A DNA stretch of 64,000 nucleotides from assembly GCA_050287845.1 (NCBI GenBank), contig JBNKCR010000026.1, forward strand, positions 1-64,000, in the 5' to 3' direction. Numbering within the stretch: position 1 is the stretch's first letter; each line of letters opens with the position of its first letter. This DNA comes from Polyangia bacterium. Its GTDB lineage: Bacteria > Myxococcota_A > Polyangia > JAAYKL01. Made by a program: the position numbers and the translations under genes. Positions 1-64,000 of this stretch are shown piece by piece. The notes under the pieces are model-generated. The model did no database searches. It was not told the DNA's origin and saw only the letters and a program-made list of their open reading frames with translations.

Positions 1-77
1 GGAAAGATGTGCTCCCCATTGTGTCCTCTGAAGAATTTGTGAAAAATGCCGGTGTCGGCCAGTTGAAGTTGCCTTGA
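1..77 (+). CDS. 3' end of a CDS entering from the left edge (…KDVLPIVSSEEFVKNAGVGQLKLP*); product unknown, possibly a transposase
   Basis: Open frame from nt 3 to TGA 75-77, followed by a small CCTCC/GGAGG hairpin (93-107). The C-terminal QLKLP resembles a sliding-clamp-binding motif. Confidence 0.3.
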   Translation, partial: KDVLPIVSSEEFVKNAGVGQLKLP

Positions 78-229
78 TTTTCGCATACGCGTCCTCCTGG
101 CGGGAGGGGAAGGCAGAAACCGGGCCAATTGCCTTATTGAATAATTTCCGTTGAATATAAGCGGGCAATCTGGCCAATGGTCAGAAATGGCCACCTTCGG
201 CCAACTGCCTGTCGTTTGTTCTGAGTTGC

Positions 230-460
230 ACCGGTAACGCGTTGGTGGAAGACGGCGGAGAGTCACGTGGTGCTGCGTCCCCCATGATGCTGCGTCCCCC
301 ATGACCGGTAACGCGTTGGTGGAAGACGGCGGGGAGCCACGTGGTGCTGCGTCCCCGATGGTGCTGCGTCCCCCATGATGCTATGACTATGAATCTGCGT
401 CCCCCATGACGTCCCCCATGACTGATGAACTGCGTCCCCGATGAATCTGCGTCCCCGATG
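230..460. repeat. Irregular direct-repeat cluster built on CTGCGTCCCC(C/G)ATG, including a ~53-bp duplication
   Basis: CTGCGTCCCC at 273, 290, 347, 364, 395, 430 and 447, plus a partial copy at 410. 230-282 is repeated at 304-356 with 2 mismatches. Confidence 0.9.
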
Positions 461-578
461 AAATCGCGGGTGGGAAAAAACTTGATGGGGCGGCTGTTTT
501 GAGGGATTATCGGGATATGGGGCAGGACAGGGAGCGGTTCGCGGTTTTAATTTTATGAAATTTTTGTGACAAATATGA

Positions 579-602
579 AATTTCGCAGGTGTCTGCGAAA
601 TT
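579..602. other. Perfect 10-bp inverted repeat (possible terminator downstream of cysG, or operator)
   Basis: AATTTCGCAG-GTGT-CTGCGAAATT. Confidence 0.5.
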
Positions 603-831
603 GAGAAGACGGACGTACTCTTCTGAACCCGATTTTTACCATATCACATAAACACCTGAAAACATTACACAAATCGCCTATTCTGACGCGAATAATAGTT
701 AAACCTGTTTTCACCGCACTTTTTTGAGAAGCGACGAATCGATGTACTACTCGAAGGGGTACTTGTAAATTCGTTCAGTTCACTCCATCTGCCACAAATG
801 AAAACCGGGCGAAGATAGCGCAGCAACGACT

Positions 832-2253
832 TTATCGATACCAGTTCAGCTCTTTGCGAAGGCGAACCACATCTCCCACCACAATCAATGCGGGTCTGGG
901 CATGTCGGGAATATCAAGATGTTTATCGGTGGCTTCGCCCAGCGTGGTCTCAAACACCGATTGGGTGGGCAGGGTGCCATGGGAAATAATCGCAGCGGGA
1001 GTCGTGGCCGGTTTGCCGTTGGCAATCAGCTTTGCGGCAATATCCCGCAGACGGTGAACCCCCATCAGAAAGACGACAGTGCCCTGGCTGCTGGCAATAT
1101 CCTGCCAGTTGACGCGGCTTTCTGTTTTTTCAGGCGCTTCGTGTCCGGTGACCACCTGAAAATACGATGCGGCATCGCGATCGGTAATCGGAATCCCCGC
1201 ATAGGCCAGCGCCCCCACCGCAGACGACACACCGGAGACAATTTCAAAGGGAATGCCATTTTCTGCAAGCGCACGGGCTTCTGATGTGAGTCGACCGAAC
1301 ACACAGGGATCGCCGCCTTTCAGCCGGCAAACGGTTTTTCCATCCTGTGCCAGCTTCACCATGAGGGCATTGATGTCGTCCTGAGTGCGCAAGGCACAAC
1401 CGGCGCGTTTTGATGTATCGTATTGTTCCACAGAAGGAGAAACCCCGGAAAGCACCATCGGATTGACCAGACCGTCAAACAGAATCGCATCGGCCGACGC
1501 CAGCCCCCGAAGCCCTTTCACCGATATCAATCCCGGATCTCCGGGGCCGGCCCCCACCAGGTACACTATTCCCGGTACAGGTCGGGCGTCTCTCCTTCTT
1601 TCCATTTTTTCCAGTGAAGATTGCAACTCCCCCTGAAAATGTGCTTCCCGCTGGGACTCGGGAACCAGCGCCAATTGATTGGCCACCCGCTCAGACGCCA
1701 GATGTTTCAGGATCGCAGCCCGTGCGGAATTGTCCGCGCCCAGGTTGCGCAGCCGAGTCCGGGCTTCGGCCAGCAGGTCCAGATAGTGTTCATAAAAAGG
1801 CGGTACCAATGCATCCAACTCTTTTCGAAGCCGCTTGCACAGGGCGGGTGCGTCGCCATTGCTGGACACCGTCATCTGCAATCTCCCGCGGGAAATAACG
1901 GATGGAACAAAGAAAGTACACAGTTCCGGAACATCCACCACATTCACCGGAATCGATTTGGCGGTGGCATCCGCATACACCTGTCTGTTCACCGTTTCAT
2001 CATCGGTCGCGGCGATGACCAGCGCATAGCCGTCGCCCAGCCCTCGGTACGGTTCTGAAATAACGCGGATGACACCACGACTGCCCATTTCACGGATGTC
2101 GTCGAGAACTTCCGTGGCGACCACGTCCACTTTCATATTGAATTTCTGAAGCCATTCAATTTTCTGCAGCGCAATGTTTCCGCCCCCCACCACCATCGCG
2201 CGGTTGTTCTGTGTCACATTGAGTGAAATGGGAATGGTTCGGTATCGGTTCAT
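832..2253 (-). CDS. cysG: Siroheme synthase (precorrin-2 dehydrogenase/ferrochelatase fused to uroporphyrinogen-III C-methyltransferase)
   Basis: N-terminal VVGGGNIA…VNVVD.PELC.F..P; C-terminal VYLVGAGPGDPGL, RLKGGDP.VFGR. Start set at ATG 2253 after GGAG. Confidence 0.93.
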   Translation of the reverse strand: MNRYRTIPISLNVTQNNRAMVVGGGNIALQKIEWLQKFNMKVDVVATEVLDDIREMGSRGVIRVISEPYRGLGDGYALVIAATDDETVNRQVYADATAKSIPVNVVDVPELCTFFVPSVISRGRLQMTVSSNGDAPALCKRLRKELDALVPPFYEHYLDLLAEARTRLRNLGADNSARAAILKHLASERVANQLALVPESQREAHFQGELQSSLEKMERRRDARPVPGIVYLVGAGPGDPGLISVKGLRGLASADAILFDGLVNPMVLSGVSPSVEQYDTSKRAGCALRTQDDINALMVKLAQDGKTVCRLKGGDPCVFGRLTSEARALAENGIPFEIVSGVSSAVGALAYAGIPITDRDAASYFQVVTGHEAPEKTESRVNWQDIASSQGTVVFLMGVHRLRDIAAKLIANGKPATTPAAIISHGTLPTQSVFETTLGEATDKHLDIPDMPRPALIVVGDVVRLRKELNWYR

Positions 2254-2281
2254 ACGGTCTCCAACGTTGATGGCTCCAATA

Positions 2282-3208
2282 TCAATGGACATCAATTCCC
2301 CAAAGCATAAACAGGTTGTGTTCCAGAATACGGAGAATCTCTATCATGTATTCCTTCGTCGCTTTTTCACTGCCCGGCAGCGCGTAGATCTGCATCTCGC
2401 CAATGACCCCCGCCACCGATCGACTGATAAGCGCCTGGGGCAATGACACCCCATACTTCATGCGGACATAATCCATGATGCCGGGGATTTCCTTGTGAAA
2501 CATCGAAAGCAGGGTTTCCGGCGTGATATCCCGTTTGCCGATTCCTGTGCCCCCTGTGGTGAACAGCACATCCACCTCTCGGGCAACACAGTCCGAAACC
2601 TTGTACCGCAGCATCGTAGCGTCGTCCTCCATCACCACCCGCTCCACGCGAAGATGCCATGGGGTATTCGAAAAATGCGCTGTCAGCATCTCCTCAATCG
2701 CCGGACCACTCCGGTCTTCATACACCCCCCGGCTCACCCGGTCACTGAGGGTGATAATCGCCACTTTAAGTGGACGGGCCACATGCACAATCTCGTCCCC
2801 CGGCGCCACGCTTCCCTTTTCCAGTACCCGGCAGAAAATACCGTGCTCCGGCATGATGCACTTGCCGGCCTCCCTGAAAATGGCACATCCGCTGTTGTGA
2901 CAACGCTTGCCCAGCTGGGTGACTTCGAGAGTCCCCTCCCCCACATTCAGTGTGTCGCGAATGGCAATCTGCGAAAAGTCCAGCCCCACCGTTGTAATAT
3001 TTTCTCCAAAGGCGCCAGGCGGAAGAGATCGGCCAAGTTCAGCTTCAAACGCGCGAATCTGCTCCATCGAAAGCAGGCTCACCTGTCGGTGCCAATGGCC
3101 GGCGTGGGCATCCCCGGAGATTCCCCGGGATGTAAATGTCGCCGATGAGACCGCGGCTTTGGCAATCCCTTTCTGTTCGGATATATTCAGAGAGAACACA
3201 TTGGCCAT
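2282..3208 (-). CDS. MOSC domain fused to MogA/MoaB-type molybdopterin adenylyltransferase
   Basis: GDAHAG.WHRQVSLL, PGAFGENI, TQLGKRCH..C (MOSC); ITLSDR…DRSGP…TTGGTGIGKRDITPE, ALPGS (MogA). Confidence 0.88.
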   Translation of the reverse strand: MANVFSLNISEQKGIAKAAVSSATFTSRGISGDAHAGHWHRQVSLLSMEQIRAFEAELGRSLPPGAFGENITTVGLDFSQIAIRDTLNVGEGTLEVTQLGKRCHNSGCAIFREAGKCIMPEHGIFCRVLEKGSVAPGDEIVHVARPLKVAIITLSDRVSRGVYEDRSGPAIEEMLTAHFSNTPWHLRVERVVMEDDATMLRYKVSDCVAREVDVLFTTGGTGIGKRDITPETLLSMFHKEIPGIMDYVRMKYGVSLPQALISRSVAGVIGEMQIYALPGSEKATKEYMIEILRILEHNLFMLWGIDVH

Positions 3209-3209
3209 T

Positions 3210-3683
3210 TCATTGCATCGTTCCCGGTGCGACCGGCGTTCTGGTTTTTTCAAGCAATCGAATATTTTCAATGACCATCGCCCTGTCCACCGCTTTACAC
3301 ATATCATACACGGTAAGAAGAGCGGTGCTCACGGCGGTGAGCGCTTCCATTTCCACCCCCGTCTGACCCAGGGTTTTCACGATGGCAGTGACGGTAACCC
3401 CCACATCAGTCAATTCGGCTGAAACATTTATGTCGGTCAACCGCAACGGATGACAGAGGGGAATCAGCTCCGCGGTTCTTTTGGCGGCCATCACACCGGC
3501 CAGTTCCGCTGTGACGCATACATTGCCCTTTTTAACGGTGTTTTCGCAAATCTGCGCCCGCGCTTCGCTGTTCAGCAGAATGCTGCCAATCGCCCGGGCA
3601 AAACGCCGGCTCTCGGCTTTGTCTGTAACATCCACCATTCGCGGATGATTGTCCGCATTGATGTGGGTGAGTCTATTCTTCAT
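3210..3683 (-). CDS. moaC: Cyclic pyranopterin monophosphate synthase
   Basis: LTH…MVDV..K, LIPLCHP, TGVEMEALT, YDMCKAVDR. Confidence 0.95.
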   Translation of the reverse strand: MKNRLTHINADNHPRMVDVTDKAESRRFARAIGSILLNSEARAQICENTVKKGNVCVTAELAGVMAAKRTAELIPLCHPLRLTDINVSAELTDVGVTVTAIVKTLGQTGVEMEALTAVSTALLTVYDMCKAVDRAMVIENIRLLEKTRTPVAPGTMQ

Positions 3684-3687
3684 CCGC

Positions 3688-4491
3688 TCATCCTCCAATC
3701 TGGTAAAACAGACGGTCGCTCCTGTGACCACACGCCGGTTTATGACGCAATGCCCGGTTGAACGCCCGGGCAATACCGAGTCTGCGCACCGAAAACGATT
3801 CATTGCTGAACAGACACGGATATATCTCTCCGGTCGCAGCCAGTCGCAGCCGATTGCACCGGTCGCACTTTCCCCCCTCTCCCCCCATGACTTCCCAGAA
3901 CTCGCCGGTGGTCAGATTCATCCGCCGGATGTACCGGACTTCGAGGCCTTCCTGCTCGCCAAAAGCGCCAACCTTCCTGGCCGCGGGTTCGTTCATCGAT
4001 TCTGCAACCACGCAGTTCAACTTGATTCGACCGAAGCCCGCCTCCCTCGCCGCATCAATGCCGTCCAGCACCTCAGCGAGTTTTCCGCCTCCGGTATTCC
4101 GGAAAAATTCAGATTCATCCAGTGTATCAAGGCTGATGTTCAACCGGTGAAGGCCAGCGGCTCTGAGCGCACTGGCATATTTCCGCAATTGTGTCCCGTT
4201 GGTGGTCATCCCCAGGTCGTCAATGCCATCTATCCGGGCCAGCTTCTCCACCAGCGTGACAATCCCCCGGCGCAGGAGGGGTTCACCGCCGGTCAGCCGC
4301 ACTTTGCGAATGCCATGTTTCACCCCATACGCCACCACAGCCTCAATTTCTTCAAAGCGGAGAATGTCACCGGAACAAAGGTGGGGGGTGTCATTCAGTG
4401 GCCCCGGCGTGCAATACGTACACCGGAGATTGCATCGGTCGGTTACCGACACCCGCAGGTAGGTGATGGGGCGACTAAAGGCATCGAACAT
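3688..4491 (-). CDS. moaA: GTP 3',8-cyclase (radical SAM), compact variant of about 267 aa
   Basis: YLRVSVTDRCNLRCTYC, RLTGGEP, CxxCx13C and C-terminal IGG. Confidence 0.92.
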   Translation of the reverse strand: MFDAFSRPITYLRVSVTDRCNLRCTYCTPGPLNDTPHLCSGDILRFEEIEAVVAYGVKHGIRKVRLTGGEPLLRRGIVTLVEKLARIDGIDDLGMTTNGTQLRKYASALRAAGLHRLNISLDTLDESEFFRNTGGGKLAEVLDGIDAAREAGFGRIKLNCVVAESMNEPAARKVGAFGEQEGLEVRYIRRMNLTTGEFWEVMGGEGGKCDRCNRLRLAATGEIYPCLFSNESFSVRRLGIARAFNRALRHKPACGHRSDRLFYQIGG

Positions 4492-5665
4492 AGACCACGG
4501 TTCCCTTTTCCAACCGCGCCACGCCCTGTGGAACAGTAATGATTCCGTCGGCGTCACTGAACGCACTGATATGCGCCGACCCATGATATTCCATCAACGC
4601 CACCAAACCGGGTTCGGTGAAACGCACAGGAAAACTGGCTGCTCTTGCGGTTTTTTTTCGCTCCAGGGAGTCCATCAACGTCGCTGGAATCATCCGTGGT
4701 TGATAATGATACCCCATCAATCGATAAATGAATGGCTTTGCCAGAAGTTCAAAAGCAACATACGCCGATACCGGATTTCCAGGAAAACCGAAGCACCACC
4801 TGTTATCCTCTGATGCCCCGAACATCGTGGGTTTCCCGGGCTGCATGGCCACCTTCGAATATTCAAACGAAAACCCCGCTGCTACCAGGGCATCGGGGAC
4901 CACATCGTATTTTCCCATGGAAACCCCGCCGGATATAGCCACCACATCGCACTGTGCCTTCGCGCGCGATACCATTTGGCAGATAGAATCAAGCGTATCT
5001 GCTGCGATGCCGTAATACACGGGAATCGCCCCCGTCTCCCGTATCTGCGCCATCAACTGAAGGCTGTTGCTGTTGCGGATTTTGGCGCCCTCAATGGGTT
5101 GACCGGGTTCCACCAGTTCGCTCCCGGTGGCGATCACGCCGACGGTGGGACGCCGATACACGTTCACCGTGGCCCCGCCCGCGGCAGCCAATACCGCGAC
5201 ATGAGCGGCCAGAATGCGGGTCCCCTTTTTCGCCACCACTTCTCCTTTGCGAATATCTTCACCGGGCTGGCAGATATTGTCCCCGCCTGCCGGGGTGGTC
5301 ACCGACAATATGCCGTCATCGAGCATCCGGGTATGTTCCACCATCACCACGAAGTCCGCCCCCGCAGGCACGGGCGCGCCAGTCATAATACGAACGCATT
5401 GGCCCGGGCCAACTGCAACCGAAGGCATCTGTCCCGCAGCCACTTCGCCCACAATTTCCAGATTTTCTCGCAAATCAGCGCGTCGACAGGCAAATCCATC
5501 CATCGCCGATTTTGAGAACGGTGGCATATCCGTATCGGACAGGACATCCTCTGCCAGGATTCTGTTGCCGGCGTCATCAATAGCCACCTCTTCGGTTGAC
5601 AATTCCCGCGCGGCGTTCAGCGTTTTTTCAAGCGCGCGTTCCAATGATACTGGTGATTCCTTCAA
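4475..5665 (-). CDS. moeA: Molybdopterin molybdotransferase
   Basis: PPF.KSAMDGFA, RIMTGAPVP, TGSEL, SGGVSMG, QPGKP, PGNPVSA. Probable TTG start at 5665 after GGAGAGG. Confidence 0.93.
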   Translation of the reverse strand: MKESPVSLERALEKTLNAARELSTEEVAIDDAGNRILAEDVLSDTDMPPFSKSAMDGFACRRADLRENLEIVGEVAAGQMPSVAVGPGQCVRIMTGAPVPAGADFVVMVEHTRMLDDGILSVTTPAGGDNICQPGEDIRKGEVVAKKGTRILAAHVAVLAAAGGATVNVYRRPTVGVIATGSELVEPGQPIEGAKIRNSNSLQLMAQIRETGAIPVYYGIAADTLDSICQMVSRAKAQCDVVAISGGVSMGKYDVVPDALVAAGFSFEYSKVAMQPGKPTMFGASEDNRWCFGFPGNPVSAYVAFELLAKPFIYRLMGYHYQPRMIPATLMDSLERKKTARAASFPVRFTEPGLVALMEYHGSAHISAFSDADGIITVPQGVARLEKGTVVYVRCL

Positions 5666-5879
5666 TATGACCTCTCCAGTCAGAATTCTGAATACATACA
5701 TAACGATGATGACCGGCAATTCAAGCAATATTCACGTTGATGTCAAATGATTTCCGCGGAACCGATTCCCGACCGGGGATGCCTTTTCACATCGTCCGAA
5801 AGCAAAAGTGTATTTTTTATTCACAACCCACGGTTCATACATTCAATGAAATTCATGCTTTTTCGATTCAACGGGCCCC

Positions 5880-5895
5880 TGGTATGGCATTTGCT
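5880..5895 (+). promoter_or_regulatory. Sigma54 (-24/-12) promoter of the cyclitol operon
   Basis: TGGTATGGCATTTGCT: GG(5881-2)-N10-GC(5893-4), about 45 nt upstream of ATG 5940. Confidence 0.65.
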
Positions 5896-5939
5896 CAAAC
5901 CGTATTTTGAACATCGCGTGTTCAGAAAAGAGGAGAGCA

Positions 5940-7871
5940 ATGAAACAGGCACTGATTCTTGCAGCCGGGCGTGGCGCACGATTGGACAGACCCAATACTC
6001 CCAAACCCCTTGTGGATGTGGGGGGACAACCCATGATTGTCAGACTGATCAAACAACTGAAGCACCAGGGCATTGAGACCATCCATATTGTGGTCGGGTA
6101 CCAGGCAAAAAAAATTATGCATGTGCTCTCGGGATACTTTGGATACGAAACCGGGCTGGTCTTTCATGTGGCCCCGGATTGGGAGATGGGAAGCGCGTAC
6201 AGTGTGCTTGCGGCGAAAGAAAAGATTCGGGGAAATTTTCTTGTGGCCATGGCCGATCATGTTTTTGATGATGGACTGATAAAAAAAATGACCCGGCAGA
6301 ATCACGGCCCCAATGAAGTGGTGGCGCTGGTGGAAAGTGCGACACCGCATCCGAAAAAGGATAAAACCGCCCTGAAAGTGCGTGTATCAGATCACACCCG
6401 AATCAACGATTTGGGGATGCAGTTGAATGACGCCAACGGAATCGACGCGGGATTGTTTGCCGCATCCAGCGTCCTGTTTGATGTATTGTCGGGCATCACA
6501 TCCCGCCGTGGATATGCAGAACTCATCGATGGATTGAAAATTCTGGCCAGGACAGACGGTCTGTTTGCCTGTTTCACCGAAAAGCACAAATGGTTTGACG
6601 TGGATACGCCGGCGGATGTGATTCGCGCTGAGATGCACCTGCGGGATACACAGCGTCAAAAAGAAATCCGACCCATTCCGGTGTCGGCTTCGTTGAAAAC
6701 GGGACGCTGTTTCGACTATCTTATCCAAACCGACCAGCGAACCCGGATGATAGTGCAACGGGGAATCGTCACAGCGCCGGATCAATATCCGATAATTCCG
6801 GCATCCAGCGCCTCTTCGCCCATATTTCTGTTTACCGACGAAACGGTTGGCGGATTGTATGCCAACCGGTTTGTCTCAAGGCTGCGCAGTCAGGGATACA
6901 ACATTCACGCCATTACATTGCCCGACGGTGAAGAAGCCAAAACTATTTCGAACTATGTTTATCTGGTGGAACGGGTTCTGGCCAGAGGCGTTGATGAGCG
7001 TTCGGTGTTCATCTCCCTCGGGGGAGGCGTGGTCTGCAATGTGTGCGGTTTTGTCGCATCTACCATTTACCGGGGACTCGAACTCATTCATATTCCCACC
7101 ACGCTCATGGCCCAATGCGATGCGGCCATCAGTCACAAACAGGGAATCAACGGACACTTCGGGAAAAATATGGTGGGGGCATACTACTCTCCATCCAGCG
7201 TGCTGGTTGACGTGGAAGTGCTTCAGACCCTTACCGACCGCCAGGTTCGGGACGGTTTCGCCGAAGTAATAAAACATGCGATCTGTCAGGACGCAGCGTT
7301 CGGCGAACTTCTGTGGGCCTATCAGGGAAACATTCGCGCATTGGATTTTCTGGAAACCGTTATTGAACGCAATGTGAAGCTGAAATGCGAACTGGTAAAA
7401 AAAGATCCGAAAGAGCAACAGGACGCCATGGTGCTGCAGTACGGACACACCGCCGGACATCCACTGGAACATCTCTCGGGATATGTGCTGTATCACGGTG
7501 AAGCGGTGGCTATTGGCATGATGCTGGCCGCCCGAGTGGCATATATGCTGGGCGCCTGCAGCCAGAGATTGGTGGACTGGCATCTTGGACTGCTGAAAAA
7601 ATATGGACTGCCAACGGAGATTCCCCGCGAAATCATGTACACCGATTTCATTGACGCATTGCGGTTCAATAAGCGCTACGTGGCAGAAGGATCTCAGATG
7701 GCGCTGGTTGAAGCGGCGGGGAACCTGTGGCGCGTGGATGGACAAACGGCCATTCCGGTGTCGGACAGCATTATCTCCGCTGCGTTCCGCCAAACCCGGA
7801 ACCAGAATTTATCATTGAATGATTTGACGCAGAAAAAGGAAGTGAGTCAGTGGCAGCAGGTGGGTTCATGA
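5940..7871 (+). CDS. Fusion of an IPCT/LicC-like nucleotidyltransferase and a sugar-phosphate cyclase (DHQS superfamily, 2-deoxy-scyllo-inosose synthase-like)
   Basis: N-terminal ILAAGRG.RL…PKPL, MADHVFD, IDAGLF, WFDVDTPAD. C-terminal GEEAK, GGGVVCN, PTTLMAQCD, SHKQ, GKNMVG.YY.P, EVIK, QYGHT.GH, HGEAVAIGM. RBS AGGAG. Confidence 0.85.
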   Translation: MKQALILAAGRGARLDRPNTPKPLVDVGGQPMIVRLIKQLKHQGIETIHIVVGYQAKKIMHVLSGYFGYETGLVFHVAPDWEMGSAYSVLAAKEKIRGNFLVAMADHVFDDGLIKKMTRQNHGPNEVVALVESATPHPKKDKTALKVRVSDHTRINDLGMQLNDANGIDAGLFAASSVLFDVLSGITSRRGYAELIDGLKILARTDGLFACFTEKHKWFDVDTPADVIRAEMHLRDTQRQKEIRPIPVSASLKTGRCFDYLIQTDQRTRMIVQRGIVTAPDQYPIIPASSASSPIFLFTDETVGGLYANRFVSRLRSQGYNIHAITLPDGEEAKTISNYVYLVERVLARGVDERSVFISLGGGVVCNVCGFVASTIYRGLELIHIPTTLMAQCDAAISHKQGINGHFGKNMVGAYYSPSSVLVDVEVLQTLTDRQVRDGFAEVIKHAICQDAAFGELLWAYQGNIRALDFLETVIERNVKLKCELVKKDPKEQQDAMVLQYGHTAGHPLEHLSGYVLYHGEAVAIGMMLAARVAYMLGACSQRLVDWHLGLLKKYGLPTEIPREIMYTDFIDALRFNKRYVAEGSQMALVEAAGNLWRVDGQTAIPVSDSIISAAFRQTRNQNLSLNDLTQKKEVSQWQQVGS

Positions 7872-8620
7872 CGAACAGCATTGCGGTGGTGACAGGCGCC
7901 GGAAGCGGCATTGGCAGAGAAGTGGCACTTCACTTTGCCAGGAAGCAACTTCATGTATTTGCGGTGGGACGAAACCGGGACAAACTCGATAAAACAGTGG
8001 CGCTGGCGAATGCCGGAGAATCCATTGTGCCCATATGCGCAGACATCACCCACCCTGATAGCCTGCGACGGGCCCTGTCGGATATTGGCAGGGTGGATAT
8101 CCTGGTGGTGAATGCCGGTATCTGTGAACGGGCCAACATGTCGGATTCAGACGCAGCAGATGTGTGGCAGAAGGTGATTGCAACCAACCTCACCGGAAGC
8201 TGGCACACGCTTCACGGGGTTTGCGATCGTCTGGCGGAGGGCGCCAGGGTTGTCATGGTTTCTTCCGGGCTGGGAAAAACGGGTCGCGCCGGATACACCG
8301 CCTACGCGGCCAGCAAACACGGCATGCTCGGGATAATGCGATGCCTCTCCATGGAATGGGCGCCGCGAAAAATCACCGTGAATGCTGTCTGTCCAGGTTG
8401 GGTGAATACCGAAATGGCACTGGCGGATTTGAACACAACCGCATCGCTGCAGGGCACCAGCGTGCATCTGGAAAATAAAAAGGCCACTGAGAACATTCCC
8501 ATGGGACGATTTGTCACTTCCCATGAAGTGGCGTCCCTGATTGGTTGGTTATGCAGCGATGATTCCCGGATGATCACCGGTCAGGCATATAACATTTCAG
8601 GAGGAGAAATCGGGTTATGA
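7868..8620 (+). CDS. Short-chain dehydrogenase/reductase
   Basis: TGAGSGIG, NAG, YAASK, VNAVCPG; ATGA overlap with the upstream stop. Confidence 0.92.
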   Translation: MTNSIAVVTGAGSGIGREVALHFARKQLHVFAVGRNRDKLDKTVALANAGESIVPICADITHPDSLRRALSDIGRVDILVVNAGICERANMSDSDAADVWQKVIATNLTGSWHTLHGVCDRLAEGARVVMVSSGLGKTGRAGYTAYAASKHGMLGIMRCLSMEWAPRKITVNAVCPGWVNTEMALADLNTTASLQGTSVHLENKKATENIPMGRFVTSHEVASLIGWLCSDDSRMITGQAYNISGGEIGL

Positions 8621-9552
8621 ACGCTTATTACTTACCGCATCATCAGACACCTTTTTCAGGAAAAACGGCAACCGTCATCGGCCAGATCACCCATGACACC
8701 GGTGAACGGCCGCAACCCGGCGGATGTGCGTATTTTGCCGCCCGAACCCTGCAGGATCTGGGCGCGGAAATATCATTGCTCACGTGCGTGGGAATGGATT
8801 TTCAATTTGAACACAAACTGCGCGGCATGCGGCGAATCATTGATATGGGCAATCAGACCACCGTCTTCACCAATATTTATCCCGGGGATGGGCCTCGCAT
8901 TCAATACGTGACGCAGCAGGCGCCAGCCATTTCGCCCAACACTCTGCCGGACGAATGGTGCCACGCCGACCTGCTCATTCTGGCGCCGGTCATGGGAGAA
9001 CTCAGCGATGCAAAATGGCAGAAGATCAGAGGGGCCGGCCACACATCGATGTTTCTCCAGGGATTTCTGAAAGAGGCCACTCCCCTCACCCGCAACAACA
9101 GACGACTCGTTGTTCCCCGCGAAACCCCATTTCCGTGGGAAATCGTCGCGCATGTGGATTCTGTCTTTTTAAGCACAGAGGACATCGAGCTCTTTGCGTC
9201 TTCCGCCTTTCTGTCTCAACTGATTGAGCGGGTGCCCGTTGTTGCGGTCACCGACGGCGAAAACGGCTGTCGCATTCATTACAACGACACCTGTATCGAT
9301 GTGGGGGTGTTTCCGGTGGATGCCTGCAATCCCACCGGCGCCGGAGATACATTTGGCGCCACCATGGCGATGGCACTGGCCAGTGGATTCCCGGTAGCGG
9401 ACGCCGGTCGACTCGGTGCCGCTGCTGCGTCCACGGTGGTGGAACGAAATGGTGAAGAACGACTGACAAAAATGAATTTCACCTGGGAAAGATGGCGCCA
9501 TATCGCATCGAGAAAGATACAATGCCACCATGACTACACCACCTCCGGATAG
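8617..9552 (+). CDS. PfkB/ribokinase-family kinase
   Basis: IG.ITHD…PGG.AYFAA, VTDGENG, PTGAGDTF; ATGA overlap with the SDR stop. Confidence 0.88.
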   Translation: MNAYYLPHHQTPFSGKTATVIGQITHDTGERPQPGGCAYFAARTLQDLGAEISLLTCVGMDFQFEHKLRGMRRIIDMGNQTTVFTNIYPGDGPRIQYVTQQAPAISPNTLPDEWCHADLLILAPVMGELSDAKWQKIRGAGHTSMFLQGFLKEATPLTRNNRRLVVPRETPFPWEIVAHVDSVFLSTEDIELFASSAFLSQLIERVPVVAVTDGENGCRIHYNDTCIDVGVFPVDACNPTGAGDTFGATMAMALASGFPVADAGRLGAAAASTVVERNGEERLTKMNFTWERWRHIASRKIQCHHDYTTSG

Positions 9553-9569
9553 ACGCATGCAAGCGGTTT

Positions 9570-12167
9570 TCACCCTTCCCGGTACAGGACAGCGAATTGT
9601 CCACGGGCGTCGGCATACAACTTGAGGCGCTGGCGTTCGTCTGTATCGACTACTTTGATAATATCATTGAAATATGCGTATTCCGGGAGCAATTCCGCCA
9701 GTTTTCCGGAGGTGTCGTTCAGCCACTCTCTGTTCCACACGGTAGTTTCCCTGGCGGGCAACGCTGCCAGATATAGCATATCGGCTTCCACCAGTTCATT
9801 GAAGAAGTGCGTTCCCAGCGACACGTCGGGCACCAGGCTGTCGCTCATGGCCACAATTTCGCAAAGCACTTCGACCGTATTGATTTGGGCGAACGACACC
9901 GGCACCCCCAGCGCCGGCGTGGTGGTACCCCAGCGACCGGGGCCAATGAGTGCCAGGTGATAGTCGGCTGCCTCGGCCCCGGGTAAATGCAGCAACCGTC
10001 CAATGACTTCCGCAACCTGGTAGCGCTGGGCTTCGCTCAACCGACAATACGCTTCCGGCACCACATAAATCACCCGGGCCATATCGATAAAGCGACTCTG
10101 GCCAATCACCGGACCGGCACACTGCAGCACCACCTGATTGGACTGCAACTCAGGTGGATGCCCCACCTCGCTTCCCCGGTGCACCTGCATGGGTCGGCAC
10201 TGCACCACGTTGATGAGGTAATCGTCTTTCGACGTGAAGTTCACCGTGAATTCCACTTCCACCGGATAGGCATAGCTGGCTTCCAGAATGGACAGCATCT
10301 CCCGCATGTCCGCAATGAAATGGGTCTCTTCAAAGATGCGATCGAAGTTAATCACCCACGAAAATATGTCGCTCCGTCCCCGCTGCCGGGCAAACTCCTC
10401 CGCCGCCAGATCCCGCTCGGCAAACCACGACACCCGAAGCCCGGTGGACGCCTTTGCCACCGTGTCAAAATCCAGACTCCCACAATAATCGGACCGCAAA
10501 TCGAGCACATCCACCTTGCGCTGTGAATACTTGCCCGGGTCTCCGGAATCGAGTTCAGCCCGCCGCAGCGGGGCATTGAGCGCCACCAGCCGGGTATAGT
10601 CATCGTCGCGCCGATCCACCGCCCGGGTGCCAAGGCCAAACACCAGGCGCAGCATGCCGCTATCCGGATGGATACTCTCGTGCCAGATATATGGATTGAA
10701 CGACAGGCCCACCCCCGCCAGATGGGGATAAAAATATTGCCCGGAAATGCACCCCGATACCCGCTGGACCAGCAACCCCATTTCTTCGTCCATATCGAGG
10801 ATGCCCCGCTTTTGCCGGTACAGCAGCGCCTCCCGGCTCAGGGTGGAGGCAAAAATTTCCTTCACTGCGGCGATAAATGCATCAAGACGCTGCTCCGGGG
10901 TTCCCTGATTGGGCAAAAACACACTGTCGTACTTGCCGGCAAAGGCATTGCCAAAATTGTCTTCGAGTAAGCTGGACGACCGCACAATAATGGGGGACTG
11001 GCCAAAATACTGCAGCATGTTCCAGAATCGATTCACAATATGCGGCGGAAACGTCCCGGACAATATGCGCTTTCTCGCGTTTGCCGCACCGGCCAGCATG
11101 CCCGTCTCGCTCTGCCGCCTGTGCTGCAGCCACCAGCTGCCATCCGATACCAGGTAGGAGCAGTACAGGTCTGTGCCAATAAAAAACGAATCGTGGGGCT
11201 CAATGGCATTCCGGTATCTGTCGAATCGCTTTCTGAGAATCGCGCGGGCCAGCAGCATCCCCACGGTCTTCCCCCCAAGCCGGCCTGGCGCCAGCATGCG
11301 GCTTCGGATTTCGAGCAGGTCTTCCACGGAAAAATATTGGCGGGCCAGATCGAGAACTCTGGAATTGCTGCTGATCATCATTTTCATCAGCAGCGGCTTG
11401 TAGGACTCCACCATTTCCCGGGGCACCTGTCCTTCCCGATACTCGGCAACCACTTTTTCAACCTTGAGAAACGTTCTCGACCAGAACCCCTGCTGGTAAC
11501 TTGCCGCATCCTGCCACGACCACGATACGGTGCGCATGATTTCGGCCACCGTGGCGCTGTGAGCCACCGGCTCGAATTGGTCTCCCTGTTTTTCGTGGAG
11601 TACATACATTGATGGCGAATGGCGCTCCGCCACCTTTCGGGGCAGCACGAATACCCGCTGATTGCGGTTGAACACGTCAATGAGAATCTGGGTATGGTCG
11701 CTGATGGGATTGGTGGCGTAAAACGAATGCTCTCCCTGCAACAGAGAAAACAGGGCCACAGCCCCTTTTTCGTGGATGTACGGACAGATGAGCGCAAAGA
11801 AATTGCCTACCATTAAATCCGAATACCAGCACGTGGCCAGCGATGACATGCTGTCGAAGAGGTAATATCCCCCTTCGCCCATCTCATCAATCTTTTCGTG
11901 AATCATGAAGGTGAACCGCTCGAATCCCATCTCCGGGGACAGCGGAACCGTCTCCACCCCTGCCATATCGTCAATCAGCTTTTCCTGGCCTTCAAAATGA
12001 AAGTACACCACACGGGCGCCAGCCACCGCCCCGGCACGGACAAACGGTGCGGCAAACAGGCGGTAATCTCCCGGCTTGTCCACGTGAAACACAATGTTGT
12101 CCCCGGGGAGCAATCCGGTCAGCAGCGTGTCCAGCCCCGACAGACCGGTGGTGAACGGCGCCGTCAA
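9570..12167 (-). CDS. PEP-utilising-enzyme N-terminal (PPDK_N, ATP-grasp) domain protein with a degenerate RecA/KaiC-like N-terminus
   Basis: TGLSGLD.LL.GL..GD start; GGK, PIIVRSSSLLED, FAGKY.S, VFGLGTRAV, VEVEF, VQCRP, GPGRWGT. Confidence 0.8.
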   Translation of the reverse strand: MTAPFTTGLSGLDTLLTGLLPGDNIVFHVDKPGDYRLFAAPFVRAGAVAGARVVYFHFEGQEKLIDDMAGVETVPLSPEMGFERFTFMIHEKIDEMGEGGYYLFDSMSSLATCWYSDLMVGNFFALICPYIHEKGAVALFSLLQGEHSFYATNPISDHTQILIDVFNRNQRVFVLPRKVAERHSPSMYVLHEKQGDQFEPVAHSATVAEIMRTVSWSWQDAASYQQGFWSRTFLKVEKVVAEYREGQVPREMVESYKPLLMKMMISSNSRVLDLARQYFSVEDLLEIRSRMLAPGRLGGKTVGMLLARAILRKRFDRYRNAIEPHDSFFIGTDLYCSYLVSDGSWWLQHRRQSETGMLAGAANARKRILSGTFPPHIVNRFWNMLQYFGQSPIIVRSSSLLEDNFGNAFAGKYDSVFLPNQGTPEQRLDAFIAAVKEIFASTLSREALLYRQKRGILDMDEEMGLLVQRVSGCISGQYFYPHLAGVGLSFNPYIWHESIHPDSGMLRLVFGLGTRAVDRRDDDYTRLVALNAPLRRAELDSGDPGKYSQRKVDVLDLRSDYCGSLDFDTVAKASTGLRVSWFAERDLAAEEFARQRGRSDIFSWVINFDRIFEETHFIADMREMLSILEASYAYPVEVEFTVNFTSKDDYLINVVQCRPMQVHRGSEVGHPPELQSNQVVLQCAGPVIGQSRFIDMARVIYVVPEAYCRLSEAQRYQVAEVIGRLLHLPGAEAADYHLALIGPGRWGTTTPALGVPVSFAQINTVEVLCEIVAMSDSLVPDVSLGTHFFNELVEADMLYLAALPARETTVWNREWLNDTSGKLAELLPEYAYFNDIIKVVDTDERQRLKLYADARGQFAVLYREG

Positions 12168-12170
12168 CGG

Positions 12171-13541
<1,371 letters not shown>

Positions 13542-13589
13542 TTATCAGTATAACGTACCCACTATAACAAATCGAAATGAAAACAATAA

Positions 13590-13618
13590 TTGACAAACAT
13601 TGATTCAGATTTCAAACT
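13590..13618 (+). promoter_or_regulatory. Possible sigma70-type promoter for the cytochrome operon
   Basis: TTGACA-N17-CAAACT, about 40 nt upstream of ATG 13659. Confidence 0.3.
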
Positions 13619-13658
13619 GCATTCAAATCAGACCGCTCCATGCAAGGATGAGAGATTT

Positions 13659-15950
13659 ATGATTCCTGAACTGTTGATATTCGTTATTTTCCTGGTATTG
13701 TTCATATGCATTGCCGCCGCTATCCGGATGTGGATAAAAAAAAGCCGGGAAGCCCACAGTCTGACCAGATACAATACGGTCGTTCAGGCCGGTGTTGATA
13801 TTCCCCCCACCCTGCACCCGGTGTTCGACGCCGCCCGGTGCATCGGGTCCGGCGCCTGTACCCATGTGTGTCCCCAGGGCGACGGAGTGGTGGGCCGCAT
13901 TCACAGCAGAGGGGTGCTCATCGATCCGACCAGCTGCATCGGCCACGGTCTCTGTGCCGCTTCGTGCCCCATGGGCGCCATCCGTCTGGTATTCGGCACC
14001 TCTGAACGGGGCGTGGACATTCCCCATCTCTCCAATCAGTTCGAAACCAACGTCCCCGGATTGTATATCACCGGAGAGCTTGGCGGCATGGGACTTATCG
14101 CCAATGCGGTGCGCCAGGCCAGAGAAGGCATGGACAATATTGCGAAGGTGCTGAAGAACACCCCTTCGGCAACCCACTCACCGGACATGGTGGATGTGTT
14201 GATTGTCGGCGCCGGACCGGCGGGACTGGCCAGTGCTCTGGCTGCCCGATTTCACGGTCTCTCCTATCGGCTTTTTGAACAGGAATCCTCGTTCGGCGGC
14301 GCCATTCTGCAGTATCCCCGCAACAAAATCGTAATGACCCAGGCCATCCCGTTTCCGCTGGCGGGAACGGTCCAGCCCACTACCATGAATAAAGCGAAAC
14401 TGGTTTCCATGTTTGAACGCATTGTTGTCGAACACCACATCAAACTGGAAACCGGCATGCGCGTCGAACAGATTTCCCGACAGGACGACGGCAGCTTCAT
14501 TGTGAAATCCGGCAAGACATCGGTGCATGCCCGGAAAGTCATGCTGTCCATCGGACGAAGGGGAACGCCCCGCAAGCTGGGCGTACCGGGGGAGCACCTG
14601 CCCCATGTCCGATATATGATGACGGAACCGGACACATATACCGGCCAGCGGGTGCTGGTGGTGGGCGGCGGCAACTCCGCCGTTGAAACCGCGTGTCTCC
14701 TTGCAGAAACGCCGCAAACCCAGGTGTCCCTCTCCTATCGCAGCGATTCCCCGGACCGGGCGAACGCCGCCAATCGCGAACGATTGGAAGCGCTGGTCAA
14801 CGAAAATAAACTTCAGACCATTGCCAACAGCACGGTCTCTGAAATCACACCGGAGTATGCATTGCTGACCCGGCAGGGGAGCGAAGTGCGCATCCCCACC
14901 GATGCCGTCATTGTTCAGATTGGCGGGGAACTGCCCAGTAATCTCCTGAAGCATTTCGGGGTTTCTCTGGAACGGCATTTCGGCGAAGAAACCGAAGAAA
15001 ATCGCACCATGGCATCGGCGGATGACGTGTTCCACCACATCCGGCGGCAACGACGGGCCGAGGGACTTCAAAACTTTCATGTGGAAAAACCCGGAATTCC
15101 CGGCTGGCTGAAGTGGTTGCTGGGAATACTGAGCATCGCTGTGCTGGGAGTGCTGTTCTACACCGGCCGCGCTTACTATCTCACCCCGGAAATCATTCGA
15201 CGCGACATGGAATCGCTCCATGTGTTCGGGGCGTCCGGCATCTTCGGACACTCCATCGGCATCTGGGCGGCGGTACTGATGGCGTTCAATCTGCTGTATT
15301 TTGCCCGCAAAGAATACCGCGTCTTCAGCAGATTCGGCAACATTCACAGCTGGATGTATTTTCACCAGTTCAGCGGGTTGCTCGCCGCCGTGGTCATCCT
15401 GTTGCACACTGCGCTCATTATGCACAACGCCTTTGCCCTGGCCCTTTACATCAGTCTGGGGCTGCTGTTGCTGACCGGCATTATTGGTCGATATCTGTAT
15501 GTGATGGTCCCCACCGATCCCCGGGGGCGTCCCCTCACCCACGAGGCGCTGGTGGACCTTTCGGACCGTATGAAAGAACAGTACAGCGATCTGTTCGGAC
15601 AGCTGGACGCCACCATCGAAGTGTCCAAAGTGCTGGACCGGGGGTACCAGCCCAATCATTCGTTCGCCATGCTGTTGCTGCGCCTGTTCACCATCTGGCC
15701 ATACCGCCTTTTTCAGCTCTCAGGCATCTTCCGCCGCGCACACAGGCAGCTTGCCGAAAAAGAAGCGTTCGCAGCGTTCAAACATTACGGCACCGAAATG
15801 GCGCGTCTGCATCTGCAGCTGGAAATCGCGTGGCGCATCAAACGCCTGCTCAGTCTGTGGCGGCACGGCCATGCCATTCTGGCGATGCTGACCGTGGCCC
15901 TGGTAACCATTCACGTCATCATTGAAATAGAGGTGGGGTACCTGCCATGA
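13659..15950 (+). CDS. Membrane oxidoreductase: N-terminal TM anchor, 2x[4Fe-4S] ferredoxin, thioredoxin-reductase-like FAD/NAD(P)H domain and C-terminal cytochrome b-like membrane domain
   Basis: CIGSGACTHVCP and CIGHGLCAASCP; IVGAGPAG; GRRGTPRKL.VPGE; VVGGGNSA; TM helices with two H-x13-H pairs. Confidence 0.82.
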   Translation: MIPELLIFVIFLVLFICIAAAIRMWIKKSREAHSLTRYNTVVQAGVDIPPTLHPVFDAARCIGSGACTHVCPQGDGVVGRIHSRGVLIDPTSCIGHGLCAASCPMGAIRLVFGTSERGVDIPHLSNQFETNVPGLYITGELGGMGLIANAVRQAREGMDNIAKVLKNTPSATHSPDMVDVLIVGAGPAGLASALAARFHGLSYRLFEQESSFGGAILQYPRNKIVMTQAIPFPLAGTVQPTTMNKAKLVSMFERIVVEHHIKLETGMRVEQISRQDDGSFIVKSGKTSVHARKVMLSIGRRGTPRKLGVPGEHLPHVRYMMTEPDTYTGQRVLVVGGGNSAVETACLLAETPQTQVSLSYRSDSPDRANAANRERLEALVNENKLQTIANSTVSEITPEYALLTRQGSEVRIPTDAVIVQIGGELPSNLLKHFGVSLERHFGEETEENRTMASADDVFHHIRRQRRAEGLQNFHVEKPGIPGWLKWLLGILSIAVLGVLFYTGRAYYLTPEIIRRDMESLHVFGASGIFGHSIGIWAAVLMAFNLLYFARKEYRVFSRFGNIHSWMYFHQFSGLLAAVVILLHTALIMHNAFALALYISLGLLLLTGIIGRYLYVMVPTDPRGRPLTHEALVDLSDRMKEQYSDLFGQLDATIEVSKVLDRGYQPNHSFAMLLLRLFTIWPYRLFQLSGIFRRAHRQLAEKEAFAAFKHYGTEMARLHLQLEIAWRIKRLLSLWRHGHAILAMLTVALVTIHVIIEIEVGYLP

Positions 15951-18604
15951 CACCAACCATCCATCAACGTCTCTTCGCCGTCTGTCTCCCTGCGCTCGTT
16001 CTCGCCTGTTCGATATTGGCCGGTGTCGCCGCGCACGCCCAGGTATTTTCCCCGGGCAAGCTATCGCGCTTTCATGCAAAATGGGATTCCCTTGGCCATT
16101 GCGACGAGTGCCACACCACAGGCCAGCGGGTGGACAGAAAAAAATGTCTATCGTGTCACGAGCCGGTCGCAGAACGAATCCGGCAGAAAAAAGGCTTTCA
16201 CGGCCAGAAACGGGTTCGCACTCAGTCCTGCGAAAATTGTCATTCGGAGCATCGGGGCGAAACGGCGTCCATCATCAAATGGTCATTTTCAGACCACGGC
16301 GATACCCTGGCCAAACGGGGAGAGGCCGATTTCAACCACGATCAGACCGGCTGGCCCCTGCGGGGGTCCCATGCAAAGGTAAAGTGCAACAACTGTCATC
16401 GAAAGGAACTGATCCGCGATGCCAGAGTGCTCAAGTACCTCCAATCCCATCCCGGCGCCCACACCTTTCAGGGGCTCACCACCCGGTGCGCGGACTGTCA
16501 TTTTGATGAGCATCGCGGCCAACTGACAAGCCGCTGCGAAAAGTGTCACGATGAAACCGAGTTCCGGAAGGCCCCAAAGTTCAAGCACAATGAGCACTGG
16601 AAGCTGAACGGCGCCCACAGAACCGTGGAGTGCAAACTGTGTCACCGGGAGCAGGTGGACGCCAACTACCGGCAAAACGCGTTTCCCAGACCCAGAGCGT
16701 CCACTTATCTGCGGATGACGCCCGTCACCCATGGCAAATGCGTTGACTGCCACAAAGACCCTCACGAAAAGCGTTTCGGAAATGATTGTCTGTCGTGTCA
16801 TACCGAGGACACCTGGATTCTGAACTCGCAACCTCGGGACCTGACGTTCCACGACAGGACCAACTTCCCACTCAAAGGCCGGCATCGTTTTGTTCCCTGT
16901 GAACGATGTCACCCCAGAAATGCCCGGGGCAAAATGAAGCAAAAGCCCATTGCCCACGATCGCTGCAACACGTGTCATCCCAACGCCCATCCGGATTTCG
17001 GCAAGGGCGCCCGACTGTCCACCGGGGACTGTGGGGACTGTCATGACAACAATAGATTCTCGCCTTCCACCTACTCGGTTGAAGTGCATCAGAAATCCAG
17101 GTTTCCCCTGTCAGTGCCCCATCAGGCGGTCCCGTGCACCGATTGTCACCTGAAAAAAATGGGCTCCCCGATTGGCGACAATGCCGCCCACAAGCTCAAT
17201 GGATTTGCCGCCAAACGGGTACACTCTCCCTGGCGAATGACTGCCCGGATATCTCCGGATGACTGCAGTTCCTGTCACGAGTCGCCCCATCGAGATCAGT
17301 TCGGCAAAAAGAAATGCACGGCGTGCCATGTCAAAACCACGTGGAAAATCGACCCGGCCGGCTGGCAGCATTCGAAGCACAGCAAGTACGCGCTGGAAGG
17401 ACGGCACAGGAAGGTGCCCTGCTACCAATGCCACAAAACCGAAACCGATTCGGACGGCCACCAGTTTGTCCGATACCGCCCCATGGCCCATGACGACTGC
17501 ATTGATTGCCACACCGATCAGCACGCCGGTCAGTTCCAGTATCTGTCCCCCCGGAAGAAGTGCCGGGACTGTCATGACGTGAACGGGTTCGCTCCATCCA
17601 GGTTTGATCATAACGATCCGGCATTCAGCTCGTTTCCATTGAAAGGCAAGCATGCATCGGTCAAATGCGCCAGATGTCACCCCCGGGTGAAACTGTCCGA
17701 TGGTTTCTCCACCCTCCGATATCGACCCACGGTCACTGATTGCGATCTGTGTCACGAGGACGAACACAAGGGCGCCTTTAAAGAAGTGGCGGCGATGCAG
17801 CGCAGCTCGGTCACGCCGTTTCACAATACTTCCGACGCCACTGCACAGAAAGATTCATGGCAGATGCCATCGAGCTGGATTCCAGAGGAGAGCAGCCGGA
17901 CCGATTGTGCCGCCTGCCACGAGGAATCGGGCTTCGCCAACGTGCACTTCAACCACGACAACACGAGATTTCCCCTGAAAGGCAGGCACCGGCAGGTCCC
18001 GTGCGCCAGTTGTCACAAAACCAGCATCAATGATCCCCTGCCCCTCACCTGCGAGGGATGCCATACCGACGTACACAAGGGCAGTCTGGGCCGCAACTGC
18101 CAGGAATGTCACGATGAAAGTGGTTTTCAGAATACGCTTCCCGCGGTACTGGCTCGACACAACCGAAGTCGATTTCCGTTGATTGGTCGACACGCCGCCG
18201 TTCCGTGCACTGAATGTCACCGGGATGGGAACAGCCGAGAATTTAAAAAGACGCCCACCGATTGCCGGGCGTGCCATGCCAAAGATATTCCCGGTCCGGG
18301 AGAAGCCGCGATTGACCACGACCAGCTGGATATGGCCTGCGATCGATGTCATACCCCGGTAGGATGGCACACTGCCGCCTTTGAGGGACACGATCGCTGC
18401 TTCCCCATTGGCACGGTCTCCAAACACGGTTCGGTCGCGTGCAGCAAATGCCACCTGGGAAATCCCCCTCGCCGACTGGCCAACTGCGACACCGGCACAT
18501 TTTCGTGCATTCAATGTCATGGATGTCAGACCTCCCGTCACCGGGACGTCGTTGGATATTCATGTGAGGACAGGAGGTGCTACGAATGCCATCGCACACC
18601 ATGA
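15947..18604 (+). CDS. Secreted multiheme cytochrome c with 30 CxxCH motifs
   Basis: Signal peptide ending AHA-Q; 30 CxxCH counted by hand; repeating FPLxGxHxxVxCxxCH units; ATGA overlap. Confidence 0.95.
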   Translation: MTPTIHQRLFAVCLPALVLACSILAGVAAHAQVFSPGKLSRFHAKWDSLGHCDECHTTGQRVDRKKCLSCHEPVAERIRQKKGFHGQKRVRTQSCENCHSEHRGETASIIKWSFSDHGDTLAKRGEADFNHDQTGWPLRGSHAKVKCNNCHRKELIRDARVLKYLQSHPGAHTFQGLTTRCADCHFDEHRGQLTSRCEKCHDETEFRKAPKFKHNEHWKLNGAHRTVECKLCHREQVDANYRQNAFPRPRASTYLRMTPVTHGKCVDCHKDPHEKRFGNDCLSCHTEDTWILNSQPRDLTFHDRTNFPLKGRHRFVPCERCHPRNARGKMKQKPIAHDRCNTCHPNAHPDFGKGARLSTGDCGDCHDNNRFSPSTYSVEVHQKSRFPLSVPHQAVPCTDCHLKKMGSPIGDNAAHKLNGFAAKRVHSPWRMTARISPDDCSSCHESPHRDQFGKKKCTACHVKTTWKIDPAGWQHSKHSKYALEGRHRKVPCYQCHKTETDSDGHQFVRYRPMAHDDCIDCHTDQHAGQFQYLSPRKKCRDCHDVNGFAPSRFDHNDPAFSSFPLKGKHASVKCARCHPRVKLSDGFSTLRYRPTVTDCDLCHEDEHKGAFKEVAAMQRSSVTPFHNTSDATAQKDSWQMPSSWIPEESSRTDCAACHEESGFANVHFNHDNTRFPLKGRHRQVPCASCHKTSINDPLPLTCEGCHTDVHKGSLGRNCQECHDESGFQNTLPAVLARHNRSRFPLIGRHAAVPCTECHRDGNSREFKKTPTDCRACHAKDIPGPGEAAIDHDQLDMACDRCHTPVGWHTAAFEGHDRCFPIGTVSKHGSVACSKCHLGNPPRRLANCDTGTFSCIQCHGCQTSRHRDVVGYSCEDRRCYECHRTP

Positions 18605-20331
18605 TTCGACAACGGTTCGCATTCATCGTGATGATCATTTTCAGTCTGGCTGGCATCGGCGTCCACGCAGCCAGGTTGGACGCGCGAATCACCTACGTGG
18701 CCCTGGACAGTGTCTATCTGTCGTGCGGTCGTGAATGCGGCGTGGCGGTCGGCGACTCGTTCAGGCTGATGCGCCATGGCAAAATGGTCGCCCGAATCCG
18801 CATCATCCAGGTCAACGATACTTCGGCGTCCGCCACGGTGACCGTGAAGAAAGGCCGCATCCAGGCGGGAGACCGGGTCATCCCTGAGAAAACGAAGACA
18901 ACGAAGACGAAAAATGCCCGCGCCACCTCGCCAATCGGTGGTGTGGTGGTACCTCCGGCCACGTCCCATCAGAATCCACAATGGGACGAAGACGGCCTGC
19001 AGGACGTCTGGACCCGGGCCCTTATCGAATCCCCGCCGGTTCGGGTCGCGCACCGGAACACCGGCGCCGACCCGGATCGACTTACCACACTGGCGGCAGG
19101 CGCCGGAACCGCCCTGCACCAGTATGCCTACATTCAGAGCCGGAACTATCTGCGCACCGAGCAGACCCTCTGGTTTTTTGCCCGCGGAGGCCAGGCATCG
19201 GAACCGGGAATGAGCTGGGCCGTGGACGGCACGCTCAAAGGCCGATACGACGACGGAAATGATCGGTATCTCGAAGATCAGCGGTTCATTCCCCTGATTC
19301 GCCGTCTCTCGGTTTCATATCGTTTCCGACAGCATCCCATCACCCTGACCCTGGGCCGCTTTTCACCGGATGCGCCTATAGTGCATACCATTGATGGGCT
19401 GGAAACCGAACTGGAAGCCCGCCGCTTCTCCCTGTCCCTGTTCGGGGGAATTCTGCCCGACGAACAGGATATGGCGCCCACGGTGACCCGCCAGGCCGTT
19501 GGCATTGCCACAAGAATCACGCCGCTGGCTGCGGGGAATTACACTGCCGAAGCGGTGGTCCTGGCCAAACTGCACAAAGGCGCACTCTATCGCGCCGCAT
19601 TGGGAATCAACAACTGGTTCTACACTGAATCGGGGGCTCATTTCTCCCAGACAGCCGTTGTTGATTTTCTCTCTGCATCGAAAGATGCCAAGTCCCGGGG
19701 AGACGTCACCCTAAGCCGCGCCACCGTTGACGCCGCATGGCCCCTGACCGGACGCATGCAGATGGATGTGCGCGGACGCTACGACAAATCGGTTCTGTTT
19801 TCCCGGGATTACAGCGACCTGCCCCCGGAATGGCTTTCATATGTCGATTGCACCGGACAGGCGCGGCTGGAAACGGGCCTGCCCATGCGTACCCGCAGGT
19901 ATCGCGAAGTTCGTCCATTTGTATTCGGCCGGGCCGATCTGGTTTCCTGCGGGGTGGATGGCGGCAGAGGCGGAGCGGGCGTCAGCATTCGCGATGACTC
20001 CGTATTTTCTTCGCAAACCGGCCTGACCACGGTTGTCGACTACAGCGGGGGCACCGGTCAGACGCTGAATATTGACCTCACTACCAATACGCCTTTTAAA
20101 AGCGGTGCGCTGCAGCTGCTCGGCGGGCTATATACCACATGGAACTGGGTATCTCAGTCCGAAGTGCACACCCTGCGCAATCTCGCTTTTGTAATGCTGC
20201 AGGGACAACTGCGGCCCAACATTGATTTGTTCGCCAATTTGCAGGCCGGTTATGACCACGCGCTGGTACGCCTGACATATCCGTTCGGGGTGTGGATGCA
20301 GGTTCACATGGGAATTACCGCACGCTACTGA
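18601..20331 (+). CDS. Putative outer-membrane beta-barrel with a small N-terminal beta domain
   Basis: Signal peptide; alternating amphipathic strands; ends MQVHMGITARY with a terminal aromatic; ATGA overlap with the cytochrome stop. Confidence 0.65.
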   Translation: MIRQRFAFIVMIIFSLAGIGVHAARLDARITYVALDSVYLSCGRECGVAVGDSFRLMRHGKMVARIRIIQVNDTSASATVTVKKGRIQAGDRVIPEKTKTTKTKNARATSPIGGVVVPPATSHQNPQWDEDGLQDVWTRALIESPPVRVAHRNTGADPDRLTTLAAGAGTALHQYAYIQSRNYLRTEQTLWFFARGGQASEPGMSWAVDGTLKGRYDDGNDRYLEDQRFIPLIRRLSVSYRFRQHPITLTLGRFSPDAPIVHTIDGLETELEARRFSLSLFGGILPDEQDMAPTVTRQAVGIATRITPLAAGNYTAEAVVLAKLHKGALYRAALGINNWFYTESGAHFSQTAVVDFLSASKDAKSRGDVTLSRATVDAAWPLTGRMQMDVRGRYDKSVLFSRDYSDLPPEWLSYVDCTGQARLETGLPMRTRRYREVRPFVFGRADLVSCGVDGGRGGAGVSIRDDSVFSSQTGLTTVVDYSGGTGQTLNIDLTTNTPFKSGALQLLGGLYTTWNWVSQSEVHTLRNLAFVMLQGQLRPNIDLFANLQAGYDHALVRLTYPFGVWMQVHMGITARY

Positions 20332-20354
20332 CCCCCATCTCTATTTTAATGACA

Positions 20355-22613
20355 TTACATCTTCGGAGGAGGCATTTTAGTCAGCGGCCCGCCTTCGTAT
20401 CTGACTTCGGGAATCGGTTTGAGCTCCGTGGCCACGAAAAGATCGTAGGCATCCTTTACGCGGGCAAACGCTTCAGGCTCCGTCTTTTCCAGAGATTCCC
20501 CCTGTTCTCCCTTTTTTAGATTGTAAAACCGGAGAGCACCGGTCTGATCGAGCACATGCAATTTCCATCCATCGTATATAAACACACGCCGGGCATCGTA
20601 CATATCGTTCTGGCGAAGATCGGCAAAGACATATGGAATTTCGAGTTGCTGTCCCGGTACCCAATCCGGCAACAGGCTGATACTGTGTGACCCTGCAGGC
20701 ACCGGTTGGCCAAATAAATCCAGCAGCGTCGCAAACAGGTGAATGGCGCTGGTGGGGCGCTGAATATGTTTGGGCACAATACCCGGGCCGGCGATTGCCA
20801 GGGGAATCCGAATGTTTTCCTCGTACAGCTCATAGCCATGAAGCCACCGACCGTGTTCATGAAACGACTCCCCATGATCCGCGGAAAGAATGACCAGCGT
20901 GCGTTTATCCAGACCCAGCTCCCGGAACTTATCGAGCACCTTTCCCACATAAAAGTCAGTGTACAGCACTTCATGGTCGTAGCGATCCCGCCGGGATGTC
21001 CCGAACTGCCTGAAACCCTCATGGGTCAGATAATCGCCATGGGGATCCATGAAATGCACCCACATGAAAAAGCGGCCGGACGTATTTTCGGGATTCTTCA
21101 TCCACTTGATGGCAATTCGAGCCACGTCCGGCGAAGTGAATTGTCTGGCGGAATTGACGGTATCGGTGGGTTGACCGGTGACAAACTCCCAATGGGTAAA
21201 TCCCTGATGCCACCCATAGAACGGTCTGAACAGAAAATGGCTCATCAATCCGCCACACATCACTTCTTTGCCGCATATCAGCTCCGCCGCAAAGGTTTCA
21301 TCGAGGCCCACCCGCATCTTCTGCAGACTGCTGCGGTGCAGTTCGCTGGGATACTTTCCGGTCATCATGGCGGGAATGGACTGTGACGTATATGAGCTGA
21401 TGGAATAGGCATTCTCATATATCGCGCCATCCCTGAACACGGCATCGAGATTGGGCGTCAGGGGCCTCGGCTGTCCCATGAATCCCACCTCATCACTGCG
21501 CAGGGCATCCACGGTAATTAAAAGCACTGACAAATCCGCCGGCAAATCCGGTTGCTTCAGTGCCTGATTCACGGCGGTTTTCCTTACCACCCGACTGGCC
21601 AGCTGTTTCAGATTCAAATCCCCGCCGGAACAGTCCTCATCCACCCCATTGTCCGGAATTTCCGTTGCCCCGGGGTATATATGCGGATTGCCATCGTCGC
21701 AGTCGCGGCCCCCCAGCCAATGGGAATGCCCATCGCCATCCCGGTCGCCAAACCGACGCGCGATTTTGCCGGTCATCATGGCAAGTCCTCCGGCGCCATT
21801 GACATTCTCCACCATCCCGGGGTCAACAGCAGATACCCTGAATGCCAGATAAGGCTGTACCAACAGAGAAAGCGCCACCACTCCCGCAGACACCCAGACC
21901 TGCCGACGCAGCCGACCCATGAATTGGCTGGCCAATATGTACAGAGGCAGAATTCCCGCCAGTATCGCCAGTGCGCCTGTCACCGGTCCCAGACCCAACC
22001 CGTCCAGCCGCAAAAGGCTCATGAATGCAAATGGATTTCCATTTCCCCCTTCTCCGCCAATGTACCCATAGGACAACGAAACCACCGACACCAGCATCAC
22101 CACGCCCAGCGCAACCGCCGGTGTTATCCAGCGTGAATCTGCCCATTTGCGCCGGGAAAGCTCGAGGCTGAGCCAATATCGGATTCGCAGGATGACCACA
22201 ACCAATATCAGCGAAACCAGCAGCAGGGTACAGAGCAATGCAAGGGCCGCCAGACCCATATGGTGGAAGTGAATCATGAAGAACACGATGACCTGATAAA
22301 ACAGCGCCGCTGTCCCGGGACCAAACAGCCCCCACACCAGAATACTGACGAACGTTTCTGCGTTGGATGAAAACAGAAATTCTTTTTGCAACATCTGGCG
22401 AAAATGCGGGGGCAGAATCCAGAACGCCATGGTCACCAGTCCTGCCAGGGCAATCCCGACCGGTGCCAGTAAACCGGCCGAAAAAAGTATCGCAAATCCC
22501 ACTGAATCTCCGCCCGCCATACACCCTTCCACGACCCCAACAATGCTGCCGGAGACCGCACCACACAGAAGCGCCCGCACCAGGGCGCGTAAAAATACGT
22601 GCATAAACGTCAA
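20355..22613 (-). CDS. Membrane-anchored sulfatase/alkaline-phosphatase-fold transferase with a Cys/Asp putative metal-binding motif
   Basis: Multi-TM N-terminus; DRDGDG…DCDD…IYPGATEIPDNGVDEDC; LITVDALRSD; YTSQSIPAMMTG; HFMDPH; SADHGE. Confidence 0.8.
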   Translation of the reverse strand: MTFMHVFLRALVRALLCGAVSGSIVGVVEGCMAGGDSVGFAILFSAGLLAPVGIALAGLVTMAFWILPPHFRQMLQKEFLFSSNAETFVSILVWGLFGPGTAALFYQVIVFFMIHFHHMGLAALALLCTLLLVSLILVVVILRIRYWLSLELSRRKWADSRWITPAVALGVVMLVSVVSLSYGYIGGEGGNGNPFAFMSLLRLDGLGLGPVTGALAILAGILPLYILASQFMGRLRRQVWVSAGVVALSLLVQPYLAFRVSAVDPGMVENVNGAGGLAMMTGKIARRFGDRDGDGHSHWLGGRDCDDGNPHIYPGATEIPDNGVDEDCSGGDLNLKQLASRVVRKTAVNQALKQPDLPADLSVLLITVDALRSDEVGFMGQPRPLTPNLDAVFRDGAIYENAYSISSYTSQSIPAMMTGKYPSELHRSSLQKMRVGLDETFAAELICGKEVMCGGLMSHFLFRPFYGWHQGFTHWEFVTGQPTDTVNSARQFTSPDVARIAIKWMKNPENTSGRFFMWVHFMDPHGDYLTHEGFRQFGTSRRDRYDHEVLYTDFYVGKVLDKFRELGLDKRTLVILSADHGESFHEHGRWLHGYELYEENIRIPLAIAGPGIVPKHIQRPTSAIHLFATLLDLFGQPVPAGSHSISLLPDWVPGQQLEIPYVFADLRQNDMYDARRVFIYDGWKLHVLDQTGALRFYNLKKGEQGESLEKTEPEAFARVKDAYDLFVATELKPIPEVRYEGGPLTKMPPPKM

Positions 22614-22774
22614 CCTATGTAAAAAAAATCGAACTCTTCATGAATATGTTATTTAAAGGTCTTTTGCCGGTGTATCATATCTTCACTATTTTCCTCCCAT
22701 AGAAATGTGAAAAATCTCCATACAGCCCCCAAACGCCTTCACAAACGCCAAAGATGTTGAGACAGTCCCGACGA

Positions 22775-24979
22775 TCAGAATCCGACACTCTCCCGTGGAT
22801 TGGACGGGATTTCGGTCATGCCCCGCTCCCTCATCACCAGGTGAAGTTCGTGGGTCAGAATCGGCGCCCGCTCGGCAATGCGACGCAAATCCGAGCCCGC
22901 AATACAGAAGGCTTTCAACCCGGTCCGGGCAACGACGGTGGCGTTTCGGCGGCTACTGTATCCCATCGCCACATTTTCGCCGAAGAAATCGCCGGGACCG
23001 AGCGCCTCTTTCAATGATTCAACATTTCGGGAGCGCTTCAGAACGTCGGCTTCCCCGGATATGATAACGTAAAAATCATCGGACTTCCCCCCCTGGCGGA
23101 CAACCACTTCGCCGCGCTCAAATTCCCGCGCTTCGGCGAGCAGTGAGATTTCGTGCTTCGCATGGGGATGCAGATTTCGAAACAGCTTCAACTGTGAAAT
23201 GAACTCCCGGGACACCCAGAGACGTTCAAACCGCTTTTTCAGATGGTTCGCATCCACAAATTCGAGGAATATATCGCCGGGCAAGCGGAACAGCACGCAC
23301 GCAGAAAGCGTTCGAAACGCAGCATTGCGCTTCACATTGCGAATAATCGACATTTCTCCAAAAAAATCGCCGCTCTCCAGCAACGCTATCTGCTTTGATT
23401 TTCCACCGCTCTGAATCAGAATCTCCCCACTGCCGGACAATATAAAATAAAAACCATCGCTGTTGGCCCCCTGGGCAACCACTTCCACGCCGGGCTTCAC
23501 TTCCAGTACTTTCCCCTGAGAAAACACTACATTAATCCAGAACAGGTCTGTTACTTCCAGGAGATTCATTGTTTTCAGCAGCTTCAACACCAGGGACTGC
23601 GACAGGGAATTGCTTTCCAGGTAGGTGCGCCCCCACCCCGGCGTCGCCACAGAGAAGCGATTTGTGTCCACCCTGGCCGGGTTCACGTGGTAAAACAGAA
23701 AATCGGTTTGCGGATTCTGCACCACATCCGCTTCAAAGTCGGAAGGGTCTCCATGAATCGGGGCGCCCCCCCCATCTATCATGACCAGACTCTCGCCCCC
23801 TCGCACCAATCCTTTCATGCGCTGCGCCTTCCCTTCGGTAATGGCGCCGGCCTGCACCATTTCGTCCAGCTTGCTGAACCCGGCGGTATCACTGCTGTGC
23901 ACCACCGTGTACAGCTTGCCGTCTCTCCCGCGCACAGATACCCGGAATCCAATGGTCGGAATCGAATGCACCGTATAAAAGAACTCCCATCTGGCCCCAT
24001 ATAAATTAAACGGCTTTCCGGGCACTACCTCTGTGAAAGTCAGATAGTTTCGAATCTCGTCAATCGATTCTCCGAGCACATTGCTGGTTTTGATAAGCAT
24101 CGATTCATAAATTTCGCGCGTCGTAATGATATTGGCTGTCTGTTCGGATAAAATCATATCCATCAGGGTGCAATGGTCGTCGTGAACATGAGACAGAATA
24201 ACTCCTGCAAGGTCCGACTTCGGAATCCCCAGTTGACGGAGGTACTCTGATGTCCCCACCGGGCCATCCACCAGAAATCCATTGCAGTTGACCCACATCA
24301 CCATTCCCGTAGTCGGCCCCTCAGTATCGAAACCCGAATAGGTTCCCAGCAGCTTCACGCGCAACACCTGCGGTATTTCCGGATGAATCTGCGGTTCCGT
24401 CATCACCGGCAATTGTTCCCCCGCAAATGTCAAGTCCACTTTCTGCGCATGAGCGCCATCTCGAATTTCGAATTGATTTTCCCCCGTGTGTACCACTTCC
24501 GGACCCGATTCCCACAGCGGAACCCCCGCGTTGTCCGCGGGGAACAGGGCAAAATCGAGAATATCGGCCAGTTTCAGAGCGTGGCCACCCCGTTTGATTG
24601 CCATGTAATTCATCATTTTTGTCAAATACTGAGTCCGGCTTTTTGAAATTCGCCAGTTTTTCATCTGCTCGCGAGAGGGACCATACAGTGTCACCATCAT
24701 GGTCTCCTGAACCCGTCGACACATTTCCCCGGTGCCGATAACACGAAAGCGGCAATCCTGCTGTCCGCTATCGAAGAACAGATGCCAATATGCCAGAAAC
24801 TCCAACGCAATCTGAGACACGCCATTCACATATGCAATATCGGGAAGCACAACAACCCGGGGCATCTTCCGGTTTCCCCGGAGCACAAATTTCAATATTT
24901 CAGGAGGGGAGCCAAACAGTGCCGCATTTTCGTTCTGCTGCAGATGAAAGCAACCGGGAAGAATCTGTTGAATATCCAT
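22775..24979 (-). CDS. Metallo-beta-lactamase-fold hydrolase with two cNMP-binding domains (putative cyclic nucleotide phosphodiesterase)
   Basis: SHVHDDH, HSIPT, HSSDT; two GDFFGE…RNA cNMP motifs. Confidence 0.8.
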   Translation of the reverse strand: MDIQQILPGCFHLQQNENAALFGSPPEILKFVLRGNRKMPRVVVLPDIAYVNGVSQIALEFLAYWHLFFDSGQQDCRFRVIGTGEMCRRVQETMMVTLYGPSREQMKNWRISKSRTQYLTKMMNYMAIKRGGHALKLADILDFALFPADNAGVPLWESGPEVVHTGENQFEIRDGAHAQKVDLTFAGEQLPVMTEPQIHPEIPQVLRVKLLGTYSGFDTEGPTTGMVMWVNCNGFLVDGPVGTSEYLRQLGIPKSDLAGVILSHVHDDHCTLMDMILSEQTANIITTREIYESMLIKTSNVLGESIDEIRNYLTFTEVVPGKPFNLYGARWEFFYTVHSIPTIGFRVSVRGRDGKLYTVVHSSDTAGFSKLDEMVQAGAITEGKAQRMKGLVRGGESLVMIDGGGAPIHGDPSDFEADVVQNPQTDFLFYHVNPARVDTNRFSVATPGWGRTYLESNSLSQSLVLKLLKTMNLLEVTDLFWINVVFSQGKVLEVKPGVEVVAQGANSDGFYFILSGSGEILIQSGGKSKQIALLESGDFFGEMSIIRNVKRNAAFRTLSACVLFRLPGDIFLEFVDANHLKKRFERLWVSREFISQLKLFRNLHPHAKHEISLLAEAREFERGEVVVRQGGKSDDFYVIISGEADVLKRSRNVESLKEALGPGDFFGENVAMGYSSRRNATVVARTGLKAFCIAGSDLRRIAERAPILTHELHLVMRERGMTEIPSNPRESVGF

Positions 24980-25218
24980 GAAGCCTCTTTCTTTCCCTAC
25001 TCAAATCTTTCAAGATATAAAGGCCAGATGTCACTCGATTCCTACTGAGTGTTCTGTTCGGAACCAATACCAATTATACCGCCAATATTTGTGAAAACTA
25101 CAAAAAAATATTATGACACTGTACGGGCTGAAAATTACGGTCCAATTTCGAACCACAATTTTACACGTACAATCGTTGAAAATAATTTGCGAATTCTCAG
25201 ACAACCCACACAGGCGGG

Positions 25219-25662
25219 TCAAATGGTGAGTAAAATTTTGGCGGTGGCTGGATTGAAATCTCTACGAAAACAATAGCTGATGGCGCCGGGCGCAGAAAAA
25301 ACGGCGCGCACCGTATTACTCAGCTCAATGGGTGGACGTATTCCCTTTTTTACCTGCATGTCCTGCCAGTATTTCTGTTCTCCGGAGTCATTCATTCCCA
25401 ATACCCTGCTGACAAACTGCTTCCGAAGCGAAGAACCCGTCCTCGCATGAATGGGCTGAACCCGGTTTCCCTTGTAAGTAGTGATTTCTTTTCGAAAAAT
25501 GCGCCGCACATCCACACGGGATACTGTGGACACCGGCAGATTCCGGTTCCCAATAACCACAATATCATTCACGCTTTCCGCCTGTACAGCGGTTCGCTGT
25601 TGCATCAGCGCCGCTATAATCAACAGAAAAGGACCCAAAAGCTGGAAACCGCGTCTGGACAT
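25219..25662 (-). CDS. Small secreted periplasmic-binding-protein-like protein
   Basis: Signal peptide; IVVIGN…VRRIF…R.QF…VLG…YW…PP…PGAISY pattern. Confidence 0.65.
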   Translation of the reverse strand: MSRRGFQLLGPFLLIIAALMQQRTAVQAESVNDIVVIGNRNLPVSTVSRVDVRRIFRKEITTYKGNRVQPIHARTGSSLRKQFVSRVLGMNDSGEQKYWQDMQVKKGIRPPIELSNTVRAVFSAPGAISYCFRRDFNPATAKILLTI

Positions 25663-25768
25663 TCAAATCTCCTCAAATCAGTAAACAGTATGCCCCCGTA
25701 TGGATTGTGACATGGTCATCCGGATAAAATTCACAGAATTCAGGAGAAATGATGAGCGAGGAAAAATA

Positions 25769-27376
25769 TCAGAATGAAACGGCTGCCTGACCGGCAATGT
25801 ACCAGATGTGCCCGCCATACTGGTCCGACTGAGGATTGATCATATAGCCGCTGCCCTTGAGGGTCAGAAACGCCCCGGGCTTCACATTCACTCCGAACTG
25901 AACAATTGTCCATGATTCAAAATCCGTTGCATCATCCGGATAAAGCAGGTCAATCCCGGCAAAAGGTGTGATGGTGGTTTCATCCAACTTCAGCGGCAAA
26001 GTATACGACAGAAGCCCGTAGCCGGACATGGCGATTTTATTTCCCTGCCAGGTGACCTGCAACGGGTCAGTGCCCAGAAACGCGGCTTGCATCTCCGAAG
26101 ATCTGGGGGGGACTTTGTAATCCACTTTTCGCCAGACAAATTCCCCGGCCAGCCGCAACCCCTTAAACGACGCTTCGATGTCCGCCGCGCCGATGAGTTC
26201 CATGTAGTTCTCTTCAGTAACAGTGGCTGTTGTCAGGGCCGGATCGGCAGTCGGGTCCAGCGCGGTATAGTCATCAGTCATCGCAACCCGAATTTCCTGA
26301 GACCAGTTTGTGTACTCGCCGTAGTACCCATAACCTCCCAATGCCAATTTCCAATCCGTTGACGACAACTGGACTTTCCCCCGAACACCAACGGCTTTAT
26401 TGTCATCCATATCGAAGAACGCATCGGTCGGACTGCGGCCGTTGGAAACAGTGACCGCGTACCGAATGGTCAACAGATCAGTGGGATAGAGTTGACCGAA
26501 TACCATGATACCTGTCTGCGCACTGGGTACATATTCAAAAACCTGCATAAAAGGCATCAACGCCGTCAGACATACGGTGGGGCCATGGTCTTCATTCCAG
26601 ATGCCATAGGGTGTCAGGTATCGGCCACCACGAATTTGAAACCAATCCCGAGGTGTAAAATCAAAATGTGCACGCTCGATGAAAACGCCCCCCAATCTGA
26701 ATTCCGCGCCATAGGGGTTGGTTGTACCGGTATCCACACGCACGAACTCGCCCTGAGATGCGCCCCGCACGCCATTCGTGTAAACCACTTTGGGCACGGA
26801 CGTGATGTCTCCCAGAGGAGAAAATGTAAACCGAACCTCTGCCAGAGTAGACAGATTGTCAGTCATCTGGCTGGCGAAATACAGATTGATATTATTCATC
26901 AGAAACGAATTATGCTTCGTCTGATTCTGCGCAAACAGAATGCTGTCATCATTTTGCGGAAAGCTCATTGCGTAATTCAGGTCCATAAATCCGTAAATCT
27001 GAAATTTGTCCTCGCGATTCGTAATATTTTCCATTAACTGAAGGCCGATGTCATCCCGCTCTTCTCTGGCCGCTTCCAATTCCTCCCGAGTGGTCTGGTT
27101 TTCTGCCTTCAATGCTGCCACCTCGTCATCCTGAAGCTTCGACGACGCTTCCAGCGCCTGAATTTTATCTTCCTGAGCGGCGAGTCGCTGCTCCAATGCT
27201 GCGATTTTATCGGCAATCCCCACATCTGATGCGTCTGAATCACCGGAGACCGCTTCTTTTTCCTGACTGAACGCCGCGGATGCAACAAGCATTATGGAGA
27301 GTACAACTGCGAAACCCGTCATCCACACCACTGTATTCATTCCCATTCTGTTCATCGTCGCTTGCCTTTCAGTCAC
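25769..27376 (-). CDS. Putative porin with an N-terminal coiled coil
   Basis: Signal peptide, heptad-rich acidic segment, IYGFMD, GRYLTPYGIWN..H, C-terminal AVSF. Start may be 27355. Confidence 0.72.
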   Translation of the reverse strand: MTERQATMNRMGMNTVVWMTGFAVVLSIMLVASAAFSQEKEAVSGDSDASDVGIADKIAALEQRLAAQEDKIQALEASSKLQDDEVAALKAENQTTREELEAAREERDDIGLQLMENITNREDKFQIYGFMDLNYAMSFPQNDDSILFAQNQTKHNSFLMNNINLYFASQMTDNLSTLAEVRFTFSPLGDITSVPKVVYTNGVRGASQGEFVRVDTGTTNPYGAEFRLGGVFIERAHFDFTPRDWFQIRGGRYLTPYGIWNEDHGPTVCLTALMPFMQVFEYVPSAQTGIMVFGQLYPTDLLTIRYAVTVSNGRSPTDAFFDMDDNKAVGVRGKVQLSSTDWKLALGGYGYYGEYTNWSQEIRVAMTDDYTALDPTADPALTTATVTEENYMELIGAADIEASFKGLRLAGEFVWRKVDYKVPPRSSEMQAAFLGTDPLQVTWQGNKIAMSGYGLLSYTLPLKLDETTITPFAGIDLLYPDDATDFESWTIVQFGVNVKPGAFLTLKGSGYMINPQSDQYGGHIWYIAGQAAVSF

Positions 27377-27797
27377 AGGTACATTGTATGCCGGTTAATT
27401 GACTGGTGTTCTCAGTGGGAACACACAATGGGGATGGAAACGGATTCACCATACCTGTCGAACAATCGCAACAGAGATTGCCTGCGGGACAACCGCCTGA
27501 GGTACAGTCATCGATGGTACACATTCCGGGATTCTGCGGATGCGTCACATCCAATAGACAGTAATCCGCAGGTGGCGATTGACAATCTGCCGGCCCGGTG
27601 CACGGCGCGCCCAACGCCGCTGTGTCCCCCTCCGAATCGGTTGTTGCCGTATCCGCCCCAGCCTCCGCTTCGATAATACAGGCCTTAAATTCGTCATCCC
27701 AATACATGCCGTCCACACAGCGCTCGTCATCGCTTACAGAACAAGCTGACGCATACAATATTGTCGCAATGAATGTTGCCAGAAAACAGTGCTTCAT
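27369..27797 (-). CDS. Cysteine-rich lipoprotein
   Basis: Lipobox-like ASAC; 14 further Cys; RBS AAGGAG. Confidence 0.7.
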   Translation of the reverse strand: MKHCFLATFIATILYASACSVSDDERCVDGMYWDDEFKACIIEAEAGADTATTDSEGDTAALGAPCTGPADCQSPPADYCLLDVTHPQNPGMCTIDDCTSGGCPAGNLCCDCSTGMVNPFPSPLCVPTENTSQLTGIQCTCD

Positions 27798-27883
27798 ACT
27801 GCCATCTCTCCTTTGACGGGCGGGATGTTCAACACGCCCCTTCTCCACTTTCAATATTTGATTCGCAATCCATCATAATACGG

Positions 27884-28135
27884 TCAAAGCACCAGCAGCA
27901 TCTCTGCAACCGCTGGATTGAAATCTTTTCTGAAGCAATAACGGATTGCCCCCCGTGCTGAAAACACAGCGCGCATGGTATTGGACAGTTCAAAGGGAGG
28001 CGTCGTCCCTCTTTTCACTTTCATGTCCTGCCAGTATTTTTTCTCGGCAGCTTCATTCATTCCCAGCACCTGGACAACAAAGCGCTGACGCAGCAAACTG
28101 CCAAAGGGCGCATGAATGGGCTTCACAGAAGCACC
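27884..28135 (-). pseudogene. Truncated paralogue of the 25219-25662 gene
   Basis: PIHA..GS.LR..FV..VLGMN…YWQDM.VK.G..PP.ELSNT.RAVFSA.GAI.YCFR.DFNPA is shared. An in-frame TGA lies just upstream and there is no intact N-terminus. Confidence 0.8.
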
Positions 28136-28528
28136 ATTTCATAATGACACATTTCCCAATAAAGACAAACCAGACAATCAGACCGGCAATTGTAAACAGA
28201 AACTGCAAATGGAATCACAATATACGAATCGTAATACCGACTTTATGTTCTATCGTTAATTTACTTGAACATATTCGAAGAAGTCGCATATCAATTGTCA
28301 GATCTGGAACCACAAACTCATTTCTGGCGAGTGGTCTGTTCGGTGAAATCGCCCTTTCCTGCCGCCATTTTAAAATCGTATTCAATATCAACAGATATGA
28401 AGAAAAAACGCTGTTAATTTTTAAAACCCGGTGCCGTGAATACTGATATACGTTTTCTGCCCCGTGCGGCCCGTTGCACTGGACGGCTGGCGTTTACAAT
28501 TTGTATCGAACCGGCCAGAGGAGTTGAT

Positions 28529-28813
28529 ATGCAAACAGTGGAGATCAATGAATCTTTAATCATCACGAATGTTGCCAGTTCCAAAACCAAATTTTTAGAG
28601 GTGTTGGCGCAGTATGATGGGCCGCTCGAATTTGATTTGGAAAACGTGAATGATTGCGACACAAGTGGCGTTCAATTGTTACTGGCTGTTTGCAAGTTTG
28701 CAGTGGAGGAGAACAGAAAAATTTCTTTTTGCAATTTTTCAGAATCCATTCATCGGGCATTTGCGAATACAGGAATCGAAAATCTGAACGACTTCCTCAC
28801 ACCAGAGCAATGA
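28529..28813 (+). CDS. STAS domain protein
   Basis: DLENVNDCDTSGVQLLLA; RBS GAGGAG. Confidence 0.85.
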   Translation: MQTVEINESLIITNVASSKTKFLEVLAQYDGPLEFDLENVNDCDTSGVQLLLAVCKFAVEENRKISFCNFSESIHRAFANTGIENLNDFLTPEQ

Positions 28814-28821
28814 GGTGATAA

Positions 28822-29187
28822 ATGGCAAAAACGATTATGACAGCCGACGACTCAGCGAGTATGCGCCAGATGATTTCATTCACTCTGAAGCAGGCGGGAT
28901 ATGACGTGCTGGAAGCCGAGGATGGAAAGGATGCACTGTTGAAAGCCGAACAGAGCAGCATCGACATGCTGATTACAGATCTGAACATGCCCAACATGAA
29001 CGGTATGGAGCTGATTGAAGAGATTCGTAAAATGGAAAAGTACAGGTTCATTCCCATCATCATGCTCACGACGGAGTCAGATGCCGAAAAGAAGAAACAG
29101 GGAAAGGCAGCCGGCGCAACCGGATGGCTTGTAAAACCGTTCCAACCTCCGCAACTCACTTCCGTGGTGAAAAAGGTATTGCGATAA
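28822..29187 (+). CDS. cheY: Chemotaxis response regulator
   Basis: ADDS, ITDLNMPNMNG, MLTTES, GWLVKPF. Confidence 0.93.
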   Translation: MAKTIMTADDSASMRQMISFTLKQAGYDVLEAEDGKDALLKAEQSSIDMLITDLNMPNMNGMELIEEIRKMEKYRFIPIIMLTTESDAEKKKQGKAAGATGWLVKPFQPPQLTSVVKKVLR

Positions 29188-29205
29188 AGGACGAAAGGTT
29201 ACTGA

Positions 29206-31305
29206 ATGAGTACACCTCAAAATTTTAAAGAGACGTTTATCGCCGAAGCTGAAGATCTGCTGGTTGAAATTGAGGAATGTGTTCTGGACATCGAGAACGA
29301 TCCGGACGACATGGACGCGGTTAACAGACTTTTTCGGGCAATGCATACGATAAAAGGCTCCGGCGCCATGTTCGGTTTCGATGACATCTCGTCATTTACG
29401 CACCACGTAGAAACCGTGCTGGACTATGTTCGCGAAGGAAAACTCCGGGTCTCCACAAAACTCATCGACATGGTTCTGAACGCCAGAGACCACATCAAAT
29501 CCATGCTGGACCATGCGCATGGTGGTCCGAAGGTCAGCATCAAACGCACCGAGGAGTTGGTTGCGGTCATCGAAAGTCTGGTACCGAACAAGTTAAAAAG
29601 CAGACTTCCGGCGGAAACAGTCCCGCTGAGCATGATGCCCGTGTCACCCACATTGATGGAAAAAGCCTACCGGATTTCAATTAAGCCCCATCAGGACATT
29701 TTCAATTACGGTATGGACCCGATGTTGCTTGTCGAAGAGCTGAGCGAAATGGGTGAATGCACGGTCTCTCTGTACACTGAAAACGTCCCTTCTCTGAAAA
29801 ACATCGACCCCCTTTCCTGCTATCTGAAATGGGATCTGGTCCTGTTTTCCAATTTCGACGAAAACGCTATTCGGGATGTTTTTATTTTCGTAGAAGACGA
29901 ATGTGACACCAAAGTTGATGACATTACCGACGAAGCGGAAGATATTCCCCGAGTGGGAGAAATTCTGGTATCCAAAGGCGATACCACCAAAGACACAATC
30001 AAAGACGCATTAAGCAGACAGCCGAGAATTGGAGACTTGCTGGTCACCGGCGGCGGTGTCACGAAAGACAAACTGAAATCCGCATTGGCCGAACAGAAAT
30101 CTCTTGAAAAGAAACGTCAAACCACTCAGAAAGAATCCGTCCGGGTGACTTCAGACAAACTCGATGCATTGGTGAATCTGGTTGGTGAGCTTGTCATCGT
30201 TGAGGCACAGCTGGCGAGCATGACCGCTGCGCTGCAGGATCAGCGTCTGCAAACAACCGTCGAGGAAATCGAAAGATTAATCGGTGAGCTGCGCGATGTT
30301 GCGCTGAGTGTTCGCATGATGCCCATCGGTTCGACCTTTGCCAAGTTCCGAAGATTGGTCCGAGACTTGTCAAATGATTTGGGAAAAGAAATCAGAATGG
30401 AAACTTTTGGTGCGGAAACGGAACTCGACAAGACTGTTCTGGACAAATTGGGGGACCCCCTCGTGCATCTCATCCGCAACTGCATAGACCACGGCATCGA
30501 GATGCCGGAAGTTCGCGAAGAGGCAGATAAACCACGCACCGGCACCATCCGTCTCAATGCACAACACAGAGGCGCCAATGTTGTTATTTCTATAAAAGAT
30601 GATGGCAAAGGGTTGGATCCGGAAGTCATTTTCAACAAAGCAGTCGAGAAGAATCTTGTCAGCCCTGACGCGAAGATGACAGAAAAGGAAATTTTCAATC
30701 TGATCATGGCGCCGGGATTCTCCACAGCACAGACTGTCTCCAGCATATCTGGCAGAGGCGTTGGGATGGACGTGGTGAAAAAGATGATCGAAGCGCTGCG
30801 AGGCACCGTGGATATTCAGAGTACGCTCGGGCAGGGAACTGTCATAGAGCTCTCGTTGCCGTTAACGCTCGCTATCATTGATGGACTGCTGGTTGAGGTG
30901 AACCGCGAAAAATTCGTCATACCGGTTCAGAGTGTGGAGGAATGTCTGGAAATGACCGGGGAAGTGAAGGCCCACGGCAGTTCCAGGAACATGCTTCGAA
31001 TCCGCGGCAATCTGGTGCCGTTTGTACGGCTCCGAGAGGTATTCGGTATACCGCCTGAAGAGGATGCCAGAGAAGAGGCCGTGGTTGTCGAAATGGAGGA
31101 CGCACGGGTTGGGCTGGTTGTTGACAAAGTGATAGGTGACCACCAGACCGTTATTAAATCGCTGGGGCAGATGTACAAACATGTCCAGGGAATTTCCGGG
31201 GCAACCATTATGGGCGATGGCAACGTCGCACTCATTATCGATGTGCCGAGTCTGACCAGAATTGCAAATGCAGATGAACATGTTTCATGGGCATCTCCCA
31301 GTTAA
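29206..31305 (+). CDS. cheA: Chemotaxis histidine kinase
   Basis: FRAMHTIKG (Hpt), LVNLVGELVI, HLIRNCIDHG, DDGKG, GFST, SGRGVGMDVV, C-terminal CheW domain. Confidence 0.96.
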   Translation: MSTPQNFKETFIAEAEDLLVEIEECVLDIENDPDDMDAVNRLFRAMHTIKGSGAMFGFDDISSFTHHVETVLDYVREGKLRVSTKLIDMVLNARDHIKSMLDHAHGGPKVSIKRTEELVAVIESLVPNKLKSRLPAETVPLSMMPVSPTLMEKAYRISIKPHQDIFNYGMDPMLLVEELSEMGECTVSLYTENVPSLKNIDPLSCYLKWDLVLFSNFDENAIRDVFIFVEDECDTKVDDITDEAEDIPRVGEILVSKGDTTKDTIKDALSRQPRIGDLLVTGGGVTKDKLKSALAEQKSLEKKRQTTQKESVRVTSDKLDALVNLVGELVIVEAQLASMTAALQDQRLQTTVEEIERLIGELRDVALSVRMMPIGSTFAKFRRLVRDLSNDLGKEIRMETFGAETELDKTVLDKLGDPLVHLIRNCIDHGIEMPEVREEADKPRTGTIRLNAQHRGANVVISIKDDGKGLDPEVIFNKAVEKNLVSPDAKMTEKEIFNLIMAPGFSTAQTVSSISGRGVGMDVVKKMIEALRGTVDIQSTLGQGTVIELSLPLTLAIIDGLLVEVNREKFVIPVQSVEECLEMTGEVKAHGSSRNMLRIRGNLVPFVRLREVFGIPPEEDAREEAVVVEMEDARVGLVVDKVIGDHQTVIKSLGQMYKHVQGISGATIMGDGNVALIIDVPSLTRIANADEHVSWASPS

Positions 31306-31383
31306 TCAGATTTCGAATAGACAGGGAAAACAACTGAATAATAACATGCAAACGCACAGTTATCCGATACAGAGGACCAACAG

Positions 31384-31929
31384 ATGGGCGACGTCGAAAG
31401 TAGCAACAATCAGTATCTGACCTTTCAACTGGGTGATGATTCCCTTGCATTGGACATCACCCGTGTTCGAGAAGTACTTGACTTAATCAACATCACCAAA
31501 ATACCACGAACACCGGTATTCATGCTGGGGGTCATTAATCTGCGTGGGAATGTGGTGCCGGTCATCGATTTGAATCACTCGCTGAATATGCCGCCATCGC
31601 AGAGAACGGTCGACACCTGCATCATCATTACCGAGTGCCGGCTGGGAACGGAACAATTACTGGTGGGGGTGCTTGCAGATGTCGTGCAGGAAGTTGTAAA
31701 CATTTCGTCATCAGAACTCAGCCCACCTCCCCGGATGGGGGTCCGATTCAACCCGGAATTCATCCGGAATCTGGGACGAAGGGGTGAGGATTTTATCACT
31801 ATTCTGAACATGGACCGGATACTGGCGGAAAATGAAGTGATGGAGATTGGCGCGATGGCGTCGTTGGTTCCCCAGGGCACTGCCAATCTCAATTCATCAG
31901 ATGAGAGTATTCAGGCGTCGCAGACATGA
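31384..31929 (+). CDS. cheW: Chemotaxis coupling protein
   Basis: QYLTF, VREV, GVINLRGNVVPVIDL. Confidence 0.93.
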   Translation: MGDVESSNNQYLTFQLGDDSLALDITRVREVLDLINITKIPRTPVFMLGVINLRGNVVPVIDLNHSLNMPPSQRTVDTCIIITECRLGTEQLLVGVLADVVQEVVNISSSELSPPPRMGVRFNPEFIRNLGRRGEDFITILNMDRILAENEVMEIGAMASLVPQGTANLNSSDESIQASQT

Positions 31930-32036
31930 CGCTTGCCACATTGGTCCCTTCTGAACGGAATGAGCTTGTTCATGGATGAAAACCACAACGATATAAAATC
32001 ACTGAAAAGTTTCTGACAACCCGCAGGAGAAAAATA

Positions 32037-32579
32037 ATGGGTGATATAGTTACACAGACGAATCAGTTCCTCGCTTTTCGATTGGGGAGTAATCACTTTG
32101 CCATAGATATTTCTCAGGTGCGAGAAGTGTTGGATTTCCAGAAAGTCACTCAGGTTCCCAAAACACCCGATTTTCTGTTGGGAGTAATTAACCTGCGTGG
32201 CAATGTCATTTCGGTAGTTGATTTGCGCCTGAACCTGGGGATGTCGGGAACGGAGCAGACAGTCAATACATGTATCCTGATAATGGAATTGCAAATCGGC
32301 GGAGACACACTGCAAATTGGAGCCCTTGCCGACGCAGTGGAAGAAGTGATTGAAATTTCTCCCGAACAGTTAGGTCCGCCACCTCGGGCAGGCATTGAAC
32401 TCAACACCAAATTCATTAAAGGAATGGCAAAACGGGGTGACGAATTGCTGATTATTATCGATATTGACAACGTGCTTACAACCGAAGAAATCGACATTGT
32501 AGAAACCGCTACATCTATCATCCCAGGGGATGCAGGTGTAGCCAACCAACCGAAATCAGCCACTGAGGGCAGTATCTGA
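32037..32579 (+). CDS. cheW: Chemotaxis coupling protein (second copy)
   Basis: QFLAF, VREV, GVINLRGNVISVVDL. Confidence 0.93.
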   Translation: MGDIVTQTNQFLAFRLGSNHFAIDISQVREVLDFQKVTQVPKTPDFLLGVINLRGNVISVVDLRLNLGMSGTEQTVNTCILIMELQIGGDTLQIGALADAVEEVIEISPEQLGPPPRAGIELNTKFIKGMAKRGDELLIIIDIDNVLTTEEIDIVETATSIIPGDAGVANQPKSATEGSI

Positions 32580-32590
32580 ACGACACGGAT

Positions 32591-34360
32591 ATGATGAACA
32601 ACACGACATCACAAGCGGATTCGAAGACAGATTCGAGCACAGCAACCGAAGATGCATTGGTGGACATTCAGCACATTATCCAGGAGTTGCAATCTTCAAA
32701 CCAGGATGCGGAACGCAATTTTCTCAAGTTGGGCGAAGGGTTGCAGCATCTGTTCCATGAATCGACGGAGATGACATCATCCGCCCAGATGGCGGTAAAT
32801 ACGATTTCCAGGGAGCACAACATCTCAGAAATCATACAGCAGATTTCCGACAGGATTCTCACGCGCTTCAACGACGTGAAACTCAACAATCTTCAGATAC
32901 TGACCCATGCGACCGGGGCATCGGCACTGATACGGGAGCTTGCCGGTAAAACGCCTGAAATACGCAAGATCGACAAGGAACTGTGGATTCTTGGCAGCAA
33001 CATGGCGATTCAGGCATCGTGGAATTCGCACACCAGAAAAATGTTTGGTGACTATTCGGAGGAGCTGAAGCAGTTCTCCAAAAGCATAAAAAAAGTTTTT
33101 CTTCAATTCCAGGTCGATCTGAGAGGTATGAATGACAGTATCCAGGAATTACACTCGTCAATTCGAACCGAAACACAACGATTGGATGAATTGATCAATC
33201 AATCCAGGCAAAACATACAGAACGCCACACAGCAACTTGAACAACTGCTCAGAGACTCGGCAGAAAAGATCGGATGCATTGAAGGTTTGTCGAGAAAAAT
33301 GACCCAACGCGTTGCAGATATTGTCACATCGATTCAGTTCAATGACATTACCAGACAACAGATGGAGCACGTCATCGAAGCATTGGCTGACACATCTTCC
33401 GGGCGGAACACGTTTGAAATCTATCGTTCCATGAGAATTCAGAGTGCGCAACTGGACCAGGTTGTCGAAACACTCGCAGGTGCTACCGGAACGATTGAAC
33501 AGTCTTTTTCAGACATTATCCAAAGCGGTGCGGACATCGCCTCCCAATACAGACAGCCTTCCGGTGCCACCCATTCGGACTCCCCATTTGCACGGATTAA
33601 AACCGCGCTCCATGAACAGGAGGGTCTGCTGGATTTTTCTTCCACACTGCGCGACCGCACCATTCACTCCATGCAGATTGCTTCCGTTGCCGCAGATCGG
33701 TTGGCATCCCATCTGGACGAAATTGGAGAAATCACAGGCGAACTGAATCTCCAGGCAATCAACGCCCTGGTGATGTCGCGAAATATCGGACAGGGTGGTG
33801 CAAGTCTGGTTGCTCTTTCCAAGGAGGTTCACACCCTGTCGAAAGCGTCAACGCACACAGTGGAGCAGGTCGTGAACATCCTGACCGAGATTGGTACACA
33901 GACCTCTCAACTGAGTTCACTCGCAAGCGAAAATACCGAGTGGGACAACAGTCAGCAGTTGAAAGACGGATTTGATCAGATTGATCACATCGGTGAGCAG
34001 TATTTTTCCGCCATTGACAATACGGCAACGCTCTCAAATCAACTGCAAATCCACGCCCGCATCACCAATGAAAAGTCCGGCTTTATCGGGAAGCTGAGTG
34101 AACGGATTCAGACGAGCAACACGCATCTCAATGATGCGGCAGAAAAACTGGCTGCACATGCCGTTCAGGACAACGTCGGTCAGGTGAATATGAAAGAAAG
34201 ATACACAATGGAAAGTGAGCGGCTGATCCATGATCGCATACAGCAGGAACTCAACGGTCAATCGGCATCTGGCCTTCAAACCAGTTCCACCGGCACGTCC
34301 CGGGCACTAACCGGAGAAGCGGATGAGGACAGCGAATTCGGCGATTTCGAACTCTTTTAG
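32591..34360 (+). CDS. Soluble, atypical MCP-like coiled-coil protein
   Basis: No TM segment; IQFNDITRQQMEHV; degenerate hairpin LNLQAINA…G..G.SL..LSKEV..LS; YTMESER..H; C-terminal FELF. Confidence 0.65.
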   Translation: MMNNTTSQADSKTDSSTATEDALVDIQHIIQELQSSNQDAERNFLKLGEGLQHLFHESTEMTSSAQMAVNTISREHNISEIIQQISDRILTRFNDVKLNNLQILTHATGASALIRELAGKTPEIRKIDKELWILGSNMAIQASWNSHTRKMFGDYSEELKQFSKSIKKVFLQFQVDLRGMNDSIQELHSSIRTETQRLDELINQSRQNIQNATQQLEQLLRDSAEKIGCIEGLSRKMTQRVADIVTSIQFNDITRQQMEHVIEALADTSSGRNTFEIYRSMRIQSAQLDQVVETLAGATGTIEQSFSDIIQSGADIASQYRQPSGATHSDSPFARIKTALHEQEGLLDFSSTLRDRTIHSMQIASVAADRLASHLDEIGEITGELNLQAINALVMSRNIGQGGASLVALSKEVHTLSKASTHTVEQVVNILTEIGTQTSQLSSLASENTEWDNSQQLKDGFDQIDHIGEQYFSAIDNTATLSNQLQIHARITNEKSGFIGKLSERIQTSNTHLNDAAEKLAAHAVQDNVGQVNMKERYTMESERLIHDRIQQELNGQSASGLQTSSTGTSRALTGEADEDSEFGDFELF

Positions 34361-34377
34361 CCCCAATCCGCAATGTG

Positions 34378-34788
34378 TCAGATCACCTGAGACTGTATCT
34401 CGCGATATCCGAGAGCAACCAATACACAGGCGCCATCGGCAATCAGATTAGCGCCGGCATTCCGGGCCATGGCCACCGCTTCCGGGTTCTCCGCCCCGGG
34501 CTGCATCCAGATATGTCGGATATTCTTTTCGAGCGCAGCAGCGACCACCTGTAACGTCACCGCCGGCGGTGTCACAATGGAAATAGCCTCGACATCATCG
34601 GGCAACTGAGACACCGAAGCCACTGCCGCCAAACCTTCAACCCGATCCTCTTTCGGATTGATGGGGATTACCGCCCGGGCGTTTTGCAAAAAGGCACGCA
34701 CCACCTTATTTCCGTATTTATTCCTGTTGGTCGATGCACCTGCCACAGCAACCTTCTGACATTTTAAAAATTGATCAATATCACTCAT
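34378..34788 (-). CDS. CoA-binding domain protein (YccU-like)
   Basis: AVAGAS….KYGN, PINP, IWMQPGA, C.LV. Confidence 0.88.
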   Translation of the reverse strand: MSDIDQFLKCQKVAVAGASTNRNKYGNKVVRAFLQNARAVIPINPKEDRVEGLAAVASVSQLPDDVEAISIVTPPAVTLQVVAAALEKNIRHIWMQPGAENPEAVAMARNAGANLIADGACVLVALGYREIQSQVI

Positions 34789-34860
34789 TACTAACCTCAT
34801 TCATTATCAACCTGTTCATGGCCATCCATCCCGACAGCCCATCTGTATATCGTAAACATT

Positions 34861-36141
34861 CTATTTTTCCTCTGCAGCGCTCATATCTGATTTACAAATC
34901 TCCCTGAGAATTTCCGTCGCATAGGCGCCAGAAGGCAAAGTGAACTCGAACAGCAGAAACTCACCGCGATCATCCCCGCCGGATGTTACCGAAGTTTCCG
35001 ATGGAAATATTCTGAGCGGTCTTCTTCCCCCTACGGACTTGAACGGTCCCCTCCGGGAAAACTGTTCGAGCGTGACGCCTTCATCTGCCAGCAAATGCCT
35101 TTCCCTGTCTCCGGGAACACCATCCGGCCATTTCATTTTCGCCCCGAACAGCGGGCCCGTCGGGGAAATTTCACCGGATTGAGCCCGTTGCGTGTCCAGA
35201 ACGGCGTCTGTCACCTGGAAACACACCCCCTTGTCATGTTTCCACGCAATATCCCCCTCGAGCATTTGCGTCACTGTGCCATCCTGAATCCGGGCAGCAA
35301 GCACCTGATTGAAAAGAATGGACTGATAGGCAGACACATAAAATGTCAGCATTTTCTTTCCAACGGCCATCAATGTGTTTTTATAGTGGCCACCGGTCTT
35401 CTCAAACAGCCTGCACAGTCGTGCGTTTTCGCCGAACCCCCTCGGCCATGCGTCTGCGGCTTCCAAATATTTCTCTTCCATAAACAACTGTCTGGCACGG
35501 GTCACAGCCTCTCCCTCCAACGCCGGTTCCGGGAGTCCGAGAACAAGCTCAAGCGCCTGTCGATGCTCGCCCCGAATGAGTGATCTGCCCACCAGCCCGG
35601 TATCCCCGCGGGAGCCGAAACGCTGCATGCCGAAATAATTCGGAGCACCGTTCTTTTCCAGATACGCCAACAATTGCGCGGCATCCGCAATGCGGTCAAC
35701 CTGAGTATTTCGTAACCGAATCTGAAACCTGTTGCCCCGCAGATGCCCCATTTTCAATTTATTTCCGTGCCGTGAGACGCTTTTCACAGCAATCCCCGGA
35801 ATGCTCAGCGCCTCAATTTTTTCTGGCGGAACATGCTCAGCACTCAACATCTGCCGGGTGACCGCTCTGGCATCTTTCTGTCCTGCCATCCCCACATCGC
35901 GGGGCGAAATACCAAGAACCTGTGCAATTTTAAATACCGCGCTTCCCGTGGTCATGTTGCTTTTTTCTATTTCAAAGTAAACATGGTCGCCTGTACCGCA
36001 TGGCACATACATCGGAATTTCGAATACCTTAAAATCATCCGTGTACAATTTCACATCACCATGCAGGCATGCTGACGCAGTGGAAAGAAACGGACTCTGC
36101 CGTAATGTTTCCAGGTTTTTTTTCAAATCAATTTTTTCCAT
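34861..36141 (-). CDS. truD: tRNA pseudouridine(13) synthase
   Basis: DFKV.E, AGQKDARAVTRQ, GHLRGNRF, PNYFGMQRFG, F.LPSGAYAT..LRE. Confidence 0.95.
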   Translation of the reverse strand: MEKIDLKKNLETLRQSPFLSTASACLHGDVKLYTDDFKVFEIPMYVPCGTGDHVYFEIEKSNMTTGSAVFKIAQVLGISPRDVGMAGQKDARAVTRQMLSAEHVPPEKIEALSIPGIAVKSVSRHGNKLKMGHLRGNRFQIRLRNTQVDRIADAAQLLAYLEKNGAPNYFGMQRFGSRGDTGLVGRSLIRGEHRQALELVLGLPEPALEGEAVTRARQLFMEEKYLEAADAWPRGFGENARLCRLFEKTGGHYKNTLMAVGKKMLTFYVSAYQSILFNQVLAARIQDGTVTQMLEGDIAWKHDKGVCFQVTDAVLDTQRAQSGEISPTGPLFGAKMKWPDGVPGDRERHLLADEGVTLEQFSRRGPFKSVGGRRPLRIFPSETSVTSGGDDRGEFLLFEFTLPSGAYATEILREICKSDMSAAEEK

Positions 36142-36270
36142 CGCTTCTTCCTGTGATTTTTTTCTCTGCGGCACCATAATTTTTTATTTCGAAACCCTCA
36201 AGCACATCTTCCATTTCCCCCTGTCATCGGGTAAGAAAGAGTACTTCATTCAGGACCCTGAAAAAAAAAG

Positions 36271-38838
36271 ATGACTGGAACAAGAAAGCCCAAAATATTA
36301 ATCAACTGGTGGTTTGCACTTATCGAAGCCATTCTGATTCGCTATGTGAAGGTTTCCGATCACTGGCTGGATACCGTTCGGCAGGCAAGCAAATCGGGTT
36401 CAGTGATTTTCATTCTGCGAAACCGCAATATAATTGATTTTTTGTGTCTCCGAGGCATTTGCAGACGCTACAATCTACCCCCTGTCGGCTTTGTATCCGG
36501 ACTCTCGCCCCTATCGTTTATGCCGGTATGGAAAATCCTGCTATCGCTGTTCGGCTCTCGACGCAAAAATCGCCAGCTGACCAGGTGGATTCATACATTG
36601 AAACGGGGCGGCAGCGGTCTGGTATTTCTCAGGCGCCCGGCGCTCAGAAATGCCCTCGGCAATCGGCCAACCGAAACAAACGGTATTGAACTGGCAATCA
36701 ACGCGCAAAAAAATCTGGACGTTCCGGTGATTGCAATTCCGACCGTATTTTTATGGGGGGAAGCGCCGATGAAGCGCACCCGAAGCAACTGGTCCTATAT
36801 TTTCGGTACGTCCGAATATCCCAGACTTCTGCGTTCCATATGGTTGCTCCTCAGACGACGTTCTGTCCATGAGCTTATATCGGCGGCCCCCATCAATATT
36901 GCGAAACTGAAAGAGGATAGGGGTGATGATGAGGTACGCCTGCAGAGCATCATTCGAGCAAAAGTCGGCCGACAGATTGAGACGGTCAGAACCCACAAAC
37001 TCGGTTCATTCAAAAAGGTGTCCGCAAGAGTAAAATTTGAAGTTTCGCAATCCAGACGTTTGCGCAGGGAACTTGATGGCATTGCCGAGGATATGCAAAT
37101 CCCCAAACAGGAAATAGAAAAAAAGACCAGAGAAATCATAGAAAAGCTGGCAACTGAATTTAAACCCCATGTTCTCTCCGCATTTGCCATGATCATGTTG
37201 TTTGTCTGGAAACGCATTTTCTCCGGTCTGGAGATTCCCAGAGAAGATATGGACAGGATTCGCGATGCGGTGGGCAAAGGGCCACTCCTGCTCATCCCCT
37301 GTCATCGCAGTCACGTGGATTATCTGGCAATTTCCGAAACGATGAATTCCGCTAACATCATGCTCCCCCATATCGCCGCCGGAGACAATCTCGCCTTCTG
37401 GCCCATGGAATTTTTCTTCCGCTCGTGCGGCGCGTTTTTCATCCGCAGAAAATTCGTGAATGACAAATTTTATCGCGCAATTGTAAATGCGTACATCCGA
37501 AAACTGATTCAGGAAAAGTACGCCATTGAAGTTTTCATTGAGGGAGGACGTTCGCGCACCGGAAAAATGTTGCGTCCCATGCTTGGAATGCTTGAGATGG
37601 CCCTGAACGCTTCTGCCGACCTACCCGGGCGTAATCCGGGCATCCTTCCCGTATATATTGGTTATGACAAAGTCATAGAAGAAGATGCGTATATTCGAGA
37701 AGCCCAGGGGAAGAAGAAGAAGTCCGAAAATGTGTTCGGCCTGCTGAAGTCCGCAAGGGTTCTGCTCCGAAATTATGGCCGGTTATATGTGCGCAGCGGA
37801 TCGTTCTTCACCGTACAGGACATTCTGCAACAGATGGGCCATGGCATAGCCGACCTCACCGACAGTCCGGTACGCCGAAAAATCGCACAGGAAATTGGGC
37901 GCAGAACGTTGCTCGAAATCAATCGGAATGCGGTTGTCACCCTGAACTCCGTCCTCGCGACCGCTCTGCTGGCCTCAAACGCCAAGTCGGTTTCCAGCGA
38001 AGAAATATACAAACGCACCCGACGATTGGTGGAAATTCTGAACGATGGCAGTATCAATTTTTCCAGCGATGCACTGGCGTTGTTGACCGAAGAATACACC
38101 GATAGAAAGTCTGCGTTTCAAAGGGCGCTTTCCATCTTTGCCGGAGACAAACGGATTTCCAATTGCAGCAATGGTCAAAGAGGAGAGATAACACAGTTGG
38201 AAGTCAAACCTTCGGCCAGAATGGGATTGGATTTTTACAAAAATAATACAATCCATTTCTGGACCTCAGCAGCACTCATCGCCCCGGTGCTTGGCAGCAG
38301 TTCTCAGGGATGCACATTCGAACAATGCAGAGAAACCGTATGTCTGCTGAGTCAACTGTATAAATGGGAACTTTTACTGCCCGACCAGAAAAATTGTTTC
38401 GACAATGAATTCACTCAACTGACCCGTCAGGGCATTGCCCTGCTGGAAAAAGCCGGCATCATACAGTTCTCCGAAGCACAGCGGTATATCGTGAGAGAGC
38501 AGGAGGACTTGCGTTTCATCACCGGCATCCTGCGAACACTGCATGAGACCTATCACTGCGCTCTTTTTGTATCCCGCCAAAAAGTCTTATACAAAAATGT
38601 GTCAAATACAGTAACGGCAGCTGAACAGAGATTTGCGTTTGAGCTGAAAAACGGCATGTATGAGATGCCCGAAGGACAGAACCGAATTATCTTTCAGTCC
38701 GCATTTGCCGCGCTCAAGGACCTGAAACTGAACCGTCCCGTCAATGGGGACATGCCATATGCAGAAGGCGGAATTGGATTTCGACTGCTGCAATATATTG
38801 AAACAGCGCTACAATTCTGCACAACGCAGAAGAAATAA
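36271..38838 (+). CDS. plsB: Glycerol-3-phosphate acyltransferase
   Basis: PCHRSHVDY, IAAGDNL, GAFFIRR, FIEGGRSRTGK. Confidence 0.88.
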   Translation: MTGTRKPKILINWWFALIEAILIRYVKVSDHWLDTVRQASKSGSVIFILRNRNIIDFLCLRGICRRYNLPPVGFVSGLSPLSFMPVWKILLSLFGSRRKNRQLTRWIHTLKRGGSGLVFLRRPALRNALGNRPTETNGIELAINAQKNLDVPVIAIPTVFLWGEAPMKRTRSNWSYIFGTSEYPRLLRSIWLLLRRRSVHELISAAPINIAKLKEDRGDDEVRLQSIIRAKVGRQIETVRTHKLGSFKKVSARVKFEVSQSRRLRRELDGIAEDMQIPKQEIEKKTREIIEKLATEFKPHVLSAFAMIMLFVWKRIFSGLEIPREDMDRIRDAVGKGPLLLIPCHRSHVDYLAISETMNSANIMLPHIAAGDNLAFWPMEFFFRSCGAFFIRRKFVNDKFYRAIVNAYIRKLIQEKYAIEVFIEGGRSRTGKMLRPMLGMLEMALNASADLPGRNPGILPVYIGYDKVIEEDAYIREAQGKKKKSENVFGLLKSARVLLRNYGRLYVRSGSFFTVQDILQQMGHGIADLTDSPVRRKIAQEIGRRTLLEINRNAVVTLNSVLATALLASNAKSVSSEEIYKRTRRLVEILNDGSINFSSDALALLTEEYTDRKSAFQRALSIFAGDKRISNCSNGQRGEITQLEVKPSARMGLDFYKNNTIHFWTSAALIAPVLGSSSQGCTFEQCRETVCLLSQLYKWELLLPDQKNCFDNEFTQLTRQGIALLEKAGIIQFSEAQRYIVREQEDLRFITGILRTLHETYHCALFVSRQKVLYKNVSNTVTAAEQRFAFELKNGMYEMPEGQNRIIFQSAFAALKDLKLNRPVNGDMPYAEGGIGFRLLQYIETALQFCTTQKK

Positions 38839-39015
38839 CGCGCCCGGCGACACAATGTATCCCGGAAAAATAGGCCTTCTCTTTTAGATTCGGTGAATCG
38901 GAAAAATTCCAAACATGTATTAAATGTTTTATTTTCTAAATATATAATTGGTTTCAATTAGACATTTCTGACAAATCAGACGGTTAATTTGTTGCAAATA
39001 AAATACACTCCAGTG

Positions 39016-39039
39016 AATTGTCTACAAATGTAGACAATT
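39016..39039. promoter_or_regulatory. Perfect palindrome, candidate enhancer (UAS) for a sigma54 activator
   Basis: AATTGTCTACA-AA-TGTAGACAATT (TGT-N12-ACA). Confidence 0.65.
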
Positions 39040-39092
39040 AAAAACGCTTTAATTCCCACGGTTTTATTTCGCCCCGGGTGTAGGCCCCCGAA

Positions 39093-39108
39093 TGGTCCAG
39101 AAATTGCT
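39093..39108 (+). promoter_or_regulatory. Sigma54 promoter upstream of the capsule export operon
   Basis: TGGTCCAGAAATTGCT: GG(39094-5)-N10-GC(39106-7). Confidence 0.55.
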
Positions 39109-39379
39109 TATGTTAAAGAGCGACTCATGACCCGTTGATATGATGATTTTCAGTCATCACAGGATTTGCAAAAAAAAATGATACTACGGATAGTCTGAAG
39201 GCACTTTTGAGTTACAATATGATTGGCAATTTAACATATTTATGGCAAAGACAACCCCTCAAAGGAGGAAACAGTTGTACGGCTATCCCGTAATGAATTT
39301 TTTGTACGGTTTCCGTCGATACTACAGTTCTTATTTTTTTTTCCCTGTTTGCAGGGACTTTTGAGGAGCTAAATTTATT

Positions 39380-40381
39380 ATGGCAGAAGATTTTGGAACC
39401 GGAAATAATGTCATTTCGCTGGCAAGTAAGAGAAAGCAGTCCCAACAGGTTGTTGAAGAGGTCAAGGACATTTTTCGTTTGCAGGCAATGGCTATTGCCA
39501 GTCTTTCCAACAAAATAAACGGCGAGTTCAGCAGAGCTGTCAAGACTATCCTCAATACGACCGGACACCTTGTGGTTTGCGGCATCGGAAAATCAGGCCT
39601 GATTGGTCAGAAGATGGCAGCAACCTTTGCGTCTACGGGAACGCCCAGCTTCTTTGTTCATCCGGCTGAGGCCTATCACGGCGATCTGGGCATGATCACC
39701 GAAGAGGACTCAATCATATTGATTTCCAATAGCGGCGAAACTGAAGAAATTGTCCGCCTGATTCCTTACCTGAAACAGATTAATATTCCCATTATCGCAC
39801 TTGTTGGCAGGCTGAATTCCCACCTGGCAGCCCAGGCCGATGTCTGTATCGATATATCTGTTGACCGGGAGGTATGTCCCAACAACCTGGCGCCAACGAA
39901 TTCGACACTGGCAACCCTCGCCATGGGGGATGCGCTCGCGGTTTCATTGATCAAGGAACGTGATTTCCAGGCCAATGACTTTGCCCGGTTGCATCCCGGG
40001 GGAACTCTTGGTCGAAAATTGCTAACGGCAGTTAAAGACGTCATGCATACAGGCGCGCTACCGATTGTTTCACCGGAACAGAGTGTCCAGGATTCACTGA
40101 TACCAATGACCCAGGGCCGTCTGGGCCTGGTACTTGCCATGGAAAACGACAAGCTTCTGGGAATCGTTACAGATGGAGATCTTCGCCGAGCGCTTCAGAA
40201 ACACGCTGATCTGTCCAGAGTCACTGTAGGCTCTATCATGACTTCAACCCCCAAGACCATTTGCGAAACAGCACGATTGGCGGATGCCGAAGACATCATG
40301 AAACAAAATAAAATAAAAGCACTTGTGGTTTTAAACGACAGCGGTAAGGTCTCGGGGATTCTGGAAATCTTTGACGATTGA
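39380..40381 (+). CDS. kpsF: Arabinose-5-phosphate isomerase (SIS plus 2 CBS domains)
   Basis: GIGKSG, STGTP, HP.EA.HGDLG, ISNSGET, LAPT, HPGG.LG, TDGDLRR. Confidence 0.92.
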   Translation: MAEDFGTGNNVISLASKRKQSQQVVEEVKDIFRLQAMAIASLSNKINGEFSRAVKTILNTTGHLVVCGIGKSGLIGQKMAATFASTGTPSFFVHPAEAYHGDLGMITEEDSIILISNSGETEEIVRLIPYLKQINIPIIALVGRLNSHLAAQADVCIDISVDREVCPNNLAPTNSTLATLAMGDALAVSLIKERDFQANDFARLHPGGTLGRKLLTAVKDVMHTGALPIVSPEQSVQDSLIPMTQGRLGLVLAMENDKLLGIVTDGDLRRALQKHADLSRVTVGSIMTSTPKTICETARLADAEDIMKQNKIKALVVLNDSGKVSGILEIFDD

Positions 40382-40402
40382 CGAAAACAAGTATGGCACA
40401 AT

Positions 40403-40774
40403 ATGAAAACGATTTTAAAATTCCTAATTCTCTCACTGGCTCTGGCGTGCATCACAATTTCATGTAGTGGTGCACACGGGAAAAACACATCAACAGGATA
40501 TGATCTTACTCTAAACACAGCCGTCTCCCCCCAGAACGAAAGTGAAAAAATCATCCTGAGCAAAATTGCTGCCACTCCTGCCGGAGTACTCACCCAGGCG
40601 GGTAACACATCTTTCATCATAACCAGCCACTACTTTGCCGCCAGCGGCAGGGCATGCAAATCAATTGAAATCACAGGTACTGCAAACGCGCCGGCGAGCC
40701 CAAGAACGGTCTGTGAATTCGAAGGCCAGTGGGGATTTGCTCCAGAGGTTCTCCCCACCACCAACCTCCAATGA
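40403..40774 (+). CDS. Small lipoprotein (DVU3141-family-like)
   Basis: Lipobox-like TISC; YFAASGRAC…C…W motif; sits in a capsule export context. Confidence 0.6.
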   Translation: MKTILKFLILSLALACITISCSGAHGKNTSTGYDLTLNTAVSPQNESEKIILSKIAATPAGVLTQAGNTSFIITSHYFAASGRACKSIEITGTANAPASPRTVCEFEGQWGFAPEVLPTTNLQ

Positions 40775-41565
40775 CTGCCATTGCACGAGAGTACGCACGC
40801 GGCTTCTTCATGCAGCTGCATGTCATCCATGCGTTAATTCTTCGGGAAACCCGAACGACATTCGGCAAACATAGTCTCGGGTACATCTGGGCATTCATGG
40901 AGCCGCTCGTCGGAGTGGGGATATTTCTAGGAATGTTTATTATCACTGATAGAATTCCCCCATCGGGAACGGACGCTGTCGGGTTTCTTTGCACCGGATT
41001 TTTACCATATGGACTTTTCAGCGGTACCATGGGGAAAGCTCGTTCCGCAGTGAGTGCAAACCTTGGATTGCTCTATTACCCTCAGGTTCATACCCTGGAT
41101 CTCGTTGCAGCACGCGCAATTCTGGAAACGGCGACGATTGCTATCACGTTTTTTGGTGCAATGCTCGTGAACACTATTCTAACACAGCACTTTCCGTTGG
41201 AAAGCGCATTAAAAACACTCACAGGTCTTGGTTTCGCGGCGTTGCTGGGTACAGGTCTCGGTCTGATTTTCAACAGTCTGTGCATGGTTGTTCCCACTGC
41301 CGAACACTTTATTAATCCGATCCTGAGGCCGCTGTTCTGGATTTCAGGATTGTTTTTCAGTGCCCATGAACTTTCGAGTTCCGTGAGGGAAATGTTCCTG
41401 TGGAATCCCATTCTTCAGATTATCGAACTCACTCGGGACGGATGGTTTCAGACATACGACCATCAATATTACAGCTATTCATACATCATGTACTGGATAT
41501 TGGGTTTTTTATTTGTTGGAATGGTCTCTGAAAAATTAACCAGAAAATATATCACTGGCTCATGA
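40771..41565 (+). CDS. kpsM: Capsule ABC transporter permease
   Basis: ALILRE..T.FG…GYIWAF.EP; WNPILQ..EL.R; ATGA overlap. Confidence 0.9.
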   Translation: MTAIAREYARGFFMQLHVIHALILRETRTTFGKHSLGYIWAFMEPLVGVGIFLGMFIITDRIPPSGTDAVGFLCTGFLPYGLFSGTMGKARSAVSANLGLLYYPQVHTLDLVAARAILETATIAITFFGAMLVNTILTQHFPLESALKTLTGLGFAALLGTGLGLIFNSLCMVVPTAEHFINPILRPLFWISGLFFSAHELSSSVREMFLWNPILQIIELTRDGWFQTYDHQYYSYSYIMYWILGFLFVGMVSEKLTRKYITGS

Positions 41566-42209
41566 TTGAGATAAGGAATATTTATAAAACATATCACATC
41601 AATGGGAATACCAACCATGTTTTACGTGATATTAGCGCTGTCTTCCCCGACAATACCAATATAGGCATTGTCGGGTTAAACGGTGCTGGGAAATCGACAC
41701 TTTTGCGCATCATGGGTGGGGTGGAGTTGCCGGATTCAGGGAAGATCATTCGAAAAGGCCGTATCTCCTGGCCCATTGGTTTTTCCGGTGGCTTCAATGG
41801 CTCCTTGAGCGGGGAGGAGAACTGTAGATTCGTGGCACGGATATATAATGAGGATGTTGACCGTGTCATCGGATTCGCCCAGGACTTTGCAGAAATTGGC
41901 AAGCATTTTTTTCTTCCCGTGAAGACGTACTCTTCAGGTATGAAAGCCCGGTTGGCATTTGGTTTGAGTATGGCTATTGATTTTAATGCCTATTTAATTG
42001 ATGAAGTTACCGCTGTGGGAGACAATATATTCCAGAAAAAATGCAAGCGGGTATTTGATGAACGAAGAAGCCGAACATCGATAATCATGGTCTCTCATAG
42101 CATGAATACAATTAAAAGTTTTTGCGATAAATGCGCAATTCTAACCCGAGGTTCGTTTCATATGTTCGAGTCAATCGATGAGGCGGCAGAGATATACAAG
42201 GCACTGTAA
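41562..42209 (+). CDS. kpsT: Capsule ABC transporter ATPase
   Basis: GLNGAGKST, YSSGMKARL, YLIDE..AVGD, VSH. Confidence 0.93.
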   Translation: MIEIRNIYKTYHINGNTNHVLRDISAVFPDNTNIGIVGLNGAGKSTLLRIMGGVELPDSGKIIRKGRISWPIGFSGGFNGSLSGEENCRFVARIYNEDVDRVIGFAQDFAEIGKHFFLPVKTYSSGMKARLAFGLSMAIDFNAYLIDEVTAVGDNIFQKKCKRVFDERRSRTSIIMVSHSMNTIKSFCDKCAILTRGSFHMFESIDEAAEIYKAL

Positions 42210-43504
42210 TGCAGGAACAAAAACCACAGAACAACAATTCACAGGGCGTCGCCCAGCTCGCAGCTGCCCAGAATCCCAACACCGCCTCTGCGATGTCAAA
42301 AGACGAAAAGCACATGCAGAATCTGCAAGCGGCGAACAAATTAAAACAGATTCATACTGCCGCCGCCAACCAACCGATGGACTATGAAGCAAAAGCCAGG
42401 AAAAGGCGAAAAAGAAGAGCCTTTCTTCTTATTCAGAAACTGTTCATTTTTGTGATTGCCCCTACCATTGCCGCCTCTGTGTACTATGTATTTTTCGCCA
42501 AAGACCAATTCATGTCCACTTCGTCCGTCTCTGTTAAAACGGAAGGAACGCCATCACTGGGAATCGACTCCATCATCGGCTCCTTCGCCTCTTCAGGAAC
42601 CTCAAAGGACGCACTCACGGTTCAACAGTACATTTTATCCAGAGACATGCTCAAATTGCTGGACGAAAAAGAGCATTTTTTGAAACATTATCAGAATCCC
42701 AACATTGATTTCCTGGCTCGTCTGGCACCGGATGCCACATTTGAGGATGCGTACGAATATTACCTGGAGATGGTTGGCATCAAATTTGATTCTGAATCGG
42801 GGGTACTCACCCTGGAAGTAAAAGCATTCGATCCCGAAAGTGCCCAACGGTTTGCCCAAACACTGATTAAACTGAGTGAACAAAAAGTAAATGCTATGTC
42901 CATTCATATGCAGAATGATAAAATCGCTTTCACCAAAGGCGTGTTAAATGAAGCGGAGCAGCGTCTTTTCGCAGCGCAGAAGGCGATTTTATCCATTCAA
43001 CAGGAACAGGGGGACTTCAGTCCAGACCATTCTGCAAAATCTTTGATGGGGTTAAAAAGTGGTCTGGAGTCCGCCCTGGCGCAGGCACAGACTGAATTGA
43101 ATGAAGCCAGAGCCATCATGGCGCCCACAGCGCCGCAGGTATTGGCGCTGGACAGCAAGGTACGCTCCATTAGAGCGCAAATACGGAAAGAAAATAACCG
43201 GCTCATCGGTTCTGCGGAAGATGGTGGTATGGGGAAAAACATTGCGGAATTTGAACTGGCAATGCTTGAAAAAGAGCTGGCCCAAAAAGAGTACCAATCG
43301 GCCACGATATCTTTGGAGGCAGCAAGACTGGACGCACTCAAACAAAAAAGCTATCTGGTTGAAATAACTTCCCCCTCATTGGTTGACGAAGCCAGCTACC
43401 CCAAACGTTGGCTGAAAATCCTCACTGTTTTTCTGGTTTCACTGGCAGTATTCGGCATTTTTTCCCTTACCGTTTCCGCAGTCAAAGAGCACGCCAGAAT
43501 TTAG
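42209..43504 (+). CDS. kpsE: Capsule export inner-membrane polysaccharide co-polymerase
   Basis: Two TM helices flanking a coiled coil; YILSRDML, V.AF.PE.A, YP.R. Confidence 0.88.
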   Translation: MQEQKPQNNNSQGVAQLAAAQNPNTASAMSKDEKHMQNLQAANKLKQIHTAAANQPMDYEAKARKRRKRRAFLLIQKLFIFVIAPTIAASVYYVFFAKDQFMSTSSVSVKTEGTPSLGIDSIIGSFASSGTSKDALTVQQYILSRDMLKLLDEKEHFLKHYQNPNIDFLARLAPDATFEDAYEYYLEMVGIKFDSESGVLTLEVKAFDPESAQRFAQTLIKLSEQKVNAMSIHMQNDKIAFTKGVLNEAEQRLFAAQKAILSIQQEQGDFSPDHSAKSLMGLKSGLESALAQAQTELNEARAIMAPTAPQVLALDSKVRSIRAQIRKENNRLIGSAEDGGMGKNIAEFELAMLEKELAQKEYQSATISLEAARLDALKQKSYLVEITSPSLVDEASYPKRWLKILTVFLVSLAVFGIFSLTVSAVKEHARI

Positions 43505-43571
43505 CGTTACACCACTTGAAAAAAAAACGAATTCGGTTACTTTATCGCTGTTTTTATTCAGGAAATCATTT

Positions 43572-45308
43572 ATGAAAAAATCAATTATTCATTTGTATCC
43601 AATTATTGTTGTTTTTTGTTTACTCCTTTCTGGAGGGGTATTCGCCCAGACTCCGACTGCTGCGCAAATCGCAGCAGCAAGAGCAGCGCAAGCGCAGGCA
43701 GCCAACGGAAACCAGCCAACAGCGCCTGCGGCGGCTGCTACCCAGAACACTTTCTCGACCCCGGACGAGTTGATTATGGAACCGGAAATGCCACCCCCGG
43801 TAAATGAAACGCCCAAAGAGGCGCTTTTACCTTATGGCGCCAATCTTTTTTCCGGACATTTCATCAAAACCAGAGAAAACGGTCTCAATCCCAATTACAT
43901 CATCATGACCGGGGACAAGATAGCGATATCCTCTTGGGGAGTTGTCAACATTAACAACATTTTCACGGTGGATGGCCAGGGGAATATTTTTCTGCCTGAG
44001 ATTGGACCTATTCGAGTTGAAGGGGCGAAATATGCAAATCTGAACAGGCTGGTCAGTGCATCTGTGCGCAAAGTGTACTTGCGCAATGTCAATGTGTACA
44101 CCAACCTGCTCACCGCCAATCCCATTGCGGTATTCGTGACGGGTGGCGTGGTCAATCCCGGGCGTTACGCCGGGCTACCCTCAGACAGCGTCCTCTATTT
44201 TTTAGATCAGGCCGCCGGTATCAACCCCAACCTTGGCAGCTATCGACGGATTGTCGTTTTGCGTGACAACGAGAAAATTGCGTCCATTGATTTGTACGAC
44301 TTTTTGCTCAACGGAAAAATCGATGTTCCGCAGCTGCAGGATAACGACACTATTCTGGTGGAACGCAGAGGGCCCGTAGTAGAATTGTCGGGGAATGTCG
44401 CTTCGCCCTGTCTCATTGAATTCAAATCCGACACCAATACCGGCGCCGACGCCATGGCCATTATTCCCAAAGCGGCCACCGCCACAGAAGTCACTATCAC
44501 AGGAATTCGACATGGTCGACCGTACGCCAAGACGTCGAAGATAGATACTTTTCAGCAGGAGCCGCTGTTCAATGGGGACACCATTAACATTCGCACCGAT
44601 GGCCGAACCGAATCCATTATGATCAAGTTGCACGGTGAGTTCGAGGGTCCGACGATGCTCACGGTAAATCGTGGCGCGCGGTTGGTTGATGTTCTGAACA
44701 TGATACCCACGTCACAAGAATTGGCCAATGTGAACGCGGTGCATATTCTTCGCAGATCCGTGGCATTGGCACAAAAGGATGCCATTACCGATTCCCTCTT
44801 TCGCCTGGAACGAAGCGCGCTTCTTGCCCTTTCCGCATCTCAGGGAGAATCAGCGATTCGCATCAGAGAAGCGAATTTGACTGCACAATTTGTTCAGCGA
44901 GCTCGGCAAATCCAGCCATTGGGTCGCGTCGTAACGGTTCAGAATGGAAAGCAGCTGAATGTATTGCTGGAGGACGGCGACACGATTGTGATCCCCCCGA
45001 GAACCAATGTGGTTCGTATTGGCGGCGAAGTGATGATTGCACAGGCAGTTATGTTCAAGGAAGACACCTCTGCACGAGAATACATCAGAATGGCGGGTGG
45101 CTATTCCGAACGGGGTGATGACGACATGGTGATTGTGCTTCATGCTGACGCATCTGTTTCCATCGAAGATCCGGACGATGTAATACTGCCAGGGGACGAA
45201 ATTCTGGTTCCCCCTCGTATTGACGTGAAAGTACTTCAGAATGCTGCGGATGTGATGCAAATCATTTATCAGGTGGCGGTTTCGGCAGGGGTTGTGCTTC
45301 GCCTGTAA
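43572..45308 (+). CDS. kpsD: Polysaccharide export protein (OPX/SLBB)
   Basis: PYGANLF.G, NP.Y….GD, VDGQGNIFLP.IGP, repeated SLBB motifs, LLEDGD.I.IP. Confidence 0.88.
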   Translation: MKKSIIHLYPIIVVFCLLLSGGVFAQTPTAAQIAAARAAQAQAANGNQPTAPAAAATQNTFSTPDELIMEPEMPPPVNETPKEALLPYGANLFSGHFIKTRENGLNPNYIIMTGDKIAISSWGVVNINNIFTVDGQGNIFLPEIGPIRVEGAKYANLNRLVSASVRKVYLRNVNVYTNLLTANPIAVFVTGGVVNPGRYAGLPSDSVLYFLDQAAGINPNLGSYRRIVVLRDNEKIASIDLYDFLLNGKIDVPQLQDNDTILVERRGPVVELSGNVASPCLIEFKSDTNTGADAMAIIPKAATATEVTITGIRHGRPYAKTSKIDTFQQEPLFNGDTINIRTDGRTESIMIKLHGEFEGPTMLTVNRGARLVDVLNMIPTSQELANVNAVHILRRSVALAQKDAITDSLFRLERSALLALSASQGESAIRIREANLTAQFVQRARQIQPLGRVVTVQNGKQLNVLLEDGDTIVIPPRTNVVRIGGEVMIAQAVMFKEDTSAREYIRMAGGYSERGDDDMVIVLHADASVSIEDPDDVILPGDEILVPPRIDVKVLQNAADVMQIIYQVAVSAGVVLRL

Positions 45309-45429
45309 TCTGAATGTGAATTTCCCGCCCCTCCCCTCATCCTCATCCGCAATTCAAAACAATCTCTGTGAACTGAAGAAAACTGAATCAGATATGCATC
45401 GTGTGACTTCCGATCGTCTACTGGTTCCG

Positions 45430-46461
45430 CTACCCCAGATACCAGGCGTACATCCTGGAGATGCCATCGGCAAGGGTCGTTGAGGCTTGCCATCCAAGCC
45501 GGTTCAGTTTCGTGACATCCAGAAGTTTTCTTGGGGTACCATCTGGTTTTGTTGTGTCAAATACCAATTTACCACCGAATCCCACGACTTCCCGTATCAG
45601 TTCTGCAAGCGCAGCAATTGTCAGATCCGTACCAGTGCCGATATTAATATGAGTATTCACAACTTCGCTTCGTCCTTCGGCCAAATCTGAGAAATTGACA
45701 TTTTCCATGACGAACACGCACGCATCGGCCATATCCTCGGAATACAGGAATTCACGATATGGCGTGCCAGAGCCCCAAATCGTGACCGATTCTCCCGAAA
45801 TCCCATATTGTTCGGTAACGGAACGCCATTGCTGGGTCCCCAGGTCGCGCGTAACAGCGTCTTCATTGCCCTGTTCCAATAGTTTTGCCAGATGCATCTT
45901 GCGTATCAGCGCGGGAAGAACATGGGATTTCTCCAAATCAAAGTTGTCAAAAGGTCCGTAGAGGTTTGTGGGCATCACTGAGATGAAATTGGTACCGTAT
46001 TGAAGATTATATGCCTCGCACATTTTCAGCCCGGCAATCTTGGCAATGGCATACGGCTCATTGGTGTACTCAAGCTCACTGGTCAACAGGTACTCTTCTT
46101 TCATGGGCTGGGGACACAGACGGGGATAAATACAGCTGCTGCCAAGAAATAACAGCTTTTTCACCCCATGGAGGTAACTTGAATGAACGACATTGTTCTG
46201 TATCTGAAGATTGGAATGAATGAATTCTGCCCGATAGGTATTGTTGGCAACAATCCCTCCTACCCGGGCAGCTGCAAGAAACACGTATTCCGGTTTCTCT
46301 GAGTTGAAAAAAGCTTCTGTTTCTGCAAAGTTTTCAAGGTTCAATTCTTCAATCGTTTTACCCAGAATATTGGTGTAGCCATGTTTCTCAAGAGAGCGGC
46401 AGAGAGCGCTTCCCACCAGTCCGGTATGTCCTGCCACGTAAATCTTACTTGTTTTTTTCAT
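45430..46461 (-). CDS. fcl: GDP-L-fucose synthase
   Basis: VAGHTGLVGS, LAAARVGGI.AN, LGSSCIYP, YAIAK, PTNLYGP, KPDGTPRK. Confidence 0.95.
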   Translation of the reverse strand: MKKTSKIYVAGHTGLVGSALCRSLEKHGYTNILGKTIEELNLENFAETEAFFNSEKPEYVFLAAARVGGIVANNTYRAEFIHSNLQIQNNVVHSSYLHGVKKLLFLGSSCIYPRLCPQPMKEEYLLTSELEYTNEPYAIAKIAGLKMCEAYNLQYGTNFISVMPTNLYGPFDNFDLEKSHVLPALIRKMHLAKLLEQGNEDAVTRDLGTQQWRSVTEQYGISGESVTIWGSGTPYREFLYSEDMADACVFVMENVNFSDLAEGRSEVVNTHINIGTGTDLTIAALAELIREVVGFGGKLVFDTTKPDGTPRKLLDVTKLNRLGWQASTTLADGISRMYAWYLG

Positions 46462-46471
46462 ATCTCCACAC

Positions 46472-47587
46472 CTACTCAAAACGATTCAGAATTGGATGCC
46501 CAGCTTCTTTTAAATACTTCTCTTTCTCCATCAGGGAGATGTCGCTCTCCATCATATCGGCCACCAGCGCATCCAAATCCGTCTCCGGCTGCCAGCCGAG
46601 TTTATCTTTTGCATTGGAGGCATCGCCAATGAGCAGGTCGACCTCGGTTGGTCTGAAATATCTGGGATCAACTGCCACCACTTCTCTGCCGGTTTCCACC
46701 TGGTAACGATCGTTGTCGCACGACTGCACAACGCCGGTTTCATTTATTCCCGCGCCGATAAATTCAATTTTCACCCCGATATGTGCGAACGCTTTCATCA
46801 CAAAGTCGCGAATGGATGTGGTCACTCCTGTTGCGAGTACAAAATCGTCCGCTTCGCGGTGTTGCAGAATTCGCCACATCCCATCCACATAATCCCGCGC
46901 ATGTCCCCAGTCTCTCTTCGCACCGAGATTACCGAGATAGAGCTTATCCTGAAGCCCCAGACCAATCTTGGCAACCGCTCTCGTAATCTTTCGGGTCACA
47001 AAAGTTTCTCCGCGAATGGGACTTTCATGATTGAAAAGAATCCCATTGGAAGCGAACATCCCATATGCTTCGCGATAATTCACAGTAATCCAATACGCGT
47101 AGAGCTTGGCAACTGCATACGGACTCCTGGGATAAAATGGCGTGTTTTCATCCTGAGGGACCGTCTGAACCAGACCGTACAGTTCACTGGTGGATGCCTG
47201 ATAAATCCTGGTTTTTTCAACCATACCCAGAATCCTAACCGCCTCCAGAATTCGCAGGGTACCGAGACCATCTGCATTGGCAGTGTATTCCGGTGTATCA
47301 AAGCTGACATGAACATGACTCATGGCCGCAAGATTGTAGATTTCATCGGGTTGTACCTGTTGAATAATCCGAATTAAATTGGTGGAGTCCGTCATATCCC
47401 CGTAATGGAGAAAGAAACTGGAATTTTCTTCATGCGGTTCCTGATACAAGTGATCAATGCGATCGGTATTAAAAAGGGAAGAACGGCGCTTTACGCCATG
47501 AACCTCATACCCTTTCGAGAGTAAAAGTTCTGACAGATAAGCGCCATCCTGGCCTGTTACGCCTGTGATCAATGCTTTTTTTCTCAT
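46472..47587 (-). CDS. gmd: GDP-mannose 4,6-dehydratase
   Basis: [48 protein letters not shown]. Confidence 0.97.
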
Positions 47588-47892
47588 CCTGTTCACTTTC
47601 TCTGACAATTTCTGGAGTGTCCAGTGTGCTGCTCAGTGTTTCCAATCGCGCATGATTGATTTTGAATAACTCTTATATAACAACAATGTACGCGAGCAAA
47701 TCCGGTTTCTGACAAAAGCCAACGTTATTCCCATTGAAGCCCCTGAGGGGCTTTCGAATCACCTCTCTGCCGTCTCTTGTAAAATGAATTATTTTATGTT
47801 TACTTTCTGCACTCGTATTCGTAATCAATTGAATTGATTAATTACGCGCCCCTATTGCTATCAGGTGGGCATCAAATATCCTCAGGAAGAAC

Positions 47893-50800
47893 ATGTTCAA
47901 ACCCTCATTTATTTTTCAGAGAAAAAAGCCTCGGCGCCCCGGAAAAAAAGAAATACAGAAATCAATCGCGATACTGGAAAAAAGCGGACTGTTTGACGAG
48001 GCGTACTATCTTTCAGAATATCCGGATGTGGAACAAGCCAACGTTAAAGCTGTGCGCCACTTTCTGCTCTATGGCGGTTTTGAAGGTCGCAATCCCAACC
48101 CCTACTTCGATTCCACGCTGTATTTGTCGCAGTTTCCCCGTCTTGAGAAAAAGAGAATCAACCCACTGCTTGATTTCATTGAATCCAGAAAAAAAAACGT
48201 CACTGCCTACAAGAGAATAAACATCATCCGAAAAAGTGGATTATTCGATTCAGATTTTTATCTGGACAATAATCCCGGTTTAAAAAACTACCCCATTGAC
48301 CCAATCGAGCATTTTTACTTTTTCGGCGCATACACGGGATGTGATCCCAATCCGAATTTCAACACATCAGTTTATCTTACCCATCACAGGCAAGTGAAGA
48401 AATCCGGCATCAACCCCCTGTATCACTGTATCGTTGAAGGCAGTCAAGACCATAACGCTATAAACTCGTCCTACACAAACCTTTCTTCTGCAATCACACC
48501 GGCAATCCGGAAAGACATCGCATGCATTACGGAATCTGAGCTGTTTGATGCGGAATATTATGCTGCCGCCAATCTGAAAAATATTCCTGAGAAAATTGAT
48601 CCGATATTGCATTTCTGCGTGTACGGATGGAAAGAAGGACGAAACCCCAATCGGGAATTCGACACCAATTTTTACCTGTCAGAATATCCGGATGTGGACG
48701 ATGTCGGGATCAATCCGTTTGTTCACTGGATAAAAAAAGGTCGTTCCGAAGGACGCCTCACTAACGAAATACGCATTTATCCACCAACTAAGCCGAGAGT
48801 AAATTCTCCGTCTCTCATCTTTGTATCTCATGAGGCAACCCAGACGGGAGCCCCCGCTGTACTTCTTACTCTGATGCGTTGGTTGAAGGAAAACACACAA
48901 ATCAACTTCAGCATTGTGGTGGGCAGAAGTGGACCATGGAACTATAAATTCGAAGAGATGGCGCCCACCTTTTTTATCGATCTGGAATGTGAAAATCGCG
49001 AAACAAAACTCCGCACATTTTGCGGAGACCATGTTAAAGCGGTGTATCTCAACACAATTGTCGCAGGCGAGTTCGTCAAACACTTTCATTTTTTGAATGC
49101 AGAGTTTGTCACTCACATTCATGAAATGGAGAACGTGTTCAAGATATTTGAAATACATGTGGACGTCATCAAGAACATCTGCACCAAATACATCGCTGTC
49201 TCTGAAGGTTCAGTTGAATCCATTTCTAAAAGAGTTCCAAGCGGTTCCGCTGATATTCTGCTACTACGGCCGTTTATTGAACCGAAACGCAAGCCTGGTA
49301 AACCCATTCCAAAACCATCCGAAAAAAAAGCCATCTTTGGATGCGGTCCCACTGAACTGCGCAAGGGATTTGATCTGTTCTGCCAGGTTGCAAGTCAGTT
49401 GAAGGCGGATGGCCGAAACGACTTTCATATGTACTGGATAGGTTCCGGAACCCAAACGGACCTGAATGCCGATGAAGTCATCGAGTCATCGAATGTAGCC
49501 GACGTTGTTTCGTTCCTCGGTCCTAAAAAGTATCCCAGGGACTATTTTGAATGGGGAAGTATCTTTTTGCTGACATCCCGAGAAGATCCCCATCCCCTTG
49601 TATGTCTGGAAGCCGCCGAATGTGGGATGCCGATTGTCTGCTTCGACGATCAGGCTGGCAGCATTCATACGTTTGTTGAAGAAGATGCCGGCAAGGTCAC
49701 ACCATATCTGGACATAGACAGAATGACCGAAGCGGTCACCCACTATCTGGATGACGACACGGCTCGTGTTGCTGCCGGGCAGGCAGGTCGCAAAAAAGTA
49801 CTGGATAAGTATTACGTCAATAACGCAGCACCTCAAATTCTGTCGTTCCTGCCTTCATCCGTTTTCGAATCGTTCGATACTGGCGATGAGATTGAGAATC
49901 TGAAGGTACTGATAGATAAATACAACGCCATTTCATTCGACATCTTTGACACACTCGTCGTTCGAAAGGTAACCGACCCCAATATTGCTTTTGATATTGT
50001 GGAGAGAAAGCTCAGTAAAAACGAACCTGTTCCCATTCCATTCCACCAGGAAAGAATGAGCACCGCCGGTCGCGTTCTCGGCAGTTACAAGGGAAAAAGA
50101 GATGATGTTTCTCTTACGGAAATATATCAGCAGATGCCGTTTCACAAGGACCCATCGGTTGAAAGAGAAACTGAAATGGCTCTCTGTACCGCGCATCCAA
50201 CAGGGATTCAGCTCTTCAGGTACGCTCAAGAGAAAAACAAAACAATTTTTCTCACCAGCGACATGTATCTGGACAAAGAAACCGTTACGTCCATCCTCAA
50301 GAACACTGGCATTGAGGGATGGGCCGGGTTGCTTCTGTCTTCGGATATGGGTAAAAAGAAGGACACTGGCAGACTGTACATTGAACTTGTCCGGCACGCG
50401 GCAAAACAGAAAGTGTCAAAAGATAAGATACTCCATATCGGCGACAACTGGAAAGGCGATGTGGAATATGCCAGAAAAGCAGGAATTGCCTGCGCGCGAT
50501 TCACGCCTCTGTATGACAGGGATTACCAACTGTGTCCCCTGACAGATAAAGCGCGCTCTGAAATGTCCCAGACCGGACGAATATGGGAGAGCTTCTGTTC
50601 TCAGGCGGCCCGCCACTGGTTGGAAGAGCGCCCGCATATGCTCCCGGAAATTTTCATCCGACTGGGGTACGAATTGACCGGACCGATGGCGATGATGTCC
50701 GCTATTCATACGCACGACATCGCCAAACTGTATGGGGCTGAACAAATAGTGTTCATGGCCAGAGATGGTCGCATTATCAAAAAAGCATTTGATAGACTCT

Positions 50801-52824
50801 ACGAAACGGAACTGAAAAATAAAACTATCGAATCCAAATATCTGCACCTGTCGCGGTCTACAGTAATCAATGCCACGTTGCAGCATCCGCTTTCCCCCAA
50901 TGACATCTACCTGCTGATGGACGGTATTCACTTGAATCAGAAGTCCGTCGGGTATTTCCTTGAAAAAGCAAACCTCGACGTAACTTCATTGCAGGTAAAA
51001 AAGACCGTGAGGAATTATTTCAAATCCATAGATAGCATTCCGGTATGGAAGGATTTGACAAAACTGTCTGAATTGCTGACCGAACTGTCCGCAGCAATTC
51101 ATTCGGCCAATGAGGAATCCCGCCATCTACTGAAGCAATACTTGCAGGACAATGGCATGTTCGAAAATACCAGAATCGTCTTTGCAGATGTGGGGTGGTT
51201 GTTGAACATTCAATCCAGAATTTGCGCATTCCTGAAGCAACACGGCGCGCCTGGAACTATCATTGGCAGCTATGTGGGCTCAAGATCTCGTGAGTCCAAA
51301 GGAATTTTGCGTCATTGCCTGCTTTATGCGGGCGGCGAGCCCAAACACTATGCTATGCCATTTGAAAAAAATATTACCCTTGCTGAACTGCTCTTCTCGG
51401 CACCGGAGGCCCCTGCGTTATCTCTTGGCAACGAAGACGGCTCTGTTGCAATCAATTTTGCCAAAAATAACGAGTTCGATGACCGTTCAGAATTTGTGAT
51501 TGCCCAGAAACTTCATTATGGCGCAGAGAAATTCATTCAATGGTTCTGCGAAAACTACGATTCTGTAATGCTGGAGCAGCCTCCCAGGGACTTTTTTGCT
51601 GGCATCTTTGATGCCCTTCTGCATACAACCAACCAAAATGTTCGAGCGGAATTGTCAAATCTGAGCATTCTGCTTGGTGGTGGTCATGAATTCGAAACCA
51701 GGCAATCACTCCTGGCTTCACCCACGGGCGTTCGATACGTTCATCGGTCTCATCCCGAATATTTCGATCCGATTATTTACGAAGGCGCTGCCTACCGAAA
51801 AGTGACGATCGTCACATCAGCGGGTCTGGACAATGGCTCCACCCGTTATCGGGCACTGAATCTCGCCGAGCGCTTATCTGAGCATGGTATTCAGGCCACT
51901 GTAATCCATTCTGAAACACCGCCATTGCTGGCTCAGCGACATATCGACGAGTCTCAATGTGTGGTTTTCCAACGCTGTTTTCAGGATCAGGGGAATGTGG
52001 GCCAATTCCTCTCACATGTGAAGTCCACCAGCAAGCGATGCCTGATGGACATGGATGATCTGGTGTTTCCGGACACTGTTTCAGTAATTGGTTCCGTAAA
52101 AGGGGGGCAATGGCCGTTGCGGCACGCTGAAAAAATTGCCCGTCTCTATGAAGGAATGCTGGTCGAAATGGACGGTTGTTTTGTATCCACCCCCGCGATA
52201 CAGGCATTTATTGAAGAAAAATACAACCTACCCTGCCAAGTCGTGCGCAACAGAGTCTCTCGCACATATTTGCACCCACCCCGTATTGTACCCCCCACGG
52301 GGTCACTTAAAGTGATTTATGCGTCCGGTACTATGTCGCACCGGGAGGATTTTTTAGTCGTTGGCAATCAGTTGTACGAATTCTTCTCAAAACATACAAA
52401 CGCATCTTTAACGATTCTTGGCGCAACCCAGGTATCAGCGCAGATTCTCTCACTACCTACTGTCAAAAACTATCCGGTACTTCCATATGATGAAATGCTG
52501 AGTTGCATTGCTGAACACGATTTGATGATCGTTCCATTGGAAGACAATATCTTCAATCACGCAAAATCCGCTGTTAAATTTGTTGAATGTGCAGCAGTGA
52601 ATGTTCCGGTACTGGCGTCAAAAGTCAGCGAATTTGAGTTGCACATTGACCACATGAAAAATGGTCTTCTGGCGCAGACCGAAGATGAATGGAGAGAGCT
52701 GTTGCAGTGGGCATTGGCACATCCGGCAGAGTTGAAGAAGATGGGTGTGAACGCTTGTTCAAGTTGTTCCCAACAGCCCCTCTCTCAGTACAACGATACA
52801 GCACTGACGAAATTTATCATTTGA
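47893..52824 (+). CDS. Multidomain capsule polymerase-like protein: 6 N-terminal repeats, GT-B, HAD phosphatase plus PRTase-like module, second GT-B
   Basis: FDxxYY…PxxH…G…P repeats; VSHEA.QTGAP…RKGFDLF…REDP.PLVCLEA; SFDIFDTL…SDMYL…HIGDN; ARDG…DVGW; STRYRA…DMDDL…KSAVKF.E. Confidence 0.82.
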   Translation: MFKPSFIFQRKKPRRPGKKEIQKSIAILEKSGLFDEAYYLSEYPDVEQANVKAVRHFLLYGGFEGRNPNPYFDSTLYLSQFPRLEKKRINPLLDFIESRKKNVTAYKRINIIRKSGLFDSDFYLDNNPGLKNYPIDPIEHFYFFGAYTGCDPNPNFNTSVYLTHHRQVKKSGINPLYHCIVEGSQDHNAINSSYTNLSSAITPAIRKDIACITESELFDAEYYAAANLKNIPEKIDPILHFCVYGWKEGRNPNREFDTNFYLSEYPDVDDVGINPFVHWIKKGRSEGRLTNEIRIYPPTKPRVNSPSLIFVSHEATQTGAPAVLLTLMRWLKENTQINFSIVVGRSGPWNYKFEEMAPTFFIDLECENRETKLRTFCGDHVKAVYLNTIVAGEFVKHFHFLNAEFVTHIHEMENVFKIFEIHVDVIKNICTKYIAVSEGSVESISKRVPSGSADILLLRPFIEPKRKPGKPIPKPSEKKAIFGCGPTELRKGFDLFCQVASQLKADGRNDFHMYWIGSGTQTDLNADEVIESSNVADVVSFLGPKKYPRDYFEWGSIFLLTSREDPHPLVCLEAAECGMPIVCFDDQAGSIHTFVEEDAGKVTPYLDIDRMTEAVTHYLDDDTARVAAGQAGRKKVLDKYYVNNAAPQILSFLPSSVFESFDTGDEIENLKVLIDKYNAISFDIFDTLVVRKVTDPNIAFDIVERKLSKNEPVPIPFHQERMSTAGRVLGSYKGKRDDVSLTEIYQQMPFHKDPSVERETEMALCTAHPTGIQLFRYAQEKNKTIFLTSDMYLDKETVTSILKNTGIEGWAGLLLSSDMGKKKDTGRLYIELVRHAAKQKVSKDKILHIGDNWKGDVEYARKAGIACARFTPLYDRDYQLCPLTDKARSEMSQTGRIWESFCSQAARHWLEERPHMLPEIFIRLGYELTGPMAMMSAIHTHDIAKLYGAEQIVFMARDGRIIKKAFDRLYETELKNKTIESKYLHLSRSTVINATLQHPLSPNDIYLLMDGIHLNQKSVGYFLEKANLDVTSLQVKKTVRNYFKSIDSIPVWKDLTKLSELLTELSAAIHSANEESRHLLKQYLQDNGMFENTRIVFADVGWLLNIQSRICAFLKQHGAPGTIIGSYVGSRSRESKGILRHCLLYAGGEPKHYAMPFEKNITLAELLFSAPEAPALSLGNEDGSVAINFAKNNEFDDRSEFVIAQKLHYGAEKFIQWFCENYDSVMLEQPPRDFFAGIFDALLHTTNQNVRAELSNLSILLGGGHEFETRQSLLASPTGVRYVHRSHPEYFDPIIYEGAAYRKVTIVTSAGLDNGSTRYRALNLAERLSEHGIQATVIHSETPPLLAQRHIDESQCVVFQRCFQDQGNVGQFLSHVKSTSKRCLMDMDDLVFPDTVSVIGSVKGGQWPLRHAEKIARLYEGMLVEMDGCFVSTPAIQAFIEEKYNLPCQVVRNRVSRTYLHPPRIVPPTGSLKVIYASGTMSHREDFLVVGNQLYEFFSKHTNASLTILGATQVSAQILSLPTVKNYPVLPYDEMLSCIAEHDLMIVPLEDNIFNHAKSAVKFVECAAVNVPVLASKVSEFELHIDHMKNGLLAQTEDEWRELLQWALAHPAELKKMGVNACSSCSQQPLSQYNDTALTKFII

Positions 52825-52835
52825 GAGTATATTTA

Positions 52836-54392
52836 ATGAAACCTAAAAAACTATTCATTCATATAGGAATGCCCAAAACGGGTAGCAGTGCCATTCAAGC
52901 CTTGCTTGCTTTAAATCCTGACTATTTACGACAACAACATTTTGAATTTCCATGGCCTCCGAAGTTTGGTCAGGCATATCAGACCAGTGCCGGGAATGCA
53001 GCCCATTTGCATGAATGGATTGTGCAATCAGGAGCCGAACGGTTCAACAAAGCGATTAGTAATCTGGATTCATCAAAAGTTGTGTTATCATCGGAGATAC
53101 TCTTTCACACCGTCCGTTTGCATCCTGAAAAATTTTCGACTTTTTTCAGCTCCTATGATGTTAAAGTCATCTGCTATATAAGAAAAATGGACGATTTTCT
53201 TGAAAGCTGTGTCAATCAGCTTGTGAAGAACCACGGGTTAATCGACTATTCCAATTTAAGTCCAATTATCAAGGAACATGATTACGCTACAACGCTCTTG
53301 AATCTGGTCCAGCACATGGCCCCTGAAAGAATAGAGATACGCAAGTATGATAGAGATACTTTTGTTGGCGGGAATATCTATTCTGATTTTGCTGCCAGCA
53401 TAGGCCTGGACCTCAATTCCAATAATAAGGAAATAAATTGGCCAGGAAAAGTGATTAACCCATCCTTCGATTTTAATACCTTCCAATTCCGACGCCTATT
53501 GAATGACGCGCAATTCGATATCAACGACAACGAATTGCGTTACCAAACCAATGGAATTTTAGCAGAGTTCAGCGTTCAAGCAGATGAATTGAAAGTACCA
53601 TTCATAGAGTACAGCGAAAAAGAAAACATTTTGAAGGAATTTTCAAAAAAGGAAATAGAACTCAGCAAGATGTTCCGAGGAGTGAGCGAAACGTACTTTT
53701 CAACCAAGCCTACTTCTGCGGGATCACCTCCGAAAGAATACTCACCGGAAAGCATTGGAGAAATACTGCGCTTTGTGTATCGAAGGAACCCAGATACTTT
53801 TTTCAAAATTCTAGATGGCACAATCGCGTCATTCAACAATAATCGGGCGAATCAACTCATGGTTGCTATCCGAACGAAATTCTTGCCCACTTTTTTCTCG
53901 GAGGATCACTCTAAGGAGGAACAAGCGAGGGTCCTTGCCTACATAACAAGTATACTTCCGCCAGTGCTTCTCATAACCGGAGACAATTTCCACCGTCTTA
54001 TTCACCGGAAGAGCAAAGATATTGCTGGCATATCTCGAACTTTTTCTTCCGGATTCATTGTGGAAGCAAATGCTGAAGATCCGTACTTTTCCATTGCGCC
54101 AGTCCGACCCTCAGAAACAGATTTCTATGTTGTCAAGATATGTGTGTCCGTTACTCACGACACCACGTTGCAGCTGTTTTATCAAACTCACGAGCAACGC
54201 ACATTCACCAGATTTTGCTCAGAGCTGCGAAAGATTCAAATTGGATATAATGAGGTCAGTGTTGTGATATCCAATAAGCAGTTCAATGGTAACATCAGAA
54301 TTGACCCCGGTATGCATCAAGGGGAATACATTTTTCATAGTATTGCTGTGTTCGCAGAAACCGACACCTCATCGCGCATAGAGGAAATCTAA
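52836..54392 (+). CDS. Sulfotransferase-like P-loop protein with a C-terminal beta-sandwich-like domain
   Basis: IHIGMPKTGSSAIQ, LSSE, YIR…ES..NQ.VK; C-terminal QLFY…IRIDP. Confidence 0.6.
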   Translation: MKPKKLFIHIGMPKTGSSAIQALLALNPDYLRQQHFEFPWPPKFGQAYQTSAGNAAHLHEWIVQSGAERFNKAISNLDSSKVVLSSEILFHTVRLHPEKFSTFFSSYDVKVICYIRKMDDFLESCVNQLVKNHGLIDYSNLSPIIKEHDYATTLLNLVQHMAPERIEIRKYDRDTFVGGNIYSDFAASIGLDLNSNNKEINWPGKVINPSFDFNTFQFRRLLNDAQFDINDNELRYQTNGILAEFSVQADELKVPFIEYSEKENILKEFSKKEIELSKMFRGVSETYFSTKPTSAGSPPKEYSPESIGEILRFVYRRNPDTFFKILDGTIASFNNNRANQLMVAIRTKFLPTFFSEDHSKEEQARVLAYITSILPPVLLITGDNFHRLIHRKSKDIAGISRTFSSGFIVEANAEDPYFSIAPVRPSETDFYVVKICVSVTHDTTLQLFYQTHEQRTFTRFCSELRKIQIGYNEVSVVISNKQFNGNIRIDPGMHQGEYIFHSIAVFAETDTSSRIEEI

Positions 54393-54548
54393 CCTATTTA
54401 CGAATAAAGATCGCTTTCATCAGTGGTGTGAAAGAATCTGTTGTGCGCCAGTTGCTTTTCACTTTCTTGTATACAAAGATCAAGCGCTGAACAGATGCAC
54501 ACAAAATGCCGAGGGATACTGCTGACTTGTAGTGACCAAAAATTTATT

Positions 54549-55499
54549 TCAAAAAAAAAGAAGCTTCTTTCCAAACAATCGAAATTTGCGGATCAATTCA
54601 TTTTGACTTTCCTTTTTAACAATCTGCCTACGTTCCTTGCTGTACTGCTCACATTTTTTACCCACAAAAACTCGGCCAGCGTCAAGTTTCCTCGCCTCAT
54701 CCATAATAATTTTCGCAGTATGCAGATCACCTTTTTTTTCGAAACATAATGCTGTTCTGCACATGATATCAACTGGCTCGTCTCCTGAAAAGGCCCTGAG
54801 ATAAAAGAATGGCGATACTTTCATATATTTTCCCAATATCTCGAACCATCGATCTTTATCCCCCGCATCAACTGCTTTTTCATAAGAGTTAAAAAAACTT
54901 ACATCTTCAACGAATAGTCTCGAGTGTCTGTATTCCAGCTTCTGGTCTGGTGTTTTAACAAGAAGAAAACTGAAATCCAAGCCTGGATATTTTTGTTCAA
55001 CAACATGAATAAATCGCTCGATTGGCTCAAAATCTCCCCTATTCGATTTGTACACAAAAAGGACCTTCTGGTTGCCAGTCAACTGCTTCTTAAATCTTTC
55101 GACAAGATAAGAAATCTTTGAATACTCTTTCTGATAATCTTCTGAGTAGTTTTCCGAATCGACTTCAAAACCATTTTCCGTTTGGCGAATAGCAAACTTC
55201 ACATGAAAGCCAATTGAATACCTGCGGCAGGTCACGCCACGAATAGACGTCGGAAAGACATCTTTAAAAAAACCCTCAAAGTCATTTTCGATTAGAGAAA
55301 CAACGTTCGACAATCTGCTGGCTGCATATCGGAAAAGCGATCCTTTTACAAAACCAGCCCTTGTTAGTTGTGCTCCCAACTCGCAGTTGTCGCCAACAGG
55401 AATAATGATTTCGTGTGTACCGGTATTTGATAGTATATTCTGTATAATTAATTTTCTTGGATAACTATAGCACATTGATTTCACCCATGTATTTGGCAT
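54549..55499 (-). CDS. DUF1796-like (putative papain-like) protein; start uncertain
   Basis: IPVGDNCE…L, SLF, F.GF, YL.ERF…LFV pattern. Confidence 0.5.
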   Translation of the reverse strand: MPNTWVKSMCYSYPRKLIIQNILSNTGTHEIIIPVGDNCELGAQLTRAGFVKGSLFRYAASRLSNVVSLIENDFEGFFKDVFPTSIRGVTCRRYSIGFHVKFAIRQTENGFEVDSENYSEDYQKEYSKISYLVERFKKQLTGNQKVLFVYKSNRGDFEPIERFIHVVEQKYPGLDFSFLLVKTPDQKLEYRHSRLFVEDVSFFNSYEKAVDAGDKDRWFEILGKYMKVSPFFYLRAFSGDEPVDIMCRTALCFEKKGDLHTAKIIMDEARKLDAGRVFVGKKCEQYSKERRQIVKKESQNELIRKFRLFGKKLLFF

Positions 55500-56342
55500 T
55501 TGCGAAAAGAATTAACAGGATTCCACATCAGTGCCAACATCCAAAAAAGTAACCGCCAAAAATTTTAACATCCTGCTTCTCGGGGGGCTAATGCCTGAGT
55601 CGGCACTTTCGCACAACCGAATTTCTTTACATGTTTTCCTGTGGCTTCATCATATAGCCAGTACAAATGCTCAACCGAATCCAGACTCTGCATTGGATTT
55701 TCGATGTGAAATCCGTGGTGTCGTTTATCGATATTATATGTCTTCAGGTCTTTCCAATGTGAATAACACATAACATCAATGGGGGGAACTCTCATATTTA
55801 CAAATGTCTGCACACCAAAGTCGAACATAAGCCAGGCAACTTTTCCGGCAGGGACACATTGGTCATGTAGCTTTCCGTGAGCAACCAGTTACACATATTT
55901 CTCAATAACTCCGTGTCTGTTTCATATCTGCACTCACACGAATGATTACACACCGCCGCAGGTCTCCATCGTCATCCGGACTTGCCTTTCCATATCGACC
56001 TTCTTTTCAAATCCTCGACAATTCCAGCATCATCCAGCGTCTCTCCATATTCCATTTCACCTCTCAATCAGTGTTGGCCACGAAAGCCCGCACTTGCCGT
56101 CCCGCATCACTTTCCCATTTCTTCTTTCCTGTCACTTTGATACATGACGTTTTCACTGGATCTATGGACTCAAGAAGAGTATAAAATTCTACTTTAATAA
56201 CGAGTTAGATCGAAGCAATCGCACATTCGGATGACATATAGAATTTATCCGTTTCAAATGGAGAAAATTGAAATCCCCCTTGGGGCACATTCGATACTCA
56301 AAGAAGTTCCTCACCCCATAAAATAGATACAGGAGATATTTG

Positions 56343-56996
56343 ATGTTAACAAAAGATGTAATGAATGGCATTGCTACTGAGCTTAGATTTTGGAAATGGT
56401 TTGTTCAACAGAAAAATTTCATTGAAGGATGGATACCGAGTGACCGCAAAACTCCTGACCTCAGGCCAGAGATATACAATTATTTTTTAGGTCTTGATAA
56501 TATTAAGAACTTAAAAGTTCTTGATATTGGCTCAGGTGTGATTTCCGTATTGAATGGAACCTTCCCCTTAAAAAATATTACTACTGTTGATCCGCTGGGC
56601 GCGCTCTATTCGATTATTTTTGATTATGAACGATATGGTCATACTCCTCCAATATCTTGCGGCGGCGAAGAGATCGATTTCGAGGCATCTTTCGATATCG
56701 TACATATCAGCAACGCAATAGATCACTCTCAGAATCCATCTGAAGTATTTCGGCGAATGAAAATAGCGTGTAAACCAGAAGGATTAATTGTTGTACAAGG
56801 CTTCGTGAACGAAGCTATAGAAGAAAACTGGCGGGGATTTCATCAATGGAACTTTCAAATGAAACCAACTGGCCAGGTCGTATACAGCGGACGAGATATG
56901 AACGAAATATATCTTGACGGTGGCTTGCAGGTATTTACCGCCCTTAGCTCCCTTTCTAAAAAGGATTGGTTTATCAGTGTATGGAAAAATATTTAA
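56343..56996 (+). CDS. Class I SAM-dependent methyltransferase
   Basis: VLDIGSG, VDPL, SFDIV..SNAIDH, KPEG; RBS AGGAG. Confidence 0.85.
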   Translation: MLTKDVMNGIATELRFWKWFVQQKNFIEGWIPSDRKTPDLRPEIYNYFLGLDNIKNLKVLDIGSGVISVLNGTFPLKNITTVDPLGALYSIIFDYERYGHTPPISCGGEEIDFEASFDIVHISNAIDHSQNPSEVFRRMKIACKPEGLIVVQGFVNEAIEENWRGFHQWNFQMKPTGQVVYSGRDMNEIYLDGGLQVFTALSSLSKKDWFISVWKNI

Positions 56997-57211
56997 TTCT
57001 TCCACAATTTTGAGGTGATGCCCGTGACCTTCTTGTCGTAATCTTTGCTTTCTCATCGTCTCAGTTCTATGAAATCAGGGCACGACCATATGAAAATTTT
57101 CGAGTTGGAATAAAGGTATCAAGCTGAACTGCTTCTTTTGAACGGCGTATTGTCGAATCCATCATGGAAATTGTCGATCAAATGTAACATCGTCAACAAA
57201 CAGAAACCCGG

Positions 57212-58489
57212 TCACTCATCCCCTCCAGAAACGATGCTCTTTTTCATGCAACTAATGCTCGTCACAAGCTGTCCAGTTGCTTTATCGTAAAGTTTGTACT
57301 CGTGTTCTCTGCAATCCAGAAATTCAGATGGAATTTGAATAAAAAATCCATGGTTTCCCTGGTTTATTTTGTGGGGGATCAAATCATCCCGATGTGTATG
57401 ACACATCACGTCAATATGATAATGGTCATCTATTATAACTTTTGCCTCCCTTGGGTGCACGTCGCCACGGATAGCTAGCCACCCGTTTAACATTCCAACG
57501 GATGGATCATCCACGGTACAAATGTCTCCTTCAATCTTACCGTCCACCTTCCGTGCAGACTCAATGGCATCAAAGTACTGTTTGAATGCAAGCATCCGGG
57601 TCTCATGATCGGAAGAGACCTTCTGAAAGGAAGGAATCTTTTCCTGGTTTCGCCAAATCAACAGGATTTTCTTTTCGTCAGATAACGTCATCGACCCAAA
57701 TATCCGCTCAAGCGCGTGCTCCGGTTTTTCATCGTTCTCTCCCGTTTCGGGTTCGAACTCCAGATTCACCAGACGTTCAGCAAAGGGGAAGCTACTCGGT
57801 CGTATCCAGAACATAGACCCCATAAAAAAACCATCATGTCCATGTGAAAACCTGGGTACTGAATATGATTTGCATATTTTCTCAATATTGGGACCATTGT
57901 TCCCTATAAAAAGTGGATGAGGGGCATACAGAAGCTCGTTGCCGGCAATGGCCACATTCGGATCACGCTGGAACTCTTGAACCATCGCTGCAATTTCGTT
58001 GCGAGTGCCGAATATTCCATCCAGAAGTAAATCCTTCCATGCTTCGGCATAATCCGGATCACCCTTTTTAGTATGCACTTTACAGCACAATTCATATTTA
58101 CTAATCAACGGCCAATTTTTTACAAATGGCGCCATATCCCTTCCCCTATTTTCACAAAAATCTATCCTGGCATTCGGGAAAGCAGACCTCACCGTTCTGA
58201 CCGCAGGACTGTTTTCATGAAGGGGCGTCGTCACCAGCACATCGTATGGAGCAGGGATATTCTGAATTCCCTGAATACATTCACTTATGACGTCATTGTG
58301 AAAAACGTGAAAAACAACCAGAACTTTAAGCGTGTGTTTAAGCTTCTTCTCTACATATCCGATGTTGTATGCAAGTATTTTGTCAAGGATGGGATTTTCC
58401 GCAATGGCCTTTTTATAATATTCCAGAGCCAGTCCGTACCGATGTTCATTGAATGCACCATTTCCCCTTTTCAAATATGACTGTCTCAA
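57212..58489 (-). CDS. RgpF (rhamnan synthesis F)-family protein with an N-terminal TPR-like segment
   Basis: HVFH, NRGRDMAPF, KVHTKK, GSMFW, HALER. Confidence 0.8.
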   Translation of the reverse strand: MRQSYLKRGNGAFNEHRYGLALEYYKKAIAENPILDKILAYNIGYVEKKLKHTLKVLVVFHVFHNDVISECIQGIQNIPAPYDVLVTTPLHENSPAVRTVRSAFPNARIDFCENRGRDMAPFVKNWPLISKYELCCKVHTKKGDPDYAEAWKDLLLDGIFGTRNEIAAMVQEFQRDPNVAIAGNELLYAPHPLFIGNNGPNIEKICKSYSVPRFSHGHDGFFMGSMFWIRPSSFPFAERLVNLEFEPETGENDEKPEHALERIFGSMTLSDEKKILLIWRNQEKIPSFQKVSSDHETRMLAFKQYFDAIESARKVDGKIEGDICTVDDPSVGMLNGWLAIRGDVHPREAKVIIDDHYHIDVMCHTHRDDLIPHKINQGNHGFFIQIPSEFLDCREHEYKLYDKATGQLVTSISCMKKSIVSGGDE

Positions 58490-58509
58490 TCTATTTTCCT
58501 CAAAGGTGC

Positions 58510-58968
58510 CTATAGTGATTCAGATACAATTTTCAGCGCATTCTCCAATAGATTTTTCAATGCAATCCTATCCGATTCACGCTCAGTAAATAACATCTCT
58601 TTTAAAGAAGTTGTCGAGATGTCCTTCGTCCGGGGGAGATATACAACCTCACAATGTGCTTGCAAAAAATCAAATTTCCCAGCCCAGTCGTCTCCCATTG
58701 CAAATGTACTGACATTATGTCGTTGAATATCATCAATTTTTTGTTCCCACGTGTCTTCAGGTATTACTTTATCAACATATCGAATACTCTCCAGTATCGT
58801 CTTTCTATGGTTGTAAGGTATAATCGTCTTTTTTCCTTTTACAGTATTGAATTCATCTGTCGACAATCCAACAATAAGATTGTCTCCGAGCGCTCGAGTA
58901 CGCTTCAACAAATTTACATGACCAATGTGAAACAGGTCAAATGTTCCATAGGTTAGTATTGTCTTCAT
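58510..58968 (-). CDS. tagD: Glycerol-3-phosphate cytidylyltransferase
   Basis: TYGTFDLFHIGH, STDEFN..KGK, WEQK, MGDDW.GKFD, RT.DISTT. Confidence 0.92.
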   Translation of the reverse strand: MKTILTYGTFDLFHIGHVNLLKRTRALGDNLIVGLSTDEFNTVKGKKTIIPYNHRKTILESIRYVDKVIPEDTWEQKIDDIQRHNVSTFAMGDDWAGKFDFLQAHCEVVYLPRTKDISTTSLKEMLFTERESDRIALKNLLENALKIVSESL

Positions 58969-59059
58969 ACTGAAAATACCTTTCTAAAAGTAACCTGCTG
59001 AAAAATAGTTCATTGTGCCTGCAATACGATTTTCCGCTCGATGACATTTATGGCGAAAA

Positions 59060-61636
59060 TTATTGAGGTTGAGAATTCAAATAGTGAATTATAGGGTTCA
59101 TGTTTTGGTCTACCAGTTCCGGATGTGTATCTAAATATTGCTTTGTATTGAAATTTGCATTGGGGTTGTGGCCAAGCTTCCATCCAATTTCAAGAAAATG
59201 AATCAGCGGATTAATTTCAGGTGAATGTAAAGCATATTTGGATTTGTAAAAGACTATGTCAAATAAGGCGTGCGGCTGTCGGTTTTCTCGATAGCCAATT
59301 TTTACAAAATGAATCAGTGGATTAACTCCTGCGTCTTTCACATCCCGATTTGATTTCAAATAGAACACAACATCAAAAAGCGGATGTGGATTCAAACCTT
59401 GTTTCCAACCACTATATAAAAAATGCGTGAGAGGATTATCTAATCTCTTATTGTTTAACGACGAGATTTGACTTCGATAATACTCAATGTCAAATAATGG
59501 ATGTGGGTTGGCGCCGTGATTTTGACCATATTGAATAAAGTGGAAAAAAAGCGAAGTTTCCTGCGGGATCTGTACCACCCATTGCTTTCGATAATAATCG
59601 AAATTAAAAAGCGGATGTGGTGCGAATCGGTTGCAATTCTGGATGAAGTGGTCAACAAGGTCAGTTGCTTTAAAATAAAGTTCCGGATGGGATTCCAAAT
59701 AAAATTTTGAATCGAATAATTTGCTGTTTTTTAAAATTCGTTTCAGTTTCGTATGCTGCCTTGCGACCAAAGGGTGTCGAATAATGGAAAAAAGACGCCT
59801 TGCAAGAAAAAAAGGCCAAAACAATCTCGCTTTTTTCATCAATTCTTTTCGAAAAAATTCTCTCCAACTCTGCAAAATTTTGTGTTCGGCAACTACTTCT
59901 GAAAGTAGTACATGTTGATATTCTAAATGGTTTGATTGCCTTTCAATTTTTTTTGACAGCGAAGAAAGTATGTCTGAATGACATTTAAATTGCTTGTGAA
60001 TCGTTTTTTCGTGTTGAAATGACTGGTCTTGTAACTCAGTGATTTTTAATATTTGCTGTTGAAGTGGTTCAATATTGTTACATATAGATTCTTGAATATG
60101 GGTACCTAAAAAGCTCACGCTTTCATCAATGGAATTGATTTTCCCCTCATTTTTACTTTGAAAGGTTAATAGTCGTTCCAATGTTGATTGGGACTCCTGT
60201 TGTATCGAATCAAGTGTTTCAACATGTTTTTTCAATGAGTTAAGATTGGAATGAATGGCATTTTGCACATTCGATATTTGATCTATCGCGTGGGTGGCAT
60301 GATCAACTTGATTGTGCTGTACATCTATTTGCTCCTTAATAGCGAAAATCGAATTAGTGCTAATTTCTAACTTTTCTTTTTGGCGGAAACTTTCGCTATT
60401 TAAATCGAGAAGAATTTTTTCAATTTTGCCGCTTTTTTTAGCACTTTCCAAGTTTTGAAATTTTATCCCCCTCAGCTCTTTCCCCAAATCAATCCGGTTC
60501 TGCGCATCTGTGAGAAATGAGTGGCTCAGGCGAAATACATCCAATTGATTCATCGCCAAATAATGAACTGATATTTCAACTGAAGCGATTGAGACATCCG
60601 TTATGAATTCTATTTGGCTATCGGGGATAAGAAAATAAAATACATTTTCAAGAAAAAATGTTGCGTTTGATTTAGTATATTCCAGCCTTCGCTTTTCCCC
60701 ATCACAATCCGTTATCTCAACATAATTCAGACGAACGACGACTTCATGATTGGCAGGGTCAAATCGAAATCGTCGAACAGAATAATCTGACAGATCAAAA
60801 TGTAGTGTTTCAGAACCCTCGACGACATTCCGCTGAATCGCATTTGTACGGTTTAATCCCGTTCCTGTATCATAATAAAGTACAGCGGTTTCAGATGGCG
60901 TATTTTGATACTGCGAAAGCTCGTTCCTCAAATATTGTATTATTTTCCCTTGCAGCTCTCCAACTGGGATAATGTTGGATTTTTGATGAGAAGAGGGTTT
61001 GTTCGGTGTATCATCATAAACAAGTTCCGGAATGACATCGTTGTCGGAATTTCGATGAACAAATGTTTTCTGGGCTACTTGCTTAAAGGCATTTTCAAAT
61101 AGCTCGTATTCCATTCCGGATAAAATGGGTACTAACTTTTGATACAAATAGGCAGCTTCAGTCACCAGACGCGGGTAAGATAAAAATGTGACTGGAATAT
61201 TAAATGTTCCTAGAAAAAGACAAAACTCATAAAGTTTTTCTAAAAAAAATGGTTTTTGAAGGTCAGTGTCATTGACACTCTCCAGCCCTCCCCAAACTTT
61301 GCTTAAATCGATTCCTTCAGGTAAACTTTCAATATTTTTAAGGCGACTCCGGACCGCAGCATCTATATCTCGAAGAGGTATAAAAACATGATCAATTATT
61401 ACATTACTGTCGTTCTTTAAAAAATCCTTCAACTGCCACATTAGTTTGGGATTTTTGATGATGTATGGCAGATTTGGTCCTAGTCCTTGATGTTCAAGTC
61501 CTGCTCTGACTTGGTTGTCAATAGGCAAATATTCATCTGTGAATCCTGTATCAAAGTGTAATTTTGTAAGCAATTGTACTAAAAATGTTGTTCCCGACCG
61601 TCCTGGACCAGTAATGATAATATGTCTTTTTTTCAT
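59060..61636 (-). CDS. Sulfotransferase-like N-terminus, beta-sandwich, long coiled coil and 6 C-terminal repeats
   Basis: ITGPGRSGTTFL, KNP, RD….RS; LYYD…RFDP; Q/E/K-rich heptads; FDxx(F/Y)Y…NPLxHF…G…P repeats. Confidence 0.65.
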   Translation of the reverse strand: MKKRHIIITGPGRSGTTFLVQLLTKLHFDTGFTDEYLPIDNQVRAGLEHQGLGPNLPYIIKNPKLMWQLKDFLKNDSNVIIDHVFIPLRDIDAAVRSRLKNIESLPEGIDLSKVWGGLESVNDTDLQKPFFLEKLYEFCLFLGTFNIPVTFLSYPRLVTEAAYLYQKLVPILSGMEYELFENAFKQVAQKTFVHRNSDNDVIPELVYDDTPNKPSSHQKSNIIPVGELQGKIIQYLRNELSQYQNTPSETAVLYYDTGTGLNRTNAIQRNVVEGSETLHFDLSDYSVRRFRFDPANHEVVVRLNYVEITDCDGEKRRLEYTKSNATFFLENVFYFLIPDSQIEFITDVSIASVEISVHYLAMNQLDVFRLSHSFLTDAQNRIDLGKELRGIKFQNLESAKKSGKIEKILLDLNSESFRQKEKLEISTNSIFAIKEQIDVQHNQVDHATHAIDQISNVQNAIHSNLNSLKKHVETLDSIQQESQSTLERLLTFQSKNEGKINSIDESVSFLGTHIQESICNNIEPLQQQILKITELQDQSFQHEKTIHKQFKCHSDILSSLSKKIERQSNHLEYQHVLLSEVVAEHKILQSWREFFRKELMKKARLFWPFFLARRLFSIIRHPLVARQHTKLKRILKNSKLFDSKFYLESHPELYFKATDLVDHFIQNCNRFAPHPLFNFDYYRKQWVVQIPQETSLFFHFIQYGQNHGANPHPLFDIEYYRSQISSLNNKRLDNPLTHFLYSGWKQGLNPHPLFDVVFYLKSNRDVKDAGVNPLIHFVKIGYRENRQPHALFDIVFYKSKYALHSPEINPLIHFLEIGWKLGHNPNANFNTKQYLDTHPELVDQNMNPIIHYLNSQPQ

Positions 61637-61713
61637 TTGAGTTGCCTAAACATAGCGGTGAAATTCTGGCTATCACATGAGTTCACTGAAAAATAAAACG
61701 CACACCGGAAACT

Positions 61714-64000
61714 CTATTTTACTGAATCACCATCATCAAAGGAGCCCAAAATATCATTTGAAATAAACGTGCTTACATTTGGAAAATTCTTCATTATTTC
61801 ATTCGCCAATCTCATCCGGCTTTCTTTTTTTGTATCGTTATTATTATTTATGACATCATCCAAAAAATATTGGATGTCTGATTCAGTATAGGCAATGTAA
61901 CATTCATTGAGACATTTTATACCCAGATCGGTAAATTTATCTCTGATATCGTCGGGTGATTTCAACATATAACAACATGGCATTTTTGTATAAAAGTATT
62001 CCACAAGAAATGAACCACAATCTTGAATTATTCCGTCCGACTGCACGAAGTCCTCAAAATAATTGCGTACAGAGCTGATTCGCATGTTTGGATATGATGT
62101 TAGCTTCTGAATATACTCGTCAACTTGCTGTTCATCCCACAGCCCACTTTTAGCCAGGGAAATGAAAAGCGCCGGATGCGGACGGAAGACAAAGTCGATA
62201 TCGGGATACAGCTTCGGCAATTTCACAAACAGATCTGCATATTTTTCGAAGTTGGAAAGTGCGAGAACCTTATTAAAACCTTTATCAATAGAGTGATGTG
62301 GTGCGATGAGTATTGTTTTCCTCGTGCGTTTTTCCCTACCATACTTGGCAAGTTCGTCCATTTTACAATATCCCGACAGTACGGCATTTTTTTCAGACGC
62401 AATTCCAAATTTTTCATACTCTTTCCAGTTGTAGTCTGTTTCAACATAGACTTTCCAGAAAAAATTATAGTAGTCCGTCTGAAGTATTAAGCGGTCGTAT
62501 TTCGAACGAAAGAAACCATAATTTATATGAAATGGTAATACCGATTTTCTGAAAATATAATCGAGGTTATATTGTTCAATAGAAAATCGATACGGCAGAG
62601 GATAGCATACCAAGTCGCAATTTTCTGTTATATCGACAAAACTATTATTCTTTTCGTCAAAGGCCAATTCGACATGTTCTAACTCCTGGGATAATGCTTT
62701 GTGCGCAGCGTGCATGTCATCAATACCCTTTTGATATCCAAAACGAACATCGGGGATAACAACAATTTTCGCATCAAATTCAGCTTTTGTTAAAAGTAGA
62801 TCATAGAGCGGTTTGGCTGGAAACATTGTCGGCCAGGCAACAAGGAAACAGACACGGATTTTCTTTCCTTCGCAAAATCTATTTTTAATTTGTCTGTGAA
62901 TTTTTTCGTAATGTTTGAACTGTAAATCAATTCCGTATTCTACAGGTATATCTTTTCTTGTATTCCGAGACTTAATTTTATTCAAAAGATGCTCATTAAT
63001 ACAATCAAACAGCAGACTATTTTTTTGTCGTATGAAATCAAGAATCGCCTCAGGCGCTTCCACGCTTGAGCCCATCAGTACTTTGATTTTCGCCAGAGGC
63101 ATTCGAAAATCGCGCAGTAGTGATAAAGTTTTTTTGGTTGGAATGGGTGCGTTGTACGTATCAGAAAAATTTATGTCAATGTATGTATCACAAGAAAATC
63201 CTGCCGTTTGAAGAACGTGAGTAAATTTCATTTCATATTCTGTAACAACCCAGGAAGGAGAAATCTGCCGCTTAACACCCAACAAGAAATCCGAAAATAC
63301 GGAACTGGTATAAACATGCCTTTTAAATACATAAAAGAAACTCTGAATATGTGCGTGTGTGACTTCACTGGATGCCTTGCTCAGTGTGAGTCCCCAAAAA
63401 TCACACCTTCTATTTTTCATTGACTCAACCGCTTCAACAAAAGGAAATACAGGGCCATAACAACTGTCATTACAAAAAAGCAGTTCATCAAACTGGTTCA
63501 ACAATCCATGACTATTTAAAAATAAAAATCCACGTTTATATGAACCGAAATCATATTCGTTGTGCCTCTTGAAAATAAAGTGCGATACAAAAGGACGAAT
63601 TTTCTTCAATTGTTCGGGAAAGATCGGATTGTCTGCAACAAATACAATGGCATCTGCAATCGTTTTTATTCCACGCAACAACTCAACCACGTAATCTTCA
63701 ATGCAGCCATTTCCGCTGAATGACGCAAATACTGCTACGCGTCCCAGAGATGATGAAGTTATTGGTGCGACCGTTTCTGTCATTTCAAGGGTCCCCATGG
63801 GAAACTGAAAATCTTTTATTTCAGCGTAACGCTTTATTCGACCTTCTTTCCATCCCCACTTTTCATAATGTATAAGTGGATTAATATGTACAACTGCTAC
63901 ATCAGGATTTATTTCAAGATATTCTGTTGTGCTGAATGCGCGTGAGGGATTGCGACCCGTTTTCCATCCGAATTTAAGATAGTGTTTTGCAGGATCAATC
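61714..64000 (-). CDS. N-terminal repeats, RgpF-like domain and TagF-like (CDP-glycerol glycerophosphotransferase) domain; 5'-partial
   Basis: The frame stays open from 63798 to the window edge (IDPAKHYLKFGWKTGRNP…NPLIHYEKWGWKEGR); YDFGSYK, NDSCYGP, HIQS.F; GY.KMD, APHH, RPHP, SD..I.D.GSF..EY. Confidence 0.78.
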   Translation of the reverse strand, partial: IDPAKHYLKFGWKTGRNPSRAFSTTEYLEINPDVAVVHINPLIHYEKWGWKEGRIKRYAEIKDFQFPMGTLEMTETVAPITSSSLGRVAVFASFSGNGCIEDYVVELLRGIKTIADAIVFVADNPIFPEQLKKIRPFVSHFIFKRHNEYDFGSYKRGFLFLNSHGLLNQFDELLFCNDSCYGPVFPFVEAVESMKNRRCDFWGLTLSKASSEVTHAHIQSFFYVFKRHVYTSSVFSDFLLGVKRQISPSWVVTEYEMKFTHVLQTAGFSCDTYIDINFSDTYNAPIPTKKTLSLLRDFRMPLAKIKVLMGSSVEAPEAILDFIRQKNSLLFDCINEHLLNKIKSRNTRKDIPVEYGIDLQFKHYEKIHRQIKNRFCEGKKIRVCFLVAWPTMFPAKPLYDLLLTKAEFDAKIVVIPDVRFGYQKGIDDMHAAHKALSQELEHVELAFDEKNNSFVDITENCDLVCYPLPYRFSIEQYNLDYIFRKSVLPFHINYGFFRSKYDRLILQTDYYNFFWKVYVETDYNWKEYEKFGIASEKNAVLSGYCKMDELAKYGREKRTRKTILIAPHHSIDKGFNKVLALSNFEKYADLFVKLPKLYPDIDFVFRPHPALFISLAKSGLWDEQQVDEYIQKLTSYPNMRISSVRNYFEDFVQSDGIIQDCGSFLVEYFYTKMPCCYMLKSPDDIRDKFTDLGIKCLNECYIAYTESDIQYFLDDVINNNNDTKKESRMRLANEIMKNFPNVSTFISNDILGSFDDGDSVK

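Follow-up and report, generated by a model that had tools for sequence, protein, structure and literature searches.

A conserved operon encoding a nucleotidyltransferase–cyclase fusion, an SDR and a PfkB kinase: a candidate CDP-cyclitol pathway in a Polyangia bacterium

The window analysed is the whole 64,000-nucleotide stretch of DNA from a Polyangia bacterium, and the operon and its promoter site lie on its forward strand. It contains a nucleotidyltransferase (NTase)–cyclase fusion gene (5940–7871, 643 aa), an SDR gene (7868–8620, 250 aa) and a PfkB kinase gene (8617–9552, 311 aa). All three ORFs of the original prediction were confirmed, together with the ATGA overlaps coupling the fusion gene to the SDR gene (7868–7871) and the SDR gene to the kinase gene (8617–8620). 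A Shine-Dalgarno-like GAGGAG (5930–5935) precedes the ATG of the fusion gene at 5940. The fusion consists of an N-terminal IPCT-like NTase domain (5940–6674, about residues 1–245) and a C-terminal sugar-phosphate cyclase domain of DHQS fold (6714–7871). Residues 4–235 matched Pfam NTP_transf_3/NTP_transferase, and residues 325–578 matched DHQ_synthase and DHQS_C (PF01761 and PF24621, both above the cut-off). An assembly artefact is ruled out as the origin of the fusion, its best 120 matches being near-full-length two-domain proteins (91–100% coverage, 47–92% identity). Every motif quoted for the two domains was located: GGGVVCN, SHKQ, YYSP and QYGHT in the cyclase, and MADHVFD, IDAGLF and WFDVDT in the N-terminal domain.

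A sigma54-type −24/−12 promoter site was predicted at 5879–5895, with GG at 5881–5882 and GC at 5893–5894, in agreement with the sigma54 consensus at 13 of 13 positions. Sites with this score number 22 across the 7.17-Mb genome, which also encodes RpoN, and the one ahead of the operon is the sole one in the window. Upstream of the fusion gene, a site scoring at least 11 was found in 18 of 49 loci (the window included; some loci are near-duplicates or kin), compared to 0.64 expected from shuffles. At the level of sequence, the good sigma54 promoter noted ahead of the operon was confirmed.

The three-gene operon is conserved among myxobacteria-like bacteria. The fusion was found in 30 of 401 genomes of the phylum. 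The SDR gene lay downstream of it in 52 of 54 loci having enough sequence, the kinase gene in 40 of 42, and both together in 39 of 42. Among close relatives, 12 of 13 loci, which overlap partly with the first locus set, kept the fusion–SDR–kinase unit. The kinase subfamily was present in 28 of 29 fusion-carrier genomes vs. 4 of 51 other genomes; three genomes of at least 90% completeness had the kinase without the cyclase family. Co-occurrence of the three genes in other genomes, named beforehand as a point at which the prediction could fail, was therefore observed. No fourth conserved neighbour was found in the loci surveyed. Named homologues of the fusion are carried by the cultured Bradymonas sediminis and Lujinxingia litoralis, and many fusion homologues are named 3-dehydroquinate synthase in databases.

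The cyclase has the features of the superfamily of sugar phosphate cyclases, i.e., the DHQS N- and C-domains, Glu/His/His metal ligands and the GGG motif for NAD, with a Foldseek TM(target) of about 0.9. The metal ligands E442/H503/H519 were present in 121 of 121 family sequences, as was each of K400, K409, N410, K445, K482, E492, H507 and K578. Raw similarity placed AroB ahead of DOIS: the DOIS structure 2d2x ranked 8th in phmmer, 7th in the profile search and 14th in Foldseek, and the TIGR01357 aroB model gave 282.5 bits, below the cut-off of 305 but close to it. Identity with AroB was nevertheless rejected. The signature present in all AroB sequences of one tree (GGGxxxD, GGKT/V, Arg, Asn before GH) was sought in the cyclase, where N, SHKQ, G/A and Q were found instead. 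Both trees separated the two, as had been predicted, and a housekeeping aroB lies elsewhere in the genome in an aro operon, with ORFs whose translations read as DAHP synthase, aroD-like and aroA-like.

Likeness to DOIS (BtrC) had also been claimed, and it stood in part. Besides the common fold and metal/NAD machinery, the family shares with DOIS the Asn of GGGxxxN (120/121; N367, BtrC N108), the SxKQ motif (S 117/121, K 121/121, Q 118/121; S398/K400/Q401, BtrC S139/K141/Q142) and Gly/Ala replacing the AroB Arg (121/121; position 496, BtrC G239). The family, DOIS and one unknown clade grouped together with support of 93.4/98 in one tree and 0.992 in the other. The trees covered AroB, DOIS, EEVS, DDGS and EboD, and their DOIS references were annotation-based, one being checked against 2d2x at E 7e-78. 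The part that did not stand concerns the position of BtrC Glu243, which we take to be the base for phosphate elimination. All DOIS-clade sequences in one of the trees carry Glu here (FEYGHT in BtrC), whereas the cyclase family has Gln in 115 sequences (Q500 in the fusion), Met in 6 and Glu in none of 121. The family formed its own clade (91.5/99), the Gln-type clade, sister to the DOIS clade (99/100), and was placed inside the latter in neither tree. Since AroB chains 3clh and 3qbd read NYGHT, xYGHT fails as the proposed discriminator between DOIS and AroB; the x itself is the informative residue. Other differences from DOIS are the NTase fusion and the surroundings: the cassette adjoins SDR and kinase genes, whereas annotated DOIS genes adjoin aminotransferase, glycosyltransferase and radical-SAM genes. 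Judged by its sequence, the cyclase is a relative of the aminoglycoside starter enzyme DOIS but distinct from it. Because of the sister position and Gln in place of Glu243, substrate and stereochemistry are not transferable from BtrC.

The IPCT-like character of the N-terminal domain was upheld in both sequence and profile searches. Its top PDB matches were IPCT structures 2xme (E 4e-19; profile 1e-31) and 4mnd, followed by LicC 1jyk (E 1e-9). The domain has the GxGxRL...K signature, and MxDH, DxG and WxDxDT are conserved in its family; it scored 108 bits against the cut-off of 580 for the bifunctional IPCT-transferase model. CTP is assumed as the nucleotide by analogy with IPCT. The known INO1–IPCT route ends in di-myo-inositol phosphate (DIPPS) or dialkylether glycerophosphoinositol (BEPIS). 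In its BEPIS branch, according to a second-hand account, an ether lipid is formed from CDP-inositol (PMC4587543). The cassette resembles this system in having an NTase with MxDH and WxDxDT and in activating, as proposed, the cyclitol phosphate instead of the lipid. It differs in that the ring would come from a DHQS-fold cyclase, a reductase and a kinase, not from INO1, and would have one hydroxyl fewer. In addition, the fusion partner of the IPCT-like domain is the cyclase and not a transferase, and the operon is devoid of a transferase gene.

The second gene encodes a classical SDR (Pfam adh_short), a predicted NADPH-dependent inosose reductase. Y146, K150 and N107 were conserved in 38 of 38 family sequences, and R35 in 32 of 38. 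The best PDB match was actinorhodin ketoreductase, and no cyclitol-specific match was obtained. For the kinase (Pfam PfkB), the general link of the PfkB family to inositol kinases became specific, as the protein falls in the myo-inositol-3-kinase subgroup. Foldseek ranks 1–2 were 3w4s, the myo-inositol 3-kinase (MI3K) of Thermococcus kodakarensis (E 3e-18, TM 0.73/0.82; also 4xf6/4xf7), and rank 3 was TM0415. Identity to MI3K is 17%. The inositol contacts of MI3K are D12, G26, Q136, R140 and D219 (PMC5931981); four of the five are identical in the cassette kinase (D27, G36, Q148 and D244), and K152 replaces R140. Among 34 family sequences, the first D and the G each occur in 33, and the Q, the K and the second D in all 34. 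The ATP-type GAGD motif is common to both enzymes (TGAGD in 34 of 34 family sequences), and the RXGRGD motif of PPi-dependent ribokinase-family kinases such as TM0415 is absent. The gene context differs, being biosynthetic for the cassette kinase and catabolic for MI3K. In sequence and fold comparisons, inositol-handling enzymes were the best match for the kinase and, independently, for the NTase.

Overall, the data, which show gene order, coupling, conservation, family placement and active-site residues, support the CDP-cyclitol pathway of the original prediction, whose course and end product we infer as follows. The NAD+/metal-dependent cyclase would convert a hexose 6-phosphate, for which glucose 6-phosphate is the likeliest candidate, to a 2-deoxy-inosose with loss of phosphate. 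AroB, with Asn at the site equivalent to Glu243, eliminates phosphate, and with Gln there the substrate's own phosphate probably acts as the base in an AroB-like manner. NADPH-dependent reduction of the ketone by the SDR would then give a quercitol, a deoxy-inositol, the MI3K-like kinase would form quercitol-phosphate with ATP, and the IPCT-like domain would add CMP from CTP to give CDP-quercitol. That a kinase would act after the reductase and before the NTase agrees with a cyclase product that has lost its phosphate. In the weakest step, an unlinked DIPPS/AF2299-like CDP-alcohol phosphotransferase may hand quercitol-phosphate on to a lipid alcohol, by analogy with the action of BEPIS on CDP-inositol; the genome encodes a candidate for this role, G000:C34. 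Reduction of DOI to scyllo- and vibo-quercitol in yeast is reported in PMC7348060. No description of the pathway or of a quercitol head group or building block was found in the literature searched. We regard the production of an activated cyclitol phosphate by the four domains as probable, and give the whole route including the lipid end point about an even chance.

The same four reactions could instead lead to a soluble di-cyclitol-phosphate, similar to di-myo-inositol phosphate, or to a surface glycan, which we consider rather unlikely. The candidate acceptor G000:C34 was closest to IPCT/DIPPS (E 1e-28) and AF2299, and conservation of the sigma54 site suggests that expression is conditional; both agree with such a product. 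The envelope genes adjoining the cassette in the phylum, however, are of lipid type (INO1, CDP-alcohol transferase, MMPL, PAP2_3, PgpA). In four related loci an inositol-lipid gene set that includes INO1 lies divergently to the cassette, as does an NTase and CDP-alcohol transferase pair in locus L097. Among 105 neighbour proteins scanned there was one glycosyltransferase, and the polysaccharide locus of the window lies about 30 kb from the cassette. The CDP-alcohol phosphotransferase anticipated in the neighbourhood did not emerge as a conserved neighbour in the phylum: it adjoined the cassette in only 4 of 62 loci (L076, L078, L086 and L097) and in 1 of 13 close-relative loci. Nor was there a carrier-specific transferase cluster, a DIPPS-like cluster being present in six carriers and six non-carriers. 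The genome also encodes INO1 and a stand-alone IPCT-like NTase, which could supply G000:C34 with ordinary CDP-inositol.

Another explanation, distinctly improbable in our view, is a bypass of INO1 with salvage: the cyclase would keep the phosphate, because the Glu base is lacking, and form inosose phosphate, the SDR would yield inositol phosphate and the NTase CDP-inositol, and the kinase would only salvage free inositol. This is consistent with Gln/Met at the Glu243 position, with the occurrence of the kinase without the cyclase, and with INO1 not being found in 10 of 29 carriers searched, of which four are of one genus, three are at most 93% complete and several have part of their bases missing. 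Yet INO1 is present in 19 of 29 carriers as well as in this genome, AroB eliminates phosphate with an amide at the same site, the Lys/Asn/His/Arg set common to AroB and DOIS is invariant in the family, and in 40 of 42 loci the kinase belongs to the coupled unit. A C7 carbasugar route from sedoheptulose 7-phosphate via valiolone to a phosphorylated NDP-pseudosugar, as for validamycin and acarbose, is very doubtful. It follows the same logic of cyclase, reductase, kinase and NTase, and EEVS loci also have kinase and SDR genes; in both trees, though, a large distance separated the cyclase family from EEVS, DDGS and EboD, and the cassette kinase is PfkB, not ROK. At the positions of K482, Q500 and H507, EEVS/DDGS references have M, D/A and P, and EboD has H, D and H; ValA (4p53) and 5tpr ranked last among cyclases in similarity searches. 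EboD is a precedent for an AroB-annotated clade making another C6 deoxy-inosose, but it has the signature D, GVKx, H, LDF, and ebo cluster genes are absent at the cassette. A second 3-dehydroquinate synthase with an incidental fusion, suggested by the best raw matches and many database names, is hardly credible given the aroB elsewhere, the missing AroB signature and the lack of any shikimate gene among the 105 neighbours.

All four enzyme types are already known. We propose tentatively that the Gln-type clade is a new cyclase class serving an INO1-independent, Kennedy-type route to CDP-deoxyinositol, and that Myxococcota, Bradymonadales and, by clade, Patescibacteria and Asgard archaea may make quercitol-phospholipids or quercitol-phosphate envelope units. 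The predicted molecules could be searched for in cultured carriers: CDP-deoxyinositol (for CDP-quercitol, [M-H]- of about 548, 16 Da below CDP-inositol, as calculated from formulae) and inositol-lipid analogues 16 Da lighter. The natural Glu-to-Gln clade offers a direct test of phosphate elimination in these cyclases. If the proposal is true, a new sugar-phosphate cyclase activity has been hidden under the names 'AroB' and 'iron-containing alcohol dehydrogenase', and DOIS-like chemistry would extend from antibiotic synthesis to envelope or lipid metabolism.

The three genes of the cassette lie on the forward strand of the window and are joined by ATGA overlaps: a nucleotidyltransferase-cyclase fusion (5940-7871), an SDR (7868-8620) and a PfkB kinase (8617-9552). 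A sigma54-type site on the same strand (5879-5895) matched 13 of 13 positions of the sigma54 consensus; the genome contains 22 sites of this score. The arrangement originally noted, three coupled genes behind a good sigma54 promoter, was found. Good sites were present in 18 of 49 related upstream regions (0.64 expected; the window and near-duplicates are counted). Of the 13 close-relative loci, 12 included upstream sequence; such a site was present in four of these, two of the four repeating earlier loci. On both sides the cassette borders on opposite-strand genes: upstream lies a molybdenum-cofactor cluster, downstream the gene of a PEP/pyruvate-binding-domain protein. The divergent molybdenum-cofactor/siroheme cluster (832-5728) is shared with a close relative (locus L008), where two other genes separate it from the cassette. 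Further downstream, translations of a gene row at 13590-20331 suggest a membrane protein of ferredoxin/FAD-oxidoreductase type, a protein of 885 aa in which CxxCH motifs are numerous, and one that resembles a beta-barrel. Toward the window end, GC content drops from ~56% to ~37% across a capsule/rhamnan-type polysaccharide locus (39380-63798; SIS-CBS isomerase, ABC-2 permease, export protein, Gmd, epimerase, 1643-aa GT1 and two RgpF); no link between it and the cassette was shown.

The fusion protein consists of a nucleotidyltransferase (residues ~1-245) and a DHQS-fold cyclase (~258-620), and its AlphaFold model was confident (mean pLDDT 90.6). It represents a family rather than a single case: the best 120 of 1324 matches were near-full-length, with 47-92% identity, which confirms the fusion originally noted. 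Their named sources were Deltaproteobacteria, Myxococcota and Bradymonadales (one only 'Proteobacteria'). Across the phylum, 30 of 401 genomes carried the fusion, one of the 30 having the cyclase without a fused nucleotidyltransferase; in the taxonomic family the count was 12 of 20 genomes. One genome (G427) had two copies (L283, L284), the second without an adjacent SDR or kinase. Remoter fusions came from Patescibacteria, whose proteins fall in the cyclase clade of the fusion (the Gln clade) in both trees, and a stand-alone cyclase of this clade was found in Thorarchaeota.

By score alone the cyclase resembles AroB, and DOIS (the synthase of 2-deoxy-scyllo-inosose, BtrC) ranked only eighth with phmmer, seventh by profile and fourteenth with Foldseek. 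AroB itself was rejected: elsewhere in the genome an aro cluster contains an ordinary aroB, the active site is different, and the trees show a separate clade. Alignment references were plasmid-encoded: annotated DOIS, AroB and sedoheptulose-7-P cyclases, DDGS (assigned from an O-methyltransferase neighbour) and EboD (located within an ebo cluster). BtrC numbering was obtained by tying one DOIS reference to BtrC 2d2x. In 121 family proteins the metal ligands and shared Lys/Asn/His/Arg residues were invariant, and four DOIS-type features (N367, S398, Q401, G/A496) were kept, whereas the position of BtrC Glu243 (Q500 in the window's protein) was Gln in 115, Met in six and Glu in none. Glu243 is presumably the base for phosphate elimination that distinguishes DOIS from DHQS. 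FastTree (169 cyclase domains, 9 fragments dropped) and IQ-TREE (37 chosen domains), both without BtrC itself and EVS, agreed on the grouping. Support was 91.5/99 for the Gln clade, 99/100 for the Glu/DOIS clade and 93.4/98 for these together with a GGKQ clade; AroB, EboD, EEVS and DDGS all fell outside. The phylogeny proposed as a check thus placed the cyclase beside DOIS. The prediction of a DOIS-like cyclase distinct from AroB held for the four residues and the clade. With DOIS-type residues, no Glu243 and a sister-clade position, the Gln-type cyclase likely works like DOIS yet is not a member of it. PMC12904256, on EboD, indicates that side clades of such cyclases can use another hexose phosphate.

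Another uncharacterised clade beside DOIS (P0177, P0189, P0190, P0193, P0195, P0198, P0206, P0211, P0216) carries N and GGKQ, and where DOIS has Glu243 its residue is hydrophobic; several members are long fusions. Within the Gln family, a large 'DFKQ' subclade (P0130, P0150, P0168 and relatives), which takes in a Thorarchaeota protein, has Asp/Glu at the AroB Arg position and likely uses a different substrate.

The nearest solved relatives of the N-domain were archaeal IPCT (CTP:inositol-1-phosphate cytidylyltransferase) chains (profile E 1e-31), then 4jd0, with LicC far lower (E 9e-11), in line with the predicted IPCT resemblance. A different nucleotidyltransferase fusion of the same genome, to aminotransferase class V (G000:C97, L122:6728-8614), has the PntC-AEPT architecture, which suggests phosphonate decoration. 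In the SDR a YxxxK pair is present, and 32 of 38 sequences show an Arg after the second strand; by the SDR rule that such an Arg favours NADP(H) and reduction, the same is expected here. Its nearest structure, actinorhodin ketoreductase, gives no information on cyclitols. For the kinase family profile, higher-scoring PDB matches spanned just the C-terminal ATP part, and the best whole-length match was T. kodakarensis myo-inositol kinase (TM0415, 7ag6 and 3kd6 were also long). Foldseek likewise ranked it first and TM0415 third, which agrees with the inositol kinases expected within PfkB. Four of the five inositol contacts that PMC5931981 lists for it recur unchanged, the fifth, Arg140, being replaced by Lys in 34/34; GAGD is an ATP-type motif. 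The two kinases share just 17% identity. Three of the cassette's four domains point, each on its own, to inositol-like chemistry.

Conservation was assessed in 62 loci, after removal of duplicates (L055, L066) and distant matches (L071, L073). The SDR was next downstream in 52 of 54 loci with at least 300 nt downstream, the kinase was downstream in 40 of 42 with at least 1600 nt, and both were present in 39 of these 42; two loci without an adjacent kinase have it elsewhere in their genomes. All three genes occurred in 12 of 13 close-relative loci, so the predicted co-occurrence extends to other genomes. One locus (L097, G346:C45) shows a split form, a stand-alone Gln-clade cyclase with SDR and kinase. 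Among 80 genomes, 29 carriers of the fusion family and 51 hand-chosen, non-random non-carriers, the kinase subfamily occurred in 28/29 and 4/51, respectively (plain counts from kin genomes, no statistical test).

The likely substrates of the domains give one natural reaction order: a hexose-6-P would be converted to a deoxy-inosose, then to quercitol, quercitol phosphate and CDP-quercitol. DOI, the DOIS product, is reducible to quercitols, according to PMC7348060. That the cyclase instead keeps the phosphate is improbable: a kinase is required only if the phosphate is dropped, and its presence in the cassette argues against retention.

Among the loci's neighbours, none is conserved as a further member alongside the cassette's three genes, and the CDP-alcohol phosphotransferase sought there proved not to be conserved, being present beside few loci. 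In L076, L078, L080 and L086 the cassette is divergent from opposite-strand INO1, MMPL and PAP2_3 upstream of the fusion, a set that resembles a locus for inositol phospholipids or inositol ceramides; a CDP-alcohol transferase was called in three of the four and PgpA in two. In L293 such a transferase is divergent from the cassette, and in L097 a different nucleotidyltransferase-CDP-alcohol transferase pair, widespread in carriers and non-carriers alike. The window's genome encodes INO1, a stand-alone IPCT-like nucleotidyltransferase and four CDP-alcohol transferases, one DIPPS/AF2299-like; this last cluster was found in 6 carriers and 6 non-carriers. Since INO1 occurred in 19/29 carriers and 42/51 non-carriers, the cassette is neither INO1-dependent nor a plain INO1 substitute. 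A full-text literature search, which covered few of the subscription journals in which much cyclase enzymology appears, found no description of the fusion or cassette. In the simplest reading, whose weak part is the end use, the cassette would be a second, conditionally expressed CDP-cyclitol donor to existing transferases; INO1-IPCT-BEPIS is a known precedent for lipid from CDP-inositol (PMC4587543, citing Jorge et al.). The cassette is conserved and would form an apparently undescribed pathway that combines familiar kinds of enzyme with a cyclase of a new clade.

Follow-up and report, generated by a model that had tools for sequence, protein, structure and literature searches.

Three adjacent genes of a Polyangia bacterium may together encode a self-contained route for electrons through the cell envelope, starting at NAD(P)H in the cytoplasm and ending outside the cell by way of a predicted barrel, a reading that we judge to have somewhat better than even chances of being correct. 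The genes lie in a window of 64,000 nucleotides (the whole stretch of DNA that was analyzed, positions 1 to 64,000 of contig JBNKCR010000026.1). In the proposed mechanism, an inner-membrane flavoprotein, the product of gene 1, would oxidize NAD(P)H in the cytoplasm and pass the electrons via FAD and two atypical Fe-S clusters to two predicted b hemes. These hemes would deliver the electrons to a periplasmic 30-heme cytochrome (gene 2), and the C-terminal part of this cytochrome would extend through the predicted barrel (gene 3) to the exterior. Such a path might serve as a redox valve, or it might reduce outside acceptors such as Fe(III), humics, or partner cells. Outward electron flow is proposed with moderate confidence, and both the lack of an obligatory quinone step and the threading of the barrel by the cytochrome with confidence that is moderate to weak. 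Points in favor of the conduit include the union of the gene 1 domains in a single chain, for which the model is confident, and the linkage of flavoprotein and membrane protein when searched from either side.

To our knowledge, the porin-cytochrome conduits so far characterized in Gram-negative bacteria take their electrons from the quinone pool. A conduit fed directly from NAD(P)H, if true, would represent a different wiring of metabolism to minerals, electrodes, and partner cells, and one that is open to fermenters and to organisms without CymA-type proteins. In addition, because of the fusion, NAD(P)H-dependent reduction of heme could be assayed in one membrane protein, and the three genes lend themselves to being transferred together.

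Gene layout and the product of gene 1

The three genes had been read from the sequence as coupled by ATGA overlaps, and this is confirmed by overlaps at both junctions, at 15947 (genes 1 and 2) and 18601 (genes 2 and 3). A TTG start for gene 1 at 13590 was rejected, as homologs align from the ATG at 13659. A promoter scan found six promoter-like sites against 3.3 expected, none of them clearly placed ahead of gene 1, and none of the terminator-like sites listed lies 3' of gene 3. Gene 2 is the sole cytochrome gene of the cluster. Neither this cluster nor the two closest orthologous ones encode a separate extracellular cytochrome, and when the genome is searched with the extra cytochromes found in related clusters, gene 2 is the best match. 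Close homologs are labeled Myxococcales or Deltaproteobacteria.

Table 1. Genes and features of the cluster, in positions of the window
Feature	Position	Strand	Size	Basis or remark
Gene 1	13659..15950	+	763 aa	open reading frame
Gene 1 N-terminal membrane helix, residues 4-22	13668..13724	+		hydropathy 3.1
Gene 1 ferredoxin domain	13815..13988	+		Pfam Fer4 families, matches at residues 53-110
Gene 1 residues 116-167, like TrxR C-terminal FAD-binding stretch	14004..14159	+		ahead of Rossmann fold
Gene 1 FAD/NAD(P)H domain, YpdA / TrxR-type ferredoxin-NADP+ reductase fold, without CxxC	14184..14981	+		sequence and fold matches
Gene 1 five-helix membrane domain, PCC3/PCC4 inner-membrane-protein type	15102..15929	+		helices in AlphaFold2 model; motifs per PMC5566968
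W565-x3-H569-x13-H583, membrane helix 3	15351..15407	+		motif scan, homolog alignment
W734-x3-H738-x13-H752, membrane helix 5	15858..15914	+		motif scan, homolog alignment
Gene 2	15947..18604	+	885 aa	open reading frame
Gene 3	18601..20331	+	576 aa	open reading frame
Gene 3 layout: signal peptide, FlgT-C/TsaP-like small beta domain (28-95), flexible linker, predicted barrel (163-575)	18601..20331	+

The product of gene 1 unites an anchor, a two-cluster ferredoxin, a TrxR-type FAD/NAD(P)H domain, and a five-helix membrane domain in one polypeptide, for which the whole-chain AlphaFold2 model has a pLDDT of 88.0 and a pTM of 0.83. Following the N-terminal helix, on the predicted cytoplasmic side, is a stretch rich in basic residues (five K+R vs. 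one D+E; mean 6.1 vs. 2.6 among 120 homologs). Both ferredoxin motifs are non-canonical, the first being C61-x2-S64-x2-C67-x3-C71 (CxxSxxC) and the second C93-x2-H96-x2-C99-x3-C103 (CxxHxxC). The six cysteines and H96 are invariant in 120/120 aligned homologs; among 117 relatives, the His of the second motif is present in 116, and the first motif is canonical in 38. Ferredoxins of the CxxHxxC type that have been purified contain a [3Fe-4S] cluster and have a raised potential (-31 mV in one case), although the potentials given in the available part of that report (PMC6237146) are for single-cluster ferredoxins. Raised potential in such ferredoxins suits downhill electron flow from NAD(P)H.

In the flavin domain, Pyr_redox_3 matches residues 181-439 (E 4.5e-40), a YpdA-type fold matches the model with Z 20.9 and rmsd 3.7 over 263 aligned residues, and the nearest sequences and folds to residues 175-441 are YpdA and TrxR-type ferredoxin-NADP+ reductases. 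The domain appears to be circularly permuted; the YpdA structural match includes only residues 1-273 of 326 of that protein, against model residues 175-441, and residues 116-167 resemble the FAD-binding stretch found at the C-terminus of thioredoxin reductases. G134, G139-E140-L141, and G143-L146 are invariant among the 120 aligned homologs. The complete set of cysteines in the protein is 17, 61, 67, 71, 93, 99, 103, and 346. Identity with thioredoxin reductase (TrxB) was rejected because the redox-active CxxC is absent from gene 1 and from all 117 relatives, and YpdA/Bdr identity was rejected on a TIGR04018 score of 145.8 bits against a cut-off of 339.9.

There are strong grounds, drawn from sequence, for placing the flavin domain in the cytoplasm, as the sequence-only reading had supposed, rather than in the periplasm. 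This predicted placement follows from the positive-inside charge bias, which alternates along the chain as expected, from the lack of a Tat motif in all 120 N-termini of gene 1 homologs, and from fusions of reverse order, found in nine of the 32 loci that were retrieved by the membrane domain. In these fusions, six predicted helices precede the flavin domain, and the chain retains the flavoprotein's own anchor helix and an Arg/Lys cluster that follows the last His helix and precedes the ferredoxin, which indicates the same predicted sidedness. NADPH is considered the probable preferred donor, with moderate confidence.

The membrane domain resembles that of PCC3, a predicted porin-cytochrome gene cluster whose membrane protein was modeled as quinone-linked and is recognized by SGxxG on helix 4 and W-x3-H-x13-H on helices 3 and 5 (He et al. 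2017, PMC5566968; see also Hoover et al. 2023, PMC10734462). The two H-x13-H pairs first seen in the sequence were found again, each with W-x3 ahead, and both extended motifs are invariant in 120/120 aligned homologs; three other H-x13-H spacings (82, 460, 695) all fall outside the membrane helices. Helix 4 carries T606-G607-x2-G610, and [ST]GxxG occurs on this helix in 101/101 motif-selected relatives, with Thr for Ser in 43. The case that the domain holds two b hemes, as these motifs predict, is strong. Weak family matches among 40 relatives (E up to 1) are to DUF4405 (23), Ferric_reduct (10), and Ni_hydr_CYTB (7), which are di-heme b or related families, and no Pfam heme b family scores above its cut-off for gene 1 or these relatives. 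Ferric_reduct (PF01794) does not match gene 1 itself, and its best E among the relatives is 0.0065. A family-profile sequence search for a related solved structure returned nothing below E 0.15, the ESM Atlas places the domain in unnamed clusters only, and when the full-length model of gene 1 was used for fold searches, the matches listed were to the flavin domain only.

Linkage of the flavoprotein and the membrane protein

The link between the flavoprotein and the membrane protein is general. Of 80 loci retrieved by ferredoxin/flavoprotein motifs, 68 encode the membrane protein, 67 a cytochrome of at least 10 hemes, and 42 a barrel of the gene 3 family. Searching from the other side, 28 of the 32 loci retrieved by the membrane domain include the flavoprotein. 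Near four flavoprotein relatives that are more distant (four of 10 regions), neither a membrane protein nor a cytochrome of this type was found. A quick tree of 69 of the 117 sequences gathers the fusions with the domain order of gene 1 into one group with a support of only 59.

These linkage data bear on the possibility that the membrane domain is instead a quinone-reactive cytochrome b, with the flavoprotein acting as an NAD(P)H:quinone entry or side branch and the cytochrome exchanging electrons with quinone via the same b hemes in a three-way junction. He et al. model the same membrane protein as quinone-active (PMC5566968), and MsrQ binds ubiquinone as a likely acceptor, according to the available part of PMC12525009. 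The weak Ni_hydr_CYTB matches point the same way, as does the second PCC3 cluster of Sideroxydans ES-1 (Slit_1446-1449), whose neighbors are an HD protein and an aldolase and not the flavoprotein. However, the presence of the flavoprotein in so many membrane-domain loci, fused in two orders, suggests that it is the main partner of the membrane protein. Also, across 101 membrane domains, none of the positions with at least 70% conservation is acidic, although a quinone site need not have an acidic residue. Overall, we consider the quinone junction unlikely and tentatively prefer direct transfer from the flavoprotein through the b hemes to the cytochrome.

The multiheme cytochrome and the predicted barrel

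Gene 2 was first read as a secreted 30-heme cytochrome c, and exactly 30 CxxCH motifs were counted in it, at 29.5 residues per heme. It is a fusion in which one module of 20 hemes runs to about residue 612 and a second, of 10 hemes, spans residues 649-885. Residues 33-612 align with the 20-heme gene of another locus, L015 (39% in the alignment), and residues 649-883 with the separate 10-heme gene of that locus (40% in the alignment); the longest inter-heme gap falls between hemes 20 and 21 in gene 2 and in six of seven orthologs. A mature start of Q-[VIT]-F-[SA]-P-G follows the hydrophobic leader in all seven orthologs listed, and a lipoprotein reading was rejected because the leader Cys is not kept in orthologs. 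BLAST matches to proteobacterial proteins reach E values of 1e-67 (24-heme) and 3e-52 (21-heme), scores that are inflated by heme repeats. No solved relative was found at E 0.001, and the DmsE/MtrA family (TIGR03508) scores 44.1 bits against a cut-off of 192.2.

Gene 3 is confidently predicted to encode an outer-membrane barrel, and structure prediction thereby upholds the beta-barrel character originally assigned to it. Its AlphaFold2 model (pLDDT 86.8) has 22 strands at 163-575 and no plug domain, the C-terminal residue is Tyr, and all of the fold matches listed are beta-barrel membrane proteins. Family assignments are sparse, with no NCBIfam family, a single weak Pfam match (FlgT_C, E 0.006) and no Pfam barrel family, and generic barrel families in the ESM Atlas. 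An exhaustive search found 187 homologs at E 0.001, compared to one by a word-indexed search. The family profile matches the Mtr barrel chain 6r2q_B at E 6e-7, a compositionally biased match (bias 13.5). By structure the Mtr barrel ranks ninth among barrels (Z 15.6, rmsd 7.3), and plugged transporters fit at least as well (Z 17.7), the nearest folds being TonB-dependent transporters. Proteobacterial PCC3 porins were matched by the iterated gene 3 profile, none by the first-round profile, and profile-profile comparison with them gave a probability of 55% and E 1e-4 over 168 columns.

Another way to read these two proteins is that electrons leave the cytoplasm but stop in the periplasm, where the 30 hemes would form a reservoir or feed oxidant removal or repair, while the barrel anchors the cytochrome or passes a solute and the hemes stay unexposed. 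This would agree with the absence of an extracellular cytochrome gene noted above, with the likeness of the barrel to TonB-dependent transporters, and with its being narrower than MtrB, a barrel of 26 strands. The analogous MsrPQ system likewise ends in the periplasm (PMC12525009, available part). Against it, the barrel gene travels with the cluster in 29/32 and 8/8 loci and lies directly after the 10-heme module in split clusters, the barrel model is free of a plug, and four orthologous clusters have added a cytochrome with a lipoprotein-like Cys leader. A periplasmic end point seems distinctly unlikely, and passage of electrons to the exterior through the barrel is tentatively preferred.

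Direction of electron flow and comparison with known systems

The host genome (96% complete) has one NapC/CymA-type gene, which lies beside a 5-heme cytochrome on another contig. Cytochrome bd is present, no heme-copper oxidase was found in the genome, and the host looks like an anaerobe without such an oxidase. Moving electrons outward from the cytoplasm costs membrane potential and leaves protons inside, as is established for NOX-type enzymes. Because outward transfer spends membrane potential, a redox valve or the reduction of outside acceptors is more plausible than an energy-conserving respiratory step.

Alternatively, Fe(II) minerals, metal, or partner cells might supply electrons that flow inward along the heme chain and reduce cytoplasmic NAD(P)+, and TrxR-type ferredoxin-NADP+ reductases can indeed run in the NADPH-forming direction. 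Such transfer would have to overcome the redox gap as well as the membrane potential, and we regard it as very unlikely. PCC3 was described from iron oxidizers (PMC5566968) and appears as a candidate iron oxidase in lists for Gallionellaceae. In late growth, levels of Slit_0866, the flavoprotein of ES-1, on magnetite exceeded those on Fe-citrate (log2 +2.35, q 0.018; +2.55, q 0.0027; few peptides), the PCC3 membrane gene of strain CL21 rose as that strain became able to oxidize iron, and inward flow fits both rises as well. Nevertheless, both PCC3 clusters of ES-1 were down on Fe(II) compared to thiosulfate (PMC8788666, available part), the His-type Fe-S cluster is expected to have a raised potential (PMC6237146, available part), and the host looks like an anaerobe, as noted above. 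Outward flow is preferred, with moderate confidence.

Among known systems, YpdA (bacillithiol disulfide reductase) and the TrxR-type ferredoxin-NADP+ reductases share the lack of CxxC with gene 1, which differs from YpdA in scoring below the family cut-off, in its apparent circular permutation, and in its fusion to ferredoxin and membrane domains. MtrAB and PioAB with CymA (Shewanella, Rhodopseudomonas) likewise place a periplasmic multiheme cytochrome beside a large barrel; in contrast, gene 2 is far below the DmsE/MtrA cut-off and has three times as many hemes, gene 3 has 22 predicted strands, and the inner-membrane input is encoded in the same operon. NOX/ferric-reductase enzymes and MsrQ offer the same predicted logic, in which NAD(P)H and flavin lie in the cytoplasm, one or more His-ligated b hemes span the membrane, and the acceptor is on the far side. 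The NOX/ferric reductase domain also has two H-x13-H pairs on helices 3 and 5 (criterion per PMC5566968), and MsrQ, fed by a cytosolic NADH oxidoreductase, is a tested analog (PMC12525009, available part). Gene 1 differs in its flavin domain, which has a thioredoxin-reductase fold (Pyr_redox_3) with an inserted Fe-S relay in place of the NOX-type dehydrogenase fold, in a membrane domain below the Ferric_reduct cut-off, and in an acceptor that appears to be a multiheme cytochrome c instead of O2, an Fe(III) chelate, or MsrP.

PCC4, also predicted by He et al. (2017), resembles the present cluster in its membrane-protein motifs, its barrel, its lack of an extracellular cytochrome, and its "other redox-active proteins". 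Distant relatives at loci L175-L177 also pair a cNMP-ferredoxin-membrane protein with a tetraheme-ferredoxin-flavoprotein fusion. PCC4 has three periplasmic cytochromes of 4, 5, and 10 hemes where one of 30 is found here, and the present cluster has no cNMP-binding domain. The likeness to PCC3 extends to the five-helix membrane protein with its helix 3, 4, and 5 motifs, to a periplasmic cytochrome of about 20 hemes with few residues per heme and sequence similarity to the 21- and 24-heme proteins, and to a predicted outer-membrane beta-barrel. Moreover, the gene 1 motifs retrieved an Amphritea cluster (63 and 21 hemes), and these are the figures of He et al. for Amphritea atlantica (PMC5566968).

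The present cluster departs from PCC3 in having three genes instead of four, a 20+10 cytochrome fusion, a shorter barrel with an N-terminal FlgT-C-like domain, and a host outside Proteobacteria. It also lacks the separate extracellular multiheme cytochrome gene, which makes it a variant and not a canonical PCC3, and its membrane protein is fused to a ferredoxin-flavoprotein that is not listed as a PCC3 part (PMC5566968, PMC10734462). Neither a published description of a flavoprotein-fused three-gene conduit nor an experiment on any of its members was found, and the available parts of PMC13490349 and PMC11492766 do not mention the cluster. The sequence-only reading knew of no characterized system with this architecture; the flavoprotein link is indeed new, whereas the membrane domain, cytochrome, and barrel have a precedent in predicted PCC3 (PMC5566968).

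A direct NAD(P)H feed, if true, would change the reading of PCC3, whose expression in ES-1 did not track Fe(II) in the available part of PMC8788666. As a tentative extension, which we hold to be possible but doubtful, PCC3-type clusters across many phyla might be NOX-like, quinone-free NAD(P)H export lines, with the flavoprotein as an overlooked fifth component, and not quinone-linked iron oxidases. If so, the three-gene operon would be their minimal complete form, with one polypeptide per compartment, and the simplest to transplant. The cluster is likely a compact, fused variant of the predicted PCC3 conduit, in which the flavoprotein fusion is the new element.

Composition of the three-gene cluster

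The cluster is real and well conserved, and it is a variant of a predicted kind of system known from genes alone. Its three reading frames, the two ATGA overlaps that join them, and the 30 CxxCH motifs, all proposed in the sequence-only reading, were borne out by frame and motif reading. Each gene is present in a single copy in the genome, in which 11 frames carry at least three CxxCH motifs. Among 20 other genomes of the host family, a full-length match was found in two and a contig-end fragment in one, and thus the distribution of the cluster is patchy. Also, G+C content is 36-43% at window positions 54001-64000 versus 52-60% over 1-24000, which suggests foreign DNA at the end of the window.

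Features of the cluster and the adjacent genes
Feature	Location	Strand	Remark
Glutamate dehydrogenase, then PEP/pyruvate-binding-domain protein	window 9570-13532	-	divergent from gene 1
Gene 1	window 13659-15950	+	763 aa
Membrane helix	gene 1 residues 4-22	+	N-terminal
Two-cluster ferredoxin	gene 1 residues 53-110	+	
Pyr_redox_3 domain	gene 1 residues 181-439	+	E 4.5e-40
Five membrane helices	gene 1, after Pyr_redox_3 domain	+	
Gene 2	window 15947-18604	+	885 aa, 30-heme cytochrome c
Gene 3	window 18601-20331	+	576 aa, predicted barrel
Membrane-anchored sulfatase-family protein, MopE-type metal-binding motif	window 20355-22613	-	convergent with gene 3, gap 23 bases
Metallo-beta-lactamase-fold protein fused to two cNMP-binding domains	window 22775-24979	-	Apyc1 match weak, under cut-off

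Gene 1 had been read as a ferredoxin, an FAD/NAD(P)H domain, and a membrane domain with two His pairs, and domain matches agree with this composition. When the protein is aligned with 119 of its 120 listed homologs (one partial sequence was omitted), the paired residues H569, H583, H738, and H752 are invariant, as are six cysteines, H96, W565, and W734. The closest solved relatives of the flavin part are YpdA and thioredoxin-reductase-type ferredoxin-NADP+ reductases. CxxC is absent from gene 1 and from 117 relatives drawn from the surveyed loci. The second nucleotide motif, GGG[DN]SA, is found in 98 of these 117 relatives; where the pattern matched (99 relatives), [YH]R comes next in 97, a combination we take to indicate an NADPH-type site. 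The structural match to YpdA ends at YpdA residue 273 of 326, and a conserved stretch preceding the Rossmann fold of gene 1 resembles the unmatched tail, which suggests that the FAD domain is circularly permuted relative to YpdA. In a paralog encoded on another host contig (G000:C151, about 21279-23708, minus strand), an FAD domain of this kind, likewise apparently permuted, is fused to another type of membrane domain, which has multiple helices and CxxxC motifs, and a two-cluster ferredoxin forms the C terminus. These membrane and ferredoxin parts are presumably NapH/NosR-like, and no multiheme cytochrome was found on the contig of the paralog.

The ferredoxin of gene 1 carries the Fe-S motifs CxxSxxC and then CxxHxxC. 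Among the 117 relatives, the variable position of the first motif is Ser in 72, Cys in 38, and another residue in 7, and that of the second is His in 116. According to the available portions of one source (PMC6237146), single-cluster ferredoxins with such motifs have been isolated as [3Fe-4S] proteins, with a raised potential for the His form and a low potential for the Ser form; carrying these potentials over to the two-cluster domain of gene 1 would be an extrapolation.

The membrane domain has five helices, an SGxxG-type motif (with Thr in place of Ser) on helix 4, and W-x3-H-x13-H on helices 3 and 5, which are all of the features used to define the membrane protein of PCC3, a predicted porin-cytochrome cluster (He et al. 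2017; PMC5566968). Its Pfam matches are weak, and [ST]GxxG is present in 101 of 101 membrane domains, a set chosen for both His motifs and whose W and H counts are therefore fixed by selection. A strong Lys/Arg bias marks four stretches: the one following the anchor helix, the one ahead of helix 1, the loop joining helices 2 and 3, and the one ahead of helix 5. The loop joining helices 3 and 4 and the C terminus show almost no such bias, and the helix 1-2 loop is ambiguous (three Lys or Arg, three Asp or Glu). No Tat motif was found in 120 N termini of gene 1 homologs. Because of this charge pattern and the lack of a Tat motif, we infer that the ferredoxin and flavin domains are cytoplasmic, the side on which the flavin domain had originally been placed. 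The whole-chain model has a pLDDT of 88.0 and a pTM of 0.83. Two proteins of about 680 residues from related loci (L163:9634-11670 and L164:8639-10678) match the membrane domain and carry a single W-x3-H-x13-H; no cytochrome or flavoprotein of the gene 1 family was found in the 20 kb fetched around each.

In gene 2, a cleaved leader is followed by a conserved mature start. The mature protein has 75 His residues, 30 within CxxCH motifs and 45 elsewhere, a number sufficient for bis-His ligation of the hemes. In split clusters such as L015, a 20-heme gene matches residues 33-612 of gene 2 (39%) and a separate 10-heme gene matches residues 649-883 (40%); the longest inter-heme gap of gene 2 lies between hemes 20 and 21. 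Four orthologous clusters (L133-L136) encode an additional cytochrome of 9 to 42 hemes with a Cys-bearing leader, which is absent from the present cluster and its two closest relatives (L131 and L132).

Structure prediction for gene 3 (pLDDT 86.8, built from 147 sequences) upheld the suspected beta-barrel character, yielding a small beta domain at the N terminus, connected by a flexible linker to a barrel of 22 strands of alternating hydrophobicity; a plug domain is absent from the model. The fold matches listed are all membrane barrels, none of them close (best Z 17.7, rmsd 5.3, 370 residues aligned; Mtr barrel, Z 15.6). Searching with the family profile gives TsaP as a match for the small domain and also picks up the barrel chain of Mtr (E 6e-7), and a link to proteobacterial PCC3 porins appears only on iterated search. 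On host contig G000:C62 (4968-7543), a 13-heme cytochrome frame directly follows a frame weakly matching the gene 3 profile (E 2e-4), and these are possibly a second porin-cytochrome pair.

Gene neighborhoods and domain fusions

The gene-neighborhood survey suggested by the sequence-only reading was run in two directions. Ferredoxin and flavin patterns alone recovered at least 550 confirmed relatives, and the best 80 were kept as loci. Within these best 80 of at least 550, the membrane protein accompanies the flavoprotein in 68, a cytochrome of at least 10 hemes in 67, and a barrel of the gene 3 family in 42, with all four parts together in 37; of the 34 that extend over at least 21 kb, 31 have the membrane protein and all have at least one part. 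These 80 are mostly from Proteobacteria, where the flavoprotein is a separate gene and often divergent, and the fusion seen in gene 1 occurs in six, all Myxococcota by title. The opposite search, started from the membrane domain, gave 105 matches, which are spread over 91 of the 301 genomes covered from the phylum. The 32 loci at ranks 6 to 37 include 28 with the flavoprotein, 30 with a large cytochrome, and 29 with a barrel, although one locus (L078/L150) is counted in both surveys and related loci are not independent. The four lacking the flavoprotein are a 4-kb contig, an intact cluster, and two single-His-motif proteins without a cytochrome.

Nine of the 32 (L143, L144, L146-L148, L151, L157, L160, and L169) carry a fusion in which the membrane domain precedes the anchor helix, ferredoxin, and flavoprotein, with a basic cluster retained before the ferredoxin. 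That the domains are joined in two orders implies that fusion occurred at least twice. Cytochromes beside the membrane-first fusions have up to 36 hemes, and one locus (L165:10735-15378) has two ferredoxin-flavoprotein gene copies amid five multiheme cytochromes.

Ten further regions with weaker matches include four flavoproteins without membrane protein or cytochrome partners and three sets with cNMP-binding domains that resemble PCC4, another predicted porin-cytochrome cluster. Distant relatives in L175 (8457-10709), L176, and L177 (8816-11047) have a 4-heme cytochrome fused to the ferredoxin-flavoprotein; their PCC4-like neighbors encode a single membrane protein that combines cNMP-binding and ferredoxin domains with the His motif, and 5-heme cytochromes. 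In Sideroxydans ES-1 (PMC12016527), PCC3 copy 1 adjoins Slit_0866, an FAD pyridine nucleotide-disulfide oxidoreductase of 430 residues; the peptides detected from it fit the motifs of the gene 1 flavoprotein family. Copy 2 lacks a flavoprotein neighbor.

A proposed electron path and its direction

FAD on the gene 1 protein would most likely be reduced by NAD(P)H, and two Fe-S clusters would then pass electrons one at a time to a heme on the cytoplasmic side (H569/H738), with a heme on the periplasmic side (H583/H752) as the next acceptor. The 20-heme module of gene 2 would bridge the periplasm, and its 10-heme module would meet the gene 3 barrel. The length of decaheme MtrA is quoted as 100 Å (PMC5566968); scaled from this value, a linear chain of 30 hemes could reach up to about 30 nm. 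Genes for cytochrome c assembly are present in the host genome, as are cytochrome bd and just one gene of the NapC type, and no heme-copper oxidase was found in it. Outward electron flow is favored by the redox gap and the membrane potential, and costs proton-motive force. Because of this cost, the three-gene path would more plausibly serve as a valve or in reduction than in respiration.

Several points count against outward flow fed by NAD(P)H, including the flavoprotein-less ES-1 copy, the magnetite (ES-1) and strain CL21 expression data, and the absence of an outer cytochrome from the present cluster. Furthermore, a quinone site on the gene 1 membrane domain is possible and would weigh against a quinone-free outward path.

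Relationship to known systems

PCC3 is given as four genes in the available portions of PMC10734462 and the CL21 preprint. Three of its four parts are common to the present cluster, but a separate extracellular cytochrome is missing here, and the cluster is therefore classed as a PCC3 variant rather than a member. No text tying a ferredoxin-flavoprotein to PCC3 was found in the literature searched, which lacks most subscription journals. The terms "ferredoxin" and "thioredoxin reductase" have zero occurrences in the main text of He et al. (PMC5566968), although Figures 6 and 7 and Supplementary Figure 4 may draw such genes; PCC4 is said there to include other redox proteins. PMC13013709 describes a porin cluster of Lentimicrobium (61+20 hemes) that is not syntenic with known modules. 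Overall, the three-gene cluster is predicted to be a transmembrane electron exporter of the NOX or MsrQ type joined to a porin-cytochrome module, and its fused form gives a direct way to ask what PCC3 does.
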